Assembly: GCA_965202985.1 (NCBI GenBank)
Contig: CBDBCF010000001.1
Span: 512,001 to 576,000, forward strand
Reading direction: 5' to 3'
Origin: Longimicrobiales bacterium
GTDB taxonomy: Bacteria > Gemmatimonadota > Gemmatimonadetes > Longimicrobiales > Gaopeijiaceae
Length of the DNA stretch: 64,000 nt
Shown: positions 1 through 64,000 of the stretch, piece by piece
Numbering within the stretch: position 1 is the first letter of the stretch
Layout of the letters: each line of letters opens with the position of its first letter
The notes under the pieces: model-generated
What the model saw: only the letters and a program-made list of their open reading frames with translations
Databases searched by the model: none
Told to the model about the DNA's origin: nothing
Translations under genes and position numbers: made by a program

Positions 1-3000
1 TTTCGGCCGCGCGCGCGCAGGTCGTCCTCCAGGAGCTTGCGCAGCAGGTCCACGGCCAAGTTGCGCTGGGGCATGTCCCGCACCTCGGCCAGGAAGTCTT
101 CGGAGAGGATCGACACGTCGGGCTTGGGCAGGCCGGCGGCGGCGAAGATGTCGATCACGCCCTCGGGCGCCACGGCCCCGGCGATGATCTGGCGGACGGC
201 GTGGTCCAGCTCCTCGGCGGGTCGGGCCGAGCCGGGCGCGCGCTTGGCCAGGGAGTTGCGCACGGCCTGGAAGAAGGCGATGTCGGCGCGGATGCCCAGC
301 GCGTAGTCGTGGGGCACGGCCAGGGCGAACGCCTTCGACAGGGCGTCCACGGCGTCGGCCAGCCGGTCCTTGCCGTTCTCCTGGGCCAGGACGTGCTCCT
401 GGGCGGCGGGCAGGAGCGCCAGGCGCTGGGCGGGCGCGCCCTCGGCCCACGGGGACCGGTCGAAGCCGTGGAAGATGCCGCAGCACACCTCGTAGTGCTT
501 GCGCAGCGCGTCCACGGCGGCGTCCTGATCGATGGTCGGGCGCCCCTTGCCGCCGCTGCTCGCGTAGGTGGCCAGCGCCTCCCTCAGCTCGGTCGCAAGG
601 CCCAGGTAGTCCACCACCACGCCGCCGGGCTTGTCGCGGAAGACGCGGTTCACGCGGGCGATCGCCTGCATCAGGCCGTGGCCCCGCATGGGCTTGTCCA
701 CGTACATGGTGTGTAGCGACGGGGCGTCGAAGCCGGTGAGCCACATGTCGCGCACCAGCACGATGCGGAACGGGTCGGCCGGGTCGCGGAACCGCTTGGC
801 CAGCGCCTCCCGCCGCCCCTTGCTGCGGATGTGCCGCTGCCACTCCGGCGGATCGGAGGCCGAGCCCGTCATGACGACCTTGATCGCGCCCAGGCCGTCC
901 TCTTCCCCGTGCCACTTGGGGCGCTTCGCCGCGATCTTGTCGTACAGGTCCACGCAGATGCGGCGGCTCATGCACACGACCATCGCCTTGCCCTCCAGCG
1001 CTTCGCACCGCTGCTCGAAGTGCCGCACCAAGTCGTCCGCGACCAGCTCCAGTCGCTTGTCGGTCCCGACGACGGCCTCCTGCTGCGCCCAGCGCGCCCT
1101 CAGCTTCTCCTTGCGAGCGACTTCCTCGCCTTCGGTGACCTCTTCGAACCGCGGGTCGATCCGGGGCCGCTCGTCCTCGTCCAGGGCCAGCTTGACCAGC
1201 CGGCTCTCGTAGTAGATCGGCACGGTGGCGCCGTCGTCCACCGCGCGCTGGATGTCGTAGACGCTGATGTGGTCGCCGAAGACGTTCCGCGTGTTGCGGT
1301 CGGTCTGCTCGATGGGCGTCCCGGTGAAGCCGATGAACGACGCGGCCGGCAGGGCGTCCCGCATGTGCGCCGCGAAGCCGTCGATGAAGTCGTACTGGCT
1401 GCGATGGGCCTCGTCGGCGATCACCACGATGTTGCGCCGCGCCGACAGCAGCGGATGGCGGTCGCCGTGCCGCTCGGGGAAGAACTTCTGGATCGTGGTG
1501 AAGACGACCCCGCCCGCCTCCCGGTCCAGCTTCCTGCGCAGGTCCGCCCGGTCGCTGGCCTGCTCCGGCGGCTGGCGCAGCAGGTCCTGGCACCGCGAGA
1601 AGGTGGCGAAGAGCTGCTCGTCCAGGTCGTTCCGGTCGGTGAGGACGACCAGCGTCGGGTTCCTCATGGCCGGCTCGCGGACGATCCGCCCCGCGTAGAA
1701 CGCCATCGTCAGACTCTTGCCGGAACCCTGCGTGTGCCACACCACGCCGACGCGACGGTCGCCGGGGGCCGGCGGCTTCGGACCGGCGTCCAGTGCGCGA
1801 CGGTCCAGCACCTCCACCAGCTCGGCGACGATGCGGACCTGCCCTTCGTGCTCGGGCGCGAGGACGATCGGCCGGAACCGGGGGTTGCGGGGCCTCAGCA
1901 CGACGCGGGCGTGACGCCAGCCGTCGGCAGCGCCGCCTTCCGAAGCCTTCTCGCTCTCGTACCGCTTGACGGTGTAGCGCTCGCCGGTCTCCGGGTCGAT
2001 CTCGTCCCGCAGCTCGACCAGCACCGTCTTGCCCTGGCGCGTGCCCTCGACCGGCGCGGCGAAGAGGCACCACGCGCCGTCGGGGACCTGCGGCTCCATG
2101 GACTGCCCGACGACCTGGGCCACGAACATGCCCCGCCGGAGCGGGCGTCGCGGGCAAACCTTCGTCCACTCGAAGTCGTCCGCCGGAAAGCTCTGCGGGT
2201 CGCCGAACGCGCCCGCCGCGGCCTTGAGCGGAACCAGCGGGGCGGTCGTGACCCAGCGGGTTCGGGGGTCGGGCGGGACGACGACGGGGCGGAACGGCCG
2301 CACGGGCGGGGCCTCGTCCTGGGCGGCCTGCATTCGCGTTGCGCGCAAGGTCTCGCCGACGGCCACTTGAACGGCGTGATACTGGTGGTACCCCGCGATC
2401 TTCTTGGCCAGTTCCCCGCTCCCGTCGTCCTCGAAGACGACGAAGTCCCGGATCATGGCGAGCAGGTGCTCGGGCGCGCACAGCCCTTCGATCGCGACTT
2501 GAAGCTGAAGCGCCGACGGCTTGGCTTCCTTGTCCCCGGCGACGGTGCGCCACGGCTTGAACCACTCCCAGCCGCCGGTGAGCGTGCCGAACCGGGCCTC
2601 CACGCCGTCCGACACGCCCATGAACTCGTTCATGGCGAAGAGCGTCGGCAGCTCGGCCTTGTAGGTCTGGAGCTGGCGCCAGGCAGTGTGGACCGTGGCG
2701 TCGGGGTCGCTGGGGTGCTTGAGCTCGATCACGCCCAGCGGGAGCCCGTTGACGAACAGCACGATGTCCAGGCGACGCGTGTGCTTGCCCTCGACGACGG
2801 TGAACTGGTTGACGGCCAGCCAGTCGTTGCTGGCCGGGTGGTCGAAGTCGAGGACTCGGGCGTGGTGGCCGCGGATTCGGCCGGATGCGTCGCGGTACTC
2901 GACGGGGATGCCGTCGATCAGCATCCGGTGAAAGGCGCGGTTCCGGGCGTCGAGGGTGGGGCCGGCGGGGTGGATGAGCTTGCGGAGGGCGTCTTCGTGG

Positions 3001-3209
3001 GCTTTGCTGGGGAGGTCCGGGTTGAGGTGGGAGATAGCGGCCTGAAGGCGGGACCCCAAGACGACATCGCTGTGATCCGAGCGCTCCGACATGGAACCAC
3101 CGGGGGCGATGTCGGGCCCCTCGGCGATCGCCCAGCCGGAGTGGCCGAGCCACTCGAGTGCGACATGCTCAATATCGGATTCGTCGATCAAGAACACCCT
3201 TCCCGCCAC
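1..3209 (-). CDS. hsdR: Type I restriction endonuclease subunit R with an inserted S24 peptidase domain (3' end runs off the window)
   Basis: Hand translation of segments (start, 1681-2420, window edge) gives one consistent frame; absent from the ORF track because there is no stop in the window. N-term [14 protein letters not shown]; nuclease motif [18 protein letters not shown] (~2720-2770); [12 protein letters not shown]; Walker [10 protein letters not shown] (1713-1739); [10 protein letters not shown] (~1395-1420); C-term [15 protein letters not shown]. Start is GTG 3209 or TTG 3191. Confidence 0.95.
1806..2300 (-). other. S24 (LexA/cI/UmuD-like) serine-lysine peptidase domain inside HsdR
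   Basis: In frame: [14 protein letters not shown] (Ala-Gly 2211-2216) ... [23 protein letters not shown] (Ser 2100-2102) ... YTVKRY (Lys 1965-1967) ... [14 protein letters not shown] ... [11 protein letters not shown]. Confidence 0.88.
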
Positions 3210-3440
3210 GGAAAGCAAGGCGTTGGCTTACGATCTGGCAATCTAGCCGGATGTCCAATTGGGAACCACTGGCGTCCCCTCAGGATCACCCGGTACCCTT
3301 CGCTCCCCTGCCACCGCAGGAAACATCCGCTTCAACTGCGAACCACGGTTGACCGAATCGCCATGTCCTGCCACCGTTAACGACCATCACGGGCTTGCCG
3401 CCCGAGAATCTCTCAATACCGTACCCCAGGACCTACGAGC

Positions 3441-4943
3441 ATGCCTACCACCACTTCCCCTACCACACCCGAGCCCCGATCCCACCGACGATGGCAGGAC
3501 TACGAGCAAGAAGTATACGAGGCCCTTCGTAGGTGCTACCCGGATGCCGACATCGTCCGCGACGCAAAGATACTAGGACGTAATTCCAAGAGAAAGCGCC
3601 AAGTGGATGTACTCATCCGAAGCAATGTCGCTGGCTTCTCAATCACCATCGCCGTCGAAGCTAAGTGTCTGTCTCGAAAGATTCATGTCAAAGACGTGGA
3701 GTCGTTCGAAGGAATGATGAGAGATATTGGTGCCGAACACGGGCTACTGATAACTGAGGCAGGATTTTCTCAGGCAGCCATCGACCGTGCCCGAAATGGC
3801 GACTTGAAACTTGAGCTCGATATTCTGAGCATCGCAGAACTGACAAGCTACCAAGCAGAACACGGGCTTCCGTATTCCGGCAAATACGGTGTCAGCCTGT
3901 TTCCGCCCTTCGGATGGGTCGTTGATATTCGTCAGGTACTGCCATGTTGTGCTACTCTGTACCCGCGAGGCATGACCTTGGAAAAAGCTCAGGAAAAGAA
4001 ATCGTGGATGTACGTAAATTTTTGGCATACGACCGATGATCCTATCTCTTCGCTCACTGCGTTAGTGGAACAACAAAACCGCGAAATGACATTGTCGTAT
4101 AATGGCCTGCAGGTGTCAACTCACGAGTCGCCGCCCATGAGAAGCGATGGCATGAAGACTCACATACGAGTTGCTACCTGGCATGATTTGGATGGCAGCG
4201 AGGTTACGGGGTTTGTAGAGTTCGACGGCTTCATCTTCTACGCGGTATTGTTTACCAATGACGACTTTGTAGACAGAAACACCGCCAAACTTGCATACAT
4301 GCTGGCACATGTCCAGCCACTTACAATCGATTTCGACAACACAGAATTGATTGCCGCTCTCGCAGAACAAGCCGAGACGGAAGACGACATGGTCGCCAAG
4401 GCAACCTGCCATTACCGACTATCGTGGTTGTATCATCAAATGGATGATAGGGAAAACGCACTGAAGCACAGGAGGCTTTGTTGGCATTACAATCCAGAAC
4501 ATTATGGAAACATCGTCCCGCTGATCAAAGATGAACTGGAGACTGGTCATCTCATGAACGCCGAAAAGTGTGCGCTCGATTTCGTTTCTCGAGCACCAAC
4601 GAATCCAACAGTAATGCAAGACCTGCTACACGCTTACTGCTCACGTGACAGTTTTATAGACAGTTTTCACAAACTTGTCAGTAAGCTGATGGCCCGGCAT
4701 CGCGGTGAAGCGCTTGCGAATGTACTCTACCATTATGGAATCTATTTTGCAAACGAAGGCGATATGAAGAATTTCCGACAATACTTGACACAGGCGCGAG
4801 ATCTGTTTATCGATTGCAACGTCCATCCCGAAGTCGTGCAGCACATTGACGAGCTATTGCGGACCGTTCCGGGAATTTTTCGAGGAGAAAAAGGACCCTA
4901 CTTGAATTTTGTGAAAAACGTGGGCCCTCCTTATCCCGAGTAA
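3441..4943 (+). CDS. Mrr-like PD-(D/E)XK endonuclease fused to a middle domain and C-terminal TPR-like repeats
   Basis: WQDYEQEV...RQVDVLI...IAVEAKCLSRKIHVKDVESF...GLLITEAGFSQAA is an Mrr_cat-like pattern; helical repeats such as CHYRLSWLYHQMDDRENALKH and LYHYGIYFANEGDMKNFRQYL; GC clearly lower than the flanks. Confidence 0.75.
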   Translation: MPTTTSPTTPEPRSHRRWQDYEQEVYEALRRCYPDADIVRDAKILGRNSKRKRQVDVLIRSNVAGFSITIAVEAKCLSRKIHVKDVESFEGMMRDIGAEHGLLITEAGFSQAAIDRARNGDLKLELDILSIAELTSYQAEHGLPYSGKYGVSLFPPFGWVVDIRQVLPCCATLYPRGMTLEKAQEKKSWMYVNFWHTTDDPISSLTALVEQQNREMTLSYNGLQVSTHESPPMRSDGMKTHIRVATWHDLDGSEVTGFVEFDGFIFYAVLFTNDDFVDRNTAKLAYMLAHVQPLTIDFDNTELIAALAEQAETEDDMVAKATCHYRLSWLYHQMDDRENALKHRRLCWHYNPEHYGNIVPLIKDELETGHLMNAEKCALDFVSRAPTNPTVMQDLLHAYCSRDSFIDSFHKLVSKLMARHRGEALANVLYHYGIYFANEGDMKNFRQYLTQARDLFIDCNVHPEVVQHIDELLRTVPGIFRGEKGPYLNFVKNVGPPYPE

Positions 4944-5152
4944 TCTGCCATGGGAAAGAGGGACTCCAATTGTCGAGCGACAACCAAGGTGAGACGGTAG
5001 CGACAACCAAGATGAGACTGTCGGAGGCGGCCGTGATCTGATGTCGAGGGGTTCGGACGCGGGCTTGGTCCTGTCGTTCGACGGCGGGCCGTCGGTGATC
5101 GTGGAACGAGGTCCAGCTAGTTCAGTGTCTTCCCGAACGAGGAGGAGCGCTG

Positions 5153-6799
5153 ATGGCGGGCCGGCACGTGAACGATGGCCAGGCGAGGCAGTACATGAGG
5201 CGCCGGAAGAACGGTCGTGCGGTGGAGACGGCGGCGGCGAAGGCGGGGTTCGGCAGGGCGACGGGGTACAGGCTGGAGGCGGACGCTCGACTGCCGTCGG
5301 CGAAGCGGAAGCGGCGGGGCAGCAGGCGGCCGGACCCGTTGGGCGGGCTGTTCGAGCGCGTGGCGCTGCCGCTGCTCGAGCGGAACCCGGGTTTGCGGGC
5401 AGTGGCGGTCTTCGAGGAGTTGCGGAGGCTGCATCCCGAGCTGCCGGCGGGCACGCGGCGGACGGTCGAGCGGCGTGTGCGGGAGTGGAAGGCGCTGCAC
5501 GGTCCGGAGCGGGAGGTGGTGTTCGCGCAGAAGCACCGTCCGGGTCGTCGGGGCTACTCGGACTTCACCGCCATGGCGAAGCTGGGGGTGACGGTGGCGG
5601 GCGAGCCGCTGCGGCATCTGCTGTATCGGTTCCGGCTGCCGTACTCGGGCTTCGAGCACGCTCGCGTGGTGCTGGGCGGCGAGAGCTGGACGGCGCTGGC
5701 GGAGGGGTTGCAGGAGGCGCTGTGGGCGCTGGGCGGCGCGCCGGCCGAGCATCGGACGGACAGCTTGTCGGCAGCGTTCGAGAACCTGTCGAAGGAAGCG
5801 GCGGAAGACCAGACGCGCAGCTACGAGACGCTGTGCGCCCACTACGGGATGACGCCGACGCGCAACAACCGGGGCCGGGCGCACGAGAACGGGGTGGTCG
5901 AGAGCAGCCACGGCCACTTCAAGCGGGCACTGGCCGACGCGCTGATGCTGCGGGGCTCGAGGGAGTTCGAGTCGGTGGAGGCGTACCGCGCTTTCGTGGG
6001 CGGCGTGGTCGCTCGCCGCAACGCGCGCCGGAGCGCGGAGCGGGTCGAGAAGGAAGCCAAGGCGCTGCGGCCGCTGCCGGGCGAGCGGGTGCAGGACTGT
6101 CGCGAGACGCGGGTGCGGGTCACGCGGTCGGGCGGCTTCACGCTGGGCAAGGTGTTCTACACGCTGCCGTCGCGCATGATCGGCCACGTGCTGACGGCGC
6201 GCGTCTACGACGACCGCATCGAGCTGTATTTGGGCGCGAAGCGCTGCGACGTGCTGCCCCGCGTGCGGCCGGGCAAGGGCAAGCGGGCGCGCAACGTCAA
6301 CTACCGCCACGTGATCCGGTCGCTCCAGCGCAAGCCGATGGCGTTGAAGGACTGGGTGCACCGCGACCAGCTCTTCCCCCGCGACGCCTACCGCAGAGCC
6401 TACGACGCGGTCGTGGCCAAGCACGGCGACCGCAGAGCGTGCGCCGTCGCCGTCGCCCTGCTCGCGCTGGCCCACGAACAGGGCTGCGAGCGCGCGCTGG
6501 CCGAGCGCATCGACGACATCCTCGACGCCGGCGGCATCCCCGACCCCAAGGCGCTCGCACGCGAGTTCGCACCGCCCGAGCCCGGCGTCCTCGACATCGC
6601 GCCTCGTGTGCGCGAAGGTTCGCTGGACCGCTACGACGGCCTCTTCGGCGTCCGCAACGGCGACGGCCCCGCCGAAGGACCGGCCCCCGACGGCGCCCGC
6701 CGCATGGAAGGAGACGCTCGACGAGCCCCAAGCAGCCCTTCGTCGTGGACGACGCCGAGGTGGACCGCATGCTCAAGGAACTGCGCATGCCCACCATGA
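5153..6799 (+). CDS. istA: IS21-family transposase IstA
   Basis: HTH N-term; DDE core GYSDFT...HRTDSLSAAF...AHENGVVESSHGHFKR; the last ~25 codons look like read-through beyond an ancestral stop at 6722-6724. Confidence 0.9.
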   Translation: MAGRHVNDGQARQYMRRRKNGRAVETAAAKAGFGRATGYRLEADARLPSAKRKRRGSRRPDPLGGLFERVALPLLERNPGLRAVAVFEELRRLHPELPAGTRRTVERRVREWKALHGPEREVVFAQKHRPGRRGYSDFTAMAKLGVTVAGEPLRHLLYRFRLPYSGFEHARVVLGGESWTALAEGLQEALWALGGAPAEHRTDSLSAAFENLSKEAAEDQTRSYETLCAHYGMTPTRNNRGRAHENGVVESSHGHFKRALADALMLRGSREFESVEAYRAFVGGVVARRNARRSAERVEKEAKALRPLPGERVQDCRETRVRVTRSGGFTLGKVFYTLPSRMIGHVLTARVYDDRIELYLGAKRCDVLPRVRPGKGKRARNVNYRHVIRSLQRKPMALKDWVHRDQLFPRDAYRRAYDAVVAKHGDRRACAVAVALLALAHEQGCERALAERIDDILDAGGIPDPKALAREFAPPEPGVLDIAPRVREGSLDRYDGLFGVRNGDGPAEGPAPDGARRMEGDARRAPSSPSSWTTPRWTACSRNCACPP

Positions 6800-7091
6800 A
6801 GGACATGTGGCGGCCGTTCGCCGACCGGGCACAGCGCGAAGGCTGGTCCCACGACCGCTACCTCGCCCAGCTGGCCGAACAGGAACTCGCCGACCGGGCG
6901 CGCCGACGCTTCGAGCGCCACCGCGCCGAGGCCAAGCTGCCCCCCGGCAAGTCGCTCGACAACTTCGACTTCGGCCGCCTGCCCGGACTGTCCGAACGCC
7001 TGGTCCGCGTCCTCGCCAACGGAGGCGACTGGATCGACGACGGCCACAACGTCGTCGTCCTCGGCCCGCCCGGCACCGGCAAGAGCCATGC
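6721..7091 (+). pseudogene. istB: IstB ATPase, 5' fragment
   Basis: LKELRMPTM...EGWSHDRYLAQLAEQE...AKLPPGKSLDNFDF...NVVVLGPPGTGKSH, cut right after Walker A; expected start reads ACG. Confidence 0.85.
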
Positions 7092-7540
7092 GGGCGGTCG
7101 TCGTGGGCGACCACCGCGGCGCGGGCGATCGGCTGCTGGAGAATCGGGAGTTCCAGCGGTCAGCGCGCATTGGGGCTTCCGCATCCGGGCGTGCAGAGCA
7201 GGTCGGGCGAAGACGAAGGGAAGGTCGAGCGGCCGATCAGCTACGTCCGCAGCAGCTTCTTCTACGGTCGGGAGTTCGTCTCCGACGACGATCTGAACGC
7301 TCGTGCTCGCCGCTGGCTCGACACGGTGGCCAACGTTCGCGTTCACGGCACGTTGAAGCAGCGTCCGTGGTCCGCTTCGAGGACGAGCGGGGCCGGCTCC
7401 TGCCGTTGGCGGGGCGGCCCTACCGCTTGGTCGTCCCGGTCGCGGCTCGGCAGGCGGCGCCGGAGTCGGGCGGTCGCGTCGTGGCGGTGGAGCGGCGGTC
7501 TCTGGCCGAGTACGCCAAGATCGCGGAGGCGTCGTCGTGA
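7088..7540 (+). pseudogene. istA: 3' fragment of a second, different IS21 istA (frameshifted)
   Basis: Pieces across frames: MRAVVVGDH...ENREFQR / AHWGFRIRACRAGRAKTKG / KVERPISYVRSSFFYGREF...WLDTVANVRVHGT / VERRSLAEYA. Confidence 0.8.
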
Positions 7541-7910
7541 AGGCGGTGTCGCGCAGAGACCGGATCGCGGAGATGCTGGCGGACTTGAAGATGCCGGGCG
7601 CGCTCGAAGCGCTTGCCGACATGTTGGCCCGCGTCGACGGTGGCGCTGCGACAGCGGCCGAAGCGATCGAGGAGCTGCTGGCGGTGCAGACCGTGTTGCG
7701 CAACAGCCGTCGGCTGGCCACGGTGATACGGTCGAGCCGTACGGCACGCTGTCCGATCTCGTCGAGTCGCTCGACGAAGCTCAGGCCGCCGGCCGCCTCA
7801 AATAGCGGCTCAAGACGCTGACGCACCCGTCGTTGCTGGTGGTCGACGAGATCGGCTTACTTGCCGGTGAGCCGGAGCGCAGCGACGCTGCTCTTCCCAG
7901 CTGATCATGC
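7537..7910 (+). pseudogene. istB: Second istB relic with internal deletion, stop and frameshifts
   Basis: MLADLKMPGALEAL...EELLAVQ...RRL joined to TLSDLVESLDEAQAAGRLK*RLKTLTHPSLLVVDEIG (Walker B); Walker A region absent. Confidence 0.8.
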
Positions 7911-8007
7911 TAGCGCTCCACGTCGTGGAACCTCCGGCCGCTGGCGTCGTTCGCGAACATCACGCCCTCGAATCGCCCGCCCATGAAGTCCGGCCGCCTG
8001 CCTGGCG

Positions 8008-8036
8008 TTGACAATGGTGCTCGATGACGCCACCTT
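8008..8036 (+). promoter_or_regulatory. Putative sigma70 promoter of the DUF2513-like gene
   Basis: TTGACA (8008-8013), 17 nt spacer, CACCTT (8031-8036, weak -10), 45 nt upstream of ATG 8082. Confidence 0.35.
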
Positions 8037-8081
8037 CCGTGACCCACCATCGATGTCGTCTCAGAAACGAGGGCTAGGTTC

Positions 8082-8499
8082 ATGGTCGCGAAGCGGCGAG
8101 AAGACGCTCCTGACATCCACGATCAGTACAGAGCACCCATGATCGCCCTGTGCGATGTAGCCGAGTATGAATTTCCCATCAGCTCCTATGAGACCCATCA
8201 GCTCCTATGAGATTCGAGAACTGGTCTCTCTTTATGAATACGAAGTCGCGTACCGCTGTGCAGAACTCGAGGATAAAGGATACTTAGTAACTAGCGAGAT
8301 CCAGTCGTCATTGTCGCAGGACGTTTCGCCGACGATTGTCGTCAAGCGCATTACAAGCTATGGACGGGACTACGTTCTCGTCGTGTCAAACCCGAAACGA
8401 TGGCCGAAAGTTAAGAAATGGATGGCCAGCTACGGTCTTCCTGCTGGTCAGGTATTTTCCAACCTAATCTTCAAACTGTTTGAATCAGCTAACAGATAG
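8082..8499 (+). pseudogene. DUF2513-like winged-helix protein, frameshifted by a 19-bp tandem duplication
   Basis: Removing one copy of CCCATCAGCTCCTATGAGA joins MVAKRREDAPD...EYEFPISSYE to IRELVSLYEYEVAYRCAELEDKGYL...RITSYGRDYV...RWPKVKKW; family call from the C-terminal pattern only. Confidence 0.6.
8175..8212. repeat. Perfect 19-bp tandem duplication
   Basis: CCCATCAGCTCCTATGAGA at 8175-8193 and 8194-8212. Confidence 0.97.
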
Positions 8500-10034
8500 T
8501 CAATAAGACTGTCCCGAACATTTGCAAGTAGAGTCGACTCGGCGACATTTGCCACTAATGCACTGTAAAGGGGAAACGTCAGTCTCTCGAACATCCTAAT
8601 CGCTTCAATCGGTGGCTGCACGACACGGATGTTAGCAAGTTGTTTCTTGTTGATCGCACCAAACACAGTGCCCATTGCATTATATTCTGTCAATCTATGT
8701 TGGATTTCCCTGATAGCATGAAAAGTAAATGACACGCACCCGGACTGATGGAGTACAGCCGCTAGGCCACGTCCAATACAGCATTTTTCGTATGCAATAT
8801 TCGCATGCCCGACTGGGGCACGAACACTGATTAAGGTACTGCCTGGCTGGGCAATCCGTTTGGGAAGTGAACAATAGACTCTATTCTTCGGAAAATGTAA
8901 GCCAAAATCGGCACTGCCTTGAAAAAATGGTAATCCGACGTCAGATTCGGTCGAGTAAGTGCGGCTAGGTGGAGACTGTCCCATTACGATAGAGTAGCAG
9001 TCACCCAGGCGCTCCACAGTCCATCCTTTCGGAATACTGCCAATATCCACGTTAACAAATTCCTCGGGGAACAAATTTATAATATCTTGCGTGATATAGT
9101 TGATCGATTTTGCTTCTGCGTCATTTCGCATCGGGACAAACCATGCTTTGTATATTGCTTGTATCAGTTCGGTCAGAGTTCCGTCCTGTTGTTGGTTCAA
9201 ATGAATCTTATCATCTAGCTTGGTCAGGACGTGAACATACTGACGCTGTGCAGAAATGGGGGGAATGGAGACACAACAGTCACTTAATGCACTAACGGGT
9301 ACTCTTTGCCTGCCTGATGTTCCTGTCATTTGACCGATAGCATACTGACGTAGCCGACTTGAACGGGCCAAATAGTACGCAAATGTGTCATCTGTCACGT
9401 CCGGTCGTCCGCGTGTGACAATGAACTCGGTAGATCCATGGGCATACTCGGAACCGCCAGACTTCGCACAGTACCGAGCAATCTTGCCGTTTTCGAGAGA
9501 CGGGGTAATGCGCGCCATCAGCGTATCACCACATCGAAAACGTGACCCGGTACCGGCGTATGAACGCTCGCTGGATGATTCTACACAGCGATTGCCAGGC
9601 GTGACGTCAGCCATACCGACAAAAGAATAGAGCTGTCCACGAACAAGAGGTACACTTGGGTTGATCATGACAGCATCACAGTAGCGCATGTCCCTATACT
9701 TGCTTTGCAAACTAGCGCTTCCAGTACTTCGAGAAAGTATCACATGATGTCGGTTGATCACTTTCTGAAAAGCCTCGGGCAAATCTTGCCACACAAGCAC
9801 ATCTACTCGGAACGGAAGATCGCTTTCCGCAAAAGCCTCCTGCAGATCCGATACTTGGTGACGTTGCTTGTGATCGGAAAAGACCACCAAATCGAGATCG
9901 GACTGCGGACGTGCAGTCCAGTTTACACGGGAACCGTAGGCCCATACATCTGTGTCAGGCAAGTACTGCTTGATCAGGTCGAATACTAGACATCTTTCGA
10001 CCGCCGTAAGGTCGATCTCGTGACTCAGTGCCAT
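8448..10034 (-). CDS. hsdS: Minimal nucleotidyltransferase (MNT) fused to type I RM specificity subunit HsdS
   Basis: First ~100 aa: VWAYGSRVNWTARPQSDLDLVV (GS-x10-DxD), ESDLPFRVDVL. Then TRD1 (GDTLMARITPSLENGK...MTGTSGRQRV), spacer (PPISAQ...LDDKIHLNQQ...IPKGW), TRD2 (MGQSP...ISVRAPVG...CCIGRGLAA). Confidence 0.92.
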   Translation of the reverse strand: MALSHEIDLTAVERCLVFDLIKQYLPDTDVWAYGSRVNWTARPQSDLDLVVFSDHKQRHQVSDLQEAFAESDLPFRVDVLVWQDLPEAFQKVINRHHVILSRSTGSASLQSKYRDMRYCDAVMINPSVPLVRGQLYSFVGMADVTPGNRCVESSSERSYAGTGSRFRCGDTLMARITPSLENGKIARYCAKSGGSEYAHGSTEFIVTRGRPDVTDDTFAYYLARSSRLRQYAIGQMTGTSGRQRVPVSALSDCCVSIPPISAQRQYVHVLTKLDDKIHLNQQQDGTLTELIQAIYKAWFVPMRNDAEAKSINYITQDIINLFPEEFVNVDIGSIPKGWTVERLGDCYSIVMGQSPPSRTYSTESDVGLPFFQGSADFGLHFPKNRVYCSLPKRIAQPGSTLISVRAPVGHANIAYEKCCIGRGLAAVLHQSGCVSFTFHAIREIQHRLTEYNAMGTVFGAINKKQLANIRVVQPPIEAIRMFERLTFPLYSALVANVAESTLLANVRDSLIDYLLADSNSLKIRLENT

Positions 10035-10441
10035 GATTCCTCGGTCATGGTCTCATAGAGGGCAGTGGCATCTGCTATGAAATCACCGACGACTCCAAGG
10101 CAGTCCTGCGCCTTAGTGATACTGTAATCGTGAGACGTGCCGATACGGTGCTTAGCATAGCCTAGCCATCGCTCCAATGGACCGTCAAGCAAGTCGTTTT
10201 CGAATGCGCACCGGAGGATGGGTTTGGGACTGTTGGGCACATCTGGAATGCCCAGGACGTCTACCAAGTACCGCTTGAGAACCTTCCACATGGAATCGTA
10301 GCAGGTTTCAAAACGATGGACGACTGATTCCGCAATGCCGTCCTGTGTGATCTCAGGCAACGATAGATCGAGCTGGCGATAGTTCGCGTGCTGCTCTCGC
10401 AACCGTGCAAGGGAAAGGCGGAACTTGTCGTAGTTGATCAT
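10025..10441 (-). CDS. HEPN-superfamily protein (HI0074 / nucleotidyltransferase substrate-binding type), putative RNase toxin
   Basis: [22 protein letters not shown]...SPKPILR...RIGTSHDY (R-x4-H-x-Y); ATGA overlap with the hsdM stop, 10-nt overlap with MNT-hsdS. Confidence 0.9.
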
Positions 10442-12036
10442 CGCGGTGCATCGTCGTTCGGAGGAGGGAACCCCAGTTTCGCCAGGTTGGCCTCGATAGC
10501 AACGTCTAGTCGCCGGGCCTCTGCCACCTGTTTATGCCATTCGGCGGTTAGGCGTCGCATCTTCACCTCGAAAGGCTCGTCTTCCTCTTCTTCTTGGGGC
10601 TCCACACCCACGTACCGACCTGGTGTGAGTACATAGTCGTAGCCGCGCACATCCTCCAGCGAGGCTCTCTTACAGAATCCGGGCACGTCTTCGTACTGAT
10701 CCGTTTCAGAGTCGGTGCGCCATGCGTGGTAGGTGCCCGTGATGCGGGATATCTCCTCTCCCGTGAGTGTCCGGTGGGTGCGGTCCACCATTCGCCCGAG
10801 TTTCCGGGCGTCGATGAAGAGAATTTCGCTGTGCCGGTCCCGTGAAAGAAACCACAGGCAGGCGGGAATCGGCGTGGAATAGAAGAGCTGTCCCGGAAGG
10901 GCGACAATGCAGTCCACTAGCTCCGCGGCCACCAATCCCCGGCGAATCGTCAATTCGGCCTTTTGGTGTGAACTCATTGAGCCGTTGGCAAGCACGAAGC
11001 CAGCCACCCCCCTGGGCGACAGGTGGTGGACGATGTGCTGGACCCAAGCGAAGTTGGCGTTGCCCTTGGGCGGGACGCCGAACTGCCACCGTTGATCTTC
11101 CTTCAGCCGATCGCCTCCCCAGTCGCTCACGTTGAAGGGCGGATTGGCGAGAATGTAGTCGGCCTTGAGGTCGGGATGGAGATCGTTGTGGAAGGTGTCG
11201 CCCTGAGCGATCTGACCCTCGATTCCGCGAACTGCGAGATTCATCTTGGCAAGTCCCCACGTCGTGTAGTTGGACTCCTGGCCGTATATGGAGATGTCGG
11301 GCTTGGCCGACGGCTCACCGTTCGCGGCGTGACCTGGCTCGCCGTTTTCGTTCGGCTTCTGGTGCGCCCGTATGAATTCGACGGACTGCACGAACATGCC
11401 CGACGAGCCGCAACAGGGATCGTACACGCGGCCCTGGAAGGGTTCGATCATCTTGACCAGCAAGCGGACAATGCAGTGCGGCGTATAGAACTGGCCGCCG
11501 CGCTTGCCCTCGTCGGCGGCGAAGCGGGAGAGGAAATACTCGTAGATCCGGCCTAGCACGTCCTTCGAGCGGGCGGCCTCGTCACCAACCATGATGTTGC
11601 TCACCATGTCTATAACCTGCCCGAGACGCGCCTGGTCCATAGACTGGCGGGCGTAGTCCTTCGGCAGCACATCCTTCAGTCCCGGATTGTCGCGCTCGAC
11701 GGCGACCATCGAGTCGTCCACCATTCGGCCGATGCCCGGTTGCTTCGCATTGGCTTTCAAGCGCTCCCATCGGGCCTCGGGCGGCACCCAGAAGATGCTC
11801 TTCGCCCGGTACTCGTCCCGGTCCTCTGGATCGGCGTACTCGTCTTCTTCGAGCTTGGCGTGCAACTCCTCGAAGGCGTCGGAGACGTACTTTAGGAAGA
11901 ACAGCCCGAGGACGACATGCTTGTACTCGGCGGCATCCATTGAGCCGCGCAGGGCGTCGGCCATCTTCCACAGCTTGGCCTCGTAGCCGGTCGTGGCGGC
12001 GGAGGTTGGGGGCTTGGCGTGTTGTCGTGCTGGCAT
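10438..12036 (-). CDS. hsdM: Type I RM N6-adenine methyltransferase subunit M
   Basis: [50 protein letters not shown]; start ATG 12036 assumed (ORF open to 12096). Confidence 0.97.
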
Positions 12037-12443
12037 CGATGTGGCCCGATCTTCTGACTTCTGACGTGTCCGAATCGTCAACATTGGCGTTGCCAACCGC
12101 CTCGGTCAAGCCCTGGCTTGGGGGCCGCCGCCACCGCAGGGGCCAAGCGGGAGCCACGGGCATGCCACGCGGGCCGTCCGTCAGGCGGAGGCTTCGCCTC
12201 GCCGACCTCGCCGCGACCGACGCACTCGGCGACACCCGGCGGGCACAGCGACGTCTCCGGCTACGCCCGATTCGGGGACGCGGGACGGGCTCGGCCAGCG
12301 ACGCCACGTCGCCCCCGTCCATCGTCTGCACCGTCACGCCCACCACCGCGCCCGCCTCCAGTCCACGACCTGCCCTAGCTTGTGACCCTATGCTCCAATG
12401 CCGGTGCAAGATCGAGGGACAGGCCGTGGCTCTCTTGCCTGTA

Positions 12444-12992
12444 CTACTCCTCTTCCGGTCCTAGAAGCTTTTCCAGTTGGGTGTGACCCCCGCCAATCTT
12501 TCCCAGGACGTGCTGTGATGTCGTAAACGACACGCGGATGCCTCCACGGCCCTGAAGAAACTCGTCATCGACCCTGGTCACCCTGACATCCTGTATGTCG
12601 GATGGGATCATATTTTTGACGTCCGCAAGCCACCGCAGGAATACGATGAGATTGGCACTGGGGTCAATGACTCGCTCCATCGGAATACCGAGGGAGTTGT
12701 CCGGACTGACCTCCATGTCGGGCGCGAGTTCTCCTTCCCAGATGTGCCTGTAGGTTGCTTGCATCTGGCGAATATCGTCCTCCGTCGGGCCTCCTACGCG
12801 GACACGCTCAAAGAGCTCGCGAATCTCGTCCTCTGGTAGCGCAGTCAGGCACTCAGGTTCCGAGCAAAACTCTGTTGCCTTGTTTATCAGTATGTCATGG
12901 AGCGACGCACCAGTGTTGAATAGAGAGGGGGCCGTCTTGGCCAATACAACTACCACGGCCATTGCGCGAGCTTGCTGGTCGATGATTCCCAT
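12444..12992 (-). CDS. Hypothetical protein (182 aa)
   Basis: Clean ORF with AAAGGAG ribosome-binding site, lower GC than flanks; no family recognised. Confidence 0.7.
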   Translation of the reverse strand: MGIIDQQARAMAVVVVLAKTAPSLFNTGASLHDILINKATEFCSEPECLTALPEDEIRELFERVRVGGPTEDDIRQMQATYRHIWEGELAPDMEVSPDNSLGIPMERVIDPSANLIVFLRWLADVKNMIPSDIQDVRVTRVDDEFLQGRGGIRVSFTTSQHVLGKIGGGHTQLEKLLGPEEE

Positions 12993-13219
12993 TTCGTCTC
13001 CTTTAGTTGACCCGTCTAGTTCACCATCGGTGAATTGGGGAAGGGGAGCGAGCGTGCGTCGGCGAGGCCAGTAAGTTCAAGATGCCACGTCGAGAACTGG
13101 CAGCCTTACGCTCGCAATGCCGAGGTGAAGATAGCGAAAGTCCCGTTTCGGTACAAGTCGGCTCGGGGCGAGCTTCGGCCCGACAAGGTGCACGAACATG
13201 CCCGCCCTGCCTGGACACC

Positions 13220-13553
13220 GCGACCTCGAACACCTCGTTGGTCAGGGCTCCCAGTCGCATGCGCCAGAAGTTTCTCCAGGCGGGACGGATCGGCGAGGAA
13301 TTCGCCGGCTTCGCTTTCCTGTTGAAGGTACAGCGTCGCAGCCGCCTTGACGAATCCCCCGCACGTCGCCGAAGCGGCGGATCAGCTCCTTCGCCGGTTG
13401 CTTCACGTCGGAGCGCGGGATCGCCAGAGTCAGCAGCAGCTCCACGATCTCGTAGTCGGCGAAGCCTTCCAGGCCCGACTTCCAGAAGCGGTCGCGGAGC
13501 CTCTGCCGGTGTCCAGCGTGCGTGCTCACCGCCTCGGGCTGCTCGCGCACCAT
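13220..13553 (-). pseudogene. radC: RadC/JAB-family gene relic (N-terminal part; JAB motif lost)
   Basis: HAGHRQRLRDRF...FADYEIVELLLTLAIPRSDVKQPAKELIRRFG, then in other frames VKAAATLYLQQ...DPSRLE and FWRMRLGALTNEVFEVA, then truncated. Confidence 0.8.
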
Positions 13554-13737
13554 GTCGGGCCGGTCGCCCATCAAGCCGCGCAGGGCGTCGGCCGTCTTCC
13601 CAGGTCGGCCTTGTGGTCCGTGGCGGCGGCCCAGGAGGGAGTGACGCAGGCGTGCGGTGTCATGGGTCTGGGAGGGGGCTTCGCGTGGCTCTTGCCGATT
13701 CCCGCAAGATACCGGGCCACTTGAAGGAGGGCCATCC

Positions 13738-14007
13738 GCGACGACGGCGACCACCTACACCACACGGGAAGCCGCGGCTCGATTCCCGGCAATCGTCGAG
13801 CGGGTTCGCAACGACGAGACGGCGACCGTGGCCGACGAGGGCCAACCGGCCGTCGAGATTCGCTTGGCGCCCGGGACGATGAGAGAGAAGCTGCGGGAGC
13901 TCGAGCGCGACGGCATCCTGGTGCGGACCACGATCCGAAACCGAACTCGGAAGATCGGGAGGCGGATACCCGGAGCGCTGGACAGCTTCCTGGCCAACCG
14001 CGAGTAG
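13738..14007 (+). pseudogene. Phd/YefM-family antitoxin, orphan, no canonical start at the RBS
   Basis: YTTREAAARFPAIVERVRNDETATVADEGQPAVEIR...PGALDSFLANRE; AAGGAGG at 13724-13730 followed by GCG/ACG/ACG in frame; no toxin ORF downstream. Confidence 0.6.
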
Positions 14008-14166
14008 AGCCGCCCGGCGACGCAAGACGAGCGGGGTCGAACTGGGGGTCGGCGCGACGGCTGCGAGTGCCCGAGACGGGGATCGGCGCGGAGGCCGCCA
14101 GCCCCCGGTCGCGGCGAGGCGACGGGACCCCGGCAGCCCCGTGCTGACGCGAGGTGGCGGGGATCG

Positions 14167-14760
14167 CTAGTTGGCGAGTCGGGCCAGCAACTCGGCTGCC
14201 GTGTCGCACTCGATGATGGCGTCCGCCGCCGCGTCCAATTCCTTGCGTCCGTCCATGCCGCCGATCAGGCCCGACAGCTGGATCCCCGGCGGCCTTCCCG
14301 ATAGCCCTCGCGATAGCCCTCGCGGCGGCCCTCGTCCCGCAGCCTTGCCATCTCTTCTTCGATCTGCTTGTACATGTCTCTCGCTCCCGGCAAACTGGTG
14401 ATCTTCGACAGTTCTTCTTCCGAACGGCCCCACTTCCGCGCCGCGCCCACCGCCCACGGCGCGAACGCCTGCGCGACCCCGGCGTGTTCGGGACCCGGGT
14501 ACGCCTCCAACACCTCGTCCAGCACGGCCCGGACTTACCCGTGCCGCCGTCTCGCTCGAGCTCCCTCAACCAAGTCAGGATGCGCCGCTTCCGCAAGCTT
14601 CGCCGGGGCGGGGTGCGGGGTTGTGGCGGAAGTCGACGCGCCCCGCCATGTCGGCCTGTCCGCGCGCGAGCTTGGAGGCCGACGCACTCGGGCGCGGCAC
14701 CCCAGCGGTCCGGCCGCCAAGTATCGATTCCGGTGGAAGCGCAGTGCGCCCGACAGACGG
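14167..14760 (-). pseudogene. Degenerate second copy of the Rpn gene
   Basis: 14340-14605 closely matches 15000-15265; diverged QADM.RVDFRH piece at ~14620-14690; internal deletions and frameshifts. Confidence 0.85.
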
Positions 14761-14795
14761 ATGTCGCTCGACGGCGACCCGGAATCTTGGCTGGG

Positions 14796-15788
14796 CTAGC
14801 TCGCGAGTCGGGCGATCAGCTCCGCGACCGTGTCACACTCGATGACGGCGTCCGCCGCCGCATCCAACTCGTCGCGTCCGTCCATGCCGCCGATCAGGCC
14901 CGACAGCTCCACGGCCACGTCCGCGCCGAACTTCTTGGCCACTTGGCGCTCCAGCCGGATCTTCGCTTCCCGATGGCCCTTCCGATGGCCTTCCGCCCGC
15001 AGCCTTGCCATCTCTTCTTCGATCTGCGTGTACATGTCTCTCGCCTCCATCAAGTTGGTGATCTTCGACAGTTCCTCTTCCGAACGTCCCCACGTCCGCG
15101 CCGCGCCTATCGCCCACAGCGCGAACGCCTCCGCTACCCCCGCGTGCTCCGGACCCGGGTACGCCTCCAGCACCTCGTCCAGCACGGCCCGGACCTTCGC
15201 CGTGCCGCCGTCGCGCTCCAGCTCCCTCAACCACGTCAGGATGCGCCGCTTCCGCAAGCTTCGCCGGGGCACCGCTCGCATGTCAAGCACCTGGTACGGC
15301 AGCCGGACCGAAAGGCCGCGCAGCTGGGGCAGCGTGTGCGAGATCAGGTGGGCGATGTCGAGGAGGGCGTCCCAAGGAGGGGTGCCGTTGTGGACGACGC
15401 AGACGACGACGGGGGGCAGCCGGTGGTCGGCACCGGGCGGCGTCTCGCGGATCAGGTTCTCGTAGGCGTCGGCGACGTAGCGGAGGACGCGGGCGGCCAT
15501 GGAGGGGTCGACACGGGACTGGAACTCGAGGAGCAGGACCACGGAGCCGGGCCGGTGTCGGAAGTCGACGCGCCAGAGCATATCGGCCTGCCGGCGTTCG
15601 AGACGGGAGCCGACGTGCTCCGGGGTGATCTTGCGCAGCGAGTCGAGGTCGAGTTGGTCGGCCCATTGAGGTGCGAGGTAGTCTTGGAGGAGTTCTGCGA
15701 CGGTGGGGGTCTGGGAGAAGAAGAACTTGTAGACCTCGTCGTGCTTGCGGCGCGGTGGGCGGGGGTTGTCGAGGTAGGCGTCGGGCAA
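14796..15788 (-). CDS. Rpn/YhgA-like recombination-promoting nuclease (PD-(D/E)XK, Transposase_31-like)
   Basis: HDEVYKFFFS...LDLDSLRK...RQADMLWRV...LLLEFQSRVDPSMAARVLRY...LPPVVVCVVHNGTPPW; TTG start 15788 with AGGAGG RBS. Confidence 0.9.
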   Translation of the reverse strand: MPDAYLDNPRPPRRKHDEVYKFFFSQTPTVAELLQDYLAPQWADQLDLDSLRKITPEHVGSRLERRQADMLWRVDFRHRPGSVVLLLEFQSRVDPSMAARVLRYVADAYENLIRETPPGADHRLPPVVVCVVHNGTPPWDALLDIAHLISHTLPQLRGLSVRLPYQVLDMRAVPRRSLRKRRILTWLRELERDGGTAKVRAVLDEVLEAYPGPEHAGVAEAFALWAIGAARTWGRSEEELSKITNLMEARDMYTQIEEEMARLRAEGHRKGHREAKIRLERQVAKKFGADVAVELSGLIGGMDGRDELDAAADAVIECDTVAELIARLAS

Positions 15789-15790
15789 CG

Positions 15791-15833
15791 GGGCCTCCTG
15801 TGGGCGCGGGGGTTCGCGGGTTCGCGGAGGCCC
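15791..15833 (-). promoter_or_regulatory. Stem-loop that can mask the rpn RBS
   Basis: GGGCCTCC (15791-15798) and GGAGGCCC (15826-15833) are inverted repeats; one arm contains the Shine-Dalgarno sequence. Confidence 0.45.
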
Positions 15834-15954
15834 TTGGGGGCGCTCCGGGCCCGGGGGAATGGCCGGGCCGGAAGCAAGATGCACCCCGAAATTGGGCGTT
15901 TGGATAGCTGGATCGGCCTCACTTCGCGGGCCGTGGCCGTGCACGGCAAATTCG

Positions 15955-16065
15955 ATGAATGAAATGAAATCAGCTGATTTAGTATACATAATCACACATG
16001 ATTGCAATAACAAGTATACATAAATTCGTTATTTTCATTGTGAATCTAGAATCATCCTGGACAAA
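15955..16065. promoter_or_regulatory. AT-rich divergent promoter/operator region
   Basis: Perfect palindrome AAATCAGCTGATTT (15967-15980); direct repeat AGTATACATAA at 15981 and 16013. Confidence 0.5.
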
Positions 16066-16133
16066 ACTTCCAACCTTCCCCATCTTTCGAGGCACCCAGC
16101 GCGACGAACCCCAACCCGACGGGAGACGGCCCA

Positions 16134-17540
16134 ATGATCGAGTTCGGCGAAATGCAGCGGGAGCTGGCTCGGGCTCCGTGGTGGACCAAGCCAACCACTT
16201 GGCGGCTGGACGACCCGGACCTCCGCCGCGCCCGCGCCGCGCCGTTCGACTACACGGCCGGCGTACTGGACGACCTGGAGACCGGCGGGCTCTACATCCT
16301 CCGCGGCCCCAGGCGGGTCGGGAAAACCGTCGAGGTGAAGAAGGCGATCGAACGCCTCGTCGCCCCCCAGGATGCCGACCCCCGGCTGGTCCTCCACTTG
16401 GCCGCGGACCGCTTGGTGGCGAGGGACCTGCGCACGGCGGTGGAGGCCGCCGCCGACCTGACCCCGCCCGCCCGTCGCACTTGGTTCATCGACGAGATCA
16501 CGGCCATCAGGGACGGCTGGCCGACCGAGATCAAGTGGTTGCGCGACAACGACGCCCGCTTCGCCGAGGACACGGTGGTGCTGACCGGCTCGTCCGCCGC
16601 CGACCTGGGCGAGTCGGTCAAGGCGCTGGCGGGTCGCCGAGGAGACGTCGCCGAGCCCGACCGGGTGCTCCTGCCCATGTCCTTTCGGGCGTTCGTGCGC
16701 GCCGTCGTGAACGAACCGCCGCCCGACGACGCCGTTCCGCCCACGGCCCTGCAGGACTTGCAGCCGCCGGTCCTCGCGGAGGCCGCCCGCGCGACGGCGC
16801 CCTGGCTAGACACGCTGACGGCCGCTTGGGGCGCCTACATCTCCGTCGGGGGCTTTCCGACGGCCGTCTCCTGCCATGTGGGCGGGGAAAGCGACGAAGG
16901 GTTCCGTCGCGACCTGCTAGACGTGGTTCACGGCGAGGCGCTTCGGGGCGCCCGATGGTCGAAGGCGGAGACCGACGCCTTCGTGAGACGGCTGGCGCAG
17001 GGGGTAGGGTCGCCGACGAACCGATCCGACATCGCCAACCACATCGGCGGGTCCGCCGGCCTAGTGGGGCGGCGCATCGACGCCCTGCGCGACGGATTCG
17101 TGGCCTGGCCCTGCTTCCGGGAGGCCGACCTGCGGCCCAAGCTCCGCGCCCAGGAGAAGGTGTACTTTGTCGACCCCGTGTTCGCCCGGCTGACCCGGCG
17201 GCCCGAGCAGCTCAACGCCGGCCTCCTGTCGGAGCAGCAGTTGGGAACGGCGTTCCTCCGCTCCTTCGCGCGCGACCGGCCGGGAGGACTGCTGGACTTC
17301 GACGCCGTGCTGCACCACCGCACCCCCACCCGCAAGGAGATCGACTTCGTTGGCCCCTCGTTCGGCGGCACCGCCATCGAGTCCAAGTACGTCTCCGGCA
17401 AGCGCTGGCGTCGCGCGATCCCAACCCTGAAGGCGTCGCGCTGGCACGGCATCGTGGCCACCAAGGACGTGCTGAACCTCGCCAACCCCGACGTGGCGGC
17501 GGTGCCAACCGGGATCCTGACTTGGCTGATCGGAGGATGA
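16134..17540 (+). CDS. AAA_14 ATPase with DUF4143 C-terminal region
   Basis: LRGPRRVGKT, WFIDEIT, LTGSS, YISVGGFP, KVYFVDP, KEIDFV...AIESKY. Confidence 0.9.
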   Translation: MIEFGEMQRELARAPWWTKPTTWRLDDPDLRRARAAPFDYTAGVLDDLETGGLYILRGPRRVGKTVEVKKAIERLVAPQDADPRLVLHLAADRLVARDLRTAVEAAADLTPPARRTWFIDEITAIRDGWPTEIKWLRDNDARFAEDTVVLTGSSAADLGESVKALAGRRGDVAEPDRVLLPMSFRAFVRAVVNEPPPDDAVPPTALQDLQPPVLAEAARATAPWLDTLTAAWGAYISVGGFPTAVSCHVGGESDEGFRRDLLDVVHGEALRGARWSKAETDAFVRRLAQGVGSPTNRSDIANHIGGSAGLVGRRIDALRDGFVAWPCFREADLRPKLRAQEKVYFVDPVFARLTRRPEQLNAGLLSEQQLGTAFLRSFARDRPGGLLDFDAVLHHRTPTRKEIDFVGPSFGGTAIESKYVSGKRWRRAIPTLKASRWHGIVATKDVLNLANPDVAAVPTGILTWLIGG

Positions 17541-17541
17541 C

Positions 17542-20500
17542 ATGACGGCCGTGAAAGACCCGTTGTACCGGGCGATCGAGAGGAGGCTGTCCGAGCGGCT
17601 GGACCCGGTGCTGTTCGAGCGCTGCGCGGTGGAGCTTCTGCGTCCCGTCTATCCGGGGCTGGTTCCAGTCTCCGGCGGCGACGACGCGGGCATGGACGGT
17701 GCGATCTCCATGCCGACCGGCGGACCGCCCGTGCCGCTGGTGTGCACGACCAGCGAAAACGTGATCGGGAACCTGACCAAGAGCTTGGAGTCGTACAAAC
17801 GGTCCGGCCAGAAGGGTCGCGAGGCAGTGCTGGCCACATCCCAAGCATTGACGCCTCGCGAGCGCCGCAACCTTGAGGAACGGGCGCAAAAGATGGGCTT
17901 CGAGCTCCTGAACGTCCATGACCGCCATGATTTCACCGGCCGCCTGTATCGCCATCCGGAGTGGCGTCGGGAACTGCTGGGGCTTTCCGGCGACTTGCCC
18001 GCGCTGTCGGTCTACCCGCGGCTCCACCAGCCCCGCATCCGTTACGGGGGCGACCGAGCGCTTGTGGGCCGGGACGAAGCCGCATCCTGGGTGCTGTCCC
18101 AACGCGACGACTTCGTTCTCGTCGGCCAGCCCGGCGTGGGCAAGAGGTCGTTGTTGCGGCTGCTCGCCGAAAAGGGACGAGGCCTGTTCGTCATCACCAA
18201 CGACCTAGAGCGAATCGCCGACGATTATCGTGCCGCGCAGCCCGAGTTCCTACTGTTGGAGGATGCGCATCTGCTCGGGAGGGACTTGCATCTGCGCTCC
18301 GACCTGCTGTCGGCGATCTGCCGAATGCGGTGGGAGATTGAAGCGTCCTTCAAGATCGCTGTTACCACATGGAATTGGCCTGACCGACGAGTTGCAAACG
18401 CAATCGGTCCAGTTGAGTCGACCAAGACGATCCACCCCCTCTCAAGGCCAGATACGGCCAAAATCGTTTGTTCCATCGCCCCCAAGCTGCCCGAGGCCGC
18501 GGTCGCCGAGATCTTGGACCAGAGCGAGGGTCGGCCGGGCCTGACGGTTACGCTTGCGGAGCACGCCGGGACTCGGAATCCCGCAAGTCGTCTGCACAAC
18601 GGTCAACAGCTACTGGAATACCTCCGGCGATCCTGCGCCAGTCCCGGTCTCACCGCCCGCGATCTTGACGTGCTGGGCGCGTTCGCGCTAGCCGGAAGCA
18701 CCGGTGCGGCTTTCGCCGGCGTCGCCCGTGCACTTGGCGAAGGCGAAGTGAGCGTTCGTGCGACGCTGTCCAAGATCGCTCACACAGGGATCGTCAAGGA
18801 CCGCGGCCACTACCTGGCCATCGTCAACCCAGCACTGCGCGCCGCCCTGGTCGCTCGGACGTTCTTTCAGGGACCGTCGAGTCTCGCCGTATGCGAACAT
18901 CTTGCTGTGATGCCGGACCGGAACAGCGCTACGAAGACGTTGATCGACGCGCTGGCCCGAGGGGTTTCGGCGCCCCAGGAGCTGATTCAATCGCGACTTC
19001 CCGAAGATACGACCGACCCGGCAGATCAGGAACTTTGGCAATGCTATGCTGGAACCGGAAAGGCGGCCGTCAGGTGGATTGTTCACGAACATTCTCGCAA
19101 GATTCCGACCATTGCCTACCAGGCACTGCGTATTCTGCCGGCAACTACGCTGCCGAAGCTGATCTCGGTGATATCGGCTTCGCAGGAGGACGGTGAGCCG
19201 GACCGACAAGAAGACACACCGTCATCGCAACGATCTGTTGAGGTGCTGGACAGCTGGGGTATTGATCCAGCAATAACGGCAATCGAAGACTGGATACGAG
19301 AACCCACGCGTCACACAGTACGTCGCCGCCGCCTGCTCCTTGACGCGCTGTCAAGCTCCTTCGCAGGTCTGCATCAGGCATCAAGGGGTTTGCGCCAAGC
19401 GACGGCCGCGCTCGTGCCCATCGTCTTCTCCCTTGATCTTCGAAGACTTAGGCCGGATCTGATTGAATTGGGGACAATCTGGCTCGACATTCGAGAGCCG
19501 TTGCTCGATCACGTCGAACAAATCCACGCACTATGGGAGCCGTCCATCAACCTGTTGCGGAAGGCGCACGCGGTCGACACGGCTCGCGGGATCGCCCGGT
19601 CATGGGCAACAGCACCCTTGCGCCCCAGTAGCGGCCTTCCTCCCGAAACCGCCAGGGTCGTGCAGGACTTGGCCGCAGGGATGATCACGGACGTAGTGAG
19701 GTGGAGCGACCGTCGCCCGGGCGTTGTGCTGTGGGCCAAGCAGATCGCCGCCGAATGCGACCTGCACGTCGCGGGCCTGCCGGAATCGCCGTCGGATCTG
19801 AAAGAGCTCTTCGGAATCGAACCCGACGACTTAACGCAGGGCCGACAAGACCGGGCCATCCGCTTGGTGGCGGAGAAGCTTGCCAGCCGACCGGCGGCCG
19901 TCGGCATCGATCAACTCCTCCGTTACCAAGAGGAGGCCAGCGTCATGCTGTACAAGGGGACAGCCTTGGGGGCAGTCGAGAAGGTCCTTCACCACATGGC
20001 TGAACTCACGCAAGACCCCTCCGCGTGCGTGGTCGTTCTTGTGTCCCGACAGGCACCTGAACATTGGGTGGCGCCGTTTGTGGACGCAATGCTGGCAAAG
20101 GGCCATGGATGCGAAGAGGGATGGCGGGCACTGCTGGATCGTGACGAATACGGCCCCGTAGTCCTACAATGCGTCATCTGCCGATCCGAAGTTCCGAAGA
20201 CTGTCGAAACATACGTACTCGAGCGACTAGCAGACGGCAGAACGGTGCTGGATATTGTCACCTGGAGAGATGTTCCGAATGCGTGGAAGGAACGCGTACT
20301 GACCCACGAGGACCAACAGGTGGCTGGCACCGCCGCGTGCGAGATGTATCGCCAATACCGGGACCGGGACCGCGACCCCGAGCTTTCAACGTTGTCAAGG
20401 AGGGTGCGAGCGGCATGGCGCCGGGCAGTTGTCGAATCCGACGACGAGGCGACGCTTGCGAGCGTGTTTGAACACCATCCGAACGTCGTGAAGGCGTGGC

Positions 20501-20991
20501 TTCTGTCGCCCAGGCGGCATCTGCCTGCGAACCCCATGCTCTACTCAACAGCCGCTAGCGTCTTGGATTCGGACACCAAACTGCAACTGATCCATGAGAT
20601 GTCGGCTAGCACCGACCCCGAAGCGCTTATCGAGCTTGTAGGCAACGACGCGACGTTGTACGATGCGCTCCTTTCCCGCCGAGATCTCAAACAAATCCAC
20701 TTGACGCCGCTCGAGAACGGCGTGCCCAGCCCCGATCTTACGGAGATGGCGGTCAACCACGGCTATTCGCCCGAAGACATCGCCAAGCGAATCGCGAGCC
20801 GGGCCGAGTCCTATTCGATGTTCGTAGACTTTCCCGAGTTTCGGACTGTCGAGGAAATGCGGAACCCTGGGGAGAAGTGGTTCCCGGAACCCCCCGAAGC
20901 TGCTCGCCACAGGACAATGGCCGAGTGGGAGCGGCACCCCAGTCCTGCGGTGCGACAGATCTATGGGCTGGTCATAGAGATGGAGACGTAG
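17542..20991 (+). CDS. Large STAND-like NTPase with N-terminal restriction-endonuclease-like domain (Avs-like architecture)
   Basis: FERCAVELL...GGDDAGMDG N-term; LVGRDE, LVGQPGVGKRS (Walker A), FLLLEDAH (Walker B), SEGRPGL (GxP); long helical C-terminus; 1 nt after the upstream stop. Confidence 0.65.
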   Translation: MTAVKDPLYRAIERRLSERLDPVLFERCAVELLRPVYPGLVPVSGGDDAGMDGAISMPTGGPPVPLVCTTSENVIGNLTKSLESYKRSGQKGREAVLATSQALTPRERRNLEERAQKMGFELLNVHDRHDFTGRLYRHPEWRRELLGLSGDLPALSVYPRLHQPRIRYGGDRALVGRDEAASWVLSQRDDFVLVGQPGVGKRSLLRLLAEKGRGLFVITNDLERIADDYRAAQPEFLLLEDAHLLGRDLHLRSDLLSAICRMRWEIEASFKIAVTTWNWPDRRVANAIGPVESTKTIHPLSRPDTAKIVCSIAPKLPEAAVAEILDQSEGRPGLTVTLAEHAGTRNPASRLHNGQQLLEYLRRSCASPGLTARDLDVLGAFALAGSTGAAFAGVARALGEGEVSVRATLSKIAHTGIVKDRGHYLAIVNPALRAALVARTFFQGPSSLAVCEHLAVMPDRNSATKTLIDALARGVSAPQELIQSRLPEDTTDPADQELWQCYAGTGKAAVRWIVHEHSRKIPTIAYQALRILPATTLPKLISVISASQEDGEPDRQEDTPSSQRSVEVLDSWGIDPAITAIEDWIREPTRHTVRRRRLLLDALSSSFAGLHQASRGLRQATAALVPIVFSLDLRRLRPDLIELGTIWLDIREPLLDHVEQIHALWEPSINLLRKAHAVDTARGIARSWATAPLRPSSGLPPETARVVQDLAAGMITDVVRWSDRRPGVVLWAKQIAAECDLHVAGLPESPSDLKELFGIEPDDLTQGRQDRAIRLVAEKLASRPAAVGIDQLLRYQEEASVMLYKGTALGAVEKVLHHMAELTQDPSACVVVLVSRQAPEHWVAPFVDAMLAKGHGCEEGWRALLDRDEYGPVVLQCVICRSEVPKTVETYVLERLADGRTVLDIVTWRDVPNAWKERVLTHEDQQVAGTAACEMYRQYRDRDRDPELSTLSRRVRAAWRRAVVESDDEATLASVFEHHPNVVKAWLLSPRRHLPANPMLYSTAASVLDSDTKLQLIHEMSASTDPEALIELVGNDATLYDALLSRRDLKQIHLTPLENGVPSPDLTEMAVNHGYSPEDIAKRIASRAESYSMFVDFPEFRTVEEMRNPGEKWFPEPPEAARHRTMAEWERHPSPAVRQIYGLVIEMET

Positions 20992-22177
20992 ACGCGAGCT
21001 CTGTCGCCAGCCTGCGCACTTCGATCCGCGGGTACGGATCGTCGAACACGGCGATGTATCCGTCGGACAGTACGGTCGAAATGGCGGGGAGATCGGTCCC
21101 GAGGAAGGCGCCAAGCCCGGTCGCCGCGTCGACGAGGTACGTCCGAATCGAGGGGACAGCGGACTGGCCGCGCGCTGCTCGCGAGTACTGAACCAGCAGG
21201 TGACCGGAGGACATCGGCAATAGGGCGCGCAAGAAGTCGCGAGGGTCGGTCTGATCCTCGATTGCCGGCCTCTCGGCGCCGGTTTGGTCGCTTGCGATGC
21301 CGTAGACGATTCGGGACGGGAGACGACCGCCGACTCGGGATGTCCAGATAGGCGATTCCTGGCCGAAGCGGTACGACGCGACCATCGGCAGATGGCCCCA
21401 CGCCACAATCGTCTGCCGGGCCATCGGAAGGCAGGCAATGCGAATTCCCTCCGCCATCTTGGACCTGACGAGGTAGTCGGGATGCCGGTATCCTGGCACA
21501 ATTCCGGTGTCCGCCGCGCCGGTCGCAAGGGAGGCGGTTTGGACGAGGGTATTGTCGTCGGAGAGCCATCCGGCGAAGAACGCCCGGTCGCCGATCACGC
21601 ATGCATCGCCCACGAAGCCGGGGGCCTCCACCGTCTTGTCCAGCTGCCACTGACCTTCGGCCTCCAGGAACAGCTTCGTGAGGGCTCCGTTCGCCACCAG
21701 CACGCGACTTTCGTCCAGCAGCTCGAAGACGCCGAAGAGGTTGTAGCGCAGCTCCAAGGGGCCGTCTCCCATGCCGCCGACGCCGCCGACGTAGCCGCCT
21801 GCCGAGTCGAAGACCCGCAGTTCCATGGCCAAGCCGTCGAACACGAACACGTTGCTCTCCGCGTCCACGGCCACGTCGCCGATGCGCCCGAACAGCTGAG
21901 GACCCTCTTCCTCGCTCCCCAACGTCATCGCGGTCCGGGCCGCCATCAGGTCGTCCCTGGCGGAGCGCCACGCGTCGAGTGCGTCCACGCTCAAACCGAC
22001 GGGTAGGGAATCCTCGCCGATCAGGCTGGCATCTGCGGGCACGGCGTTCTCCGCGTCCGGGTGGATCTCCGAATCGCGGATGTCGCTCGAGCCCGAAGGA
22101 TCCACGCAGGCGCCGAGCGCGACCGACGACGCCGCCAGTGCCGAAGCCAACCGACCAGTCCTCATCATATCAATCAT
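20972..22177 (-). CDS. 6-bladed beta-propeller (NHL-like) lipoprotein
   Basis: Lipobox-like ALGAC; FGRIGDVAVDAESNVFVFD...VFDSAGGYVGGVGGMGDGPLEL; GGAGG 8 nt upstream of ATG 22177. Confidence 0.8.
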   Translation of the reverse strand: MIDMMRTGRLASALAASSVALGACVDPSGSSDIRDSEIHPDAENAVPADASLIGEDSLPVGLSVDALDAWRSARDDLMAARTAMTLGSEEEGPQLFGRIGDVAVDAESNVFVFDGLAMELRVFDSAGGYVGGVGGMGDGPLELRYNLFGVFELLDESRVLVANGALTKLFLEAEGQWQLDKTVEAPGFVGDACVIGDRAFFAGWLSDDNTLVQTASLATGAADTGIVPGYRHPDYLVRSKMAEGIRIACLPMARQTIVAWGHLPMVASYRFGQESPIWTSRVGGRLPSRIVYGIASDQTGAERPAIEDQTDPRDFLRALLPMSSGHLLVQYSRAARGQSAVPSIRTYLVDAATGLGAFLGTDLPAISTVLSDGYIAVFDDPYPRIEVRRLATELASTSPSL

Positions 22178-22178
22178 A

Positions 22179-23321
22179 TCATGGACCTCCCTGGGTCTGG
22201 TCATACGCGAGTCGCCAGATATTGACAACCTCTCCTGCAACATCGTCATAAGCAACTTCCGACACCATGCCTTCTTCCACGAACGTCATCAAGACGCCGT
22301 CGTGCCACCGGCTCGCCAGAGTGGTGCAGGTCTGCAGATCGACGACATCTATGCGGCTACGATAGTACGAAGACAGCCTGCCGTCCGCGGGCACCAGCAT
22401 CGCTTGTCTTTGGGACCCGGGCACTTCAACCATGGCGTCCTGCCAGTCGGGACGCCTGTAGCGGAACGCAACCCAGAGGCGGTCATTGGAATCGACCATG
22501 ATGTCGTGGATTTCGTTCCAGGGCGGATTCTCCCATGTCCAGGGGCCGGGAGTGCGAGGTCCGTCGTGGAGCAACGGTCCTTCGATCCTTCCTGTTCGCA
22601 CGCCGTCTTCCGACCACGCTTCCACGATGTAGTCGTAGTAGTGGGAGCTGAAGATGCTGCCATGTGGGCCTGTCGCGAGTCGGCGTTGCGCGGTGAAGGA
22701 GTTCATGGCCTCCGCGAAGGACTTGGCGATCTCTCCGCCGTCCACAACGTGGATCGCAAGACCGACGTGCTCCGAGTCCGGTATCCAAGCCTGAATGGCG
22801 TAGCGACTGCCGTCGGCAACCGGCGTCATCGCCGTCACTGCAGTGGCTGGCAGCGCCATCTCTTCCCGCAAGGTCAGATCGGGTCCGATTACGGACACCC
22901 TCGCGTTGCGGTTGTCGAATACGTGGACTCGTCCAAGAGAATCCGTGTGCATAGGCTGGGCGAAGGCGAACTCCATCGGACCCCGACCCGCCCGGCCGAC
23001 GGCGGAAACGAAGGCGCCCGTGGAGTCGAAGAGCTTGATCTGGTCTCGCTGACCTACCCAGTAGTTGCCGCTGTCGTCGCGCACGATGTCGCCCAGGGTG
23101 CCGCCGTCCGTCAAGAAGCCTGCGTAGTCTTCCGCTCCGAGCGTCGCTGCAAGGTCGAGGTGTACGCACGAGGTGCACGGCTCGACAGCCGTCCGATCAA
23201 GCGTGCATTCTCCGGAAAAGAAGGAAGCGGTGGTCGGGGCCTCGGGGCTGCAACTCACCATCGCGACCAACAGCGATCCGGCCCATCCCGCCGCCAGGCG
23301 CGGGGTCACCCCCCGAATCAC
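22179..23321 (-). CDS. 6-bladed beta-propeller (NHL-like) lipoprotein
   Basis: LLVAMVSC; IKLFDSTGAFVSAVGRAGRGPMEF; GTGA overlap with the upstream stop. Confidence 0.8.
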   Translation of the reverse strand: MIRGVTPRLAAGWAGSLLVAMVSCSPEAPTTASFFSGECTLDRTAVEPCTSCVHLDLAATLGAEDYAGFLTDGGTLGDIVRDDSGNYWVGQRDQIKLFDSTGAFVSAVGRAGRGPMEFAFAQPMHTDSLGRVHVFDNRNARVSVIGPDLTLREEMALPATAVTAMTPVADGSRYAIQAWIPDSEHVGLAIHVVDGGEIAKSFAEAMNSFTAQRRLATGPHGSIFSSHYYDYIVEAWSEDGVRTGRIEGPLLHDGPRTPGPWTWENPPWNEIHDIMVDSNDRLWVAFRYRRPDWQDAMVEVPGSQRQAMLVPADGRLSSYYRSRIDVVDLQTCTTLASRWHDGVLMTFVEEGMVSEVAYDDVAGEVVNIWRLAYDQTQGGP

Positions 23322-26300
23322 CCTCCCCCGCCCCGCCTGGGCACCGCCACCGGCTCCCCCACCTCCGGCCGCACGTCCTCTTCCGCCAGTCGGTCGTACA
23401 GTGCCGGGAGCCGCCCGGTCAGCATCTCGTTCACCTGCTCGACGATCGGGGGGACCTCTTCCCACGAGCGGTCGATCCACCACAGCTGGTCGTCCGTCGG
23501 CGGGCCGCTGGCGCCCTGGATCACGTTCCACATGAACCCGCCCGTGGCGACGTCGCCCAGCGCCTCGTCCGCCTCCTCCAACGCCTCTCGGAACGCCTCA
23601 ATCTCGTCGTCCAGCTCTTCGGCCAGCGCTTCCGACACGCCGTCGCCGGCGGCCTCCACCCGCTCCTCGATCTCGTCCAGCTGCTCGCCGATCGACTCGA
23701 TCCGCTCGTTGGCGTCCTGGATCGCGCCCGACAGGCGGTACGACTCCATCATCGCCTCGTGGCGCGACGCAATGACCGAACGGGACATCTCGACGCGGGG
23801 ATCCAGCCGCACGCCGACGCCCGTCTCCAGCGTGTCGGCGCCTACCGCCAGCGCCACGACGTAGCGGCCCGGCATCACCCGCGGTCCCGGTCGCATCGGC
23901 TCGCCGTCGGTCCCGTCCTCCGTCAGCCGCAGGTCCCAGATGACCTCGTTCAGGCCCGCGTCGCCGTCGGCTTCCAGCTCGCGCAACACGTCGCCCGCCC
24001 GGGTGCGAATCGTCACCGAGACGCTGTCCGCCTCCGCGCCCAACCAAAAGCGCACTCGGGCGCCCGCAGGCGGGTTCGGCGCAGCATATATCCCCGGAGT
24101 CCAGCCCTGGGGGCGGTACTGGTTGTATGAAGTCGCCCGGCGCACGGTGAACACGTGGGCGCTGGACGCCATCACCTCGGCGCTCAGCTCCGCCAGCGGC
24201 GCGATGTCGTCCATGATCCAGATGCCCAGGCCGTGCGTGCCGACCACCAGGTCGTTCTCCCTGGGATGCACAATAAGGTCGTCCACCGGCACCGTGGGCA
24301 GGCCGCCGTCCAGCCGGTGCCAGGCCGCGCCGGCGTCGATCGAGAAGTACACGCCGACCTCGTTGCCCACGAAGAGCAGGTCGTGCGCGGTCGGATGCTG
24401 CGCCAGCGCGTTGACCGAGATCGCGGGCAGTCCGTCGGTGATCCGTTGCCAGCTCTCGCCGAAGTCGGCGCTTGCGTACACGTATGCGGCGAAGTCGTCG
24501 TTCCTGTGGCCGTCGAAGGCGGCGAAGACCGTGCCCGCGTCCCCGCCCGACGCCACGATGCGCGTCACGTAGGTGTGCGGCGGCAGGTCGGGCACGTTGG
24601 GCGTCAGGTCCTGCCAGGTGGCGCCTCCGTCGCGGGTTCCGTGCAGCCGCCCGTCGTCGCTTCCCGTGTAGCCGACCGCGGCGTTCAGCGGCGACTCGGC
24701 GATCGCCGTCAAGTTGCCGTAGCTGGACTGGCCGTCGTTGCGGGACATCTGCGCCTCGCTTCCCGCCACGCCCATCAGCGACAGCGTGTCGCGGTCGATC
24801 GCATAGGTCAGGTCGGGGCTGATCTCGGTCCAGCTTTGCCCCAGGTCGGCCGACCGGAAGAGCACGTTCGCGCCCGCGTACAAGACCTGGTCGTCGTGGA
24901 CCGACAGCAGCAGCGGCGTGTCCCAATTCCAGCGAAGCTCGCGCTCCTCGTCGTCTTCGCCCTCGGCCGAATCCGACTGCGCCTCCGCCTCCGAGTCCGC
25001 CAGCGGCCGCGCCGCCGGACGAATCCGCGTCCGCTCCCCCGTGGCCCGGTTCACGCGGAACAGGTTGCCGCCCTGCGACTCGGCGATCATCACGTCCGGG
25101 TCGGTCGGGTGCATCACCGTGAAGAAGCCGTCGCCCGAGCCCACGTTGTACCAGTCGCGCGTGCGAATCCCCTGGTTCGACCACGTGTCCGACGGCGCGC
25201 ACCACGAACCGTTGTCCTGCAAGCCGCCGCACACGTGATACGGGTCCTGCATGTCCACGCCGATCTCGTAGAACTGGGAGATCGGCAGGTTGCGGAACTG
25301 GTACCAGTTGTCGGAGCGGTCCCAGCTCACCGACACGCCGCCGTCGCCGCCCAGGATCAGGTGGTCCGAGTCCGCCGGATCGATCCACAGCGCGTGGTGG
25401 TCCAAGTGCACGCCGGCCGCCGCGTCGGGAGTGAAGTTGCGCCCGCCGTCGGACGACCGGTACATGCTGGAACCGCCCAGGTAGACGCGCTCGGGGTCGT
25501 TGGGGTCCACCCAAATCTGGCTGTAGTACATGGGGCGGTTGTTGGTCGTGCTCAGGTGCTCCCACGTCTCGCCCCGGTCGGTGGAGCGGTAGACGCCGTT
25601 CTTGCGCTCGCGCTCGGGCGGCCCGCCGCCGAAGCCCTGCCCCGGTGCGCGCGGATCGGCTTCGACCAGCGCGAAGACCACGTTGCCGTCGCCCCGGTAG
25701 ATGGCCAGGCCGATCCGCCCCTTGTCGCCCTCCGGCAGTCCGTCGGTCAGCTCGGTCCACGTGTCGCCGCCGTCGGTGGTGCGGTGGATGCCGCTGCCGG
25801 GTCCGCCGCCGTTGAAGCCCCATGCGCGCCGTCGCCGCTGGTACGTGGCCGCGAAGAGCGTGCGCGGGTCCGCCGGGTCCATGACCAGGTCGATGGCGCC
25901 GGTGTCGTCGTCGATGTACAGGACTTGTTCCCACGTGTCGCCGCCGTCGGTCGTGCGGTAGACGCCCCGCTCCGGGTTGGCGCCCCACAGGTGGCCGACC
26001 GCCGCCACGTACGCCACGTCCGGGTCCCTGGGGTGGACCTGAATGCGCGCGATGTGGTGCGTGTTGGACAGCCCCAGGTGCGTCCACGTGCGCCCGGCGT
26101 CGGTTGAGCGGTAGACGCCGGCGCCCCACGGCGAGCTTTGTCGGTTCTGGGGCTCGCCCGTGCCGACCCAGACGACGTTGGGGTTCGACGGCGCCACGGT
26201 CACGTCGCCGACCGAGGCCGTCGCTTCGTCCTTGAAGACGTGCTCGAAGGTGATGCCGGCGTTCTCCGTCTTCCACACGCCGCCGCTGGCGGTGCCGACG

Positions 26301-26509
26301 TAGAAGATGCGCGGGTCCGACTCGACCACCGCCAGGTCCGACACGCGCCCGCTCATGATCGTGGGGCCGATCGCGCGGAACTCGAGGGCGGCGGTGGCCT
26401 GGGCGAAGGGGTCCGCGGGCGTGTCCATGTCGGATTGGGCCGCGGCGGGCATGGGGGCGGCGGCAAGCGCGAGGAGGCTGGCCAGCGCGAGGACGAGGCT
26501 GGCGGGCAT
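23318..26509 (-). CDS. Secreted sortilin/Vps10-like BNR(Asp-box)-repeat glycosyl hydrolase-like protein
   Basis: Signal peptide; FRAIGPTIMSGRV; many (S/T)xDxGxTW Asp boxes; GGLQDNGSW. Confidence 0.9.
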   Translation of the reverse strand: MPASLVLALASLLALAAAPMPAAAQSDMDTPADPFAQATAALEFRAIGPTIMSGRVSDLAVVESDPRIFYVGTASGGVWKTENAGITFEHVFKDEATASVGDVTVAPSNPNVVWVGTGEPQNRQSSPWGAGVYRSTDAGRTWTHLGLSNTHHIARIQVHPRDPDVAYVAAVGHLWGANPERGVYRTTDGGDTWEQVLYIDDDTGAIDLVMDPADPRTLFAATYQRRRRAWGFNGGGPGSGIHRTTDGGDTWTELTDGLPEGDKGRIGLAIYRGDGNVVFALVEADPRAPGQGFGGGPPERERKNGVYRSTDRGETWEHLSTTNNRPMYYSQIWVDPNDPERVYLGGSSMYRSSDGGRNFTPDAAAGVHLDHHALWIDPADSDHLILGGDGGVSVSWDRSDNWYQFRNLPISQFYEIGVDMQDPYHVCGGLQDNGSWCAPSDTWSNQGIRTRDWYNVGSGDGFFTVMHPTDPDVMIAESQGGNLFRVNRATGERTRIRPAARPLADSEAEAQSDSAEGEDDEERELRWNWDTPLLLSVHDDQVLYAGANVLFRSADLGQSWTEISPDLTYAIDRDTLSLMGVAGSEAQMSRNDGQSSYGNLTAIAESPLNAAVGYTGSDDGRLHGTRDGGATWQDLTPNVPDLPPHTYVTRIVASGGDAGTVFAAFDGHRNDDFAAYVYASADFGESWQRITDGLPAISVNALAQHPTAHDLLFVGNEVGVYFSIDAGAAWHRLDGGLPTVPVDDLIVHPRENDLVVGTHGLGIWIMDDIAPLAELSAEVMASSAHVFTVRRATSYNQYRPQGWTPGIYAAPNPPAGARVRFWLGAEADSVSVTIRTRAGDVLRELEADGDAGLNEVIWDLRLTEDGTDGEPMRPGPRVMPGRYVVALAVGADTLETGVGVRLDPRVEMSRSVIASRHEAMMESYRLSGAIQDANERIESIGEQLDEIEERVEAAGDGVSEALAEELDDEIEAFREALEEADEALGDVATGGFMWNVIQGASGPPTDDQLWWIDRSWEEVPPIVEQVNEMLTGRLPALYDRLAEEDVRPEVGEPVAVPRRGGGG

Positions 26510-26820
26510 GGGGAGGCCGACGAGCGCTTGGACGAGCCTGCCGGGCGCCGGGAAACCGGCAGGCGCCCGGACGGCGGGCTGGACGGGCGCGAAGGCTGGC
26601 GCGGGGACTGGCGCGATGGGGCGAACAGGCGCGAGTGGGTGGACGGGCGCGAATGGACGGACACGACATTCTCCGGTGCGGGTTGCGGCTTGCGGGTTGC
26701 AACTTGCGACGCCTTTCCGATGGCGACGCCTCTACAATGGCGCTCCGCGCGGAAACGTGCACCCCCGGAGGGACCGGCGACCGGACGACGGAGCGCCCAG
26801 CCGCCGGCCGCCGCGACCTC

Positions 26821-27912
26821 TTACCTGAGTCCCTCGAACAGATGCAGCTGCGCCTTCGCCTTGCGCCACGCCGCCTCCAACTCGCGGCGCTTGGCCGCAG
26901 GGCCGTTGGGCGGAGCGGTCCAGGCCATGTCCCATCCCGCGTCGGCGTCGGGGTGCGGACCGGTCCAGGCCGGGAACGTCTTGGCAAACACCGTCAGGTG
27001 CACGACCGTGTCGTTCGCGACCAGCGCTCCTGCCACCAAGTCGCACGCCGCGATCTGCACGTCCTGGCCCACGCCGACGGCCGCGCGACAGTCGAAAGTC
27101 GCGTGCTGGATGTAGTCCAGCAGCTTCCAGACTACGCCCTCCGAGGTCGACGGACGCCCGACGCCGCCGCCGTAGCGGGCTTCGTCCAGGGCGTCAATGG
27201 CGTAGCTGCGGACGAGCTTGGGCAGCATGGCGGCGAAGGTCTCGGGCTTGTCGAACAGGTCCAGGCCGAGCCGCCGGTCGCCGATCGCGAAGACGGCGCC
27301 CACTTGGCCGGGCACGGGCGCGATCCGGGCGACGAACTCGGCGATCGGGGCGCCGTGACGCTCGTAGATCGAGCCCATGGCGGCGGTCCGCGATTGGGCG
27401 CGCATCCGGGTGGCCTTCGCCTCGATCCCCCGCCAGACCGCGCGCTGGTTGGAGCGCCTAGCGCCGGTCCTGCGCATGTTGGCCTGGACGTGGAACCGGT
27501 TCATGGCCCGCCCCTCGGCGTAGTGAAGCCGGTCGCTGTCTGCGAAGGTCGGCCGGGCACGGCAATAGGACCATCGGCCCCGCTCGACGCACGACACCGG
27601 GATGACCGTGGTCCGACCAGCGGGAATGAGCATTGACAGGTTGGCGATTCGGTTCTGCTTGGCGCCCACGAACTCCTCGCCGTCCACGACGAGGACGGGC
27701 GCGTCGGCCCGGTTCTCCACGGCCAGCCGGGGCACGCTGCCGCCCATCAACACCTCCCGGACCGTGACCAGGTCGTGCCGGAGCGCCTCCGACATCAGCA
27801 AGTACTGGAGCGCACTCGCGCGGTTGGAGATCAGCGGGAAGGCGGCAAGGGCGCCGTGCGCGACGGGATCGCCGACGGACAGCGAGAAGACGGTGGATTC
27901 GACGGTTTGCAC
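26821..27912 (-). CDS. ARPP-1 (DUF6569-like) domain protein
   Basis: GGSVPRLAVEN...VLVVDGEEFVGAKQNRIAN...IPVSCVERGRWSY...PKLVRSYAIDAL. Confidence 0.8.
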   Translation of the reverse strand: MQTVESTVFSLSVGDPVAHGALAAFPLISNRASALQYLLMSEALRHDLVTVREVLMGGSVPRLAVENRADAPVLVVDGEEFVGAKQNRIANLSMLIPAGRTTVIPVSCVERGRWSYCRARPTFADSDRLHYAEGRAMNRFHVQANMRRTGARRSNQRAVWRGIEAKATRMRAQSRTAAMGSIYERHGAPIAEFVARIAPVPGQVGAVFAIGDRRLGLDLFDKPETFAAMLPKLVRSYAIDALDEARYGGGVGRPSTSEGVVWKLLDYIQHATFDCRAAVGVGQDVQIAACDLVAGALVANDTVVHLTVFAKTFPAWTGPHPDADAGWDMAWTAPPNGPAAKRRELEAAWRKAKAQLHLFEGLR

Positions 27913-28001
27913 TTGAGCGGCCTCCTTGGGCGGCTGGGGGGTTGGCGTCCGAATTCGCCAACAGCATAACGCCGCCCAACGACTGTTCGTGCGGAGGTCA
28001 T

Positions 28002-28033
28002 TTTGTTACACATTTGTTACGATACTGTAAACT
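28002..28033. promoter_or_regulatory. 11-bp-period direct repeats, OmpR/PhoB-family-like operator
   Basis: TTTGTTAC at 28002 and 28013, weaker ACTGTAAA at 28024, in an AT-rich divergent intergenic region. Confidence 0.4.
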
Positions 28034-28181
28034 GTTTATGTTCGGCAAGCCAATGTCCCGCCCACCGGTCCCCGGTGGACTTGAACAAGCGAGCCCGAGT
28101 CTCGTTGACCCCGCTTGCCGTTGAAGGCTATCTTGACTGAAGCCAATCGCGAGTGTCAGGAGGGCTGGTGGAGTCGCAACG

Positions 28182-31100
28182 TTGTTGGCAGCGGTGAGGA
28201 GGGCGGTCTCGGGCATACGCGGCTCGGCGTCCGGCGGCGGAGCGTGGATAGGTCTCGCCATCCCCTGCTTGCTGGCATCGATCGGAGGAGTGCCCGCCAG
28301 CGGAGCTGAAGCCCAGGCTCCGACGGTGAACCAGATCGTGTTCCGCGGCTTGGGGGCAGGCGACAGCACGTACTACCGGGACGAAGTGGTTCGGGTCCGC
28401 GTGTTCTTCACGCAGCACGTCACTGTGGACACGTCGGGCGGCGAGCCGTACCTGGACCTGACGGTCGGCGCGACGACGCGCCGGGCCGCATACAACTCTT
28501 CGCGGCAGAACTACCTGGGCTTCAGCTACCGTGTGCAGGCGGACGACTTCGACAGCGACGGCGTGAGCGTTCCAGCGAACAGCTTGAAGCTGAACGGCGC
28601 GACGGTCGTGGCGAAGAACGACACCACGGTCGGCGCGGATGTGGCCCACGACTCGGCGGCGGGCGGTCCGTCGCGCAAGGTGGACGGCAGCAAGTACCGG
28701 TCGCCGGAAGTGCGCAACGTGACGTTCAGCAACTCGCCGGCCAGCGGCGACACCTACGGGTACGGCGAGCAGATCGAGGCCTCGGTCGCCTTCGGTCATC
28801 GCGTCTTGCTGACCACGACGGGCGGCACGCCGACCTTGGCGCTGACGATCGGCGCGCACACCCGGCAAGCCACGCTCGGCACGCGGGCAGGGAAGCGGAC
28901 GCGCCTGACGTTCTCGTACACGGTGCAGTCGGCGGACCTTGCTCCGGCAGGCGCGAGCATCGCGGCGAACGCCTTGAGCCTGAACGGCGGCAAGATCACG
29001 CACGACTCCGACACCGCCACGCACGCGGTCCTCGCTCACGGGGCCGTAGCGGCCGATTCGACCCGCAAGGTGAGCGGCCGCCAGGGCCGCCCGCCGAAGG
29101 TCGAGGAGGTCGCGTTCGCCGGTCCCGCACCGAAGGACAGCGTGTACCGGCGGGGCGACACGATCGCGGTTCGTGTGGGGTTCGACGACTCGGTTGCGGT
29201 GAACACGGCGGGCGGCAAGCCGCAGGTGGCGCTGACGATCGGCGCGGCGACCAGACAGGCGACGTTCTCAGCGCACGGCGGCAAGGCGTTGGAGTTCGCG
29301 TATGTGGTGCAGGCGGCGGACCGGGACGCGGACGGCGTCGGCATCGCGGCGAACGCGCTGGCGCTGAACGGCGCGACGATCAGGGGAGTCGGCGCCGCGT
29401 CCGCGCGCGACGCCGACGTGACGCATCCGTTGGTGGAGGCGAGCGCGGCGCGGACGGTGGACGGGAGCAAGGTGCGGGCACCGGCGGTCCGCGGCGTCGC
29501 GTTCGCGGGCTCGGTGCCCGACGGGGGCACGTACCACTACGACGCCGAGGTGCGTGTCGAGGTCGTCTTCGACCGGAGCGTGGTGGTGAACGCTGCGGGT
29601 GGGAGTCCTCGGCTCGCGCTTGCGGTGGGGGCGCAGCAGCGGCACGCGGCGTTCGTGCCTTCGGCGAGCACCGCCACGGCGCTGGTGTTCGCGTACCGCG
29701 TGCAGTCGGCGGACGTGGATTCGGACGGCGCGAGCGTGGGCGCGAACGCGCTGGACCTGAACGGCGGCGCGATCAAGGCGGCAGCGGACAGCACGGTGTC
29801 GGCGAACGTGACGCACGACGCTTTGGCGTCCGACCTGACGAGGAAGGTGGACGGGCGACCGCGGATCACGGGCCTGGAGTTCCACAACACGCCTTTGAGC
29901 CCGCCGGCGCCGGGGGGCGTGTACGGGTACGAGGAACGGATATGGGTACTGGTGCGCTTCGATCAGAAGATGGTGTTGCAGCAGTGGGTGCACTTGCCGA
30001 TCGAAGTGGGGACGGACACGGTGCGAGCGCGGTTGAACGCGCGGCCGCGGGAGGAAGACAGGGCGGTGGTGTTCTACTACGTCATAACTCGCGATGCGGT
30101 GGACACGGACGGCGTGAGTGTGCCGAAGGGGTCGTTGCAGTTGAGCGGCGGGTGGTTGCGGGCGGCGTCGGACGGGGTGACGAATGCGCGGCTGGAACAT
30201 GACGGGCTTGCTGCGGACAGCAGCTGGCGGGTGAACGGGCGGCTGACGCCGGTACCGCGGCCGGTCGTGAACTTGTGGGAAGAGTTCCCGGCGAAAGGGA
30301 GCACGTACACGCGGCACGAGCGAATCAACATCAACGTGTCGTACACGGTTGCGGTGGCAGTGACGGGCACTCCGGAGCTGACGCTGAACCTGGGGACGGG
30401 GACGCGGCAGCTGGCGATGGTCAGCCACAGAGGCCGTGGGCTGTCCTTTGAGTACGTGGTGCAGGCGGGCGATGTGGACGCGGACGGCATCAGCGTGTCG
30501 GCGAACGCGTTGTCGTTGCCGAGCGGAGCGACGATCCGGGCGGCCGCAGACACGAGCGTGGTGGCGTCGCTGACGCACGACTCGCTGCCGGCGAGCGCGG
30601 CGCACAAGGTGGACGGGAGCCGGGCGGGAGCCGCAGATGTGGTGTCGCTGTCCGTCTATCCGCATCCGTCGAGCGACAGCACGTACACGCGCGGCGAGGA
30701 GTTGTACTTGGCTGTGCAGTTCGACCGCGACGTCGCGGTGGACACGACGGGCGGCCGGCCGCGGGTCGCGCTCGAGATCGGCGACTCGACGCGGCACGCG
30801 ACGTACGTGTGGCCGTTCACGAACACGCCGTCGCGGCGGGTGTTCATGTACGTGGTGCAGGCGGGCGACGTGGACGCCGACGGGCTGAGCATCGCCGCGG
30901 ACGCTTTGGAGCTGAACGGGGGCGCGATCACGGCGCCGGACGACACGGTGTCGGCGGACCTGTCGCACGACGCGCTGGCGCTGGGCTCGGCGTTCAAGGT
31001 GGACGGGAGGCGTGCGGGCGTTCCGCGCGTGCGCTGGATGTGGTTCAACGAGCCGGCGGAAGGCGACACGTACCTGCGAGGCGAGCGGGTCGTGGTGATA

Positions 31101-34100
31101 CTCGGCTTCGACCGCGCGACGGCGGTGGACACCGTCGGCGGGCGGCCGCGGATCGCGCTGCAAGTGGGCGACTCGACGCGCTACGCGACGTACCCGAGCA
31201 TTCCGCGCACGTGGACGAACTTCAACTTCGAGTACGTGGTGCAGGCGGGCGACGTGGACGCCGACGGGCTGAGCATCGCCGCGAACGCATTGGAGCTGAA
31301 CGGCGGCTCGTTCACGGCGCCGGGCGACACGACGCCGGCCGTCCTGACGCACGACTCGCTGCCGGCGAGCGCGGCGCACAAGGTGGACGGGCGCCGGGCG
31401 GGAGCCGCAGATGTGGTGTCGCTGTCCGTCTATCCGCATCCGTCGAGCGACAGCACGTACACGCGCGGCGAGGAGTTGTACTTGGCTGTGCAGTTCGACC
31501 GCGACGTCGCGGTGGACACGACGGGCGGCCGGCCGCGGGTCGCGCTCGAGATCGGCGACTCGACGCGGCACGCGACGTACATGTGGCCGTTCACGAACAC
31601 GCCGTCGCGGCGGGTGTTCATGTACGTGGTGCAGGCGGGCGACGTGGACGCCGACGGGCTGAGCATCGCCGCGGACGCTTTGGAGCTGAACGGGGGCGCG
31701 ATCACGGCGCCGGACGACACGGTGTCGGCGGACCTGTCGCACGACGCGCTGGCGCTGGGCTCGGCGTTCAAGGTGGACGGGAGGCGTGCGGGCGTTCCGC
31801 GCGCGCGCTGGATGTGGTTCAACGAGCCGGCGGAGGGCGACACGTACCTGCGAGGCGAGCGGGTCGTGGTGATGCTCGGCTTCGACCGCGCGACGGCGGT
31901 GGACACCGTCGGCGGGCGGCCGCGGATCGCGCTGCAAGTGGGCGACTCGACGCGCTACGCGACGTACCCGAGCGTTCCGCGCACGTGGACGAACTTCAAC
32001 TTCGAGTACGTGGTGCAGGCGGGCGACGTGGACGCCGACGGGCTGAGCATCGCCGCGAACGCATTGGAGCTGAACGGCGGCTCGTTCACGGCGCCGGGCG
32101 ACACGACGCCGGCCGTCCTGACGCACGACTCGCTGCCGACGAGCGCGGCGCACAAGGTGGACGGGCGCCGGGCGTCCGGCGACGCCGAGCCGGAGGAGAA
32201 TCGGCCGCCGGAAGTCGTGTCGGCGATCGCGCCCATGACGATCGAGGTGGCAAGCCCGGCGGCGGTCGTCGACCTGTCGGCGCACTTCCGCGACCCGGAC
32301 GGCGACGAACTCGGCTACTCCGCCGTCTCGGCAGCGCCGCGCTCGGTGCGGGCGGACGTGACGGGCGGCACCTTGACGGTCGCGCCGCTGGCGGTGGGCG
32401 AGTCGCTGGTGACGGTGCGGGCGGCGGACCCCGACGGTGCGGAGGCGGAGCAGAGCTTCATGGTGACGGTCGAGGCGTCGCGTGCGGACCGCGCCCGGAT
32501 CATGAAGCGTTCGCTGGCCGCGTTCGGCCGTGCCGTCGGGACCGAGACGGTGGAAGCGATCGGCGGGCGGCTGGGCGCGGCGGACGACGGTCCCGGCGCA
32601 GCGGCGGGCGAGGCGCATCTCCAAGTCGGCGGCCGGTTGCTGTCGTGCGTGGGCGCCGGCGAACGCTGCGGCTTGGGGGAGCTGGCCCGACAGGCCGCCG
32701 ACGTGCTCGGCTTGCGAGCGTCGCAGGGCGCGGGCAGCCTGGCGTCGGCGCTGTGGGCGGCCGCGAAGGGGAGCCACGACGCGGGCGCGCTGCGCGGGCT
32801 GGCCGGCGCCTTCGGACGACCAGGCGAGACCGGCGCAACGGCCGTCTTCGGCACGTCTGGCAGCTTCGGCCCGACGGCGAACCTCGGTCCAACGGCGCAC
32901 CTCGGCTCGGCGGCCGGCTACGGCGTCGGCGGCTTCGGCGCAACGGCCGACGGGGCGGCTGCCCCCGACGCCCGCTTTGCCGGCCCGCGCGGCGGCCGCG
33001 CCGGCTGGGGGCGGCTGGTCAGCGTGGACCCCGTGTCGCGCGAGGAGTTGCTGGCGCGTTCGTCGTTCCGGTTCTCGCCGGGCACCGGCCGGCGGGCGAC
33101 GCCCGGCGGCTGGACGTTCTGGGGCCAAGCCAACGCCGGCGGATTCAAGGGCCGGCCCGAAGACGACCTCGCGCTCGACGGCACGGTCCGCTCGGCATAC
33201 CTGGGCGCCGACTACCGGTTCGGAACGGGGCCGCTGGTCGGCTTGGCGCTGTCGCGCACGACCAGCTCGATCGGCTTCGAGAGCGGGGTCAACGGCACGG
33301 GCGCCGTGGACGCCCGCCTGACCAGCTTGTACCCGTACGCGCAGTGGTCGCCGCGCGCCGGGTTGAGCCTGTGGGGGCTGGTCGGCGCGGGCCGCGGCAC
33401 GGCCGAGCTGTCGGAGGACGCGACGGGCCGCGACTTCGCGACGAACATCGGGATGGCGATGACGGCGGCGGGCGCGCGCCAGCGGCTGACGGGCGTGCTG
33501 GCCGTCAAGGCGGACGCCTTCGCGGTGCGCACCGACGCCGAGGAGGCTCGCGGGTTGGCGGGCGTCGTGGCCAACATCCAGCGGTTGCGCTTGGCGTCGG
33601 AGGTCGGGGGCCGTTGGGGCTTGTCGGGCGGCACGGCGTTCACCTCGCGGATCGAGCTGGGCGCTCGGTTCGACGGCGGCGACGCGGAGACGGGGGCGGG
33701 CGCGGAGGCGGGCGGGGGGATCGGCTACGTGCACGAGGGCATCGGGTTGAGCGTGGACGCGCGCGGTCGGGCGCTGGTGGCGCATCAGGCGTCGTCGTTG
33801 CGGGAGTGGGGCGCGAGCGTCGCGGTCCGTCTGCAGCCGAGTCGCGAAGCGGGCGGCTTGTCGTTCGCCATCGAGCCGACCTGGGGCAACGCGGCAAGCG
33901 GCATGGCGATGCTGTGGCGCGACGGGCCGGCGGGCGGCACGGGCGCGGGCGGCGCGGCCCTGGGCACCTCGTCCGCGTGGCAAGCCGGGGGCGGGCCGCT
34001 TGCGGGCGGGCGCGCAAGCTCGAGCGCGGACCGTCTCCGGATGGAGATGGACTACGCGATCGTGTTGCCGGACGGGGGCCGCGTGGCGCCGTTTGGGCGG

Positions 34101-34259
34101 TGGACGGCCGAGAGTGGTTCGGCGCGCTGGCTGAATGTGGGAGTTCGGCTGTCCGTGCTGGAAGCGGCGACGCTCGACCTGTTCGGCGAGCAGGTGTCGG
34201 GCGGCGCCCAGCCCGCCGATCGCCGGCTCGGCCTGCAGGGAGCCGTTCGGTTCAGGTGA
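28182..34259 (+). CDS. Giant surface protein: ten Ig-like repeats, cadherin-like domain, C-terminal autotransporter-type beta-barrel
   Basis: Signal peptide; ten ~125-130 aa repeats ending FxYxVQAGDVDADGxSIAANALxLNGG; NRPPEV...HFRDPDGDELGYSA; WTFWGQ...YLGADYR...terminal VRFR. Confidence 0.85.
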   Translation: MLAAVRRAVSGIRGSASGGGAWIGLAIPCLLASIGGVPASGAEAQAPTVNQIVFRGLGAGDSTYYRDEVVRVRVFFTQHVTVDTSGGEPYLDLTVGATTRRAAYNSSRQNYLGFSYRVQADDFDSDGVSVPANSLKLNGATVVAKNDTTVGADVAHDSAAGGPSRKVDGSKYRSPEVRNVTFSNSPASGDTYGYGEQIEASVAFGHRVLLTTTGGTPTLALTIGAHTRQATLGTRAGKRTRLTFSYTVQSADLAPAGASIAANALSLNGGKITHDSDTATHAVLAHGAVAADSTRKVSGRQGRPPKVEEVAFAGPAPKDSVYRRGDTIAVRVGFDDSVAVNTAGGKPQVALTIGAATRQATFSAHGGKALEFAYVVQAADRDADGVGIAANALALNGATIRGVGAASARDADVTHPLVEASAARTVDGSKVRAPAVRGVAFAGSVPDGGTYHYDAEVRVEVVFDRSVVVNAAGGSPRLALAVGAQQRHAAFVPSASTATALVFAYRVQSADVDSDGASVGANALDLNGGAIKAAADSTVSANVTHDALASDLTRKVDGRPRITGLEFHNTPLSPPAPGGVYGYEERIWVLVRFDQKMVLQQWVHLPIEVGTDTVRARLNARPREEDRAVVFYYVITRDAVDTDGVSVPKGSLQLSGGWLRAASDGVTNARLEHDGLAADSSWRVNGRLTPVPRPVVNLWEEFPAKGSTYTRHERININVSYTVAVAVTGTPELTLNLGTGTRQLAMVSHRGRGLSFEYVVQAGDVDADGISVSANALSLPSGATIRAAADTSVVASLTHDSLPASAAHKVDGSRAGAADVVSLSVYPHPSSDSTYTRGEELYLAVQFDRDVAVDTTGGRPRVALEIGDSTRHATYVWPFTNTPSRRVFMYVVQAGDVDADGLSIAADALELNGGAITAPDDTVSADLSHDALALGSAFKVDGRRAGVPRVRWMWFNEPAEGDTYLRGERVVVILGFDRATAVDTVGGRPRIALQVGDSTRYATYPSIPRTWTNFNFEYVVQAGDVDADGLSIAANALELNGGSFTAPGDTTPAVLTHDSLPASAAHKVDGRRAGAADVVSLSVYPHPSSDSTYTRGEELYLAVQFDRDVAVDTTGGRPRVALEIGDSTRHATYMWPFTNTPSRRVFMYVVQAGDVDADGLSIAADALELNGGAITAPDDTVSADLSHDALALGSAFKVDGRRAGVPRARWMWFNEPAEGDTYLRGERVVVMLGFDRATAVDTVGGRPRIALQVGDSTRYATYPSVPRTWTNFNFEYVVQAGDVDADGLSIAANALELNGGSFTAPGDTTPAVLTHDSLPTSAAHKVDGRRASGDAEPEENRPPEVVSAIAPMTIEVASPAAVVDLSAHFRDPDGDELGYSAVSAAPRSVRADVTGGTLTVAPLAVGESLVTVRAADPDGAEAEQSFMVTVEASRADRARIMKRSLAAFGRAVGTETVEAIGGRLGAADDGPGAAAGEAHLQVGGRLLSCVGAGERCGLGELARQAADVLGLRASQGAGSLASALWAAAKGSHDAGALRGLAGAFGRPGETGATAVFGTSGSFGPTANLGPTAHLGSAAGYGVGGFGATADGAAAPDARFAGPRGGRAGWGRLVSVDPVSREELLARSSFRFSPGTGRRATPGGWTFWGQANAGGFKGRPEDDLALDGTVRSAYLGADYRFGTGPLVGLALSRTTSSIGFESGVNGTGAVDARLTSLYPYAQWSPRAGLSLWGLVGAGRGTAELSEDATGRDFATNIGMAMTAAGARQRLTGVLAVKADAFAVRTDAEEARGLAGVVANIQRLRLASEVGGRWGLSGGTAFTSRIELGARFDGGDAETGAGAEAGGGIGYVHEGIGLSVDARGRALVAHQASSLREWGASVAVRLQPSREAGGLSFAIEPTWGNAASGMAMLWRDGPAGGTGAGGAALGTSSAWQAGGGPLAGGRASSSADRLRMEMDYAIVLPDGGRVAPFGRWTAESGSARWLNVGVRLSVLEAATLDLFGEQVSGGAQPADRRLGLQGAVRFR
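30570..32174 (+). repeat. Near-perfect 774-bp tandem duplication (2.1 units)
   Basis: Unit starts CTGACGCACGACTCGCTGCC at 30570, 31344 and 32118; about seven substitutions seen by eye. Confidence 0.97.
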
Positions 34260-34299
34260 CCGTCTACCCTTTCCGTTGCGCACCGCCAGTCTCCGGTCG

Positions 34300-34848
34300 C
34301 TACTCCACCCCCGCCACTGTGCTCCGGCACTCCAGCAGTATCGTGTCTCGCCAGCGGCCGTCGTGAAATCGCCCGATCCGCTCGCGTGTGCCCACCACGC
34401 GGAAGCCTGCCCGCTTGTGCGCTCGAACGGACGCCACGTTTTCGGGGAACACGCTGGCTTGGAGGGTCCAGACGCCCGCTTCGTCGGCGGCGCGGGTCAG
34501 CGCCAGCAGGAGTCGCCCGCCTAGCCCTTGACCGCGCGCGTCCTGTGCCACGTAGACCATGACCTCGCACACGCCGGCGTACACGGGCCGGGCGGAGACG
34601 GCGCCGATGCACGCGAACCCAACCACGCGCCCGTTCGCTTCCGCCACGATCCGGCAGTCCGGCCGACGGGCAGCATCCCATTCGTCCCAACCGGGGACCC
34701 GAGTCTCGAAGGTGGCGTCGCCGCTGTCGATCCCCTGTCGATATATCGCGGCCACGGCCGGCCAGTCGCTTGGCGCCATGGGGCGCAGCGCGGCTGGGAG
34801 CGCGTCGCGGCGTCGGCCGCCGGTATGCGCGCGGCCTAGCTGCGTCAT
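34300..34848 (-). CDS. GNAT N-acetyltransferase (phosphinothricin acetyltransferase/YncA-like)
   Basis: AIYRQGIDSGDATFE...ARGQGLGGRLL...SVFPENVASVRAHKRAGFRVVG...WRDTILLE; ATGA overlap. Confidence 0.9.
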   Translation of the reverse strand: MTQLGRAHTGGRRRDALPAALRPMAPSDWPAVAAIYRQGIDSGDATFETRVPGWDEWDAARRPDCRIVAEANGRVVGFACIGAVSARPVYAGVCEVMVYVAQDARGQGLGGRLLLALTRAADEAGVWTLQASVFPENVASVRAHKRAGFRVVGTRERIGRFHDGRWRDTILLECRSTVAGVE

Positions 34849-35726
34849 CCGCCCTCGGCAGCGCCGTCCTTGAACGACCCCGTGCGCAGGAACCGGACCA
34901 CTGCGTCGGCGGCGTGGCGGCTGTTCATGATGAAGGTGTGCGAGCGAGGCAATACGATCATGGGCACATCCGCCAGCCTGGCGCGCTCGACGGCGACGAT
35001 GCCGTCGTCGGGACCCTCGATGACCACCGACCCCACCGGGTTCAAGCTGCGGTTGCCCATGATCACGCCTACCTCGAAAGCGGGGGGCGGCAACATGGCG
35101 GGAAGGTCCTCCATCCCGGTGCCCAGGGCTCGCCCCGAGGGCCCAAGGGCGTCCGACGCAAGGGGGATCTCCCGCAGCCGCTCTGCCAGTTCGCTGCCTT
35201 GGTTGGGCGGCGAAAGGAGGACGACGCGACCCAGCGAATCGGGGGGCGAGGCCGCCAAGTAGCTGCGCACCACGATGCCGCCCAGAGAATGGCCGACGAA
35301 GTGAACGCGACGCGCCTCCAAGCAACAGCTTTCCACCTCTGCGCGCACGCTCGCCACATGCTCGGACACGGACGCCGAAAGCGACTCGTAGCCGACGACG
35401 GCGACCTCGTATCCGGCCCAACGAAGGCGCTGCGCAAGAACGGCCATGGAGTGCTCGGTGCGCCCAAGCCCATGGACGAGCACCACGAATTCGGGCGCTT
35501 CCTGCGCATCGGGCGGCGGGGCGGCCTCGGGACTGCACGCCAGCGCGGCGCAAAGAAGGCTCCAGCGCCGGACACGACTCCGAGAGACGCGCACACGCCT
35601 CCACCAGCGGGGCGCACGGCTCCGAGACGAGGACGCACGGCACCAAGGCCGGAGTGCACGCTTCGGGGACTGGGACGCACGGCACCGACCGCGGAGCGTG
35701 CCTGTCAATGGTCGAAACGGCTTCAT
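34845..35726 (-). CDS. Alpha/beta hydrolase (lipase/esterase-like), probably exported
   Basis: VVLVHGLGR, GHSLGG, PPNQGSE, PDDGIV, SHTFIM. Confidence 0.88.
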   Translation of the reverse strand: MKPFRPLTGTLRGRCRASQSPKRALRPWCRASSSRSRAPRWWRRVRVSRSRVRRWSLLCAALACSPEAAPPPDAQEAPEFVVLVHGLGRTEHSMAVLAQRLRWAGYEVAVVGYESLSASVSEHVASVRAEVESCCLEARRVHFVGHSLGGIVVRSYLAASPPDSLGRVVLLSPPNQGSELAERLREIPLASDALGPSGRALGTGMEDLPAMLPPPAFEVGVIMGNRSLNPVGSVVIEGPDDGIVAVERARLADVPMIVLPRSHTFIMNSRHAADAVVRFLRTGSFKDGAAEGG

Positions 35727-35843
35727 TGCTCCAATATACGTATCCGGCGTGGTCTGGTTCCGGCGGCACGGGTCCGCTTGCTCATACAAGCGCCACTGGG
35801 CTACGATGGGCGTGTGCGGGGTCAACCATTAGCATAGGGAACG

Positions 35844-38800
35844 ATGCACGAAGCGACGCGAGGACCGAGTACGCGAGGGACAAGAACGCCGGGACGAGTG
35901 AGGCGGAAGACGAGCCGGGCGTTGGCGGGGATCATTGTTGCCGTGATTGCGGCGGCCTGTGAAGGGTCGGTCGAACCCGAACCTCCGCGCGCCGCATCGA
36001 TCGCTGTCTCGCCGGCATCGGCTGGGCTGGCGTTCCTGGGAGACACGGCCGTCTTCGTCGCAGTCGTGAGAGATCAGTACGGCGCCGAGTTCAGCGCCTC
36101 GCCGAGCTGGTCCAGCAGCGACCCGACCGTGTTCACGATCAGCGGCGCGGGCGTTGCGACGGCCGTGGGAAACGGCACCGGCGTGGTGACCGCATCGCTC
36201 CTGGACCTGAGCGCCACGGCCACGGTCGAGGTGGCGCAGCAAGCGGCGTCGGTCGAAGTCGTCTCCGGCGGCGACCAGAGCGCCAGGCAGGGCCGAGCGC
36301 TGGGCGATTCCATAGTCGTGCGGGTCGTCGACGCGGGCGGCGCGGGAGTGTCGGGCGTGCGTGTCTCGTTCACGCCTGCGGAGGGGGACGGAAGCGTGGC
36401 GCCGGGCTCGGCGACCAGCGATTCGGCGGGGCTGGCGGCAACGGCCTGGACGCTGGGCGACTATCCGGGCGAGCAGCGATTGGCGGTGGCGGTGACCGCC
36501 CCGGGCGGCCCGTCGGTGGACATCTCGGCGACGGCGCTTACGCCGGAAGAGACGGTGGCGTCGCTCGAAGTTGCGTCGGGAGGCGAGCAGCGCGTTCGGC
36601 GCGGGCGTGCGCTGGGCGATTCCATAGTCGTACGGGCCACGGACGCGGAAGGCGAAGTCGTCGAGGGCGCAGTGATCGTGTTTGCGCCCGCAGAGGGGAA
36701 CGGGTCGACCTCGCCCGACTCGGTGACCAGCGATTCGGCGGGGTTGGCAGCGACGTTGTGGACGCTAGGCGACCCCCTGGGCGAGCAGCGGCTGGCGGCA
36801 TCGGCAGCCACGGTCGGCAGCCCGACGGTGGAGGTCTCGGCGACGGCGCTCACGCCGGAAGAGACGGTGGCGTCGCTTGCAGTCGTTGCGGGGGACGAGC
36901 AACGCGGTCGGCGGGCGCGCGCGCTGGGAGATTCCATAGTCGTACGGGCCACGGATGCGGAAGGCGAAGTCGTCGAGGGCGCAGTGATCGTGTTTGCGCC
37001 TGCCGACGGGAACGGGACGGTCGCGCCCGACTCGGTGACCAGCGACTCCGCCGGGCTGGCGGCAACGGCCTGGACATTGGGCGACGAACTGGGCGCGCAA
37101 CAACTGGCGGCGTCGGTGGCCACAGCCGGCGGCCCGACGGTGGACATCTCGGCCACGGCGGTCACGCCGGAAGAGGCGGTCGCGTCGCTCGAAGTCGCGT
37201 CGGGGGGCGAACAGCGCGGTCGGCGCGGGCGCGCGCTGGGCGATTCCATAGTCGTGCGGGCCACGGACGCAGAGGGCGAAGCCGTCAAAGGAGCCGTGAT
37301 CGTCTTCGTGCCCCCGGAGGGAAACGGTACGGTCGCGCCCGATTCGGTGGTCAGCGACTCCGCTGGGCTGGCGGCAACGGCCTGGACGCTGGGCGACCGC
37401 CTGGGCCAGCAGCGCTTGACGGCGTCGGCAGCCACGCCCGGCGGCCCGACGGTGGACGTCTCGGCCACGGCGGTCACGCCGGAAGAGGCGGTCGCGTCGC
37501 TTGAAGTCTTGTCGGGAAGCGGGCAACAGGCAGTGCAAGGCAGCACGCTGGGCGATTCCATAGTCGTCAAGGCCACAGACGCGGAGGGCGAAGCCGTCGA
37601 GGGCGCCGTGATCGTCTTCGCGCCTGCCGACGGACACGGCGTCGCATACCCGGACTCGGCAGCCACCGACCCCACCGGAACCGCCCGGACAGCTTGGACG
37701 CTGGGCGACCGGCCCGGCGACCAGAACCTAGTGGTCACCGTCGCCGTTGCAGGCGGTCCCTCCGTGCAAGCCACGGCCACCGCCACGCGTCGCGACAACC
37801 GTCCGCCGGAAGTGGCCGAGTCGCTCCCGCTGCACATCCTGACCGCCGGCGGGCGACAACTGAGGCTGGACGGTTCCGATCACTTCTACGATGTAGACGG
37901 CGACCCCATCTCCTATTCCGCGGCATCGAGTCAACCCGCCGTCGTGGACGTGTCCGTGGGAAGCTTCGGCGTCATCACGCTGACCACCGGATCGCCTGGG
38001 ATCACCGACATCGCGTTGGTCGCGACCGACCCCAGCGGCGCCGTCGGGCACCTGTACTTCTCGGCGATCGTGTTGCAGGTACCGGGCAGCGCCACCTTCG
38101 ACATCGATCTCGTTTGGCTGTCTCCCGGTTCCAGGCGTCAGAACCAAGCGCTTCGCAGCGCGGCCGCGCGCTGGCAACAGGTTGTGACAGCGGACATTCC
38201 GAACGTCCAGTTCTCGGGCCAGGAATACAACTGGTGCGGCTTGCAATTCCGCATCTACGCGGAACTCGACGACCTCGCGGTGTTTACCGTCATCAGAAAC
38301 ATCGACGGCGCCGGCGGCACGCTGGGACTGGCGGGACCGTGCGTAGTCCGCTCAGAAGGGTTGTTGCCTATGTTCGCCACCGTCGTATTCGATTCGTCCG
38401 ACCTGGACCGCTTCGACGACGTGGGCCTCTCGGACTTGGCACTTCACGAGCTGGGTCACACCCTTGGAATCGGCACGCTGTGGGGCAACTTCGGCCTATT
38501 GCAAGACCCGTCCGTGCCCGACAACGCCGGCGCCGACACGCACTTCACGGGCCCGAGCGCCGTTGCGGCCTTCAACGACGCCGGCGGCCTCGGCCACTCC
38601 GGCGGAAAGGTTCCCGTGGAGAACAAAGGAGTGCAGGGCTCCAGCGATTCCCATTGGCGCGATTCGGTCTTCGGCAACGAGCTGATGAACCCGTACTACC
38701 AATCCGAGAAGAGTCCGCTCAGCGCCATCACGATCCAGTCGCTGGCCGACATGGGCTATGCGGTAGACGTCGCCCAGGCCGACCCGTACACGCTGCCCGC

Positions 38801-38924
38801 CTTTGGCTTGCGGGAGAAAGGTGTGCCGCCCACCGGCGCCGTGTCGTACGGGGCCGACGCATATCGCGGGCCGCTGGCCGTGGTCGGCAGGAACGGCAGA
38901 CTGGTCCGCGTGCTGCAGAGGTGA
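35844..38924 (+). CDS. Lipoprotein with bacterial Ig-like repeats and C-terminal leishmanolysin-like (M8) zinc metallopeptidase
   Basis: VIAAAC lipobox; Big_2-like WSSSDPTVFTI; five 104-aa repeats; IDGAGGTLGLAGP, HELGHTLGIG, SHWRDSVFGNELM, LSAITIQSLADMGY. Confidence 0.88.
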   Translation: MHEATRGPSTRGTRTPGRVRRKTSRALAGIIVAVIAAACEGSVEPEPPRAASIAVSPASAGLAFLGDTAVFVAVVRDQYGAEFSASPSWSSSDPTVFTISGAGVATAVGNGTGVVTASLLDLSATATVEVAQQAASVEVVSGGDQSARQGRALGDSIVVRVVDAGGAGVSGVRVSFTPAEGDGSVAPGSATSDSAGLAATAWTLGDYPGEQRLAVAVTAPGGPSVDISATALTPEETVASLEVASGGEQRVRRGRALGDSIVVRATDAEGEVVEGAVIVFAPAEGNGSTSPDSVTSDSAGLAATLWTLGDPLGEQRLAASAATVGSPTVEVSATALTPEETVASLAVVAGDEQRGRRARALGDSIVVRATDAEGEVVEGAVIVFAPADGNGTVAPDSVTSDSAGLAATAWTLGDELGAQQLAASVATAGGPTVDISATAVTPEEAVASLEVASGGEQRGRRGRALGDSIVVRATDAEGEAVKGAVIVFVPPEGNGTVAPDSVVSDSAGLAATAWTLGDRLGQQRLTASAATPGGPTVDVSATAVTPEEAVASLEVLSGSGQQAVQGSTLGDSIVVKATDAEGEAVEGAVIVFAPADGHGVAYPDSAATDPTGTARTAWTLGDRPGDQNLVVTVAVAGGPSVQATATATRRDNRPPEVAESLPLHILTAGGRQLRLDGSDHFYDVDGDPISYSAASSQPAVVDVSVGSFGVITLTTGSPGITDIALVATDPSGAVGHLYFSAIVLQVPGSATFDIDLVWLSPGSRRQNQALRSAAARWQQVVTADIPNVQFSGQEYNWCGLQFRIYAELDDLAVFTVIRNIDGAGGTLGLAGPCVVRSEGLLPMFATVVFDSSDLDRFDDVGLSDLALHELGHTLGIGTLWGNFGLLQDPSVPDNAGADTHFTGPSAVAAFNDAGGLGHSGGKVPVENKGVQGSSDSHWRDSVFGNELMNPYYQSEKSPLSAITIQSLADMGYAVDVAQADPYTLPAFGLREKGVPPTGAVSYGADAYRGPLAVVGRNGRLVRVLQR
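36250..37790 (+). repeat. Five 312-bp coding repeats
   Basis: CTGGG(C/A)GATTCCATAGTCGT at 36300, 36612, 36924, 37236, 37548. Confidence 0.95.
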
Positions 38925-38931
38925 TTTCGCG

Positions 38932-40212
38932 CTAGGGCGTTCGTTCGAAGAACAACCCGTCGGGCAAGAAGGCGCTTCCCACCGTCTCCCGGTCGGCGGC
39001 CGCAACGCCTGCGCGGCGCATCGCCTCTTCCCATTGCGATCGCACGGTCCGGACCACGTTGCCGAAGATCGCCTCCGCGTCTTCGCGGCCCAACAGAAAG
39101 CGCCCGGCGCCGGCCATCAAGTTGTCCTTCCTGGCCCGTCGCCCTTGCGGACCGCATATCATGCACAGGTCCCGCTCCTGCGCGTGCGTTGGGCTGGGCG
39201 TGAGGTCGTACGCCGGAGCCAAGCGCCACGCGCGGCCGCGTGCCAGAACCGCGTGGTTGCGCGGATGGTCGTCGTCGTTGGAGACGGCGGCGTTGAAGCA
39301 CATCCGCGTGAAGAGTTGGCGCAGGTCGTCCGTCGGCCGAGCGCTGGTGCGCCGCACTTCGTCGGCCAACGCCAAGTAGGACCAGCGCTCGCGGCCCGTC
39401 GGCGAATCGTCAGTGCGCAATAGGGTCAGCGCGCTGGCCATCCGATGCCGAAGCCAACCCGCGCCGTCGTCGGAACGCTCGCGGTCGAAGCGGCGGACCA
39501 AGAGCACGTCCCGGTCCCCGGCGCGTTCGATCCGGCTTCGGGCCGCGCCGATGCCGCACTCCTGGGCCAGCATCAGCAGGGCGTGCTCCACACGGGGCTC
39601 GTTCCATCGGTCCTGGGGCCGACTGAACTTGGCCAGCCAGAGCGCGTCCGCGTCCTCCACGACCGCTTTGGGCCTTGCGCCGCCCATGGACGTGCCCTCG
39701 TCGAAGATCGCCTGGACGGCTTCGTCGACCGCCCCGTCCCCGGTCGGCTTGGCGACCCTCCCGGATGCCGCTGCCTCCGCGGCAGCCTGCAGATCGGCCA
39801 ACTGCACCGTTCCCGGAAACAGGAGGCGCGGAGTCGGCGGGTCCGTCGTGGCGCTGAACCCGAGAGCGCCGGCGCGGTCGTCGGGTCCCTCCGTCAGGTA
39901 GTCGAACTCCGCAAGCGGCGCCCTGCCCAGCCGGCGCTCGATCAGGAATCGCCCCCAGTAGTCCGGCATGGCGTCCCGTAGCGCCCCGAACAACCCCGCC
40001 ATCCGGCCCGTCCGGTAAACGCGGTCCGCGAGCCGAAGCTCCACCGGGTCGAACTCCAACGCCTCCGGGCGCTCCAAGTAGCTCCGGCCGTACACGAACT
40101 CGCCCGCGGCCGCCCCCGCCGGGCCGTGTCGCAGGCGGAACCGCCCGGCGGTCGTGAACTCCACGTCACCCGGCAGCACGATGCAGACGTAGCAACTCCG
40201 GTCAGAAGTCAT
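38932..40212 (-). CDS. hipA: HipA-family kinase toxin
   Basis: DAMPDYWGR, SMGGARPKAVV, LLVRRFDR, NDDDHPRNHA, LAPAYDLTP. Confidence 0.92.
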   Translation of the reverse strand: MTSDRSCYVCIVLPGDVEFTTAGRFRLRHGPAGAAAGEFVYGRSYLERPEALEFDPVELRLADRVYRTGRMAGLFGALRDAMPDYWGRFLIERRLGRAPLAEFDYLTEGPDDRAGALGFSATTDPPTPRLLFPGTVQLADLQAAAEAAASGRVAKPTGDGAVDEAVQAIFDEGTSMGGARPKAVVEDADALWLAKFSRPQDRWNEPRVEHALLMLAQECGIGAARSRIERAGDRDVLLVRRFDRERSDDGAGWLRHRMASALTLLRTDDSPTGRERWSYLALADEVRRTSARPTDDLRQLFTRMCFNAAVSNDDDHPRNHAVLARGRAWRLAPAYDLTPSPTHAQERDLCMICGPQGRRARKDNLMAGAGRFLLGREDAEAIFGNVVRTVRSQWEEAMRRAGVAAADRETVGSAFLPDGLFFERTP

Positions 40213-40543
40213 TGTCCAACGCCCGGCTCCGGCGCGCGCGGCGAGGCAGCGCCGCCCGCTCCAGCGCCTGACCTTCTTGGTCGCGCTCCGGGGCCGCCAC
40301 GTCCTTCGCCTGTTCCAGCAGGCCTACCGCCCACAGCGCCGCGAAGTAGGCGGCGGCCGAGGTGCCGGGCTTGCCGTGCTCCACGTCGGCCACGGTGTAG
40401 CGGGAGACGCCCATGCGCTCGGCCAAGTCCTCCATCCGCAGGCGGCGGCGAAGGCGGGCCGTGCGGATGTTGCCGCCCAGAGTCCGAAGGGCGTCCTCGA
40501 CGGCGGCCGGCGGGTTGGTCGTCAACGGCGTTCGCGTCGGCAT
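40202..40543 (-). CDS. XRE-family HTH antitoxin (HipB-like)
   Basis: LGGNIRTARLRRRLRMEDLAERMGVSRYTVADVEHGKPG; overlaps the hipA start. Confidence 0.9.
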   Translation of the reverse strand: MPTRTPLTTNPPAAVEDALRTLGGNIRTARLRRRLRMEDLAERMGVSRYTVADVEHGKPGTSAAAYFAALWAVGLLEQAKDVAAPERDQEGQALERAALPRRARRSRALDNDF

Positions 40544-40787
40544 GTTGGTTTTACTCCACAGAAACAAGGTTTACGATGCTTTATGATAACACATAGTGTA
40601 GATGCAACGACTTCGCGCTGCCGGCCCGTCCACCGGCCCTCCCGGACGGCCGCGCAAGTTCGTCTTGGGTCCGCGCGCCGGACTTGAAGGCGCTCCGCTA
40701 TGCCCCGAGCAACTTGCCCATCCGTCGCCGCGAGCCGATGATGACGCCGTTTCTGCCTAGCCACCCTGCACGCCCAAGGACCCGCCC

Positions 40788-43766
40788 ATGCTTTCCGTCC
40801 TTCTCGCAGCCCTGACCGTCCAAGCGGTCCCCGTCGCGCAAGCGGCTCCCGCTCGGCAAGCGGTTCCGGCCCAGCAGGCCATTGACGAGCCCTACACGGC
40901 GCTGATCGCGGAAGCGACGACCGAGCCGTTCTTCGCCACGCCCTTGGTGGACCACCTGCCGTACAGCGAGACCGTGCCCACGCCGCTGGACCACTTGGGA
41001 CACATCGCGGGCGCACCGGACGTGCTGAGCTACCCGGCGGAGGTCCACGCCTACATGCGGGCGCTGGCCGACGCCTCGCCGCGGGTGCAGGTCTTCACGA
41101 TCGGCGAGTCGGAGGAAGGGCGGGAGGTCGTCCTGGTGGTCGTCGGTTCGGAGGAGTCGATCGCGGGGCTGGAAGCGAACAAGGCGGCGCTCCATGCGCT
41201 GGCCGATCCCAGGGTCACGTCGCCCGAGGAGGCCGAACGGATCATCGACGCGGCCAAGCCCGTCTACTGGTCGGTGGGCGCCATTCATTCGCCCGAGACG
41301 GGGTCGCCGGAAATGTTCATGGAGCTGGCGTACCGCCTGGCCGTCGGCGAGAGCGAGTTCATTCGTCAAATCCGAGACGGCTTGGTGTACATGATCACGC
41401 CGGTTCTCGAGGTGGACGGGCGGGCCAAGGTCGTGGACCTGCACATGGGCAAGCGCGCGGACCCCGACGCGAACCTGCCGACGCGGCCCCTCTACTGGGG
41501 CAAGTACGTCGCGCACGACAACAACCGCGACAACATCGGCCAGGCGCTGGCGCTGTCGCGCACCGTCACGCGCACGTACTTGGAGCATCGACCCACCGTT
41601 CTTCACGACCATCACGAATCCGCGTCGTACTTGTATGCATCCACGGGCCGCGGACCGTACAACGCTTGGCTGGACCCCATTGTCATCAACGAATGGAACC
41701 GCCTGGCGTACAAGGAAGTGCAGGACATGACGGCGTTCGGCGTGCCCGGCGTCTACACGCACGACTTCTACGACGGCTGGGGCGCCAACTACATGATGTG
41801 GGTCGCGCAGATGCGCAACTCAATCGGGCGGTTCTACGAGACCCAGGGGGCCGGCGACGCCTCTACGCGCATCATCCGCTCAAACGTGGAGCGGCAATGG
41901 CACCGGCCCAGCACTCCGCTCAGGGAAGTCGTCTGGAGCATTCGCAACAACGTCAACTTGCAGCAGAGCGCGGTCTTGATCGCCATGCACGAGGTTGCGA
42001 CCAACCGACAAGAGTTCTTGCGCAACTTCTACCGCAAGTCCCAGCGGTCCGTGGCCAAGGCGCGGAGCGAGGGTCCGGCCGCGTACGTCTTGCCGGCGGA
42101 CGAACCCCGGCCCGGCCAGCAGGCGCGTCTGCTCAAGCTGCTGGCCGATCACGCCTTCGAGGTCCACCGCGCCGACGACGACATCCAGCTGGACGACGAT
42201 CTCGTCTTCCCGGAGGGCAGCTACGTGGTGCGCATGGATCAGCCCTTCTCGCGGGGCGCCGACATGCTCCTGGACAAGCAGCACTACAACCCGAACGACC
42301 CCCGGCCCTACGACGACGTGGGCTGGACGGTCGGCCCGCTCTTCAATGCGCGGACGGTTCGCGTAGAGGACATGGCCATTCTGGACATGGACATGACCCG
42401 GCTGGACTCCGTATCCGTGTCGAGCGGGGGCCAGGCGGGCCGAGGCGGCGTCGAAGGAGGCCGGGGCAGCATCTACCTGGTCGACTACAACGCGGACAAC
42501 GCGCTGGCGGCGTTCCGCTTCGCCCACGACAGCCTGACGGTCATGGCGGCCAGCGCCCCCTTCGAAGACGACGATCGCGCCTTCCGAGCGGGCAGCTTCG
42601 TGATCCGCCAGGCCGACAACCCGTCCGCGGACTTGGCGGCGCTTCTGGACCAAGCGGGGCGCGAATACGGCTTCACCGCCCGTCGCACGCGCAACGAGCC
42701 CGAAGTTCCGCTTCACGAGACGCGCGTGCCACGGGTCGCGGTCGTGCACACGTGGACCAACACGCAGGACGAAGGTTGGCTGCGCATCGGCCTGGACGAG
42801 TACGGCATTCCCTACGACTACATCTCGGTGCACGAGGTGCGCGACAACCCCGACTTGCGCCGCGACTACGATGTCGTGGTCATGGGCCATCAGCGCGGAG
42901 ACGCCATGAGCCTTGTGCGCGGCCTTCGAGCCGACGCCCCGGTGCCTTGGCAGGCCACCGAAGTCACGCCCAACATCGGCCGCCAGGACTCCACGTCCGA
43001 CATGCGGGGCGGGCTGGGACTGGAAGGGGTCCTGCACCTGAAGCGCTTCGTCGAGGACGGCGGCGTCTTCGTGGCCATGGCGGGCGCGTCGCGCTTGCCC
43101 ATCCACTTCGGCTTGGCCGACGGCGTGTCGATCCGCAACACGCCCGATCTGTGGGCTCGCGGCGGCGTGTTCTCGACGAGGGTGGTCGACCCCGAGAGCC
43201 CGATCGCCTACGGCTACGACGACCTGGGCGTGGCGTTCAACTCCGGCCCGGTCTTCCAATTGGGCGGCAGCGGCGGGTTCGCTCGAGGGGCGGGCGCTGG
43301 GCAGAACCGCGGCCCCGGCGACACGACGGCCCGCCGAAGCGGACGCGGCGGCGCCGACGAACCCGACATCGTGCAAGGCAGGGCGCGCGACATGGGCGAG
43401 TCGGGCGTGGCAGCCTTCCGGCAAGCGCAAGAGGACAACGAGCAGCCGTCCGGCCCCGGACTGTCGTTCGGGCCGCGCACCGACCACATCCGCGTGGTCA
43501 TGCGCTTCGCCGCCAGGGTGGAGGACCTGCTCGTGAGCGGCGGCTTGCGGAATGGCCAGCCCCTGACCAACGCGCCCGCCGTCGTGGACGTGCCATTGGG
43601 CGCCGGCCACGTCGTGCTCTTCTCGTTCAACCCCTTCTGGCGCTCGCACACGCACGGCTCGTACGCCCTGCTCTTCAACGTCCTGATGCACCACGGCAAC
43701 CTGTCCGCACCGGCGGAGGACGCCATCGCCCCTGCTTGCGCCGGATCGTCCTGCCCCCCACTCTGA
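40788..43766 (+). CDS. Secreted M14-family zinc carboxypeptidase
   Basis: IGESEEGRE, IHSPE, HDNNRD, HDHHES; C-terminal GATase-like domain. Confidence 0.88.
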   Translation: MLSVLLAALTVQAVPVAQAAPARQAVPAQQAIDEPYTALIAEATTEPFFATPLVDHLPYSETVPTPLDHLGHIAGAPDVLSYPAEVHAYMRALADASPRVQVFTIGESEEGREVVLVVVGSEESIAGLEANKAALHALADPRVTSPEEAERIIDAAKPVYWSVGAIHSPETGSPEMFMELAYRLAVGESEFIRQIRDGLVYMITPVLEVDGRAKVVDLHMGKRADPDANLPTRPLYWGKYVAHDNNRDNIGQALALSRTVTRTYLEHRPTVLHDHHESASYLYASTGRGPYNAWLDPIVINEWNRLAYKEVQDMTAFGVPGVYTHDFYDGWGANYMMWVAQMRNSIGRFYETQGAGDASTRIIRSNVERQWHRPSTPLREVVWSIRNNVNLQQSAVLIAMHEVATNRQEFLRNFYRKSQRSVAKARSEGPAAYVLPADEPRPGQQARLLKLLADHAFEVHRADDDIQLDDDLVFPEGSYVVRMDQPFSRGADMLLDKQHYNPNDPRPYDDVGWTVGPLFNARTVRVEDMAILDMDMTRLDSVSVSSGGQAGRGGVEGGRGSIYLVDYNADNALAAFRFAHDSLTVMAASAPFEDDDRAFRAGSFVIRQADNPSADLAALLDQAGREYGFTARRTRNEPEVPLHETRVPRVAVVHTWTNTQDEGWLRIGLDEYGIPYDYISVHEVRDNPDLRRDYDVVVMGHQRGDAMSLVRGLRADAPVPWQATEVTPNIGRQDSTSDMRGGLGLEGVLHLKRFVEDGGVFVAMAGASRLPIHFGLADGVSIRNTPDLWARGGVFSTRVVDPESPIAYGYDDLGVAFNSGPVFQLGGSGGFARGAGAGQNRGPGDTTARRSGRGGADEPDIVQGRARDMGESGVAAFRQAQEDNEQPSGPGLSFGPRTDHIRVVMRFAARVEDLLVSGGLRNGQPLTNAPAVVDVPLGAGHVVLFSFNPFWRSHTHGSYALLFNVLMHHGNLSAPAEDAIAPACAGSSCPPL

Positions 43767-43841
43767 CTTGAACGTGGCCCAAACAGCCATTCCTTCGCCC
43801 AGACGACCACCCTTTCGCCCCCCGAGACCAAGAGGCCGCCG

Positions 43842-45311
43842 ATGACGCGCCGCACGAACGGATCGCTTCGCCGCACGAACGGAGCCCGCAACCGAGAGGC
43901 CAAGCGAGACGCACTCCGCGCCAGCCGAGACGCACTCCGCCGGAACGGGGCCAGCCGCCGAACCTTCCTCCGGAACGCCGGCGCCACCGCGCTTCTGGGA
44001 GCGGCGGGCGTCCGAAGCGCCGTCGCCCAGGAAACGCCCGCGTCGTCGTCCGCGTCGTCCGTGGCGGGTGGGTCGGTCGCGCCGGGGGCGGCCGAGTTCG
44101 ACTTCGACGAGGTATACGAGCGCAAGGGCACCGACAGCGTGCGCTGGGACAAGGCCGTGGAGCAGTTCGGCCCCGGCATCGTGGCCGGCATGGGCGTGGC
44201 CGACATGGACTTCCGCACCGCCCCGTGCGTGACCCAGGCCGTGGCGGAGCGCTGCCGGCACGAGAACTGGGGGTACCTGCACCGCCCGGCCTCGTACGCC
44301 GAAGCCGTTGCCGACTGGAACGAGCGGCGCTACGGCCTGCGGGTCGATCCCGAGTCGGTCGTCTTCACCGCCGGCGTGAATCCGGCGCTCATCGCGGCGC
44401 TGCACACCTTCACGCCGCCCGGCGGCCGCGTCCTCATGACCACGCCCACCTACACCGGCTTCTACACGGACCTGCGGTTCACGCACACCGTGGCGGAAGA
44501 GTGCCCGATGACGGTGGACAACGGCCGCTACGCCATCGACTTCGACGACTTCGAGCGACGCGCCCGGCGTTGCAGCACGTTCATCCTCTGCAACCCGCAC
44601 AACCCCACGGGCAACTGCTGGTCCCCCGAAGACTTGGCGCGCATGGGCGAGATCTGCCTCAAGCACAGGGTCGTCGTGCTGGCCGACGAAATCCATTGCG
44701 ACTTCGTGACCAAGGGCGCTCGCTACACGCCGTTCGCCAGCCTGCCGGACGCGGACGTGGTGGACAACAGCCTCACCTTCAAGTCGGCCAGCAAGTCGTT
44801 CAGCTTGGCGGCGATGAAGGTGGCGTGGTACTCCGCCAGCAACCGCGACTACCTGGAGCGCGTCAAGAGCAACACGCGGGCGGACTTGAGCACCTTGGGC
44901 ATGGTTGCCACCGAGGCGGCGCTGCAAGAGGGCGAGCCCTGGCTGGACGCGCTTCTCGACTACTTGGACGCCAACCACGACTTCGTCGAGTCGTACGTGC
45001 GTCGTCATCTGCCCGACGTGCGCTACGCCAAGGCCGAGGGCACGTACCTGGCTTGGCTGGACATGGCCGACTTCGCAGACCGAATCGGCGCGGTCGAGAC
45101 GGCCAAGCGCGAGACCGCGAAGGCGCCCGAGCCGGTTGCGCCCGAGCAGGTTGTGCAGCGATGGTTCGCCGAGCACGCCGGCGTCTTCCTGAACCCGGGG
45201 TCCAGCTACGGAACCGGCGGCGCGGGGCACATGCGCATGAACGTGGCCTCGCCCCGCAAGACCGTCGAACTGGCCCTGAACAACATGGCCGAAGCCATGG
45301 CAAACGCTTGA
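43842..45311 (+). CDS. MalY/PatB-family PLP-dependent aminotransferase/C-S lyase with Tat signal
   Basis: SRRTFL Tat motif; MGVADMDF, LCNPHNPTG, ADEIHCD, SASKSFSLA, EGTYLAWLD. Confidence 0.9.
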   Translation: MTRRTNGSLRRTNGARNREAKRDALRASRDALRRNGASRRTFLRNAGATALLGAAGVRSAVAQETPASSSASSVAGGSVAPGAAEFDFDEVYERKGTDSVRWDKAVEQFGPGIVAGMGVADMDFRTAPCVTQAVAERCRHENWGYLHRPASYAEAVADWNERRYGLRVDPESVVFTAGVNPALIAALHTFTPPGGRVLMTTPTYTGFYTDLRFTHTVAEECPMTVDNGRYAIDFDDFERRARRCSTFILCNPHNPTGNCWSPEDLARMGEICLKHRVVVLADEIHCDFVTKGARYTPFASLPDADVVDNSLTFKSASKSFSLAAMKVAWYSASNRDYLERVKSNTRADLSTLGMVATEAALQEGEPWLDALLDYLDANHDFVESYVRRHLPDVRYAKAEGTYLAWLDMADFADRIGAVETAKRETAKAPEPVAPEQVVQRWFAEHAGVFLNPGSSYGTGGAGHMRMNVASPRKTVELALNNMAEAMANA

Positions 45312-45367
45312 CCGCACGCACGATTCCACCCGCGGCGCGAACCGCCGCAGAAAGGACACGCACGTTC

Positions 45368-46984
45368 ATGACCACAAGCATCTTCATCCGCAAGGCGGTC
45401 CGCAGCGCAACGGCAGCGGCAGCCCTGATCGCCGTCGTCGCCTTCGCCGCCCCGTCCGAGGCGCGCGCCCAGCTCGACAACGTGGGCTCGATCGACTTCC
45501 CCACATCGGCGACCGGCGCGGCGCAGGATCACTTCCTGCGGGGCGTGGCCATCCTGCACAGCTTCGGCTGGAAGCAGGCCCGCGAGCAGTTTCACGCGGC
45601 ACAGGAGATCGATCCGGGCTTCGCCATGGCCTATTGGGCCGAATCGCTGGCGTACAACCACCCGCTGGTCACCGAGATGGACCCGACCGAGCCTCGCAAG
45701 GCTCTGATGCGACTGGCGCCCACGCCCGAGGAGCGCATCGCCATGGCGCCCACGGACCGCGAGAAGGGGTTCATGAAGGCGGTGGAGATCCTGTGGGGCG
45801 ACGGCGACCACGAGAAGCGGCGCGTCGAGTACATGGAGGCGATGGGCAAGCTGCACGAAGCGTACCCGGACGACCCCGAGATCGCCGCCTTCTACGCCCT
45901 GTCCCTGCTGGGCGCCACGCGCGCCACCGGCGACCTGGGCGAGCGCTGGAACGTCCGCGCCGGCACGATCGCGCTCAAGCTGTTCAACCAGAACCCGGAC
46001 CACCCGGGCGCCGCCCACTACACCATCCATTCCTTCGACAATCCGCTCATGGCGCCGCTTGCGTTGGACGCGGCCTACGCCTTTGCGGACATCGCGCCGG
46101 TGGTGTCGCACGCGCGCCACATGCCCACGCACATCTTCATCCAGCACGGCATGTGGGACCTGGTGGCGGGACACAATCAGTCGGCCTACGACGTGGCGGT
46201 CGAGCTTTGGCAGCCCGGCGACGCTCTGGGCGACGCGGTGCACGCCCTGGACTGGGGCCAGTACGGCGACCTGCAGCGCGGCGACTACGCCAAGGCGCGG
46301 CTGTGGATAGAGCGCCTAGCGGACATGGTGGAGCACGAAGGCTTTGCCGCCGGAGGCGCCCGGGGCGTAGCTGGAAGCGAACGGGCCAAGGGCGCCCTGC
46401 CGCTCCTCAAGGCGCGCTACGTCGTGGACACGGAGGAGTGGGAGGTGCGCCCCGTGTCGGAAGACGCCTCCACGCACGAGCTGCTGGCCACCGGCCTGAG
46501 CGCCGCCCGCACCGGCGACATGGCCGCCTTGGAGGCCGCCGTCGAGGCCATGGCGAACAAGTCGGACGGCGAGGGCTACGACCACGTCATGCACTTGCAG
46601 CTGAAGGGACTGCTGCTCGCGGCCAACGACGACGCCGACAAGGCCGTGGCGACGATGGACAGGGCGGTGGCGACCGTCGAGGCCATGGCGCCGCCCCGAG
46701 GCTCCGCCAACCCGGTCAAGCCCGTGCACGAGCTCTACGGCGAAGTGCTGCTGGACCTGGACCGTCCCGCCGACGCCGTGGCGATGTTCGAGACCTCGCT
46801 GTTGCGGATGCCCAACCGGCCCCGCTCGCTGCTGGGCTTGGCGCGGGCGCTGGCCGCTTCCGGCGAACACGAGCGCGCGGTCGTGGCCTACCGCCAAGTC
46901 GCCGAGCTGTGGGACGGGCGCGAAGGCCTGCCCGGACTGGCCGAAGCGCACGGGTTCGTGAACGGCGGCGGCGGGGGGTCCTAA
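45368..46984 (+). CDS. Secreted TPR-repeat protein
   Basis: Signal peptide; AQDHFLRGVAILHSFGW...DPGFAMAYW; HPGAAHYTIHSFD; HARHMPTHIF; GAAAGGA RBS. Confidence 0.85.
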   Translation: MTTSIFIRKAVRSATAAAALIAVVAFAAPSEARAQLDNVGSIDFPTSATGAAQDHFLRGVAILHSFGWKQAREQFHAAQEIDPGFAMAYWAESLAYNHPLVTEMDPTEPRKALMRLAPTPEERIAMAPTDREKGFMKAVEILWGDGDHEKRRVEYMEAMGKLHEAYPDDPEIAAFYALSLLGATRATGDLGERWNVRAGTIALKLFNQNPDHPGAAHYTIHSFDNPLMAPLALDAAYAFADIAPVVSHARHMPTHIFIQHGMWDLVAGHNQSAYDVAVELWQPGDALGDAVHALDWGQYGDLQRGDYAKARLWIERLADMVEHEGFAAGGARGVAGSERAKGALPLLKARYVVDTEEWEVRPVSEDASTHELLATGLSAARTGDMAALEAAVEAMANKSDGEGYDHVMHLQLKGLLLAANDDADKAVATMDRAVATVEAMAPPRGSANPVKPVHELYGEVLLDLDRPADAVAMFETSLLRMPNRPRSLLGLARALAASGEHERAVVAYRQVAELWDGREGLPGLAEAHGFVNGGGGGS

Positions 46985-46996
46985 GGCGGAGAGCGC

Positions 46997-47932
46997 CTAC
47001 TCGTCCAGCGTCTTCTCCAGCTGCCGGATCGCGCTGCGATCGCGTTCCGAGCTTTCGTGGATCTTGTCGGCCAGGAACTCGACGTTGTCGTAGGGCGCGG
47101 CTCCGGCCAGCATGCCCAGCTGCGAACGGTCCGCGCTTCCCAGCGCACTGGCGATGTTCTGCGCCTCCGCCAGGAAGTGCTGGGCCAGCGCCTCGACGGT
47201 GCCCTGGGCGTGCGCAATAGCCGAATCGGCCCTTCCCGACAGATCTTCCAGCCGCTTGACCTCCGTCAGGTCGGTGTTGCTGCGGTCCATGACGGCCAGC
47301 TTGGCCTCGCAACGGTGGTAGAACTGGCGCAGCACCTCGGCCCGGCCGTCCACCTCGCCCAGCGCCGAACGCAGCTTGGCCTCCAGCTTGCGCGCCGTCC
47401 GAAGCTGAAGCGAAGCCAGCTCGCTGTCCGGCTCTTCCCGAATCCGCTCGTCCCAGTAGGCGACCCGGCCCTCGGCCTCGTCCAGCGCCGTCGCCAGCGG
47501 GGCCCGCGCACGCCCCCACTCGGAACCGGGACCCAGGGTCCGCGCCCGGTGCGCTTCCACCCGCTTGCGCAGCAGCCGGAGGGCGAAGCCGTGCACCGCC
47601 GACACCGCGACCGCGTCTCCGGCCCGATACGCCGCCACGCCCTCGCGGACAATGCGACGAACCCGCGCGGCGCGACTGATCGCCGGCATCGCGAGTGCCC
47701 CTGCCACGCCCCCGACCAGCAAGAAGGCCCCGATCTCCGACAGTCCCGACAGGAAGCTTCCAAGGAACGACACTGCCAGGAAGCCCACGAACAGCGTGAG
47801 GCAGCCCGTGCAGCCGGAACTGAAGGCGGCCCCCAAGACCTGCCCCCACTTCACGGCCTCCTTGTCCACCGTCTCGTGCGCCACCTTCGTGTAGTAGCGC
47901 TGGGCCAAGCTGTCGAACTCGAGCGAAGTCAC
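46997..47932 (-). CDS. Hypothetical membrane protein (2 TM segments + coiled coil)
   Basis: Two hydrophobic stretches near the N-terminus followed by a charged helical region. Confidence 0.75.
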   Translation of the reverse strand: MTSLEFDSLAQRYYTKVAHETVDKEAVKWGQVLGAAFSSGCTGCLTLFVGFLAVSFLGSFLSGLSEIGAFLLVGGVAGALAMPAISRAARVRRIVREGVAAYRAGDAVAVSAVHGFALRLLRKRVEAHRARTLGPGSEWGRARAPLATALDEAEGRVAYWDERIREEPDSELASLQLRTARKLEAKLRSALGEVDGRAEVLRQFYHRCEAKLAVMDRSNTDLTEVKRLEDLSGRADSAIAHAQGTVEALAQHFLAEAQNIASALGSADRSQLGMLAGAAPYDNVEFLADKIHESSERDRSAIRQLEKTLDE

Positions 47933-48007
47933 GGTCCCCGGCTATCTGCGCGCAGGCCCCTGTCGGGCCGCTCGATCATGGTTCGACCGCGCTCCGATCG
48001 CTCGTGC

Positions 48008-48364
48008 TCAGTCGGCTGCCGACGACGCCCCGCCTTCGTCTTGCTCGTCGTCCAAGCCGGCACTCCGCTCCCGTCGTGCGTTCCACCACCGGCGCGCCTG
48101 CCGGAACGGATACCAGACCAAGCCGACCACCGTTGTGAACATCAGCCAGCCCACGGCCAGCAACGCCCCGATCGCAGCCAGCCCGGCGCCGGGACCGATG
48201 TAGGCCGCGAGCACGTCCTGGGTTGCGCGTGCGCCATCGGCAACCCCGGTGCCGGGGGCCAGAGCCAGCGCCGCAAGGACTCCGATCGTTGCGGCGCGTC
48301 TGGTAGCGGCAAGAAAAGGGGATGCCATGCTGTCCGCGCGAATTATCGTCTTGTCCCGGATCAT
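48008..48364 (-). CDS. Small membrane protein (YIGPGAG motif)
   Basis: Signal-like segment then AYIGPGAGLAAIGALLAVGWL...VWYPFR; ATGA overlap with upstream stop, alternative start 48328. Confidence 0.7.
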   Translation of the reverse strand: MIRDKTIIRADSMASPFLAATRRAATIGVLAALALAPGTGVADGARATQDVLAAYIGPGAGLAAIGALLAVGWLMFTTVVGLVWYPFRQARRWWNARRERSAGLDDEQDEGGASSAAD

Positions 48365-50346
48365 TTGCGTCTCTCTCTGTTACGTGCAGCCGACTTATCG
48401 AAATCTGCATCAAGCCTCTCCAACGTCGCCATGAGCTGAAGGACCTTTTGCTCTTGGTTGAGATACTCGGCGTAGCTTCGCTCCGCTTCCAGGACGAGCT
48501 GATCGTACGTCACCCAGCGGGCGTCGATTGCCTCCATCATCCTTCTGTTTTCCTTCTTGTGCTCGTCGGTGTCGTCGGGAAGCGGAGGCCTTCCGAGGAT
48601 GGTGACCAACTGAATCGGTCTTGGGTCGTCTGGAAACCTCTGCGACAAACACTTCTGCAATGCATTCCTGTATTTTCGCAATTGACCGACCAATACGTGT
48701 GTCTTGACCGCCTTTTCGTGTCTCTTCAATTCTACGATTACATGAGTGCCTACAGCCGTTCGGTAGCGAATGTCGATTCGACCCCTCTTTTCCTCGTCCG
48801 AAAGCTTCAGGTTCCCTTCCGTCGAAAATTCTCTCATCACCGTCGATTCGATGTGAGCATCGGAGGTGGCGCGCTCCAGAGATGGATGAAGGAGCCAAAG
48901 ATGATCAAAAATAAAATCCTGCAGTATCTTCTCCAGGGCCGTTGGCGCAATGTTGATCAATTTCCGGATCACACCGAGTCGGCCCTTGACGATGTCGTAG
49001 TAGTGAACTGCTTCAACCTCGTCAATGCCTCGGATCAGCCTCGACAGCACCTGAAAATCTCTCTCGGTCTCAATGTTGTCCAGGTCGCTTAGCATGTCCC
49101 GAAGCGAGAGTTTCTCAAACGCGAGAATGCTTGCTTTGTAGATCTCCTTCTTTGCGGCCACGTCGGGCAGCGCCAGCGATTCGATTTTTCCGAACAGATT
49201 CTTCGCCATCCTCTTCCTGTCCGGGCCAAGCTGTCCATACCATTCACTGATGCTCGGATAGACAAGTGCTCGCTTTGTGCCATCTTCCTTTCTTAGCGTC
49301 GCCCACTGGTCTCTGATCCTTCTGAGCGCTCGGTGTACGAACTCCTTGACCGCCTTGTAACGCAGATCATCTTCCTTTACGCTTTGGCGGCCACTCGTGA
49401 CAATGTCTTCTCCGTCGTTATCCAGGAAGTCGGCGTTGATTTCGCCGACAATGTATTGCGCGTAAACTCCCGCTTCCTTGAAATCCGGCAATATGTTCTC
49501 ATGCACTAGCCGACCTCGAGACAAAAGTACGATCGAATTGTTGACGTCGTTGAGCGTCTCGGGCCGGTCCACCGTACCAATCCATCCACTGATGTCGTGA
49601 TTCTGTCCCCCTATCCGAATGGTCGAATCCATTGGCGTCGTCTGCCTAATGGACCCGAACGAGTTTTGTGTCGCATCGCCTCCAAGGGTCCAGATAAATT
49701 CGAGCTTGTCGTAGTAAGCGCGATCCTGGGGTCCAATCGATTCGCCGTCGATCAAGACCCGAAAGTCATGGACCTGGCCGATGATGCTGAATCTTCGCGC
49801 GAGGCGCCTCTTGAGATGAGGTCCTGTACGCGTCAGCGCTTTGTCCAACTCCCGAAGCACAAGTCGAGTGCCCGTCGCCATGCCGGAAACTTGTGGCGAA
49901 ATTGGTTCTGGATTGTAGGTGGCAGAATCGTCGAGGCGAATGCGCTCTTCGATATCTTGCCGATCCATCCGGAACGCGAAGGGCTCGTGGTCATCCTGAC
50001 GGGTATGCACTTCAACAACCCGCGCAATGGCGAAAGTTGCCAGCTTGCCTATGCCCTTGCGTCCCATCACCAGGCGGCCTAGTTGTGTCGTGGTGTCATG
50101 CTGTCGGCGCTGGTAGCCCACCTTTAAAAAGCGATCGTTGATGTCGTCCATGGTCATGCCGCAACCGTCGTCGGTCACCTCGATGACTCCGGCGTCAATG
50201 TTCAACTGGATCAACACGTTGGACGCATCAGCGTCCCATGCATTTGCAACGAGTTCGGACAGCACGGCGGGGATGTTGCTATACAGGCCGATCCCCAGGT
50301 GGTTGAGAACGTTCAAGCTCAGGGTCATCCGGTATTGGGGAGGCAT
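48361..50346 (-). CDS. GHKL-ATPase + PD-(D/E)XK restriction endonuclease (HgiDII/BbrUII-like)
   Basis: LNHLGIGLYSN...ELVANAWDADA, DDGCGM, MGRKGIGKLA, GT; C-term GRIDIRY...VIVELKR; low GC; downstream of a C5 MTase. Confidence 0.85.
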   Translation of the reverse strand: MPPQYRMTLSLNVLNHLGIGLYSNIPAVLSELVANAWDADASNVLIQLNIDAGVIEVTDDGCGMTMDDINDRFLKVGYQRRQHDTTTQLGRLVMGRKGIGKLATFAIARVVEVHTRQDDHEPFAFRMDRQDIEERIRLDDSATYNPEPISPQVSGMATGTRLVLRELDKALTRTGPHLKRRLARRFSIIGQVHDFRVLIDGESIGPQDRAYYDKLEFIWTLGGDATQNSFGSIRQTTPMDSTIRIGGQNHDISGWIGTVDRPETLNDVNNSIVLLSRGRLVHENILPDFKEAGVYAQYIVGEINADFLDNDGEDIVTSGRQSVKEDDLRYKAVKEFVHRALRRIRDQWATLRKEDGTKRALVYPSISEWYGQLGPDRKRMAKNLFGKIESLALPDVAAKKEIYKASILAFEKLSLRDMLSDLDNIETERDFQVLSRLIRGIDEVEAVHYYDIVKGRLGVIRKLINIAPTALEKILQDFIFDHLWLLHPSLERATSDAHIESTVMREFSTEGNLKLSDEEKRGRIDIRYRTAVGTHVIVELKRHEKAVKTHVLVGQLRKYRNALQKCLSQRFPDDPRPIQLVTILGRPPLPDDTDEHKKENRRMMEAIDARWVTYDQLVLEAERSYAEYLNQEQKVLQLMATLERLDADFDKSAARNRERRK

Positions 50347-50419
50347 AGCGACCGGGTTCGGCGTCCGCAACGCGGAGTCGCCTTCCCGTACCATGGGGCG
50401 AACCGCAAGCCCTACGGCA

Positions 50420-51520
50420 CTACCGGTAGGCGACATGTTCCGCCACGCTCGCCGCAATCGCCTCTCCCATGGCCACCGGCACGGCATTGCCGATCTGGCG
50501 GCCCACGTGTTCGAAGGTCGCCCGCTGCCCCGGCGGAACGAAGTCGTAGTCTGGGGGGAACGTTTGTAGCAGGGCGGCTTCGCGCAGGGAGATTGCGCGG
50601 TCCTGTTCGGGGTGCCCGAACCGGCCCCGGCCGTAGCTGAAACAACCAGTCGTGATCGTGGGCGACGGCTCGTCCCACGCCATGCGGCCGTATACGTTCC
50701 TGTACCACTTTCCGGAGCGCTTGCGGTGGCAACGGGTAACGAGGTCGCTCGGCCAGTCGTGCCAAGTGCCGCCGGGGACCGACGCCCTAATCCGTCGCAG
50801 GTTCATGTCGGACAGCTTGGCGGCGGCGTGGAGCGGATCGCGGGAATGGACTTGTCCGGAGGAGATGGGCGGCAGCACTCCGATGAATTCGCGCACCGTG
50901 CGCGGACGCCGGCGCGGGTCTGTCGGAGCCTTGAGCACCAGCCGTCCCAGCTTGGACGCAAGCAAGACCAAGCGCTTTCGCCGTTGGGGCACGCCGTAGC
51001 GAGTGCAATCCACGACCCGAACCGAAACCTCGTACTCTTCCTCCAGCCGTTCGACAAACTGGCCGAATACCTCGCCGCCTCGGAACGAGACCAGTCGGGG
51101 AACGTTTTCCATGGACACGACATCAGGCCCGAGTTCCATGATGCGCTCTGCAAACAGAGGGACGAGCGACCACTTGTCGGTTCGGCGCTTCGTCGCCTCG
51201 GGGGTGTAGGACGAGAATGGGGCGCAGGGCGCGCATCCTACTAGAATCCGTCGCGTCCCTGGAGGGTAGAGCGCCGCCAAGTCGCCAGCCGAAAGGGTAT
51301 CCAGGGACGCATGGACGAACTTGGCCCGATTGTTCCGCTCGAACGGATACCGGCAGGCCGGGTCCACGTCGATCCCCGCGACGACCCGAAACCCTGCTCG
51401 GCGGAACCCCTGGCTGAGCCCCCCTGCCCCGCAGAAGACGTCGACCACGGTCCAGTCCTCTCGAGCCGACGTCTCCGATGCCCCCACTACGGTCGCGGAC
51501 TTCACGGCTTGATCCCCCAT
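50420..51520 (-). CDS. C5 DNA cytosine methyltransferase
   Basis: DVFCGAGG, GCAPCAPFS, MENVP, YGVPQRRKR, SLREAALLQTFP, QIGNAVP. Confidence 0.96.
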   Translation of the reverse strand: MGDQAVKSATVVGASETSAREDWTVVDVFCGAGGLSQGFRRAGFRVVAGIDVDPACRYPFERNNRAKFVHASLDTLSAGDLAALYPPGTRRILVGCAPCAPFSSYTPEATKRRTDKWSLVPLFAERIMELGPDVVSMENVPRLVSFRGGEVFGQFVERLEEEYEVSVRVVDCTRYGVPQRRKRLVLLASKLGRLVLKAPTDPRRRPRTVREFIGVLPPISSGQVHSRDPLHAAAKLSDMNLRRIRASVPGGTWHDWPSDLVTRCHRKRSGKWYRNVYGRMAWDEPSPTITTGCFSYGRGRFGHPEQDRAISLREAALLQTFPPDYDFVPPGQRATFEHVGRQIGNAVPVAMGEAIAASVAEHVAYR

Positions 51521-51707
51521 TTCGGTCCGATCCTCCTCCGCACGGTGCTTCGAATGCCCCGGTGGCACCCCGGAAATGTCGTTGCGACGCGCCCGGCCCG
51601 CAACCCGAGCCCGGGTCCGCGGCGAAGTGGCCCGCTAGGCTAGGCTTTTTCGCGGACGGCGCGCTAGATTCTCCCAGTGCTCGTTGGATTGCCCGACCAG
51701 GAGGACT

Positions 51708-51983
51708 ATGCTGGACGCTCTTCGGGCAGAAAGGAAGCTCAACATGCTAGGCGGACTCGGAATCCAGGAACTCGGCCTGCTACTCCCTGCGGCTCTCCCG
51801 TCCCTGCTGATCGTCGCGGCCCTGGTGGTGATCGCGGTCAAGACGGTCCAGACGGCGAGGGCGGTGGACGAGATATCGAGTTCCATGAGGGCGGTCAACA
51901 GACAGTTGCAGAAGATCGCGGGCGCCCTTGGGGAGCCGGAAGCGCGGCAGGGAACAGGACCGGAGCGGCCACAGTCCGAATAG
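51708..51983 (+). CDS. Small single-pass membrane protein
   Basis: GGAGGA RBS; MLGGLGIQEL then a TM helix; alternative start 51744. Confidence 0.6.
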   Translation: MLDALRAERKLNMLGGLGIQELGLLLPAALPSLLIVAALVVIAVKTVQTARAVDEISSSMRAVNRQLQKIAGALGEPEARQGTGPERPQSE

Positions 51984-52069
51984 GACACGGGCCGTCGCGA
52001 CTTGGCGGTCCATTCGCGGAACGCCGATTCGATTTGTCCCGATCGGCAATCTGATTTACAATCCGTGCC

Positions 52070-53272
52070 ATGATCGTTCGCACACTTGAGCCGTGTCTGC
52101 GCCGGGCCGCCCGCGAGTCGCCGGTGGTCGCGGTCACCGGCCCCCGCCAGTCGGGCAAGACGACCTTGTGTCGGGCGTGCTTCCCGGACCACGAGTACGT
52201 GAGCCTGGAGGCGCTGGACATGCGCGAGTTCGCGGAGACCGATCCGAGGGGGTTTCTGGCCCAGCACTCCGGCCCCGTGGTGTTCGACGAAGTTCAGCGG
52301 GCGCCCACCCTGTTCTCGTATCTGCAGGGAGACGTGGACGCGGACCCGGCGCCGGGCCGATTCGTGCTGACCGGTTCGCAGCACTTCGGCCTGACGGAAG
52401 CGATCAGCCAGTCGCTGGCCGGTCGGGTGTCCGCGCTCAACCTTCTGCCGCTGAGCCTGGAGGAGATCGGGCGCTTTCCGTCCAAGACGCGCCCCCTTCC
52501 CAGCGCCCCCGACGACCTTTGGGCCACCGTGTGGACGGGCGGCTATCCCCGAATCCACGACAAGAACCTTCGGGCGGATCAATGGCTGGCCGGGTACGCC
52601 GACACTTACGTCCAGCAGGACGTTCGCCAGGTGCTCCAGGTGACCAACCTGATCGCCTTCACCACCTTCTTGCGCTTGGCGGCGGGGCGCACGGCCCAAG
52701 AGCTCAACCTGTCGTCGCTGGGGTCGGACGCGGGCGTGGCCCACGGGACCGTCCGGGGATGGCTTTCGGTGCTCGAAGCCAGCTTCGTCGTCTTTCGCGC
52801 GGCCCCGTGGCTGCGGAACTTCCGCAAGCGCTTGGTCAAGGCGCCCAAGCTGCACTTCGTGGACTCCGGGCTCGCGTGTCACTTGCTCGGGATTCGCGAC
52901 CCCGACCAGCTGCGCGTCCACCCGCTGCGGGGCGCGCTGTTCGAGAGCTGGTGCGCCTCCGAGGTCCTCAAAGCGCGCGTGCATCGAGGCGAGACGGGCG
53001 ACCTCTTCCACCTTCGCGAGGCGAGAGGCGTGGAGCTGGACTTGGTGGTCGAGTCGGCCCGCCGCACGATCGCCGTGGAGATGAAGTCGGGCGCCACCGT
53101 CGCGTCCGAGTTCTTTCGGGCGCTGGAGACGTTCCCCGATCGCGCCCGGCACGCCAACCCGCACCTGGAGCCCGTCGCCCGGCTGATCTACGGCGGGGGC
53201 GGCCCGCTGGGGCGCCGGAGCAGCGCCGAGGTCGTTCCCTGGGCCGCCATCCAAGACATGGACTGGACGTGA
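52070..53272 (+). CDS. AAA_14 ATPase with DUF4143 domain
   Basis: VTGPRQSGKTT, FDEVQRAP, LTGSQ, SLAGR, GGYP, KRLVKAPKLHFVDSGL, ELDLVV...AVEMKSG. Confidence 0.93.
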   Translation: MIVRTLEPCLRRAARESPVVAVTGPRQSGKTTLCRACFPDHEYVSLEALDMREFAETDPRGFLAQHSGPVVFDEVQRAPTLFSYLQGDVDADPAPGRFVLTGSQHFGLTEAISQSLAGRVSALNLLPLSLEEIGRFPSKTRPLPSAPDDLWATVWTGGYPRIHDKNLRADQWLAGYADTYVQQDVRQVLQVTNLIAFTTFLRLAAGRTAQELNLSSLGSDAGVAHGTVRGWLSVLEASFVVFRAAPWLRNFRKRLVKAPKLHFVDSGLACHLLGIRDPDQLRVHPLRGALFESWCASEVLKARVHRGETGDLFHLREARGVELDLVVESARRTIAVEMKSGATVASEFFRALETFPDRARHANPHLEPVARLIYGGGGPLGRRSSAEVVPWAAIQDMDWT

Positions 53273-53317
53273 CCCCGCGCGGCAACGTCCAGTCCGCGGC
53301 GCCCCGGCGCCCGCAAG

Positions 53318-54748
53318 TCAGTTGATCCCCACGCGCCCTTCCACATCGGCCAGCATCGACGGCGAGTCGTAGCCCACGCCGTCCTTGAAGACGACGGTGA
53401 CGTTGCGCACCACCGACGGGTCCGCCGTCAGGTCGCCGCGCATGACCACCAAGTCCGCGAGCTTGCCGGCCTCCACGGTCCCCAGGTCGCCGAACACGCC
53501 CAGTACGCGGGCGCCGTTGGCGGTCAGGACTTGCACGGCCTCTTCGGGGGCGAAGCCGGCCTCGATGAAGAGCTCGTAGTTGCGCTGGTCGCCGTAGCCG
53601 GGCAGTGCGCCGCCGTTGCCGGTGGGGTCCACGCCCGCCGCGAGCAGGCCGCCGGCGTCGTGGAACGCCTTCTCGTAGGCCATGGCGTTGAGGAATCCGG
53701 CCTCGGGGCGTCCGATCTCGTCGATCTGGGCCTTGGCCGCCAGATAATCCTCCCGGACGGCCGGCGCCATGGCTCGAAGGGTCCGCTCGTCCCTCGTCGG
53801 GCGTCCCTGCACGAACAGCTCGTACACGGCCAGTGTGGAGGTCATCGCCACGTCGGCGTCGATCATGGCCTTGAAGGTGGCTTGCACTTCGGGGCTGCTC
53901 ACGTCCACGCGCGCGACGGTGTCGCGCAGGTCGGCGGGGCATTCGTCCTTGACCTTGTCGGGCGAGTAGTCGCTGTTCGTGGTCAGGCCGTGCTCGATGT
54001 TGTCGATCCCCAGCGCCACCGCCTCGGTGAAGCTGATCGAGCACAAGTGACCCGTCACCTTCAGCCCCGCCTTGTGCGCCTCGTCGATCGCGGCGGCCAG
54101 CTCGTTGGTGCGGATCGTGGTGTACGCCTTGAGCCACGTGGCGCCCTCGGCCGCCCAGTACCGCACGAACCGCCGCGCCTGCTCGGCGCTCCGGAACCGC
54201 GTCATGATCTCCAGGCTCTCGTCGCCGGTCATGTACGGCGCGGTGATGTGAATGCGCGGCCCCGGCTGCAAGCCCCGTTCGATCTCGTCCTTCAAGTTGA
54301 GCTCGGCATAGGTGGCCAAGCTGCCGGTCGTCCGGATCGTGGTCACGCCCGACGCCAAGTACAAGCGCTGGCCCGTGTAGCTCATCGGGTTCATCCGCCC
54401 GCCCGCCGCCATGTAGAACATGTGGTTGTGCAGCCCCACCATGCCGGGCATGACCGTGTGGCCGGACAGGTCCAAGACGTGCGCGTCGTCGGGCACTCGG
54501 ACGTCGGCGTCGGCCCCGACCGCCGCGATCCGGTTCCCCTCCACGAGAACCGTCTGGCCGCGCCGCGCGGGTCCGCCGGCGCCGTCCAGCAGCGTCGCAC
54601 CCGTCAGCGCGATCACGGGCGCGTCAATGGCCACATAGGACGCCGCCTCCGATTCAGGGGACGGACGCTGGGCAAGGGCGTCGGCGGCGCGCGCAACTTG
54701 TGTACAGGCGAGCGCGACGAAGACGGCGGTCAAAGTTCGGATCGACAT
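53318..54748 (-). CDS. Secreted amidohydrolase-family protein
   Basis: MPGMVGLHNH, KAY, VTGHL, IEHG, AGVD, LGTVEAGKLADLVV. Confidence 0.9.
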   Translation of the reverse strand: MSIRTLTAVFVALACTQVARAADALAQRPSPESEAASYVAIDAPVIALTGATLLDGAGGPARRGQTVLVEGNRIAAVGADADVRVPDDAHVLDLSGHTVMPGMVGLHNHMFYMAAGGRMNPMSYTGQRLYLASGVTTIRTTGSLATYAELNLKDEIERGLQPGPRIHITAPYMTGDESLEIMTRFRSAEQARRFVRYWAAEGATWLKAYTTIRTNELAAAIDEAHKAGLKVTGHLCSISFTEAVALGIDNIEHGLTTNSDYSPDKVKDECPADLRDTVARVDVSSPEVQATFKAMIDADVAMTSTLAVYELFVQGRPTRDERTLRAMAPAVREDYLAAKAQIDEIGRPEAGFLNAMAYEKAFHDAGGLLAAGVDPTGNGGALPGYGDQRNYELFIEAGFAPEEAVQVLTANGARVLGVFGDLGTVEAGKLADLVVMRGDLTADPSVVRNVTVVFKDGVGYDSPSMLADVEGRVGIN

Positions 54749-54829
54749 CGGGCGGCTCCTTCGGCCGGTGAGTGTTCGTGTTGGATTGGCGTCGGTCAGG
54801 GGAAGGCGGCCGTCACGGGCCGGCGGCGG

Positions 54830-57124
54830 TCACGGATTGACGGTGAACATCATGCGCATCCCGGACTCCAGGTGCTCGGAGATGTGGCAGTGGGCCATCC
54901 ACCGGCCCGGATTGGTCACTTCGAGAAGGATGTCGGTCGTGGTTCCGGTGGGCAACAGGACGGTGTCCTTCCATGCCAAGTTCTCGTTCGGCACGCCGTT
55001 GCGCGCCAGCACAAGGAACCGCTGGCCGTGAATGTGAAACGGGTGCTGCATGGCATGAAACGAGCGCCGTTCGTTGTGCAGCCGAAGCTTGACCACGTCG
55101 CCCACGGAGAACTCCCACTCGATCTCCATGTTCTCGCGCCCGCTGGCCGGTTCGCGCACGATCCACCGCACCTCTTCCGACGTGGAGTTCCAGTTCATCA
55201 TGGGCATTGTGCCGCTCCACTCCACCGGATGGAAGTACGCGGAGTCGAAGCGCATGAGCCGGTCCACGACGAAGGGGATGTCGCCGGTCTCCAGCGTGAA
55301 CGTGAGATCGTGGTCCACCGGGGCGTCGAAGTACTCCCGGAACAGGGCGATCTCGCGGGCCGCGTGAAGGTTCGCGCGCGCGCTGTCGAAGGCCAAGGCG
55401 GCGCTGGACCGCCGGCCCGCCGAAGCCAGCGCACTCGGGGCCACGCGCACCGTTCCCAGCGTGTCCGTCTCCTGGAAGAACCGGCCGCCCAGGTGGTCGA
55501 TTCCCTGTACCCGGTTGAGCATTGCATAGTCCCCGGGTTGGTCGAAGCGCACATGCGCAACGTACCGCTCGGCCGGACTCAGCACGATGCTCTCCACCCA
55601 CTCCTCGCGCTCGAAGGCGCCCACGTCCGTGCCGACGACCTTCATTCGCGCGCGTCGGACGTCCCCCGGCGTTCCGAACGACACGTTGAACGTTCGCGTG
55701 TTCGACACGTTGGTCAGGTAGAGGCGGACCACCTCGTCGGCGCGCACGTTCAGTTCGTAGTCCGGCTCGCCGTTGACCAGCATCAAGTTGCCGAACCGTC
55801 CCATGAACGCATGCGTGGCGCGGTCGGCGCCGAAGGGCAGGGGCTGATCCATGGCTGGACCGGTCATGAGGAAGTCGTCCAGCATGAGCGCCTCTTCCCG
55901 ATCCGCCGGGCCGTAGTAGTCGGGCTGTCGGGGCTCGACCAGCATGTTGCCGTACAGGCCCAGGTCCTTCAGCACGTCTTCGCGGTGGTGCGGGTGGTAC
56001 CAGTAGATGCCCGGGTCCTTGAAGTGCACTGTGTACCGGAACGTCTCGCCGGGCGCCACGGGCTCCTGCGTGACGCCGGGCACGCCGTCGGAGGCGTTGT
56101 CCAAGCGCAGGCCGTGCCAGTGGATCGTCGTCGGCCACGGCACCGAATTCGTGAAGTCCACCGTGACCGTCGCGGCCTCGGGCACGTGCAGCAGCGGCCC
56201 CGGGTACTGGCCGTTGAAGGCGTACATGACGTGATCGGTTCCGCGGATGCGCCTGCGCACCAGACCGGCCTCCAGAGCTATTGCGCCGCCGTCCTCGATG
56301 CGACGGATCCGGCGGGGACGGGCCAAGGGCAGGTCGGAGAGGTCGGCGACTGCCGGCAGAAAGGGCTCGGCGCCCGGCGGCGCCAGCTCCATGAGCGCGG
56401 GGAACATCGTCAGGCCGGACATCATCCCCGGCCGGGGCCATTGACCGGGGGCCGCTGCCGCGCCCATTCCGTGATGATGCCGGTTGGCCGCGTCCGGCGC
56501 GCCCGTCGTCCCCGTCGCTCCGATCAGAAACTCCTGCATGTCGGGCGGCGACATGCGAGCGCTGGGCGACGTGGCCCGCAGCACAAGTCGGCCCGCCCAT
56601 TCGTCGCCGTCCGGCTGCGCCTCCGCCGTGATCAGGACCATGAACTTGTTGAGCCCGATCTCGCCGATGCTTCGAGTTCCGTTCCCGACCGGCCCCAAGT
56701 TCACGACGGTGTCGAACAACGGCGTCGCCAGCCACGCGACGAAGTGCTCGTAGTCGCCCAGCGAAGTCGGGTTCGGCAAGTCTTCCAGCGTCAAGACGCC
56801 CTCGTACAGGTGACGGCCCGCCGCATCCACGGCGACGCCGAACGGCGAAGGCGGCGTGCGCAGCTCCAGCCGCCCGGACGCAGGCTCCATGCCCGGTCGA
56901 GCCGTCAGGAACACGCAGTACAGATCGCGGCTGGGCTGCAACACGGCGCCGTCCGTCGGGGCCGAGTCGTCGCAGGGCGAAGAGCGGGGCTGGAAAGCGG
57001 CCGACGAAACCGGCAAAGGCACGGCCAGCGCCAGCAACGCCGCAACCGCAGCTCCGCCGACACGGCGCGCAACGACCGCCGACGGGCGGCGCCCAGCGGC
57101 CGACGTTCCGGCTTCCCGCGACAT
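54830..57124 (-). CDS. Multicopper oxidase with extra N-terminal domain
   Basis: IHWHG, WYHPH, HPFHIHG, HCHISEHLESGM copper ligands; ATG 57124 just after the upstream stop. Confidence 0.93.
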   Translation of the reverse strand: MSREAGTSAAGRRPSAVVARRVGGAAVAALLALAVPLPVSSAAFQPRSSPCDDSAPTDGAVLQPSRDLYCVFLTARPGMEPASGRLELRTPPSPFGVAVDAAGRHLYEGVLTLEDLPNPTSLGDYEHFVAWLATPLFDTVVNLGPVGNGTRSIGEIGLNKFMVLITAEAQPDGDEWAGRLVLRATSPSARMSPPDMQEFLIGATGTTGAPDAANRHHHGMGAAAAPGQWPRPGMMSGLTMFPALMELAPPGAEPFLPAVADLSDLPLARPRRIRRIEDGGAIALEAGLVRRRIRGTDHVMYAFNGQYPGPLLHVPEAATVTVDFTNSVPWPTTIHWHGLRLDNASDGVPGVTQEPVAPGETFRYTVHFKDPGIYWYHPHHREDVLKDLGLYGNMLVEPRQPDYYGPADREEALMLDDFLMTGPAMDQPLPFGADRATHAFMGRFGNLMLVNGEPDYELNVRADEVVRLYLTNVSNTRTFNVSFGTPGDVRRARMKVVGTDVGAFEREEWVESIVLSPAERYVAHVRFDQPGDYAMLNRVQGIDHLGGRFFQETDTLGTVRVAPSALASAGRRSSAALAFDSARANLHAAREIALFREYFDAPVDHDLTFTLETGDIPFVVDRLMRFDSAYFHPVEWSGTMPMMNWNSTSEEVRWIVREPASGRENMEIEWEFSVGDVVKLRLHNERRSFHAMQHPFHIHGQRFLVLARNGVPNENLAWKDTVLLPTGTTTDILLEVTNPGRWMAHCHISEHLESGMRMMFTVNP

Positions 57125-57126
57125 CC

Positions 57127-58119
57127 TTACAGCCCCGCCTGCTCCTTGACGTACTGCGCGGCCTCCAAGTGCGTGGCGAACCAGACTTCCTCGCCGCGCA
57201 GCTTGATGTACTGGATCAGCTCCTCCAGCACGACGATCCGCGAGCGGTGGCCGATCACGTGCGGATGCATCGTCAAGAGAAACATGGTGCCTTCTCGGTA
57301 GGCGCCGTCGAAGTCGTCCTTCCATACTTGCAGCACTTCTCGGGGGTTGGCGTAGCGGTCGCCCAGCGGGTTGAGCAGCGGTGCGTCGTCCAGAATCCAC
57401 TCGACCGGCAGCTCCACCATGCCCGTGGGCTCGCCGTGCGCGTCGATCTCGTAGGGGCGGTCGTCGGCCATCAGCGACGAATCGTACAGGAAGCCCATCT
57501 CGCGGATGATCTCCAAGGTGTTGTCGCTGAAGTTCCACGAAGGCGCGCGGTAGCCCAGCGGCCGGACGCCGGTGACGCGGGTCAAGTAGTCCACGGCCCG
57601 TTGCAGAAGCGCGCGTTCGGTCTCTCGGTCCAGGCTGGAGTTGAGTTCGTGAATCCAACCGTGAACGGCGAACTCGTGGTGGCCGGCGGCCTGGATCAGG
57701 TCGATCTGCGACGGATCCAGCACCAAGCTGACGGCGGGGACGAAGAACGAAGCCGGGACGCCTTCCCGATCCAGCAGGTCGACGACGCGCGGCAACGCCA
57801 CGCGGGCGCCGAATTGGCCTCGCGACAAGGAACCGACAGTGGCGTCGCCGTAGCGAAGCCCCGTCACGGTCTCGTTGTCCACGTCGAACGACAGCAGCAC
57901 GGCCACCCGCGCGGCGCCCGGCCACGTCGCCGGCTGGAGGCTTCTTCCCGCCCGAACAGCGTTGACCGTCGTCGCCACGCGCTCGTCCGACCAAGTCCAG
58001 CCTGGTTCGTTCTCCGGCGGCCCGGACTCCGCATCGGGGTGAGCGTCCACCGGGCGACACGCCGAAACGGCGGCCAAGCACGCCAGCCAACGCGCCCCGG
58101 CGCGAATTCGGGCTCTCAT
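57127..58119 (-). CDS. Polysaccharide deacetylase (CE4/NodB-like) lipoprotein
   Basis: LSFDVD, SFFVP, HGWIHE, GYRAPSW, YDSSLM, TMHPHVIG; AVSAC lipobox; ATGA overlap. Confidence 0.9.
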   Translation of the reverse strand: MRARIRAGARWLACLAAVSACRPVDAHPDAESGPPENEPGWTWSDERVATTVNAVRAGRSLQPATWPGAARVAVLLSFDVDNETVTGLRYGDATVGSLSRGQFGARVALPRVVDLLDREGVPASFFVPAVSLVLDPSQIDLIQAAGHHEFAVHGWIHELNSSLDRETERALLQRAVDYLTRVTGVRPLGYRAPSWNFSDNTLEIIREMGFLYDSSLMADDRPYEIDAHGEPTGMVELPVEWILDDAPLLNPLGDRYANPREVLQVWKDDFDGAYREGTMFLLTMHPHVIGHRSRIVVLEELIQYIKLRGEEVWFATHLEAAQYVKEQAGL

Positions 58120-60110
58120 TGCGGGCGCTCCCAGCGCTCCCGATTCTCCCGGCCCTCTTCTCCGTCCAGCATCCCCAGGTCCCGCACCGTCTCGACGATG
58201 CGCACGAACTCGCCCCGGTATCCGCGCGGGTCCGCGCCCTTGCTCGCTCCCGCCAACCGGATCACGTCGTCCAAGGTGTAGTCGGCCGAATGGGGCGACT
58301 CGCGCAACAGCATCCCGAAGCCGGCGACGGCCGCGGCAAAGCGAAAGTCGTCGGACGGCGAACCCGCCTCGGCGTCCACGGGCTGGGCCAGCAGCTTGCT
58401 GGCGGTTTCGTCCGGCTCCTTGTAGCGCACCTTCACGTAGAGAAGTTCGCCGTCGAAGGCGGTCGGGGCGCCCTCCGATTCCCCCGTGCCCCGCGACTCC
58501 CCGCTCCCTCGCCCCGGCTGGTAGCGCAGCGGCTCGGCGGTTCCGCCCCTGGGGACCTCCATTCCGGCGGGCACGACCTCGTACAGGGCGGTCACGGTGT
58601 GGCCGGCGCCCAGCTCGCCGGCGTCCTTGGCGTCGTCGGCAAAGTCTTCGTCGTCCAGAAGTCGGTTCTCGTAGCCGATCAGGCGGTAGCCGGCGGCCTG
58701 GGCCGGGTTGAACTCGACTTGCAGCTTTACGTCCTTGGCCAGGGTCAGCAGCGTGCCGCCCATCTCTTCGACCAGCACCTTGCGCGCTTCCAGCAGGTTG
58801 TCCAGATAGTGAAAGTTGCCGTTTCCGTGGTCGGCGATCTGCTCCATCTTCGAGTCCTTCAGGTTGCCCGTGCCGAAACCGAGCACCGTCAGGAAGACGC
58901 CGTCGTCCCGCTGCTTCTCGATCAGCTGCACCATCTCGGCGTCGCTGGACGCGCCCACGTTGAAGTCGCCGTCCGTAGCCAGGATTACGCGGTTGTTGCC
59001 GCCCTCCACGAAGTGCTTGCGCGCCACGTCGTACGCCAAGCGAATCCCCTCGCCGCCCGCCGTGCTGCCGCCCGCGCGCAAGTCCTCCAGCGCCGCCAGG
59101 ATTTCGCCCCGCTGGTTGCCCGGCGTTGAAGGCAGCGCCAGCCCCGCCGCGCCCGCGTACACGGCAATCGCCACGCGGTCGCTGGGGCGCAGCTGCTCCA
59201 CCAACAGCGCGAACGCCTTCTTGAGCAGCGGCAGCTTGTCCAGCGACGCCATCGACCCCGACACGTCCAGCAGGAAGACCAAGTTGCTGGGCGGCAAATG
59301 CGCCGTCTCGACCGCACGCGCGCGCAGACCGATCCGCACCAGTCGATGCTCCGGCTTCCAAGGCGCGTGCCACACCTCCGTGGTCACGGCGAAGGGGTGT
59401 TCGCCGAACAGGGATTCCGTCCGCCCCCAGTCGTAGGGGAAGTAGTTGATCATCTCCTCGATGCGCACGGCGTCCACAGGCGGGCGTTCACCGGACTGGA
59501 CGAAGCGCCGGACGTTGGCGTACGAAGCCCGGTCCACATCGATCGAGAAGGTGGAGAGGGGCGACGTGGCGACGCGCTGGAAGTCGTTCTCGCGGATGTG
59601 CGCGTAGGACTCGGTGTTGAAACCGGGCGGCGGCGCCCACGAAATGCCCATCGACCGCGCCAGCATCCGGGGCTGGCCAGCGGCTTCCGGCGCGACGACG
59701 GCCTCGTGCATGGCGGCGCCCGGCCCCCCCGGCATCAGCGCGAACGACACTAACGCGGTCTGGCCGGCGACGACGGTCACCGCCTCCTGCCCGGACACGT
59801 ATCCCGACGCGCGCGCCTCCAGCACGTGCTGTCCCGCCGGGACGCGGCGCAGGCCGAAGCGGCCTGAAGGTCCCGCCTGCACGCTGGTCCCCGTGCCCAC
59901 CAGCACGACCTCCGCGTTGGCCACCGGGAGGCCGGTGACGGCGTCGGTCACCTCGCCTTCGACGATGCCGGTCTGGGCACCGGCGTGAGCCGGGGACGCC
60001 GCCGCCAGCAAGGCAAGCAGGCAGGCGAGGCGGGCCAGCGCAAGCCACGGGGCCGGCGCCGCAGCGGCAAGGCGCGTGGACTGGGCGTTTCCGGCATCGA
60101 TGCGTGTCAT
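58116..60110 (-). CDS. YfbK-like VWA-domain protein with N-terminal carboxypeptidase-regulatory-like domain
   Basis: STFSIDVDRASY, VRIEEMINYF, FLLDVSGSM, RVILATDGDFNVG, YRLIGYENR, DAGELGAGH. Confidence 0.92.
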   Translation of the reverse strand: MTRIDAGNAQSTRLAAAAPAPWLALARLACLLALLAAASPAHAGAQTGIVEGEVTDAVTGLPVANAEVVLVGTGTSVQAGPSGRFGLRRVPAGQHVLEARASGYVSGQEAVTVVAGQTALVSFALMPGGPGAAMHEAVVAPEAAGQPRMLARSMGISWAPPPGFNTESYAHIRENDFQRVATSPLSTFSIDVDRASYANVRRFVQSGERPPVDAVRIEEMINYFPYDWGRTESLFGEHPFAVTTEVWHAPWKPEHRLVRIGLRARAVETAHLPPSNLVFLLDVSGSMASLDKLPLLKKAFALLVEQLRPSDRVAIAVYAGAAGLALPSTPGNQRGEILAALEDLRAGGSTAGGEGIRLAYDVARKHFVEGGNNRVILATDGDFNVGASSDAEMVQLIEKQRDDGVFLTVLGFGTGNLKDSKMEQIADHGNGNFHYLDNLLEARKVLVEEMGGTLLTLAKDVKLQVEFNPAQAAGYRLIGYENRLLDDEDFADDAKDAGELGAGHTVTALYEVVPAGMEVPRGGTAEPLRYQPGRGSGESRGTGESEGAPTAFDGELLYVKVRYKEPDETASKLLAQPVDAEAGSPSDDFRFAAAVAGFGMLLRESPHSADYTLDDVIRLAGASKGADPRGYRGEFVRIVETVRDLGMLDGEEGRENRERWERPQ

Positions 60111-60222
60111 GGTTCTTACCCTTCCGTCGCAGAAATGGAACAAATTGTCGGGTAGCCGAGTACTCCCTGTTTGTTGCCACGCGAACCGGGCATCGTTGCC
60201 CGTCCCCAACAAGGAGATTCCC

Positions 60223-60819
60223 ATGCTGACGAAGAAAACGCCAGCCCGCCCCGCCCTCGGCGCGACTCTGGCCACCGCACTCGCCGCCCTGCTGGCACTC
60301 CCGCTCTTGCCCGGCGCGGTCGTCGGCCAGACTACGGACGGCGCCGTCACCAAGGACCCCACGCCGATCGCGCGCGCCGCGACCGGGACCTACTTCCACG
60401 CCAGCTTCGGCGCGACCTCGTTGATGGGCTACGACGACGGATACGCCCTGACCGCCGGGCTCGGCGACTACGCCGTCTTCAACCGCTTCCGCGGCGAAGC
60501 GGAGCTGTCGTTGACGTCCATGTCGAGCGTCAGCGCGCTGACGGCGACGGCCAACGCCTACTACGACTACCACAACCGCACCGCGTGGACACCGTTCGTC
60601 GGATTGGGCGTCGGCATCGGGTCCGAAGCGTACTCCGGCGGCGGGGGCCGCGGATGGAGCGAGCCGGCGTACAGCAGACTCCATGGCACGATCCACGGCA
60701 ACCTGGGCGTGGCTTACGCGGCTACCGACGACCTGACGGCGCAATTGGCACTTCGGGCGTTCGGCGGGCCGGGGACCGAACGGGGTTGGGTCCAGATGGG
60801 CGTGCGCCTCAACCGCTGA
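60223..60819 (+). CDS. Small outer-membrane beta-barrel protein, paralog 1
   Basis: AAGGAG RBS, signal peptide, FRGEAELS, ANAYYDY, TPFVGLGVG, C-term GVRLNR. Confidence 0.8.
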   Translation: MLTKKTPARPALGATLATALAALLALPLLPGAVVGQTTDGAVTKDPTPIARAATGTYFHASFGATSLMGYDDGYALTAGLGDYAVFNRFRGEAELSLTSMSSVSALTATANAYYDYHNRTAWTPFVGLGVGIGSEAYSGGGGRGWSEPAYSRLHGTIHGNLGVAYAATDDLTAQLALRAFGGPGTERGWVQMGVRLNR

Positions 60820-60926
60820 CCCCGCTCGCCAACACTCGCCAAGACAACCCGCCAAGCGTCCGAATGCGTCGCAACTGCTAGGGCGATTGTGCTTCGCCGT
60901 CGCCCGTCCCGACAAAGGAGACTCCC

Positions 60927-61556
60927 ATGCTGACGAAGAAAACGCCGGCCCGCCCGACGCGCGCCGCCCTTCCCGCACTCGCCGCCTTGCTGGCCCTCCC
61001 GCTCTTGCCCGGCGCGGCCGTCGGCCAGTCCGCGGACGGCGCCGTCACCAAGGACCCCACCCCTGTCGCGCACACCGCCACCGGGAACTACTTCCGGGTC
61101 GGCTTGGGCATGACCTCGTTGGTCCGGTACGACGAGGGAATCGCCCTGATCGCCGCACTCGGCGACCACGCCGTCTTCGACCGCTTCCGGGGCGAGGTGG
61201 AGCTGTCGTTCGCGTCCGTGTCCGGCATCGGGTTCTGCGAGGAGTTCCGATGCTACGAGAACGGTGTCCGCACGTTGGCGCTGACGGCCAACGCCTACTA
61301 CGACTACCACAACCGCACCGCGTGGACGCCGTTTGTAGGATTGGGCGTCGGCATCGAGTCCGAAGCGTACTCCGGCGGCTGGGACCGTGGATGGCGCCAA
61401 CGGGCGCACAGCCAGTTCCAGGGCCGAGTCCACGGCAACCTGGGCGTCGCCTACGCGGCCACGGACGACTTGGCCGTGCAACTGGCGTGGCGGGCGTTCG
61501 GTCAGACGGGGGCCGACCAAGGCTGGCTCCACTTGGGAGTGCGCCTCAACCGCTGA
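60927..61556 (+). CDS. Small outer-membrane beta-barrel protein, paralog 2
   Basis: Tandem paralog of 60223-60819 with the same RBS, signal and strands. Confidence 0.8.
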   Translation: MLTKKTPARPTRAALPALAALLALPLLPGAAVGQSADGAVTKDPTPVAHTATGNYFRVGLGMTSLVRYDEGIALIAALGDHAVFDRFRGEVELSFASVSGIGFCEEFRCYENGVRTLALTANAYYDYHNRTAWTPFVGLGVGIESEAYSGGWDRGWRQRAHSQFQGRVHGNLGVAYAATDDLAVQLAWRAFGQTGADQGWLHLGVRLNR

Positions 61557-61599
61557 CCGGCTCTTGGCGCAGGTCGCCCGGGCGCAGGCGCTCCGCCGC

Positions 61600-62907
61600 C
61601 TACCTGCACGCCTCCGTTTGCGGCAGCACGCGGGCGAACGCCGGCGCGGCCCCGCCGGTTCCGGGCTCGAAGTATCCCACGTGTTCCAGCATGAAGCGCC
61701 GGATCGCGCGGGCGGCCTTGGCGGCGTAGGCGCGTCGGTTCTCGTGCGTGTCGCGCAGGCCGGCGAAGTGGTGCTCGAGCTGAATGCCGCTGACGAGTTC
61801 GCCGTCGTCCATCGAGCCGTGGCGGCGCGTGCCGTATCCGCCTCGGAAGTAGGCCGTTCCCCTGGGCGAAGGGTCCGCCGGACTGGGAATCGACGGCAAA
61901 CCCTCTTCTTGCAGGAGCCCTCCGAACGACGTGGCGCCGCGTAGTAGTTCGGAGAACGGCAGCGGCGAGTCGCGCCCCAGCTCCCGGATGCTCGTGCAGC
62001 GCACCACGGCCAGCGAGTTGAGCGCGGCGTCGGGCCGGTCGAGCTGCTCGGCGGTCAGCAGGTAGCCCAGCTCGATGCGGTCGATGTCGTGCGCATGGCC
62101 GTGGATGTCCAGGTACAGCCCCTCGCCGGCGGGGTGCCAAACGGCGGTGCGCGCGATTTCGGTGAACTCGTGGAACTCCCGCCAGGCCTGTTCCGCGTAG
62201 GCGTTTCCCTGCGCGGCCTCTTCGATCTCCCGGTTGGGGTCCAGCTTGATCCTGTGCAGGTGCGACAGGACCACGTGCGGCGCGAACCCCGTCAGCTCCA
62301 CAAGCGCGTCGGCCATGGCGACGGCGAGTTCCAACGTGTTGCGGTCGGCGCGGACGACGCCGTAGCTGCGGTCGGGCGTCTCGCGGGGAAGAAGCGTGCC
62401 CCCGTGCGAGGCCGCCAGGATCACGGGCAGCCGGCCGGGCACGTACTCCACGTACCGCCGACGCCCGAAGTAGCGACGACCGGGCTCGTAGCGCGCGACC
62501 CGATCGGGCACGTAGACCTCCACCCGCGCCGTCCCGCGAACACCCTCCGCCTCCGCGGTCACCGTGGTGGCGCCGCTGGAGACGCCCGTGGCTTGGCCGG
62601 CCGCCGCCCCCGCCGTCGCGACCCTCGCCACGTCCGGGTCGGCCACGGACCACTCGACCGCCGCCTGCACGCGCCTCCCCCCGTCGTCCAGCACCACCGC
62701 CTCGAAGCGCGTCGCCGCGCCGGCCCCCACGATCAGCGCCTCCGCCGGCTCCACCTGCACAGACGCCACGACCGGCCCGGCAGCGCCCCCGCTCCCACCG
62801 CCCCCGCCGCACGAGACCACCAAGCAGACGGCGACCAGGCACAGGGCGGCCAAGCACGAGGGAGCCGCGGACCAAGTCCGCCGGTCCGGCCGCCAAGGTT
62901 CGGTCAT
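61600..62907 (-). CDS. Lipoprotein: Ig-like (Big_2) domain + N-formylglutamate amidohydrolase-like Zn hydrolase
   Basis: LVVSC lipobox; WSVADPDVARV; AASHGG, LHRIKLDPNR, LDIHGH, YFRGGY, GIQLEH. Confidence 0.75.
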   Translation of the reverse strand: MTEPWRPDRRTWSAAPSCLAALCLVAVCLVVSCGGGGGSGGAAGPVVASVQVEPAEALIVGAGAATRFEAVVLDDGGRRVQAAVEWSVADPDVARVATAGAAAGQATGVSSGATTVTAEAEGVRGTARVEVYVPDRVARYEPGRRYFGRRRYVEYVPGRLPVILAASHGGTLLPRETPDRSYGVVRADRNTLELAVAMADALVELTGFAPHVVLSHLHRIKLDPNREIEEAAQGNAYAEQAWREFHEFTEIARTAVWHPAGEGLYLDIHGHAHDIDRIELGYLLTAEQLDRPDAALNSLAVVRCTSIRELGRDSPLPFSELLRGATSFGGLLQEEGLPSIPSPADPSPRGTAYFRGGYGTRRHGSMDDGELVSGIQLEHHFAGLRDTHENRRAYAAKAARAIRRFMLEHVGYFEPGTGGAAPAFARVLPQTEACR

Positions 62908-63515
62908 GCCCCCGAGTCTTGCCCGTCCTCCGCGGGGTCTCCCCCCGGCTCCCGCCCCGGCGGATACCAGCAGTCCTCGGTGCGGCTCGTGTCCACCAGC
63001 TGCGTGACCTGCCAACCCGCGTCGGGGGTCTTGTAGAGCTCGAAGGCGTCGGTGCCGCAGTGCGAGAACTCGCCGTCCAGGTAGAAGGCGTACTTGGTCC
63101 ACATCTGGGCCAGCCGCCCGTCCACGTGAACGGCCCAGTCCCAGATCGGCTCTTCCCAGACCTGCTCCTTGTCCCTGCCGATCGCCGACACGATCCCGTC
63201 GGCGGACGAGAAGCTGATGCCGCTGTCGTTGGCGCGTCCCAGCCGGGCCTCGGGGTGGAAAACCGACGCGGCCATCTCGCCGTCGTTGGCGTTCATGGCG
63301 TCGAAGAGCCGCTGGACCACGGCGACCACGGCCGCTTCCTCTTCGGCGGGCGTCTGGGGGGCCGGGTGGGCGGCAAGCTCGGCCGGCGGCAGCGCGACGG
63401 CCAGCGAGTTCTCGACGGACGGCGGCGTCTCGACGGACGGCGAAACCACGGCCGCGCCGGCGACAAGGGCGGTTGCGGCCACGGCCGCGGCAACAGCGAG
63501 CGAGGCAGTCTTCAT
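62904..63515 (-). CDS. Secreted NTF2/SnoaL-like protein
   Basis: VVQRLFDAM...VHVDGRLAQMWTKYAFYLDGEFSHCGTDAFEL...GWQVTQLVDT. Confidence 0.85.
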   Translation of the reverse strand: MKTASLAVAAAVAATALVAGAAVVSPSVETPPSVENSLAVALPPAELAAHPAPQTPAEEEAAVVAVVQRLFDAMNANDGEMAASVFHPEARLGRANDSGISFSSADGIVSAIGRDKEQVWEEPIWDWAVHVDGRLAQMWTKYAFYLDGEFSHCGTDAFELYKTPDAGWQVTQLVDTSRTEDCWYPPGREPGGDPAEDGQDSGA

Positions 63516-63704
63516 TGGGCGGAATCTCCTTGTTGTCCTTGGGGATGAGCGCCGCGAACGGGCCAGTCCGGCCCAGCCGGAGCAGCGGTCGCTCGGGAAG
63601 ACTCATTATAGCGAGGGAACATTTTCGGTCGAGCTGGGTATAACCGTCATGGGGGGCGGCGTGCCGCCCCATCGGTACCCCACTCCAACATGGAGATCAC
63701 GACC

Positions 63705-64000
63705 ATGGAGAACACCGACATCGACAGCCGACCCGACGCCGCCTGGGAGGTCCTGGGCACCTTGGTCCGCCGGCACAACCCGGTGCTGATCCGCGTCGCC
63801 CAGTCCTTCGCCGGCCCCAGCGTCGAAGCGGAGGACATCGTTCAAGAGGCGCTGATCGTCGCACACAACAGCTTCGGCGAACTCCGGAACACGGACAATC
63901 CGCTGCCCTGGCTCAAGAAGATCGTCAGGAACACGGGCCTGGAAGTCTCCAGAAAGCGGAAGCGCCGCGCGGAAGCCCGGAAGAAATGGGCGGCGAAGGC
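63705..64000 (+). CDS. ECF-type sigma-70 factor, 5' part (runs off the window)
   Basis: Hand translation: LGTLVRRHNPVLIRVA...EAEDIVQEALI...WLKKIVRN (region 2); start 63705 or 63690. Confidence 0.8.
   Translation, partial: MENTDIDSRPDAAWEVLGTLVRRHNPVLIRVAQSFAGPSVEAEDIVQEALIVAHNSFGELRNTDNPLPWLKKIVRNTGLEVSRKRKRRAEARKKWAAK

Follow-up and report, generated by a model that had tools for sequence, protein, structure and literature searches.

An S24 peptidase module of LexA type inside a type I restriction subunit, a candidate RecA-triggered off-switch

We observed that the type I restriction R subunit (HsdR) of a Longimicrobiales bacterium carries a genuine LexA/UmuD-type S24 peptidase module within its motor, after the Q motif and before Walker A. 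The gene lies in the window analysed here, a 64,000-nt stretch of DNA (assembly GCA_965202985.1, contig CBDBCF010000001.1, positions 512,001-576,000 of the forward strand). With a probability of about 0.5, we propose from the sequence that this module is a RecA-stimulated, self-cleaving off-switch, which would give the enzyme built-in restriction alleviation. The features on which the analysis rests are as follows.

1..3218, minus strand: hsdR, type I restriction R subunit, continuing past window base 1 (open frame, TIGR00348, Pfam)
2565..3182, minus strand: nuclease domain HSDR_N, residues 13-218 (Pfam PF04313, E 1.7e-41)
2370..2396, minus strand: Q-motif helix AGYHQYHAV, residues 275-283, the last motor element preceding the insert (alignments)
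1767..2339, minus strand: insertion relative to ordinary HsdR, residues 294-484, ~190 aa (aligned to 13 insert-free HsdRs)
1803..2306, minus strand: portable conserved S24 (LexA/UmuD-like) module, residues 305-472 (Pfam PF00717, 122-row conservation, AlphaFold, Foldseek)
2211..2216, minus strand: predicted scissile bond Ala335/Gly336 (translation, conservation)
2100..2102, minus strand: predicted nucleophile Ser373 in GQSMEP (conservation, LexA alignment)
1965..1967, minus strand: predicted general base Lys418 in YTVKRY (conservation, LexA alignment)
1713..1727, minus strand: Walker A GSGKS, residues 498-502, the first motor motif past the insert (alignment)
8448..10034, minus strand: hsdS, specificity subunit with an N-terminal nucleotidyltransferase domain (Pfam Methylase_S, Polbeta, NTP_transf_2)
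10438..12096, minus strand: hsdM, methyltransferase subunit (Pfam N6_Mtase, E 1.1e-101, and HsdM_N)

The hsdR frame on the minus strand is open from TTG 3218 to window base 3, and its stop lies outside the window; with the part beyond the window included, full-length HsdR has 1221 aa (L001:1053-4718:-). The start codon is uncertain, with candidates at 3218, 3209, 3197 and 3191. Because homologues start four residues upstream of a conserved 'ES', the real start may be GTG 3197 or TTG 3191. Residues are numbered here from TTG 3218, so the numbers given in an earlier, sequence-only reading of this DNA, which counted from GTG 3209, are 3 lower. HsdR scored 562 bits against the TIGR00348 hsdR model (cut-off 284.55). 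Pfam found HSDR_N, Peptidase_S24 and SWI2_SNF2/ResIII in the order which that reading had predicted, and also T1R_D3-like and T1RH-like_C. The nuclease motif D151...E165-x-K167 was invariant in the aligned HsdRs (31/31), as were GSGKS at 498-502, DEAH at 602-605 and, in the Q motif, A275, G276, Y277, H278, Q279, H281, A282 and V283; the Q motif also aligns with insert-free HsdRs. With the family model, the PD-(D/E)xK nuclease and the SF2 motor motifs all present, the protein is a type I R subunit. Its closest solved host-protein relative is EcoR124I HsdR (PDB 2w00 and others), which is distant (110 bits), lacks the insert and aligns at Motif I from residue 302.

In the insertion, the S24 module is flanked by a Pro-rich N-linker and a C-linker. 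The sequence-only reading had claimed about 192 in-frame codons at this place, and indeed the flanks end at 2340 and resume at 1763 with 192 stop-free codons between them; LKAAAG, GQSMEP and YTVKRY, the three motifs it named, are all in the translation. Its statement that ordinary HsdR has a short loop here also agrees with our alignments, in which 11 of the 13 nearest insert-free representatives have few residues between 'TLRA' and 'GD(R/K)' (the loops of the other two are about 12 and 27 residues long). It had placed the extra codons at a junction between nuclease and motor. The codons are real, but they lie within motor domain 1, where the Q motif and Walker A flank them, and not in a neutral linker.

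An origin of this arrangement by misassembly, chimerism or gene decay has a probability that is practically nil. The assembly comprises 2 contigs at 92% completeness and IS21-like pieces lie 2 kb upstream of hsdR, both of which could point to an artefact. Against this, the 1221-codon frame is open throughout, GC is even over the junctions (71-74%), and identical junctions occur in 31/31 homologues and in named genomes from several phyla. The junctions, which the sequence-only reading had proposed to check, showed no stop, frameshift or misassembly, and the same architecture was present in all 31 aligned HsdRs. The internal S24 architecture was also found in 14/78 classified loci from named genomes. 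These data refute the artefact reading.

We identified the module as S24 by profile, fold and profile-profile comparison. Pfam Peptidase_S24 (PF00717) matched residues 328-467 at 25.4 bits (curated cut-off 23.3; E 1.2e-5; profile positions 2-115 of 116), and nine other carriers scored 28-33 bits. A search of PDB sequences with the module profile gave 0 matches at E <= 0.01, so a fold search was needed. The AlphaFold model of the module was of moderate quality, with a mean pLDDT of 65, a pTM of 0.60 and core pLDDT of 70-83. Its best Foldseek match was the LexA C-domain of M. tuberculosis (6a2s; E 2.4e-5, target-based TM 0.70), and ranks 1-40 among the matches listed were all LexA, lambda cI or UmuD' chains or a lambda-186 hybrid repressor. 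With pLDDT below 50 in the cleavage loop, the model gives no support for Ala-Gly being docked in the active site. AlphaFold of the 1072-aa part in the window (31 close homologues; mean pLDDT 53, pTM 0.30) was unusable for placing the module relative to nuclease and motor. Using hhalign, the module profile matched the genome's own LexA at E 2e-5, with GQSM and TVK aligned; the ESM Atlas returned generic S24 clusters only. Pfam found no N-terminal winged-helix DNA-binding domain in HsdR, so the protein is not a LexA orthologue.

We assessed conservation in the 122 module copies most similar to the query, a biased sample. A334 and A335 were present in 122/122 copies and G336 in 121/122, while both S373 and K418 were present in all 122. 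The residues before the cut, PLKAAA, were likewise conserved (L in 122, K in 99, then A in 111, 122 and 122 copies), and AAG, Ser and Lys were invariant in 31/31 internal-type HsdRs. Ser373 aligns with the Ser of GQSM in the genome's LexA, which in turn aligns with E. coli LexA S119; Lys418 aligns with TVK of the genome's LexA and with E. coli K156. The homologue check proposed in the sequence-only reading thus found cleavage-site and catalytic residues in 121-122 of the 122 copies. That reading had claimed an S24 module with LexA-like Ala-Gly/Ser/Lys spacing, and Pfam, conservation, fold and hhalign agree on it.

The module resembles LexA, lambda cI and UmuD (MEROPS S24, PF00717) in its fold and Ser-Lys dyad. 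The distance from Ala-Gly to Ser is 38 residues, compared to 35 in E. coli LexA, and that from Ser to Lys is 45 residues, compared to 37. The loop before the Lys strand is 7-8 residues longer than in LexA, and ~25 extra conserved residues stand upstream of the site. Unlike LexA, the module has no DNA-binding domain and is embedded in a 1221-aa nuclease-motor protein.

From the residues, fold, conservation and portability of the module, we infer how such a switch could work. DNA damage would give rise to RecA-ssDNA filaments; a filament would stabilise the cleavable state of the module, as in LexA, and Ser373 and Lys418 would cut between Ala335 and Gly336. The nuclease and Q motif (1-335) would thereby part from the S24 core and motor (336-1221), giving expected fragments of ~36 and ~97 kDa (estimated from 335 and 886 residues). 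The new C-terminus, ...PLKAAA, would act as a degradation signal, restriction would end and the HsdM/HsdS methylase would remain. In carriers with the module as a C-terminal tail, an identical cut would tag the entire enzyme.

In LexA-like proteins, C-degrons beside the cleavage site are described as acting only after autocleavage (PMC5742171). PLKAAA likewise lies just upstream of the cut and is a candidate degron, whose cargo here would be an enzyme domain and not a DNA-binding domain. Cleavage itself requires the Ala-Ala ahead of the cut, so its resemblance to an ssrA-type end is not independent evidence for a degron. The genome has ClpX, and Rfam, unlike ARAGORN, found a tmRNA whose tag was read as ANNDLALAA.

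The host also has a RecA in which the E. coli L2 loop sequence IGVMFGNPETT is kept, including the Phe that inserts into LexA, and a canonical LexA of its own (G000:C1:2500109-2500459). The LexA cleavage complex is described as needing three RecA units and ssDNA, with F203, the LexA-binding Phe of RecA, entering a hydrophobic pocket made in E. coli LexA by V79, V82, F111, L113, V146 and V153 (bioRxiv 10.1101/2023.10.30.564768). Mapped through LexA alignments, these positions correspond to V329, A333, F365, A367, L400 and R414/Y415 of HsdR. The first five were non-polar in 111-122 of the 122 copies, but these residues also form the core of any S24 fold, so their conservation proves no RecA binding.

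Whether the signal is a RecA filament bears on an alternative that we regard as unlikely, in which the same off-switch answers to the enzyme's own state (e.g. prolonged translocation on host DNA), to another co-protease or to a slow spontaneous timer. The conserved catalytic residues would suit such a trigger equally, and the failure of the module profile to match any solved S24 protein by sequence (0 at E <= 0.01) favours it. The module is also 57-69% identical between architectures across phyla, which hints at a special constraint; we take this to be far more conservation than is expected of LexA C-domains. EcoKI alleviation offers a parallel, being tied to translocation state and not to SOS in the account given in PMC4231737. 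RecA filaments are, on the other hand, the only co-protease seen structurally for LexA, cI and UmuD (8gms, 8gmu, 8gmt, 8trg), and both the hydrophobic pocket positions and the RecA Phe are kept. Moreover, the occurrence of the module in unrelated host proteins and at different positions argues for a common external signal over a host-enzyme conformation.

Proteolytic activation is common among defence systems, and cleavage could instead switch the enzyme on: the uncleaved module would keep it inactive until a cut triggered by RecA filaments or phage ssDNA licensed restriction. A bulky insert beside the ATP site could block the motor and C-terminal tails could be autoinhibitory. However, after the cut the S24 core would still be covalently joined just before Walker A, so the steric block would stay, and the Q motif would be parted from Walker A. 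The carriers are complete R-M systems that include methylases, and such systems classically act constitutively. We therefore consider activation distinctly unlikely. The insert interrupts motor domain 1, with the Q motif on one side and Walker A on the other, so a cut is more likely to inactivate the enzyme than to activate it, although a chain nicked at that place might stay assembled and active. Highly improbable is a module that does not cleave at all and serves in dimerisation or tethering, with RecA filaments or another molecule of the enzyme as possible partners. LexA and cI C-domains do dimerise, and type I and ISP enzymes work in pairs; yet Ala-Ala, Ser and Lys are invariant and Gly is present in 121/122 copies across many phyla, which is unexpected without catalysis.

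The proposed RecA-stimulated off-switch has a counterpart in EcoKI, for which ClpXP-dependent restriction alleviation was reportedly described by Makovets and Murray. In EcoKI, as in the proposal, HsdR is the target, restriction is lost, the methylase is spared and the effect serves a cell with unmodified sites after DNA damage. EcoKI is alleviated through ClpXP proteolysis of HsdR, and Simons et al. 2014 (PMC4231737) argue that this is not a general SOS effect. EcoKI HsdR differs in that it has no protease domain, its degron is unidentified and an external AAA+ protease acts on translocating complexes, whereas here a self-made first cut is proposed. EcoKI alleviation acts on individual translocating complexes; a global RecA switch would be a different logic, which counts against the proposal. 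In the present locus, hsdM and hsdS accompany hsdR, from which they are separated by 5.2 kb of inserted genes, so methylation could outlast the loss of HsdR. Among 11 related loci, 8 have hsdM and/or hsdS upstream of the internal-type hsdR. Single-chain enzymes that also methylate (Type ISP/IIL-like) suit classical alleviation less well, since methylation would be lost along with the rest of the protein.

The sequence-only reading described the module in this HsdR. The internal form is real, but in most carriers the same module is a C-terminal tail. A single HsdR clade, found in several phyla, has it internally; Type ISP/IIL-like enzymes, other HsdRs and a second enzyme of the same genome have it at the C-terminus. 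The C-terminal tail was the commonest form, both in the copies most similar to the query (84/122) and in classified loci (62/78), and tail modules have the same catalytic residues. Identity among copies was 57-91%. In 11/11 related loci the module was at least as conserved as the nuclease domain (e.g. 67% compared to 60.8% in L020), which suggests purifying selection on the module. A cut in a tail would trim the end only, whereas in the internal HsdR it would split the enzyme. Since cleavage at a C-terminal position cannot part nuclease from motor, a general mechanism must work from either position; a degradation signal exposed at the C-terminus of everything upstream of the cut would fit both.

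On this basis we tentatively suggest, as an idea that we hold somewhat doubtful, that the module is a portable 'cut-and-destroy' cassette, in which RecA-triggered self-cleavage would create a C-terminal degron for the upstream part. One such cassette, built into five or more kinds of DNA-cutting defence enzyme across >10 phyla, would amount to a protein-level SOS regulon that shuts innate immunity off when the cell's own DNA is damaged. The internal HsdR form would be its most drastic version, because there the cut passes through the motor itself, and its two fragments would make it the clearest read-out.

Restriction enzymes endanger their host when repair or recombination makes unmethylated sites. 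A remedy is known for E. coli type I enzymes alone, and the signal that it recognises has yet to be identified (PMC4231737). If the off-switch proposal is true, a self-cleaving LexA-type module would link the DNA-damage signal directly to post-translational immune shut-down. It would also account for the way in which Type ISP/IIL-like and other enzymes, for which no alleviation is known, cope, and could provide a transferable, damage-inducible protein-destruction tag for engineering.

Our literature search found no description of S24 fused to restriction enzymes, nor a publication describing the module at this place in the motor of an intact HsdR, in line with the sequence-only reading, which knew of no HsdR of this type. 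The main text of a paper on YprA helicases (PMC12458937) contains none of the terms S24, LexA, peptidase, autoprote- or self-cleav-. Nearly every carrier listed is an uncultured bacterium, and this may explain why the module escaped study; a candidate C-terminal-tail locus does lie in a cultured strain, Halomonas sp. PA16-9. We found no match to the module in the phage collection and one, at 39.9% identity, in the plasmid collection. We considered whether the present form arose when a nuclease bearing an S24 tail fused with a motor encoded by its own gene, but saw no evidence of such split forms: the short HSDR_N+S24 proteins P0124, P0135 and P0172 also contain the start of the motor and so look like truncations.

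A tree of the 122 copies nearest the query was built by a quick method and had its LexA outgroup on a very long branch. In it, a branch with 98% support splits two sets, with 83 C-terminal copies and P0096 on one side and 37 HsdR-internal copies and this genome's helicase tail on the other. This tree, whose rows are biased to query-like copies, resolves neither the root nor the direction, from tail to insert or the reverse. Overall, the module was widespread: there were 1754 clusters with lengths of 671-2137 aa, another 1557 with shorter members and, among species-representative genomes, 579 stretches. The cassette carriers listed are two HsdR lineages, Type ISP and IIL-like enzymes, a PLD-SNF2 enzyme, YprA-type helicases and a DUF2075-type enzyme. 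We also observed that the module often occurs on several enzymes of one cell.

We found a single open frame at 3..3218 on the minus strand of the window (G000:C1:512001-576000), which runs past base 1 of the window before it stops and encodes a protein of 1221 aa (P0002). NCBIfam identified it as HsdR (TIGR00348, 562 bits). The N-termini of homologues suggest a slightly more internal true start, probably GTG 3197 or TTG 3191. Residues are counted here from TTG 3218, so the numbers of the sequence-only reading, which began at GTG 3209, are 3 lower. Its landmarks were confirmed exactly (...GETLRA up to base 2340, GDRRVG... from 1763, 192 codons in between), and Pfam gave the order it had predicted for the first three domains.

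Domains and predicted sites of the window's HsdR
Residues 13-218: HSDR_N
Residues 328-467: Peptidase_S24 (25.4 bits against a curated cut-off of 23.3; covers 2-115 of the 116 profile positions)
Residues 461-703: SWI2_SNF2, third in order
After SWI2_SNF2: T1R_D3-like
After T1R_D3-like: T1RH-like_C, the last domain
Bases 2211-2216, minus: predicted scissile Ala335/Gly336
Bases 2100-2102, minus: predicted catalytic Ser373
Bases 1965-1967, minus: predicted catalytic Lys418

To find the nearest full-length relatives, we scored this HsdR against 1.84 billion cluster representatives (46-64% identity, 1010-1347 aa). Each relative aligned in two stretches, with the motor beginning near residue 290 versus 485 in the window's HsdR. 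Only a few residues separated 'TLRA' from 'GD(R/K)...' in 11 of 13 aligned relatives, and about 12 and 27 in the other two, in agreement with the earlier claim that this site is normally short. The same interval was about 190 residues in the window's HsdR and in the search protein P0023. The insert follows the Q-motif helix AGYHQYHAV and precedes Walker A (GSGKS), and therefore lies inside motor domain 1. EcoR124I HsdR is the closest solved structure, and its motif I (residue 302) corresponds in the alignment to residue 490 of the window's HsdR. GC content was even across the insert junctions (71-74%).

We modelled residues 300-480 with AlphaFold from a 31-row alignment (pTM 0.60, core pLDDT 70-83, cleavage loop <50). 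The best Foldseek matches in the PDB were LexA C-domains, lambda cI and UmuD' (top match 6a2s, E 2.4e-5, TM 0.70 on target). No solved chain matched the module profile by sequence at E ≤ 0.01; the module is divergent from solved S24 chains. Against the genome's own LexA (itself aligned to S119 and K156 of E. coli LexA), the profile placed GQSM on GQSM and TVK on TVK (hhalign, E 2e-5). Conservation was assessed in 122 module copies, comprising the best matches of the protein search with residues 285-480 and the two copies of G000 (P0001, a duplicate of P0002, was left out). A334, A335, S373 and K418 were kept in 122/122 and G336 in 121/122, bearing out the conserved Ala-Gly, Ser and Lys of the sequence-only reading. 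F338, W351, F365, C384, R394, L400, D408, R414, Y420, S422, W434, F448 and others were also invariant. Judged by model and alignment, the insert is of LexA type and retains every catalytic element.

The aligned homologues with the same insertion, 31 HsdRs 67-92% identical to the window's, all keep the nuclease D...ExK, GSGKS, DEAH and every S24 residue. Module identity (64-88%) equalled or exceeded nuclease-domain identity (59.5-87.3%) in 11/11 related loci, and in 10/11 it was lower than the identity over the motor plus C-terminal part. Variable cargo genes precede hsdR in the related loci of this internal type, and 8 of 11 carry hsdM and/or hsdS upstream on the same strand. In the window, both genes are intact, and between them and hsdR lie a Mrr_cat gene of low GC and several IS21-like fragments.

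Window 10438-12096: hsdM
Window 8448-10034, minus: hsdS

These comparisons indicate that the module is under selection and part of a normal system, an intact S24 domain within a conserved, apparently functional HsdR. No paper in our literature search described an S24 or LexA-like domain within HsdR, a Type ISP enzyme or any other restriction enzyme, nor an HsdR of this type, as the sequence-only reading had supposed; the main text of a paper on the YprA helicase does not mention the module. A known autoproteolytic sensor domain and a known enzyme are joined in an undescribed way.

With residues 285-480 as query, we obtained 1754 protein clusters of 671-2137 aa; a second search with the module gave 1557 shorter clusters, mostly fragments. 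Among the best 120 of the 1754, 36 were HsdRs carrying the module internally at this position, 4 were HsdRs from a different lineage that carry it at the C-terminus, and 80 combined a Type ISP specificity domain with a C-terminal module (one with a further 202 aa beyond it). Pfam coordinates placed the module C-terminally in a full Type ISP enzyme (P0062), an MmeI/Eco57I-like enzyme (P0020), a PLD-SNF2 enzyme (P0045) and another HsdR (P0069). Species-representative genomes held 579 stretches encoding the module, and we classified 78 of the best 80 (L068 and L071 did not match the classification motif). The module was C-terminal in 62/78, internal to HsdR in 14/78 (3 cut short) and followed by a 250-aa tail in 2/78. 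Internal-type loci were labelled Longimicrobiales (5), Thermoanaerobaculia (2), Gemmatimonadota, Planctomycetota, Ca. Fervidifonticultor, Ca. Schekmanbacteria, Nitrospirota, Terriglobia and one 'Bifidobacteriaceae'. The second copy in G000, outside the window, forms the end of a DEAD/Helicase_C/MZB (DUF1998) protein of 1984 aa (G000:C2, L008:7232-13186, minus), 69% identical in DNA to window 1805-2240. The module was present in 3/40 relatives of G000, two of these being among the 3 same-genus genomes searched, and in 0/16 same-order genomes of other families. Such a patchy distribution is typical of mobile defence genes, and the range of carriers points to a portable module.

By analogy with LexA, cI and UmuD, we consider a RecA-triggered off-switch the most likely working (probability about 0.5). 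RecA-ssDNA filaments would stabilise the cleavable state; the resulting cut at Ala335/Gly336 would part the nuclease and Q motif from the remainder of the motor, Walker A included. In every carrier, the part upstream of the cut would end in ...PLKAAA, a putative degron for everything upstream, and restriction would be lost with the methylase spared. Excerpts of PMC5742171 describe C-degrons in LexA-like proteins that lie immediately N-terminal to the cleavage site and are active only after autocleavage. The proposed release of the nuclease from the motor does not unify the internal form with the C-terminal one, whereas the degron idea would; Ala-Ala is, however, required for cleavage in any case. 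G000 encodes ClpX and a tmRNA at G000:C2:20222-20577 (L101 1501-1856; Rfam RF00023, 137.5 bits; tag read as ANNDLALAA), which ARAGORN missed. Its RecA shares the E. coli L2 loop sequence IGVMFGNPETT, including the Phe that, in the part of bioRxiv 10.1101/2023.10.30.564768 consulted, enters a hydrophobic LexA pocket of V79, V82, F111, L113, V146 and V153. Alignments mapped these positions to V329, A333, F365, A367, L400 and R414/Y415. The first five were non-polar in 111-122 of 122 copies, which is non-discriminating because all are core residues; the pocket is compatible with RecA binding.

The expected outcome resembles ClpXP-dependent EcoKI alleviation, except that here the enzyme itself would start the process (excerpts of PMC4231737). 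The same excerpts argue that EcoKI alleviation is not a general SOS effect, which weighs against RecA as the trigger; the same off-switch with another trigger is a clearly weaker candidate. An on-switch is somewhat less probable again. We prefer off to on mainly for the location of the insert inside motor domain 1, where the S24 core would still be joined to Walker A once the chain is cut. Loss of single-chain enzymes that also methylate suits alleviation less well. The low confidence of the modelled cleavage loop also counts against the RecA-triggered off-switch; a non-catalytic tether or dimeriser appears improbable beside the invariant Ser and Lys, and an artefact highly improbable.

Within the R-M locus, GC dips at window 3201-5000 and 8001-10400, where the Mrr_cat gene (3441-4943, 46-50% GC) and hsdS (45-52%) were far below the 68.5% of G000, which suggests recently imported pieces; hsdM was 59-63% and hsdR 67-74%. 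The window's hsdS has an N-terminal nucleotidyltransferase domain (Polbeta/NTP_transf_2), a fusion shared by the Longimicrobiales locus L017. IS21-family transposase pieces at 5000-8000, between hsdS and hsdR, include an IstA-like ORF (5153-6799) and, in another frame, a second stretch resembling the IstA C-terminus, besides an IstB-like P-loop whose continuation changes frame. These elements appear to be nested or broken. A YhgA-like (Transposase_31, Rpn-type) gene lies nearby (14796-16013, minus). Between hsdS and hsdR, L017 has a YhgA-like gene (3858-5129, minus) and locus L020 two small ORFs; this cargo is variable.

The same-genus genome G001 contained the same pair of carriers as G000 and module remnants, one with an internal TGA. 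In the Type ISP-like carriers P0096 (residues 1316-1518), L035 and L064, the module is followed by ~200-250 aa that contain a two-fold internal repeat and have no Pfam match. A further (fourth) S24 match in G000 lies at G000:C2:640320-640538 (28.9 bits, 266-aa frame). The sole plasmid-collection match to the module (L109, NZ_CP040452.1 1652241-1652666, unannotated there) came from a cultured strain, Halomonas sp. PA16-9, with 39.9% identity and AAG, GESM and TVK kept. It directly follows a P-loop ORF (DUF2075-like by eye) in a different frame, which may reflect a frameshift or sequencing error.

Follow-up and report, generated by a model that had tools for sequence, protein, structure and literature searches.

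The closest described relatives of the locus analysed here are toxin-antitoxin pairs and toxins associated with type I restriction-modification (RM) systems. A class I HepT/MntA pair consists of a HEPN protein of family PF01934 or PF08780 with an RX4HXY motif and, from a neighbouring gene, an MNT antitoxin of family PF01909 with a GSX10DXD motif (Yao et al. 2020, PMC7641770). The closest solved relatives are HI0074/HI0073 (1jog, 1no5) and a HEPN-MNT pair of Legionella (PMC11586414). FhepTA places the MNT antitoxin at the N-terminus of a longer polypeptide, fused to its own toxin (PMC13000451). PrrC of the type I RM locus EcoprrI is a fusion of an N-terminal ABC ATPase with a HEPN RNase that stays inactive while associated with the RM enzyme and is proposed to be a second line of defence (PMC3710099, PMC12707154). 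Proteins of the PrrC/RloC type become active upon inhibition of their linked RM enzyme. Ronin is a predicted membrane toxin of 61 aa whose gene accompanies hsdM and hsdS; type I subunits keep it in check and anti-restriction proteins set it off. It comes without hsdR, an enzymatic antitoxin or a fusion (10.1101/2023.04.06.535777).

In the window, i.e. the whole stretch of 64,000 nucleotides analysed, we found a PF08780 HEPN with RX4HXY beside a PF01909 MNT with GSX10DXD and a third Asp, as in class I HepT/MntA. The MNT is short and without the extra C-terminal helix like that of Legionella, yet carries Trp at motif position +5, where HI0073 has Gly. Unlike in HepT/MntA, the antitoxin forms the N-terminus of HsdS and is not a free protein of ~80-150 aa, and the pair is placed within hsdM-hsdS. 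Because the 528-aa fusion lacks a conserved internal start, we class it as a variant and not as a typical class I member. As with PrrC, a gene for a HEPN protein, here a predicted RNase, is part of a type I RM locus; in contrast to PrrC and RloC it encodes a bare HEPN of 138 aa without ABC ATPase, and a dedicated, putatively modifying antitoxin sits on HsdS. The link of a toxin to hsdM and hsdS is shared with Ronin, whereas the toxin here is a HEPN protein and hsdR is linked. Finally, MNT is an N-terminal domain as in FhepTA, but its partner is a third party, HsdS, and the HEPN is a separate upstream ORF.

The sequence-only reading of this DNA had described an overlap of hsdM with the HEPN gene, a 10-nt overlap of the latter with a single ORF made of MNT and a two-TRD HsdS, and exact matches to both catalytic motifs, and each of these proved correct. 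The TGA of hsdM shares ATGA with the HEPN start (10441-10438), the second overlap spans 10034-10025, and the fused ORF is free of stops. These genes and hsdR (Table 1) are all encoded on the minus strand. The type I RM gene set is complete: besides hsdM there are an hsdS that encodes two TRDs and a pair of conserved helices, and a full-length hsdR, which measures 1224 codons from stop to stop in the genome and encodes nuclease and motor domains. There is an S24-peptidase-like insert within hsdR. The distance from hsdS to hsdR is 5.2 kb, with IS21-like remnants and two opposite-strand genes in between. A promoter and terminator scan gave no signal exceeding the shuffle background. An assembly join as the origin of the fused ORF was ruled out by contigs from runs X2 and X3, which span the junction (7804/7828-11065) with 0 differences and represent two runs of one sample from another study. 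Run X5 covered a small share of the locus in scattered pieces, and RNA runs were absent among the runs listed in the search for the locus.

Table 1. Features of the locus; position 1 is the first letter of the window
Feature	Position	Strand	Remarks
hsdM, type I N6-adenine methyltransferase	10438..12096	-	N6_Mtase and HsdM_N; carries DPCCGSSG and NPPF, both intact
HEPN toxin gene, NTase_sub_bind / HI0074-like, 138 aa	10025..10441	-	
H42-R-F-E45 of HEPN	10307..10318	-	corresponds in the alignment to Q44/E47, the Mg site of the Legionella HEPN
R99-IGTS-H104-D-Y106 (Rx4HxY) of HEPN	10124..10147	-	definition PMC7641770
Fused ORF MNT::HsdS, 528 aa	8448..10034	-	
MNT antitoxin domain, HI0073-like, residues 1-103	9726..10034	-	
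G34-S35-x10-D46-x-D48 catalytic motif of MNT	9891..9935	-	
Trp39 (TGG), MNT motif position +5	9918..9920	-	
Third Asp D78 of MNT	9801-9803	-	
Linker, ~residues 104-112	9699..9725	-	low model confidence
HsdS part	8448..9698	-	boundaries approximate
TRD1	~9695-9270		HsdS sub-part
Central helix	~9269-9024		HsdS sub-part
TRD2	~9023-8610		HsdS sub-part, followed by C-terminal helix
hsdR	1..3227	-	runs beyond window edge
Cargo separating hsdS from hsdR	3441..8499	+	outside module; Mrr-like nuclease gene, IS21-like remnants, DUF2513 gene

Profile searches for NTase_sub_bind, NTP_transf_2/Polbeta and Methylase_S, which had been proposed with that reading, all returned matches. NTase_sub_bind (PF08780) was the sole Pfam domain of the HEPN protein and scored 68 bits (cut-off 31.8), while the protein stayed below the cut-off of the NCBIfam HI0074 model (TIGR01987; 45.1 vs 55.8). 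Residues 21-103 of the fused ORF exceeded the cut-offs of NTP_transf_2 (PF01909; 33.1 vs 21) and Polbeta and fell short of the NCBIfam MntA model (NF047752; 36.3 vs 60 bits); the Methylase_S match was in two stretches. Y106 is the predicted AMP acceptor of the HEPN. The AlphaFold model of the fused ORF showed an HI0073-like MNT (TM 0.87 to 1no5) and an HsdS part in the order TRD1-helix-TRD2-helix. As a single chain it reached a pTM of 0.72 with a linker pLDDT <50 and a low-confidence stretch at 105-110; the fusion of Zymomonas reached a pTM of 0.82 and a mean pLDDT of 94 with a linker block of ~80. Prediction of the MNT domain in complex with HsdM and the HsdS part scored 0.00, without a usable answer. 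Production of free HsdS from an internal start was rejected as a family feature, with 30 of 54 scanned windows devoid of any ATG and Met present in only 16/102 linkers. M117 of the window's own protein has a Shine-Dalgarno match of just 3 nt.

The hsdM-HEPN-MNT::hsdS layout is widespread and was found in many phyla. An N-terminal MNT was present in 93 of the 120 best protein matches, the query included, and our survey of the architecture, as the sequence-only reading had suggested, yielded 47 non-redundant fusion loci. A HEPN gene lies directly upstream in all 47 (46 by HMM, L006 by Pfam), the neighbouring arrangement of class I HepT/MntA, and likewise in 14/14 fusions among 80 loci retrieved with an HsdS-driven pattern that contained no HEPN query. 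GSx10DxD is intact in 47/47 and Rx4HxY in 45/47 fusion loci. MNT and HsdS form one ORF in the contigs of runs X2 and X3 and in both same-genus genomes that retain the RM system. A cultured example, in a harmless host, is plasmid pZMOB01 of Zymomonas mobilis ATCC 10988 (WP_014466388.1 and WP_014466389.1). No matching record was found for strain ZM4, whose plasmid RM system has the different gene order hsdR, hsdM, hsdS (Lal et al. 2021, PMC8432527); on both grounds the hsdS deletion made in that system was rejected as a test of the fusion. The fusion proteins are annotated simply as 'restriction endonuclease subunit S'. The expectation that such fusions might already be in databases and lack a functional description thus turned out right: none was described in the literature searched, and Figure 5 of PMC3710099 (neighbourhoods, legend RM_TRD) may show the layout. 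Among close relatives the TRDs re-assort 2x2 while MNT is constant, which lends indirect support to methylation and restriction at a bipartite site.

The pair may be a passenger of a defence hotspot, inserted at the hsdM-hsdS junction with its own trigger, independent of RM and fused by mere loss of a stop codon. In line with this, the junction carries Fic, RhuM, YhcG, ORF6N or ATPase genes in other loci, and in unfused pairs on Acetobacter plasmids the order toxin-then-antitoxin abuts the MNT stop on the hsdS start. Linker length ranges from 6 to 38 residues across the family, and well-supported branches show no fewer than 11 changes of the fused state, in unrooted trees that leave the direction, gain or loss, of fusion and of W unpolarised. 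The MNT-only tree was poorly resolved. However, a neutral fusion predicts neither residues that switch with the fusion state across independent contrasts nor excess toxin damage where W/F is missing.

Motif position +5 of MNT, occupied by W39 in the window, is Trp or Phe in 39/47 fused vs 1/36 stand-alone MNTs, which mostly have Gly; among loci retrieved with only a HEPN query the counts are 26/30 vs 1/31. When the tree was built without this column, nine independent contrasts gave 6.6 in the same direction, 0 opposite and 2.4 without difference (median p 0.016, range 0.016-0.22). The HEPN was damaged in 4/8 fusions without W/F vs 1/39 of the others (p 0.002, uncorrected for kinship). One MNT subfamily is fused without W, and W/F occurred in 20/104 normal-length short MNT proteins counted without their genomic context. 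An HsdM loop insertion at 248-260, considered as fusion-specific, was a clade trait for which independent pairs gave no support. HsdM columns that track fusion with kinship controlled were not found (top six columns, p 1), and HsdS columns yielded weak, TRD-linked associations only. The distribution of W39 as a fusion-specific residue suggests that the fusion is an adapted state, and a pure passenger is improbable. The locus thus probably holds a functional HepT/MntA-type module that has adapted to HsdS, rather than a passive read-through.

Comparative evidence further indicates that both halves are maintained as toxin and antitoxin. Both genes evolve under purifying selection: across 9 disjoint pairs of fused loci, pooled dN/dS was 0.11 (HEPN) and 0.15 (MNT), compared with 0.12 and 0.18 for stand-alone pairs; as selection and toxin retention are similar in the latter, these values do not set a guard role apart. 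Where MNT is missing or broken, the HEPNs carry active-site changes (L015, L092, L151=L162, L179), a pattern that would be expected of a toxin, with the exception of L169 near a contig end, where the HEPN is intact without MNT. Within a single HsdM clade of 22 rows (support 99), 20 rows are fusions, and their MNTs belong to four or more subfamilies. In 11 of 13 tandem-MNT proteins, several of them near relatives, the C-terminal copy lost a catalytic residue and the N-terminal copy is intact by inspection. In these proteins fresh MNT cassettes were captured in frame while the catalytic sites of older ones decayed. All four RM-adjacent loci with a W/F-type MNT severed from HsdS by IS, frameshift or nonsense (L112, L133, L171, L178; breaks that may be recent or assembly errors) keep E45/R99/H104/Y106 of the HEPN. 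Therefore MNT seems functional without HsdS, and a loss confined to the HsdS part probably leaves the toxin unreleased. The earlier suggestion that loss of hsdS unleashes the toxin would accordingly hold only if the MNT part is lost as well, and the four severed loci speak against it for the HsdS part by itself.

Several of these observations would also follow from addiction, in which a working toxin-antitoxin pair stabilises an RM locus, plasmid or island without any sensing. The fusion would then equate the supply of antitoxin with that of HsdS, Trp39 would be a structural or affinity adjustment of a tethered, low-copy MNT, and the cassette would be hard to delete because MNT holds the sole hsdS start codon. 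Damaged orphan HEPNs, W-type MNTs that coexist with an intact toxin after being severed, the rarity of Met in linkers, the plasmid location in Zymomonas and the lack of a co-evolving HsdM column all agree with it, and the damaged toxins of W-less fusions fit a role of W in antitoxin efficiency alone. Type I systems by themselves are poor at post-segregational killing, which we counted for addiction. In passages of PMC2993543 such killing is listed for type II systems only. On the other hand, an unfused pair protects equally against loss of the locus, and a frameshift in the HsdS portion would abolish restriction yet leave the toxin unreleased. Thus addiction alone fails to account for the repeated in-frame capture and the clade-wide preference for fusion; as a full explanation it is a real, if doubtful, contender.

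Deviations of the window's own copy raise another set of options: the fused MNT may regulate the RM enzyme, e.g. by AMPylating HsdM or HsdR, it may have lost its link to the HEPN, or the copy may be decaying. Both conserved helices of the window's HsdS differ from the family consensus, IS remnants separate hsdR from the operon, and HEPN position 42 is His, where most relatives have Gln. Since this position aligns with an Mg ligand of the Legionella protein, the HEPN of the window may be weaker than its relatives. Yet the same HsdS deviations are found in relative P0004, whose TRD1 differs, hsdM and hsdR are full length, and His42 occurs in 3/97 MNT-paired HEPNs. A role of MNT towards the RM enzyme or an uncoupling from the HEPN is difficult to reconcile with 0/47 fusions that lack a HEPN gene and with the decay of MNT catalytic residues once a new MNT takes over. 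We consider these options very improbable.

We favour a guard role, in which the HEPN would be a back-up for the case that the RM complex is attacked and its MNT off-switch would be carried by HsdS, the sole specificity subunit of the locus, and assign it a tentative probability of roughly 0.4. Of the initial proposal we retain a HepT/MntA-type pair built into a type I RM operon, its antitoxin carried by HsdS; the pair is of class I and the RM locus is complete. Judged by homology, the HEPN would be a toxic RNase, MNT would likely silence it by AMPylation of Tyr106 in an ATP- and Mg-dependent reaction, and the fusion would assemble into M2S and R2M2S, so that the off-switch would sit on the methylase/restriction complex. 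Anti-restriction factors of phages or plasmids, by binding, distorting or destabilising this complex, might conceivably slow the tethered MNT; new HEPN might then stay unmodified, and RNA cleavage might arrest the infected cell. The trigger is probably something other than simple loss of the HsdS part. Plain addiction would need no fusion, which we counted for the guard role, and this role is favoured by the precedents of PrrC/EcoprrI and Ronin, toxins restrained by type I subunits. We also counted for it the constant company of HEPN and fusion, the dN/dS values, the damage in orphan HEPNs and in fusions without W/F, the distribution of W39, the in-frame capture of new MNTs, the variety of MNT subfamilies in one HsdM clade and the exchange of TRDs beside an unchanged MNT. 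Counted against it were the four severed loci, the lack of an HsdM column that tracks fusion, the similar selection in stand-alone pairs, and unfused HEPN/MNT pairs, which occupy the equivalent position of RM operons in 10 of 101 rows and on Acetobacter plasmids. A more specific, widespread and modular form, where a swappable AMPylating antitoxin on HsdS is coupled by Trp39 to M2S/R2M2S, DNA mimics and other anti-restriction factors turn it off and the HEPN aborts infection, is rather unlikely as a whole.

The annotation as 'subunit S' implies that deleting such an hsdS for transformation would likely remove the antitoxin too. To our knowledge few RM guard systems are mechanistically understood. 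What frees HepT from MntA in living cells has been named as an open question (PMC7641770), and the architecture offers a candidate trigger in the state of the RM complex, W39 vs G as a handle, and natural fused and split versions. If the modular form of the guard role is true, RM would be guarded via a covalent off-switch instead of caging, and toxin cassettes would be swapped much like TRDs.

The sequence-only reading had placed a HEPN toxin gene and an MNT antitoxin fused to HsdS behind hsdM, and this anatomy was borne out by coordinates, overlaps and Pfam matches. The HEPN gene and the fused ORF share 10 nt. HI0074 and HI0073 are the nearest relatives with solved structure; for the window's pair, the NCBIfam MntA and HI0074 models scored below cut-off. 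In the structure predicted for the fused ORF, a domain like HI0073 is joined through a loose linker to a complete HsdS. In a profile search this ORF was the only HsdS of its family in the genome, the remaining matches being ORFs of about 930 to 985 codons that also match HsdM. In two sequencing runs of one other sample, contigs spanning 7804/7828-11065 showed 0 differences from the window; thus the MNT-hsdS junction is genuine.

Features of the restriction-modification locus and its neighbours
Feature	Position	Strand	Remarks
hsdR	1-3227	-	full length (1224 codons between stops), running on beyond the window edge; residues ~331-470 Peptidase_S24 (LexA-like; 25.4 bits, cut-off 23.3), between nuclease and motor domains
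Mrr-like gene	3441-4943	+	nuclease with long helical C-terminal part; low GC
IS21-like remnants	~5000-7900	+	rearranged istA and partial istB pieces, dividing hsdS from hsdR
DUF2513 gene	8167-8499	+	low GC; head-on 52-nt overlap with 3' end of hsdS
MNT::HsdS, 528 aa	10034-8448	-	NTP_transf_2/Polbeta and two Methylase_S stretches, all above Pfam cut-off
HEPN gene, 138 aa	10441-10025	-	Pfam NTase_sub_bind above cut-off
hsdM	12096-10438	-	ends in ATGA overlap with HEPN gene
Near-copy of C-terminal part of Rpn/YhgA-like gene	14265-14525	-	separate, after that gene
Rpn/YhgA-like (Transposase_31) gene	14796-16013	-
1149-aa protein	17542-20991	+	P-loop; adjoins AAA_14/DUF4143 gene

The HEPN-hsdS block is itself low in GC, copies related to the IS21-like remnants are abundant in the sequencing runs examined, and another genome (G003) has an hsdR ORF of identical length. 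The Rpn near-copy is reminiscent of the small inhibitor that Rpn genes make from an internal start. The 1149-aa protein has no Pfam match and a weakly nuclease-like N-terminus (PADLOC, E 0.004); its gene is possibly a defence gene.

An N-terminal MNT was present in 93 of the 120 best matches to the fused protein (query counted), 88 of these 93 with GSx10DxD within the first 130 residues. When the first 145 residues served as query, 116 of 149 representatives (50% identity) also matched HsdS profiles. We annotated 205 loci with local profiles, leaving out 8 loci as duplicates and 7 MNT rows as truncated by a contig end; 127 MNT rows reduced to 101 at 90% identity, namely 47 fused, 10 split inside the RM operon and 44 free. 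Named fused loci belong to Poribacteria, Chloroflexota, Rhodothermota, Latescibacterota, Acidobacteriota, WWE3, Zixiibacteriota, Pseudomonadota, Thermodesulfobacteriota and Actinomycetota. Five short loci all contained hsdM, HEPN, MNT::hsdS and hsdR after extension. Plasmid pZMOB01 of Zymomonas mobilis ATCC 10988 carries the operon in compact form, the fused protein being labelled simply "subunit S"; on Acetobacter plasmid pAP1447-1 the genes follow in the same order, but with MNT and HsdS unfused. Two of three same-genus genomes kept the fusion, the third having only the hsdM end, HEPN and a broken MNT. In this remnant (G002, L092:11142-12117), which has no hsdS, HEPN carries Q42R/E45K, and the truncated MNT has GS changed to GF. 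A reverse transcriptase gene of about 510 aa lies directly 3' of MNT::hsdS at L057:2319-3857, L090:9650-11200 and L122:3388-4914, and one MNT::HsdS (P0025, 737 aa) has a DUF559 nuclease-like domain between its TRDs.

The architecture is thus real and widespread, and its proteins stand in databases under generic names. The pair matches class I HepT/MntA as defined by sequence, save that its antitoxin is not a small free protein. PrrC is set apart by its ATPase, which the HEPN lacks, and Ronin by its toxin and by the presence of hsdR here; nor is the pair FhepTA (PMC13000451). PMC3710099, in the part available, states in general terms that HEPN-MNT-type genes cluster with R-M operons. The fusion is not mentioned in the accessible portions of PMC2701414, PMC12839542 and PMC8978831, and a full-text search with subscription papers mostly outside its scope found no description; apparently it is undescribed so far.

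A Met occurs in just 16 of 102 MNT-HsdS linkers, whose length is 6-38 residues (median 12), so HsdS is as a rule not produced without MNT. The HEPN+MNT tree showed 15 changes of fused state among 80 rows, at least 11 on well-supported branches. One supported clade of the HsdM tree has fusions in 20 of 22 rows, with MNTs from at least four subfamilies; the cassette has been swapped in place with the layout kept. Among close relatives TRD1 and TRD2 re-assort in a 2x2 pattern while MNT is retained. Tandem HEPN-MNT pairs upstream of hsdS in L066, L072 and L122, the first free and the second HsdS-fused, are likely intermediates of cassette replacement.

The residue at position +5 of the GSx10DxD motif (W39 in the window, Gly in HI0073) is the strongest new sign that the fusion exceeds read-through. 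Trp or Phe occurred there in 39/47 fused, 5/17 RM-adjacent unfused and 1/36 free MNTs, all five RM-adjacent cases being broken fusions; in loci fetched by HEPN alone the counts were 26/30 fused versus 1/31 stand-alone. By far the best fusion-associated column of either protein, it gave, when left out of the tree, 9 independent contrasts with on average 6.6 in the same direction, 0 opposite and 2.4 without difference (median p 0.016, range 0.016-0.22). Protein-search sets, biased by their Trp-bearing query, agreed, with 67/93 fused and 33/120 short proteins (13/16 with tails running past the domain, 20/104 of normal length and unknown context), and 106/109 scored HsdS-fused representatives. One MNT subfamily is fused with Gly at +5. 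HEPN was damaged in 4/8 fusions without Trp/Phe versus 1/39 with it (p 0.002, kinship not controlled).

HEPN lay directly upstream in 47/47 fusion loci (46 by profile, 1 by Pfam), most of them fetched with HEPN queries; it was equally constant (14/14) in the fusions from 80 loci that an HsdS-driven pattern had retrieved. Over 9 fused pairs pooled dN/dS came to 0.11 for HEPN and 0.15 for MNT; the corresponding values for 15 free pairs were 0.12 and 0.18. Where MNT was destroyed or missing, HEPN was altered at E45, H104 or Y106 (L015, L092, L151=L162, L179), L015 and L092 sharing a substitution and possibly not being independent; L169 has an intact HEPN, but a contig end is only 203 bases away; two further loci were uninformative. 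By our reading, 11 of 13 tandem-MNT proteins, several of them near relatives and four short or without HsdS match, have an intact N-terminal copy and a C-terminal one in which GS, one DxD Asp or the third Asp is gone. Co-occurrence, selection, HEPN damage and tandem-MNT decay, with the AMPylation chemistry published for class I HepT/MntA (accessible part of PMC7641770), suggest that the fused MNT likely AMPylates Tyr106 of HEPN. The Mg ligand of a Legionella HEPN (PMC11586414, in the portion available) aligns with position 42, which is His in the window; among 97 HEPNs, 66 have Gln there, 23 have Lys and 3 have His. This calls for caution on the window's own copy. The genome also holds a second, free HEPN-MNT pair of the Gly type (C1:1185674-1186641) and a further MNT without HEPN profile match (C1:1400054-1400527), and cross-neutralisation among its modules is possible.

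The fused pair may act as a guard, to which we give a probability of about 0.42: attack on the RM complex would slow AMPylation by the tethered MNT, and newly made HEPN would then be free to act. Against this, HEPN is intact in four loci where a Trp/Phe-type MNT is severed from HsdS, so MNT seems not to need HsdS; the trigger proposed earlier, loss of hsdS, holds only if MNT is lost too, not for the HsdS part alone. Likewise, no HsdM column co-varied with fusion once kinship was controlled, and selection on fused pairs is no stronger than on free ones. The hsdM-hsdS junction is moreover a general cargo site, as expected of a neutral passenger, which we consider unlikely. Regulation of RM by MNT, or decay, is improbable. 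Addiction or entrenchment, in which W39 would serve antitoxin efficiency, is a plausible though doubtful explanation, but addiction does not need the fusion. For this reason, and because in-frame capture has recurred, one residue is specific to the fusion, and PrrC and Ronin set a precedent (PMC3710099, PMC12707154 and 10.1101/2023.04.06.535777, in their accessible parts), we tentatively favor the guard role, and we read the fused MNT as an antitoxin adapted to riding on the RM complex.
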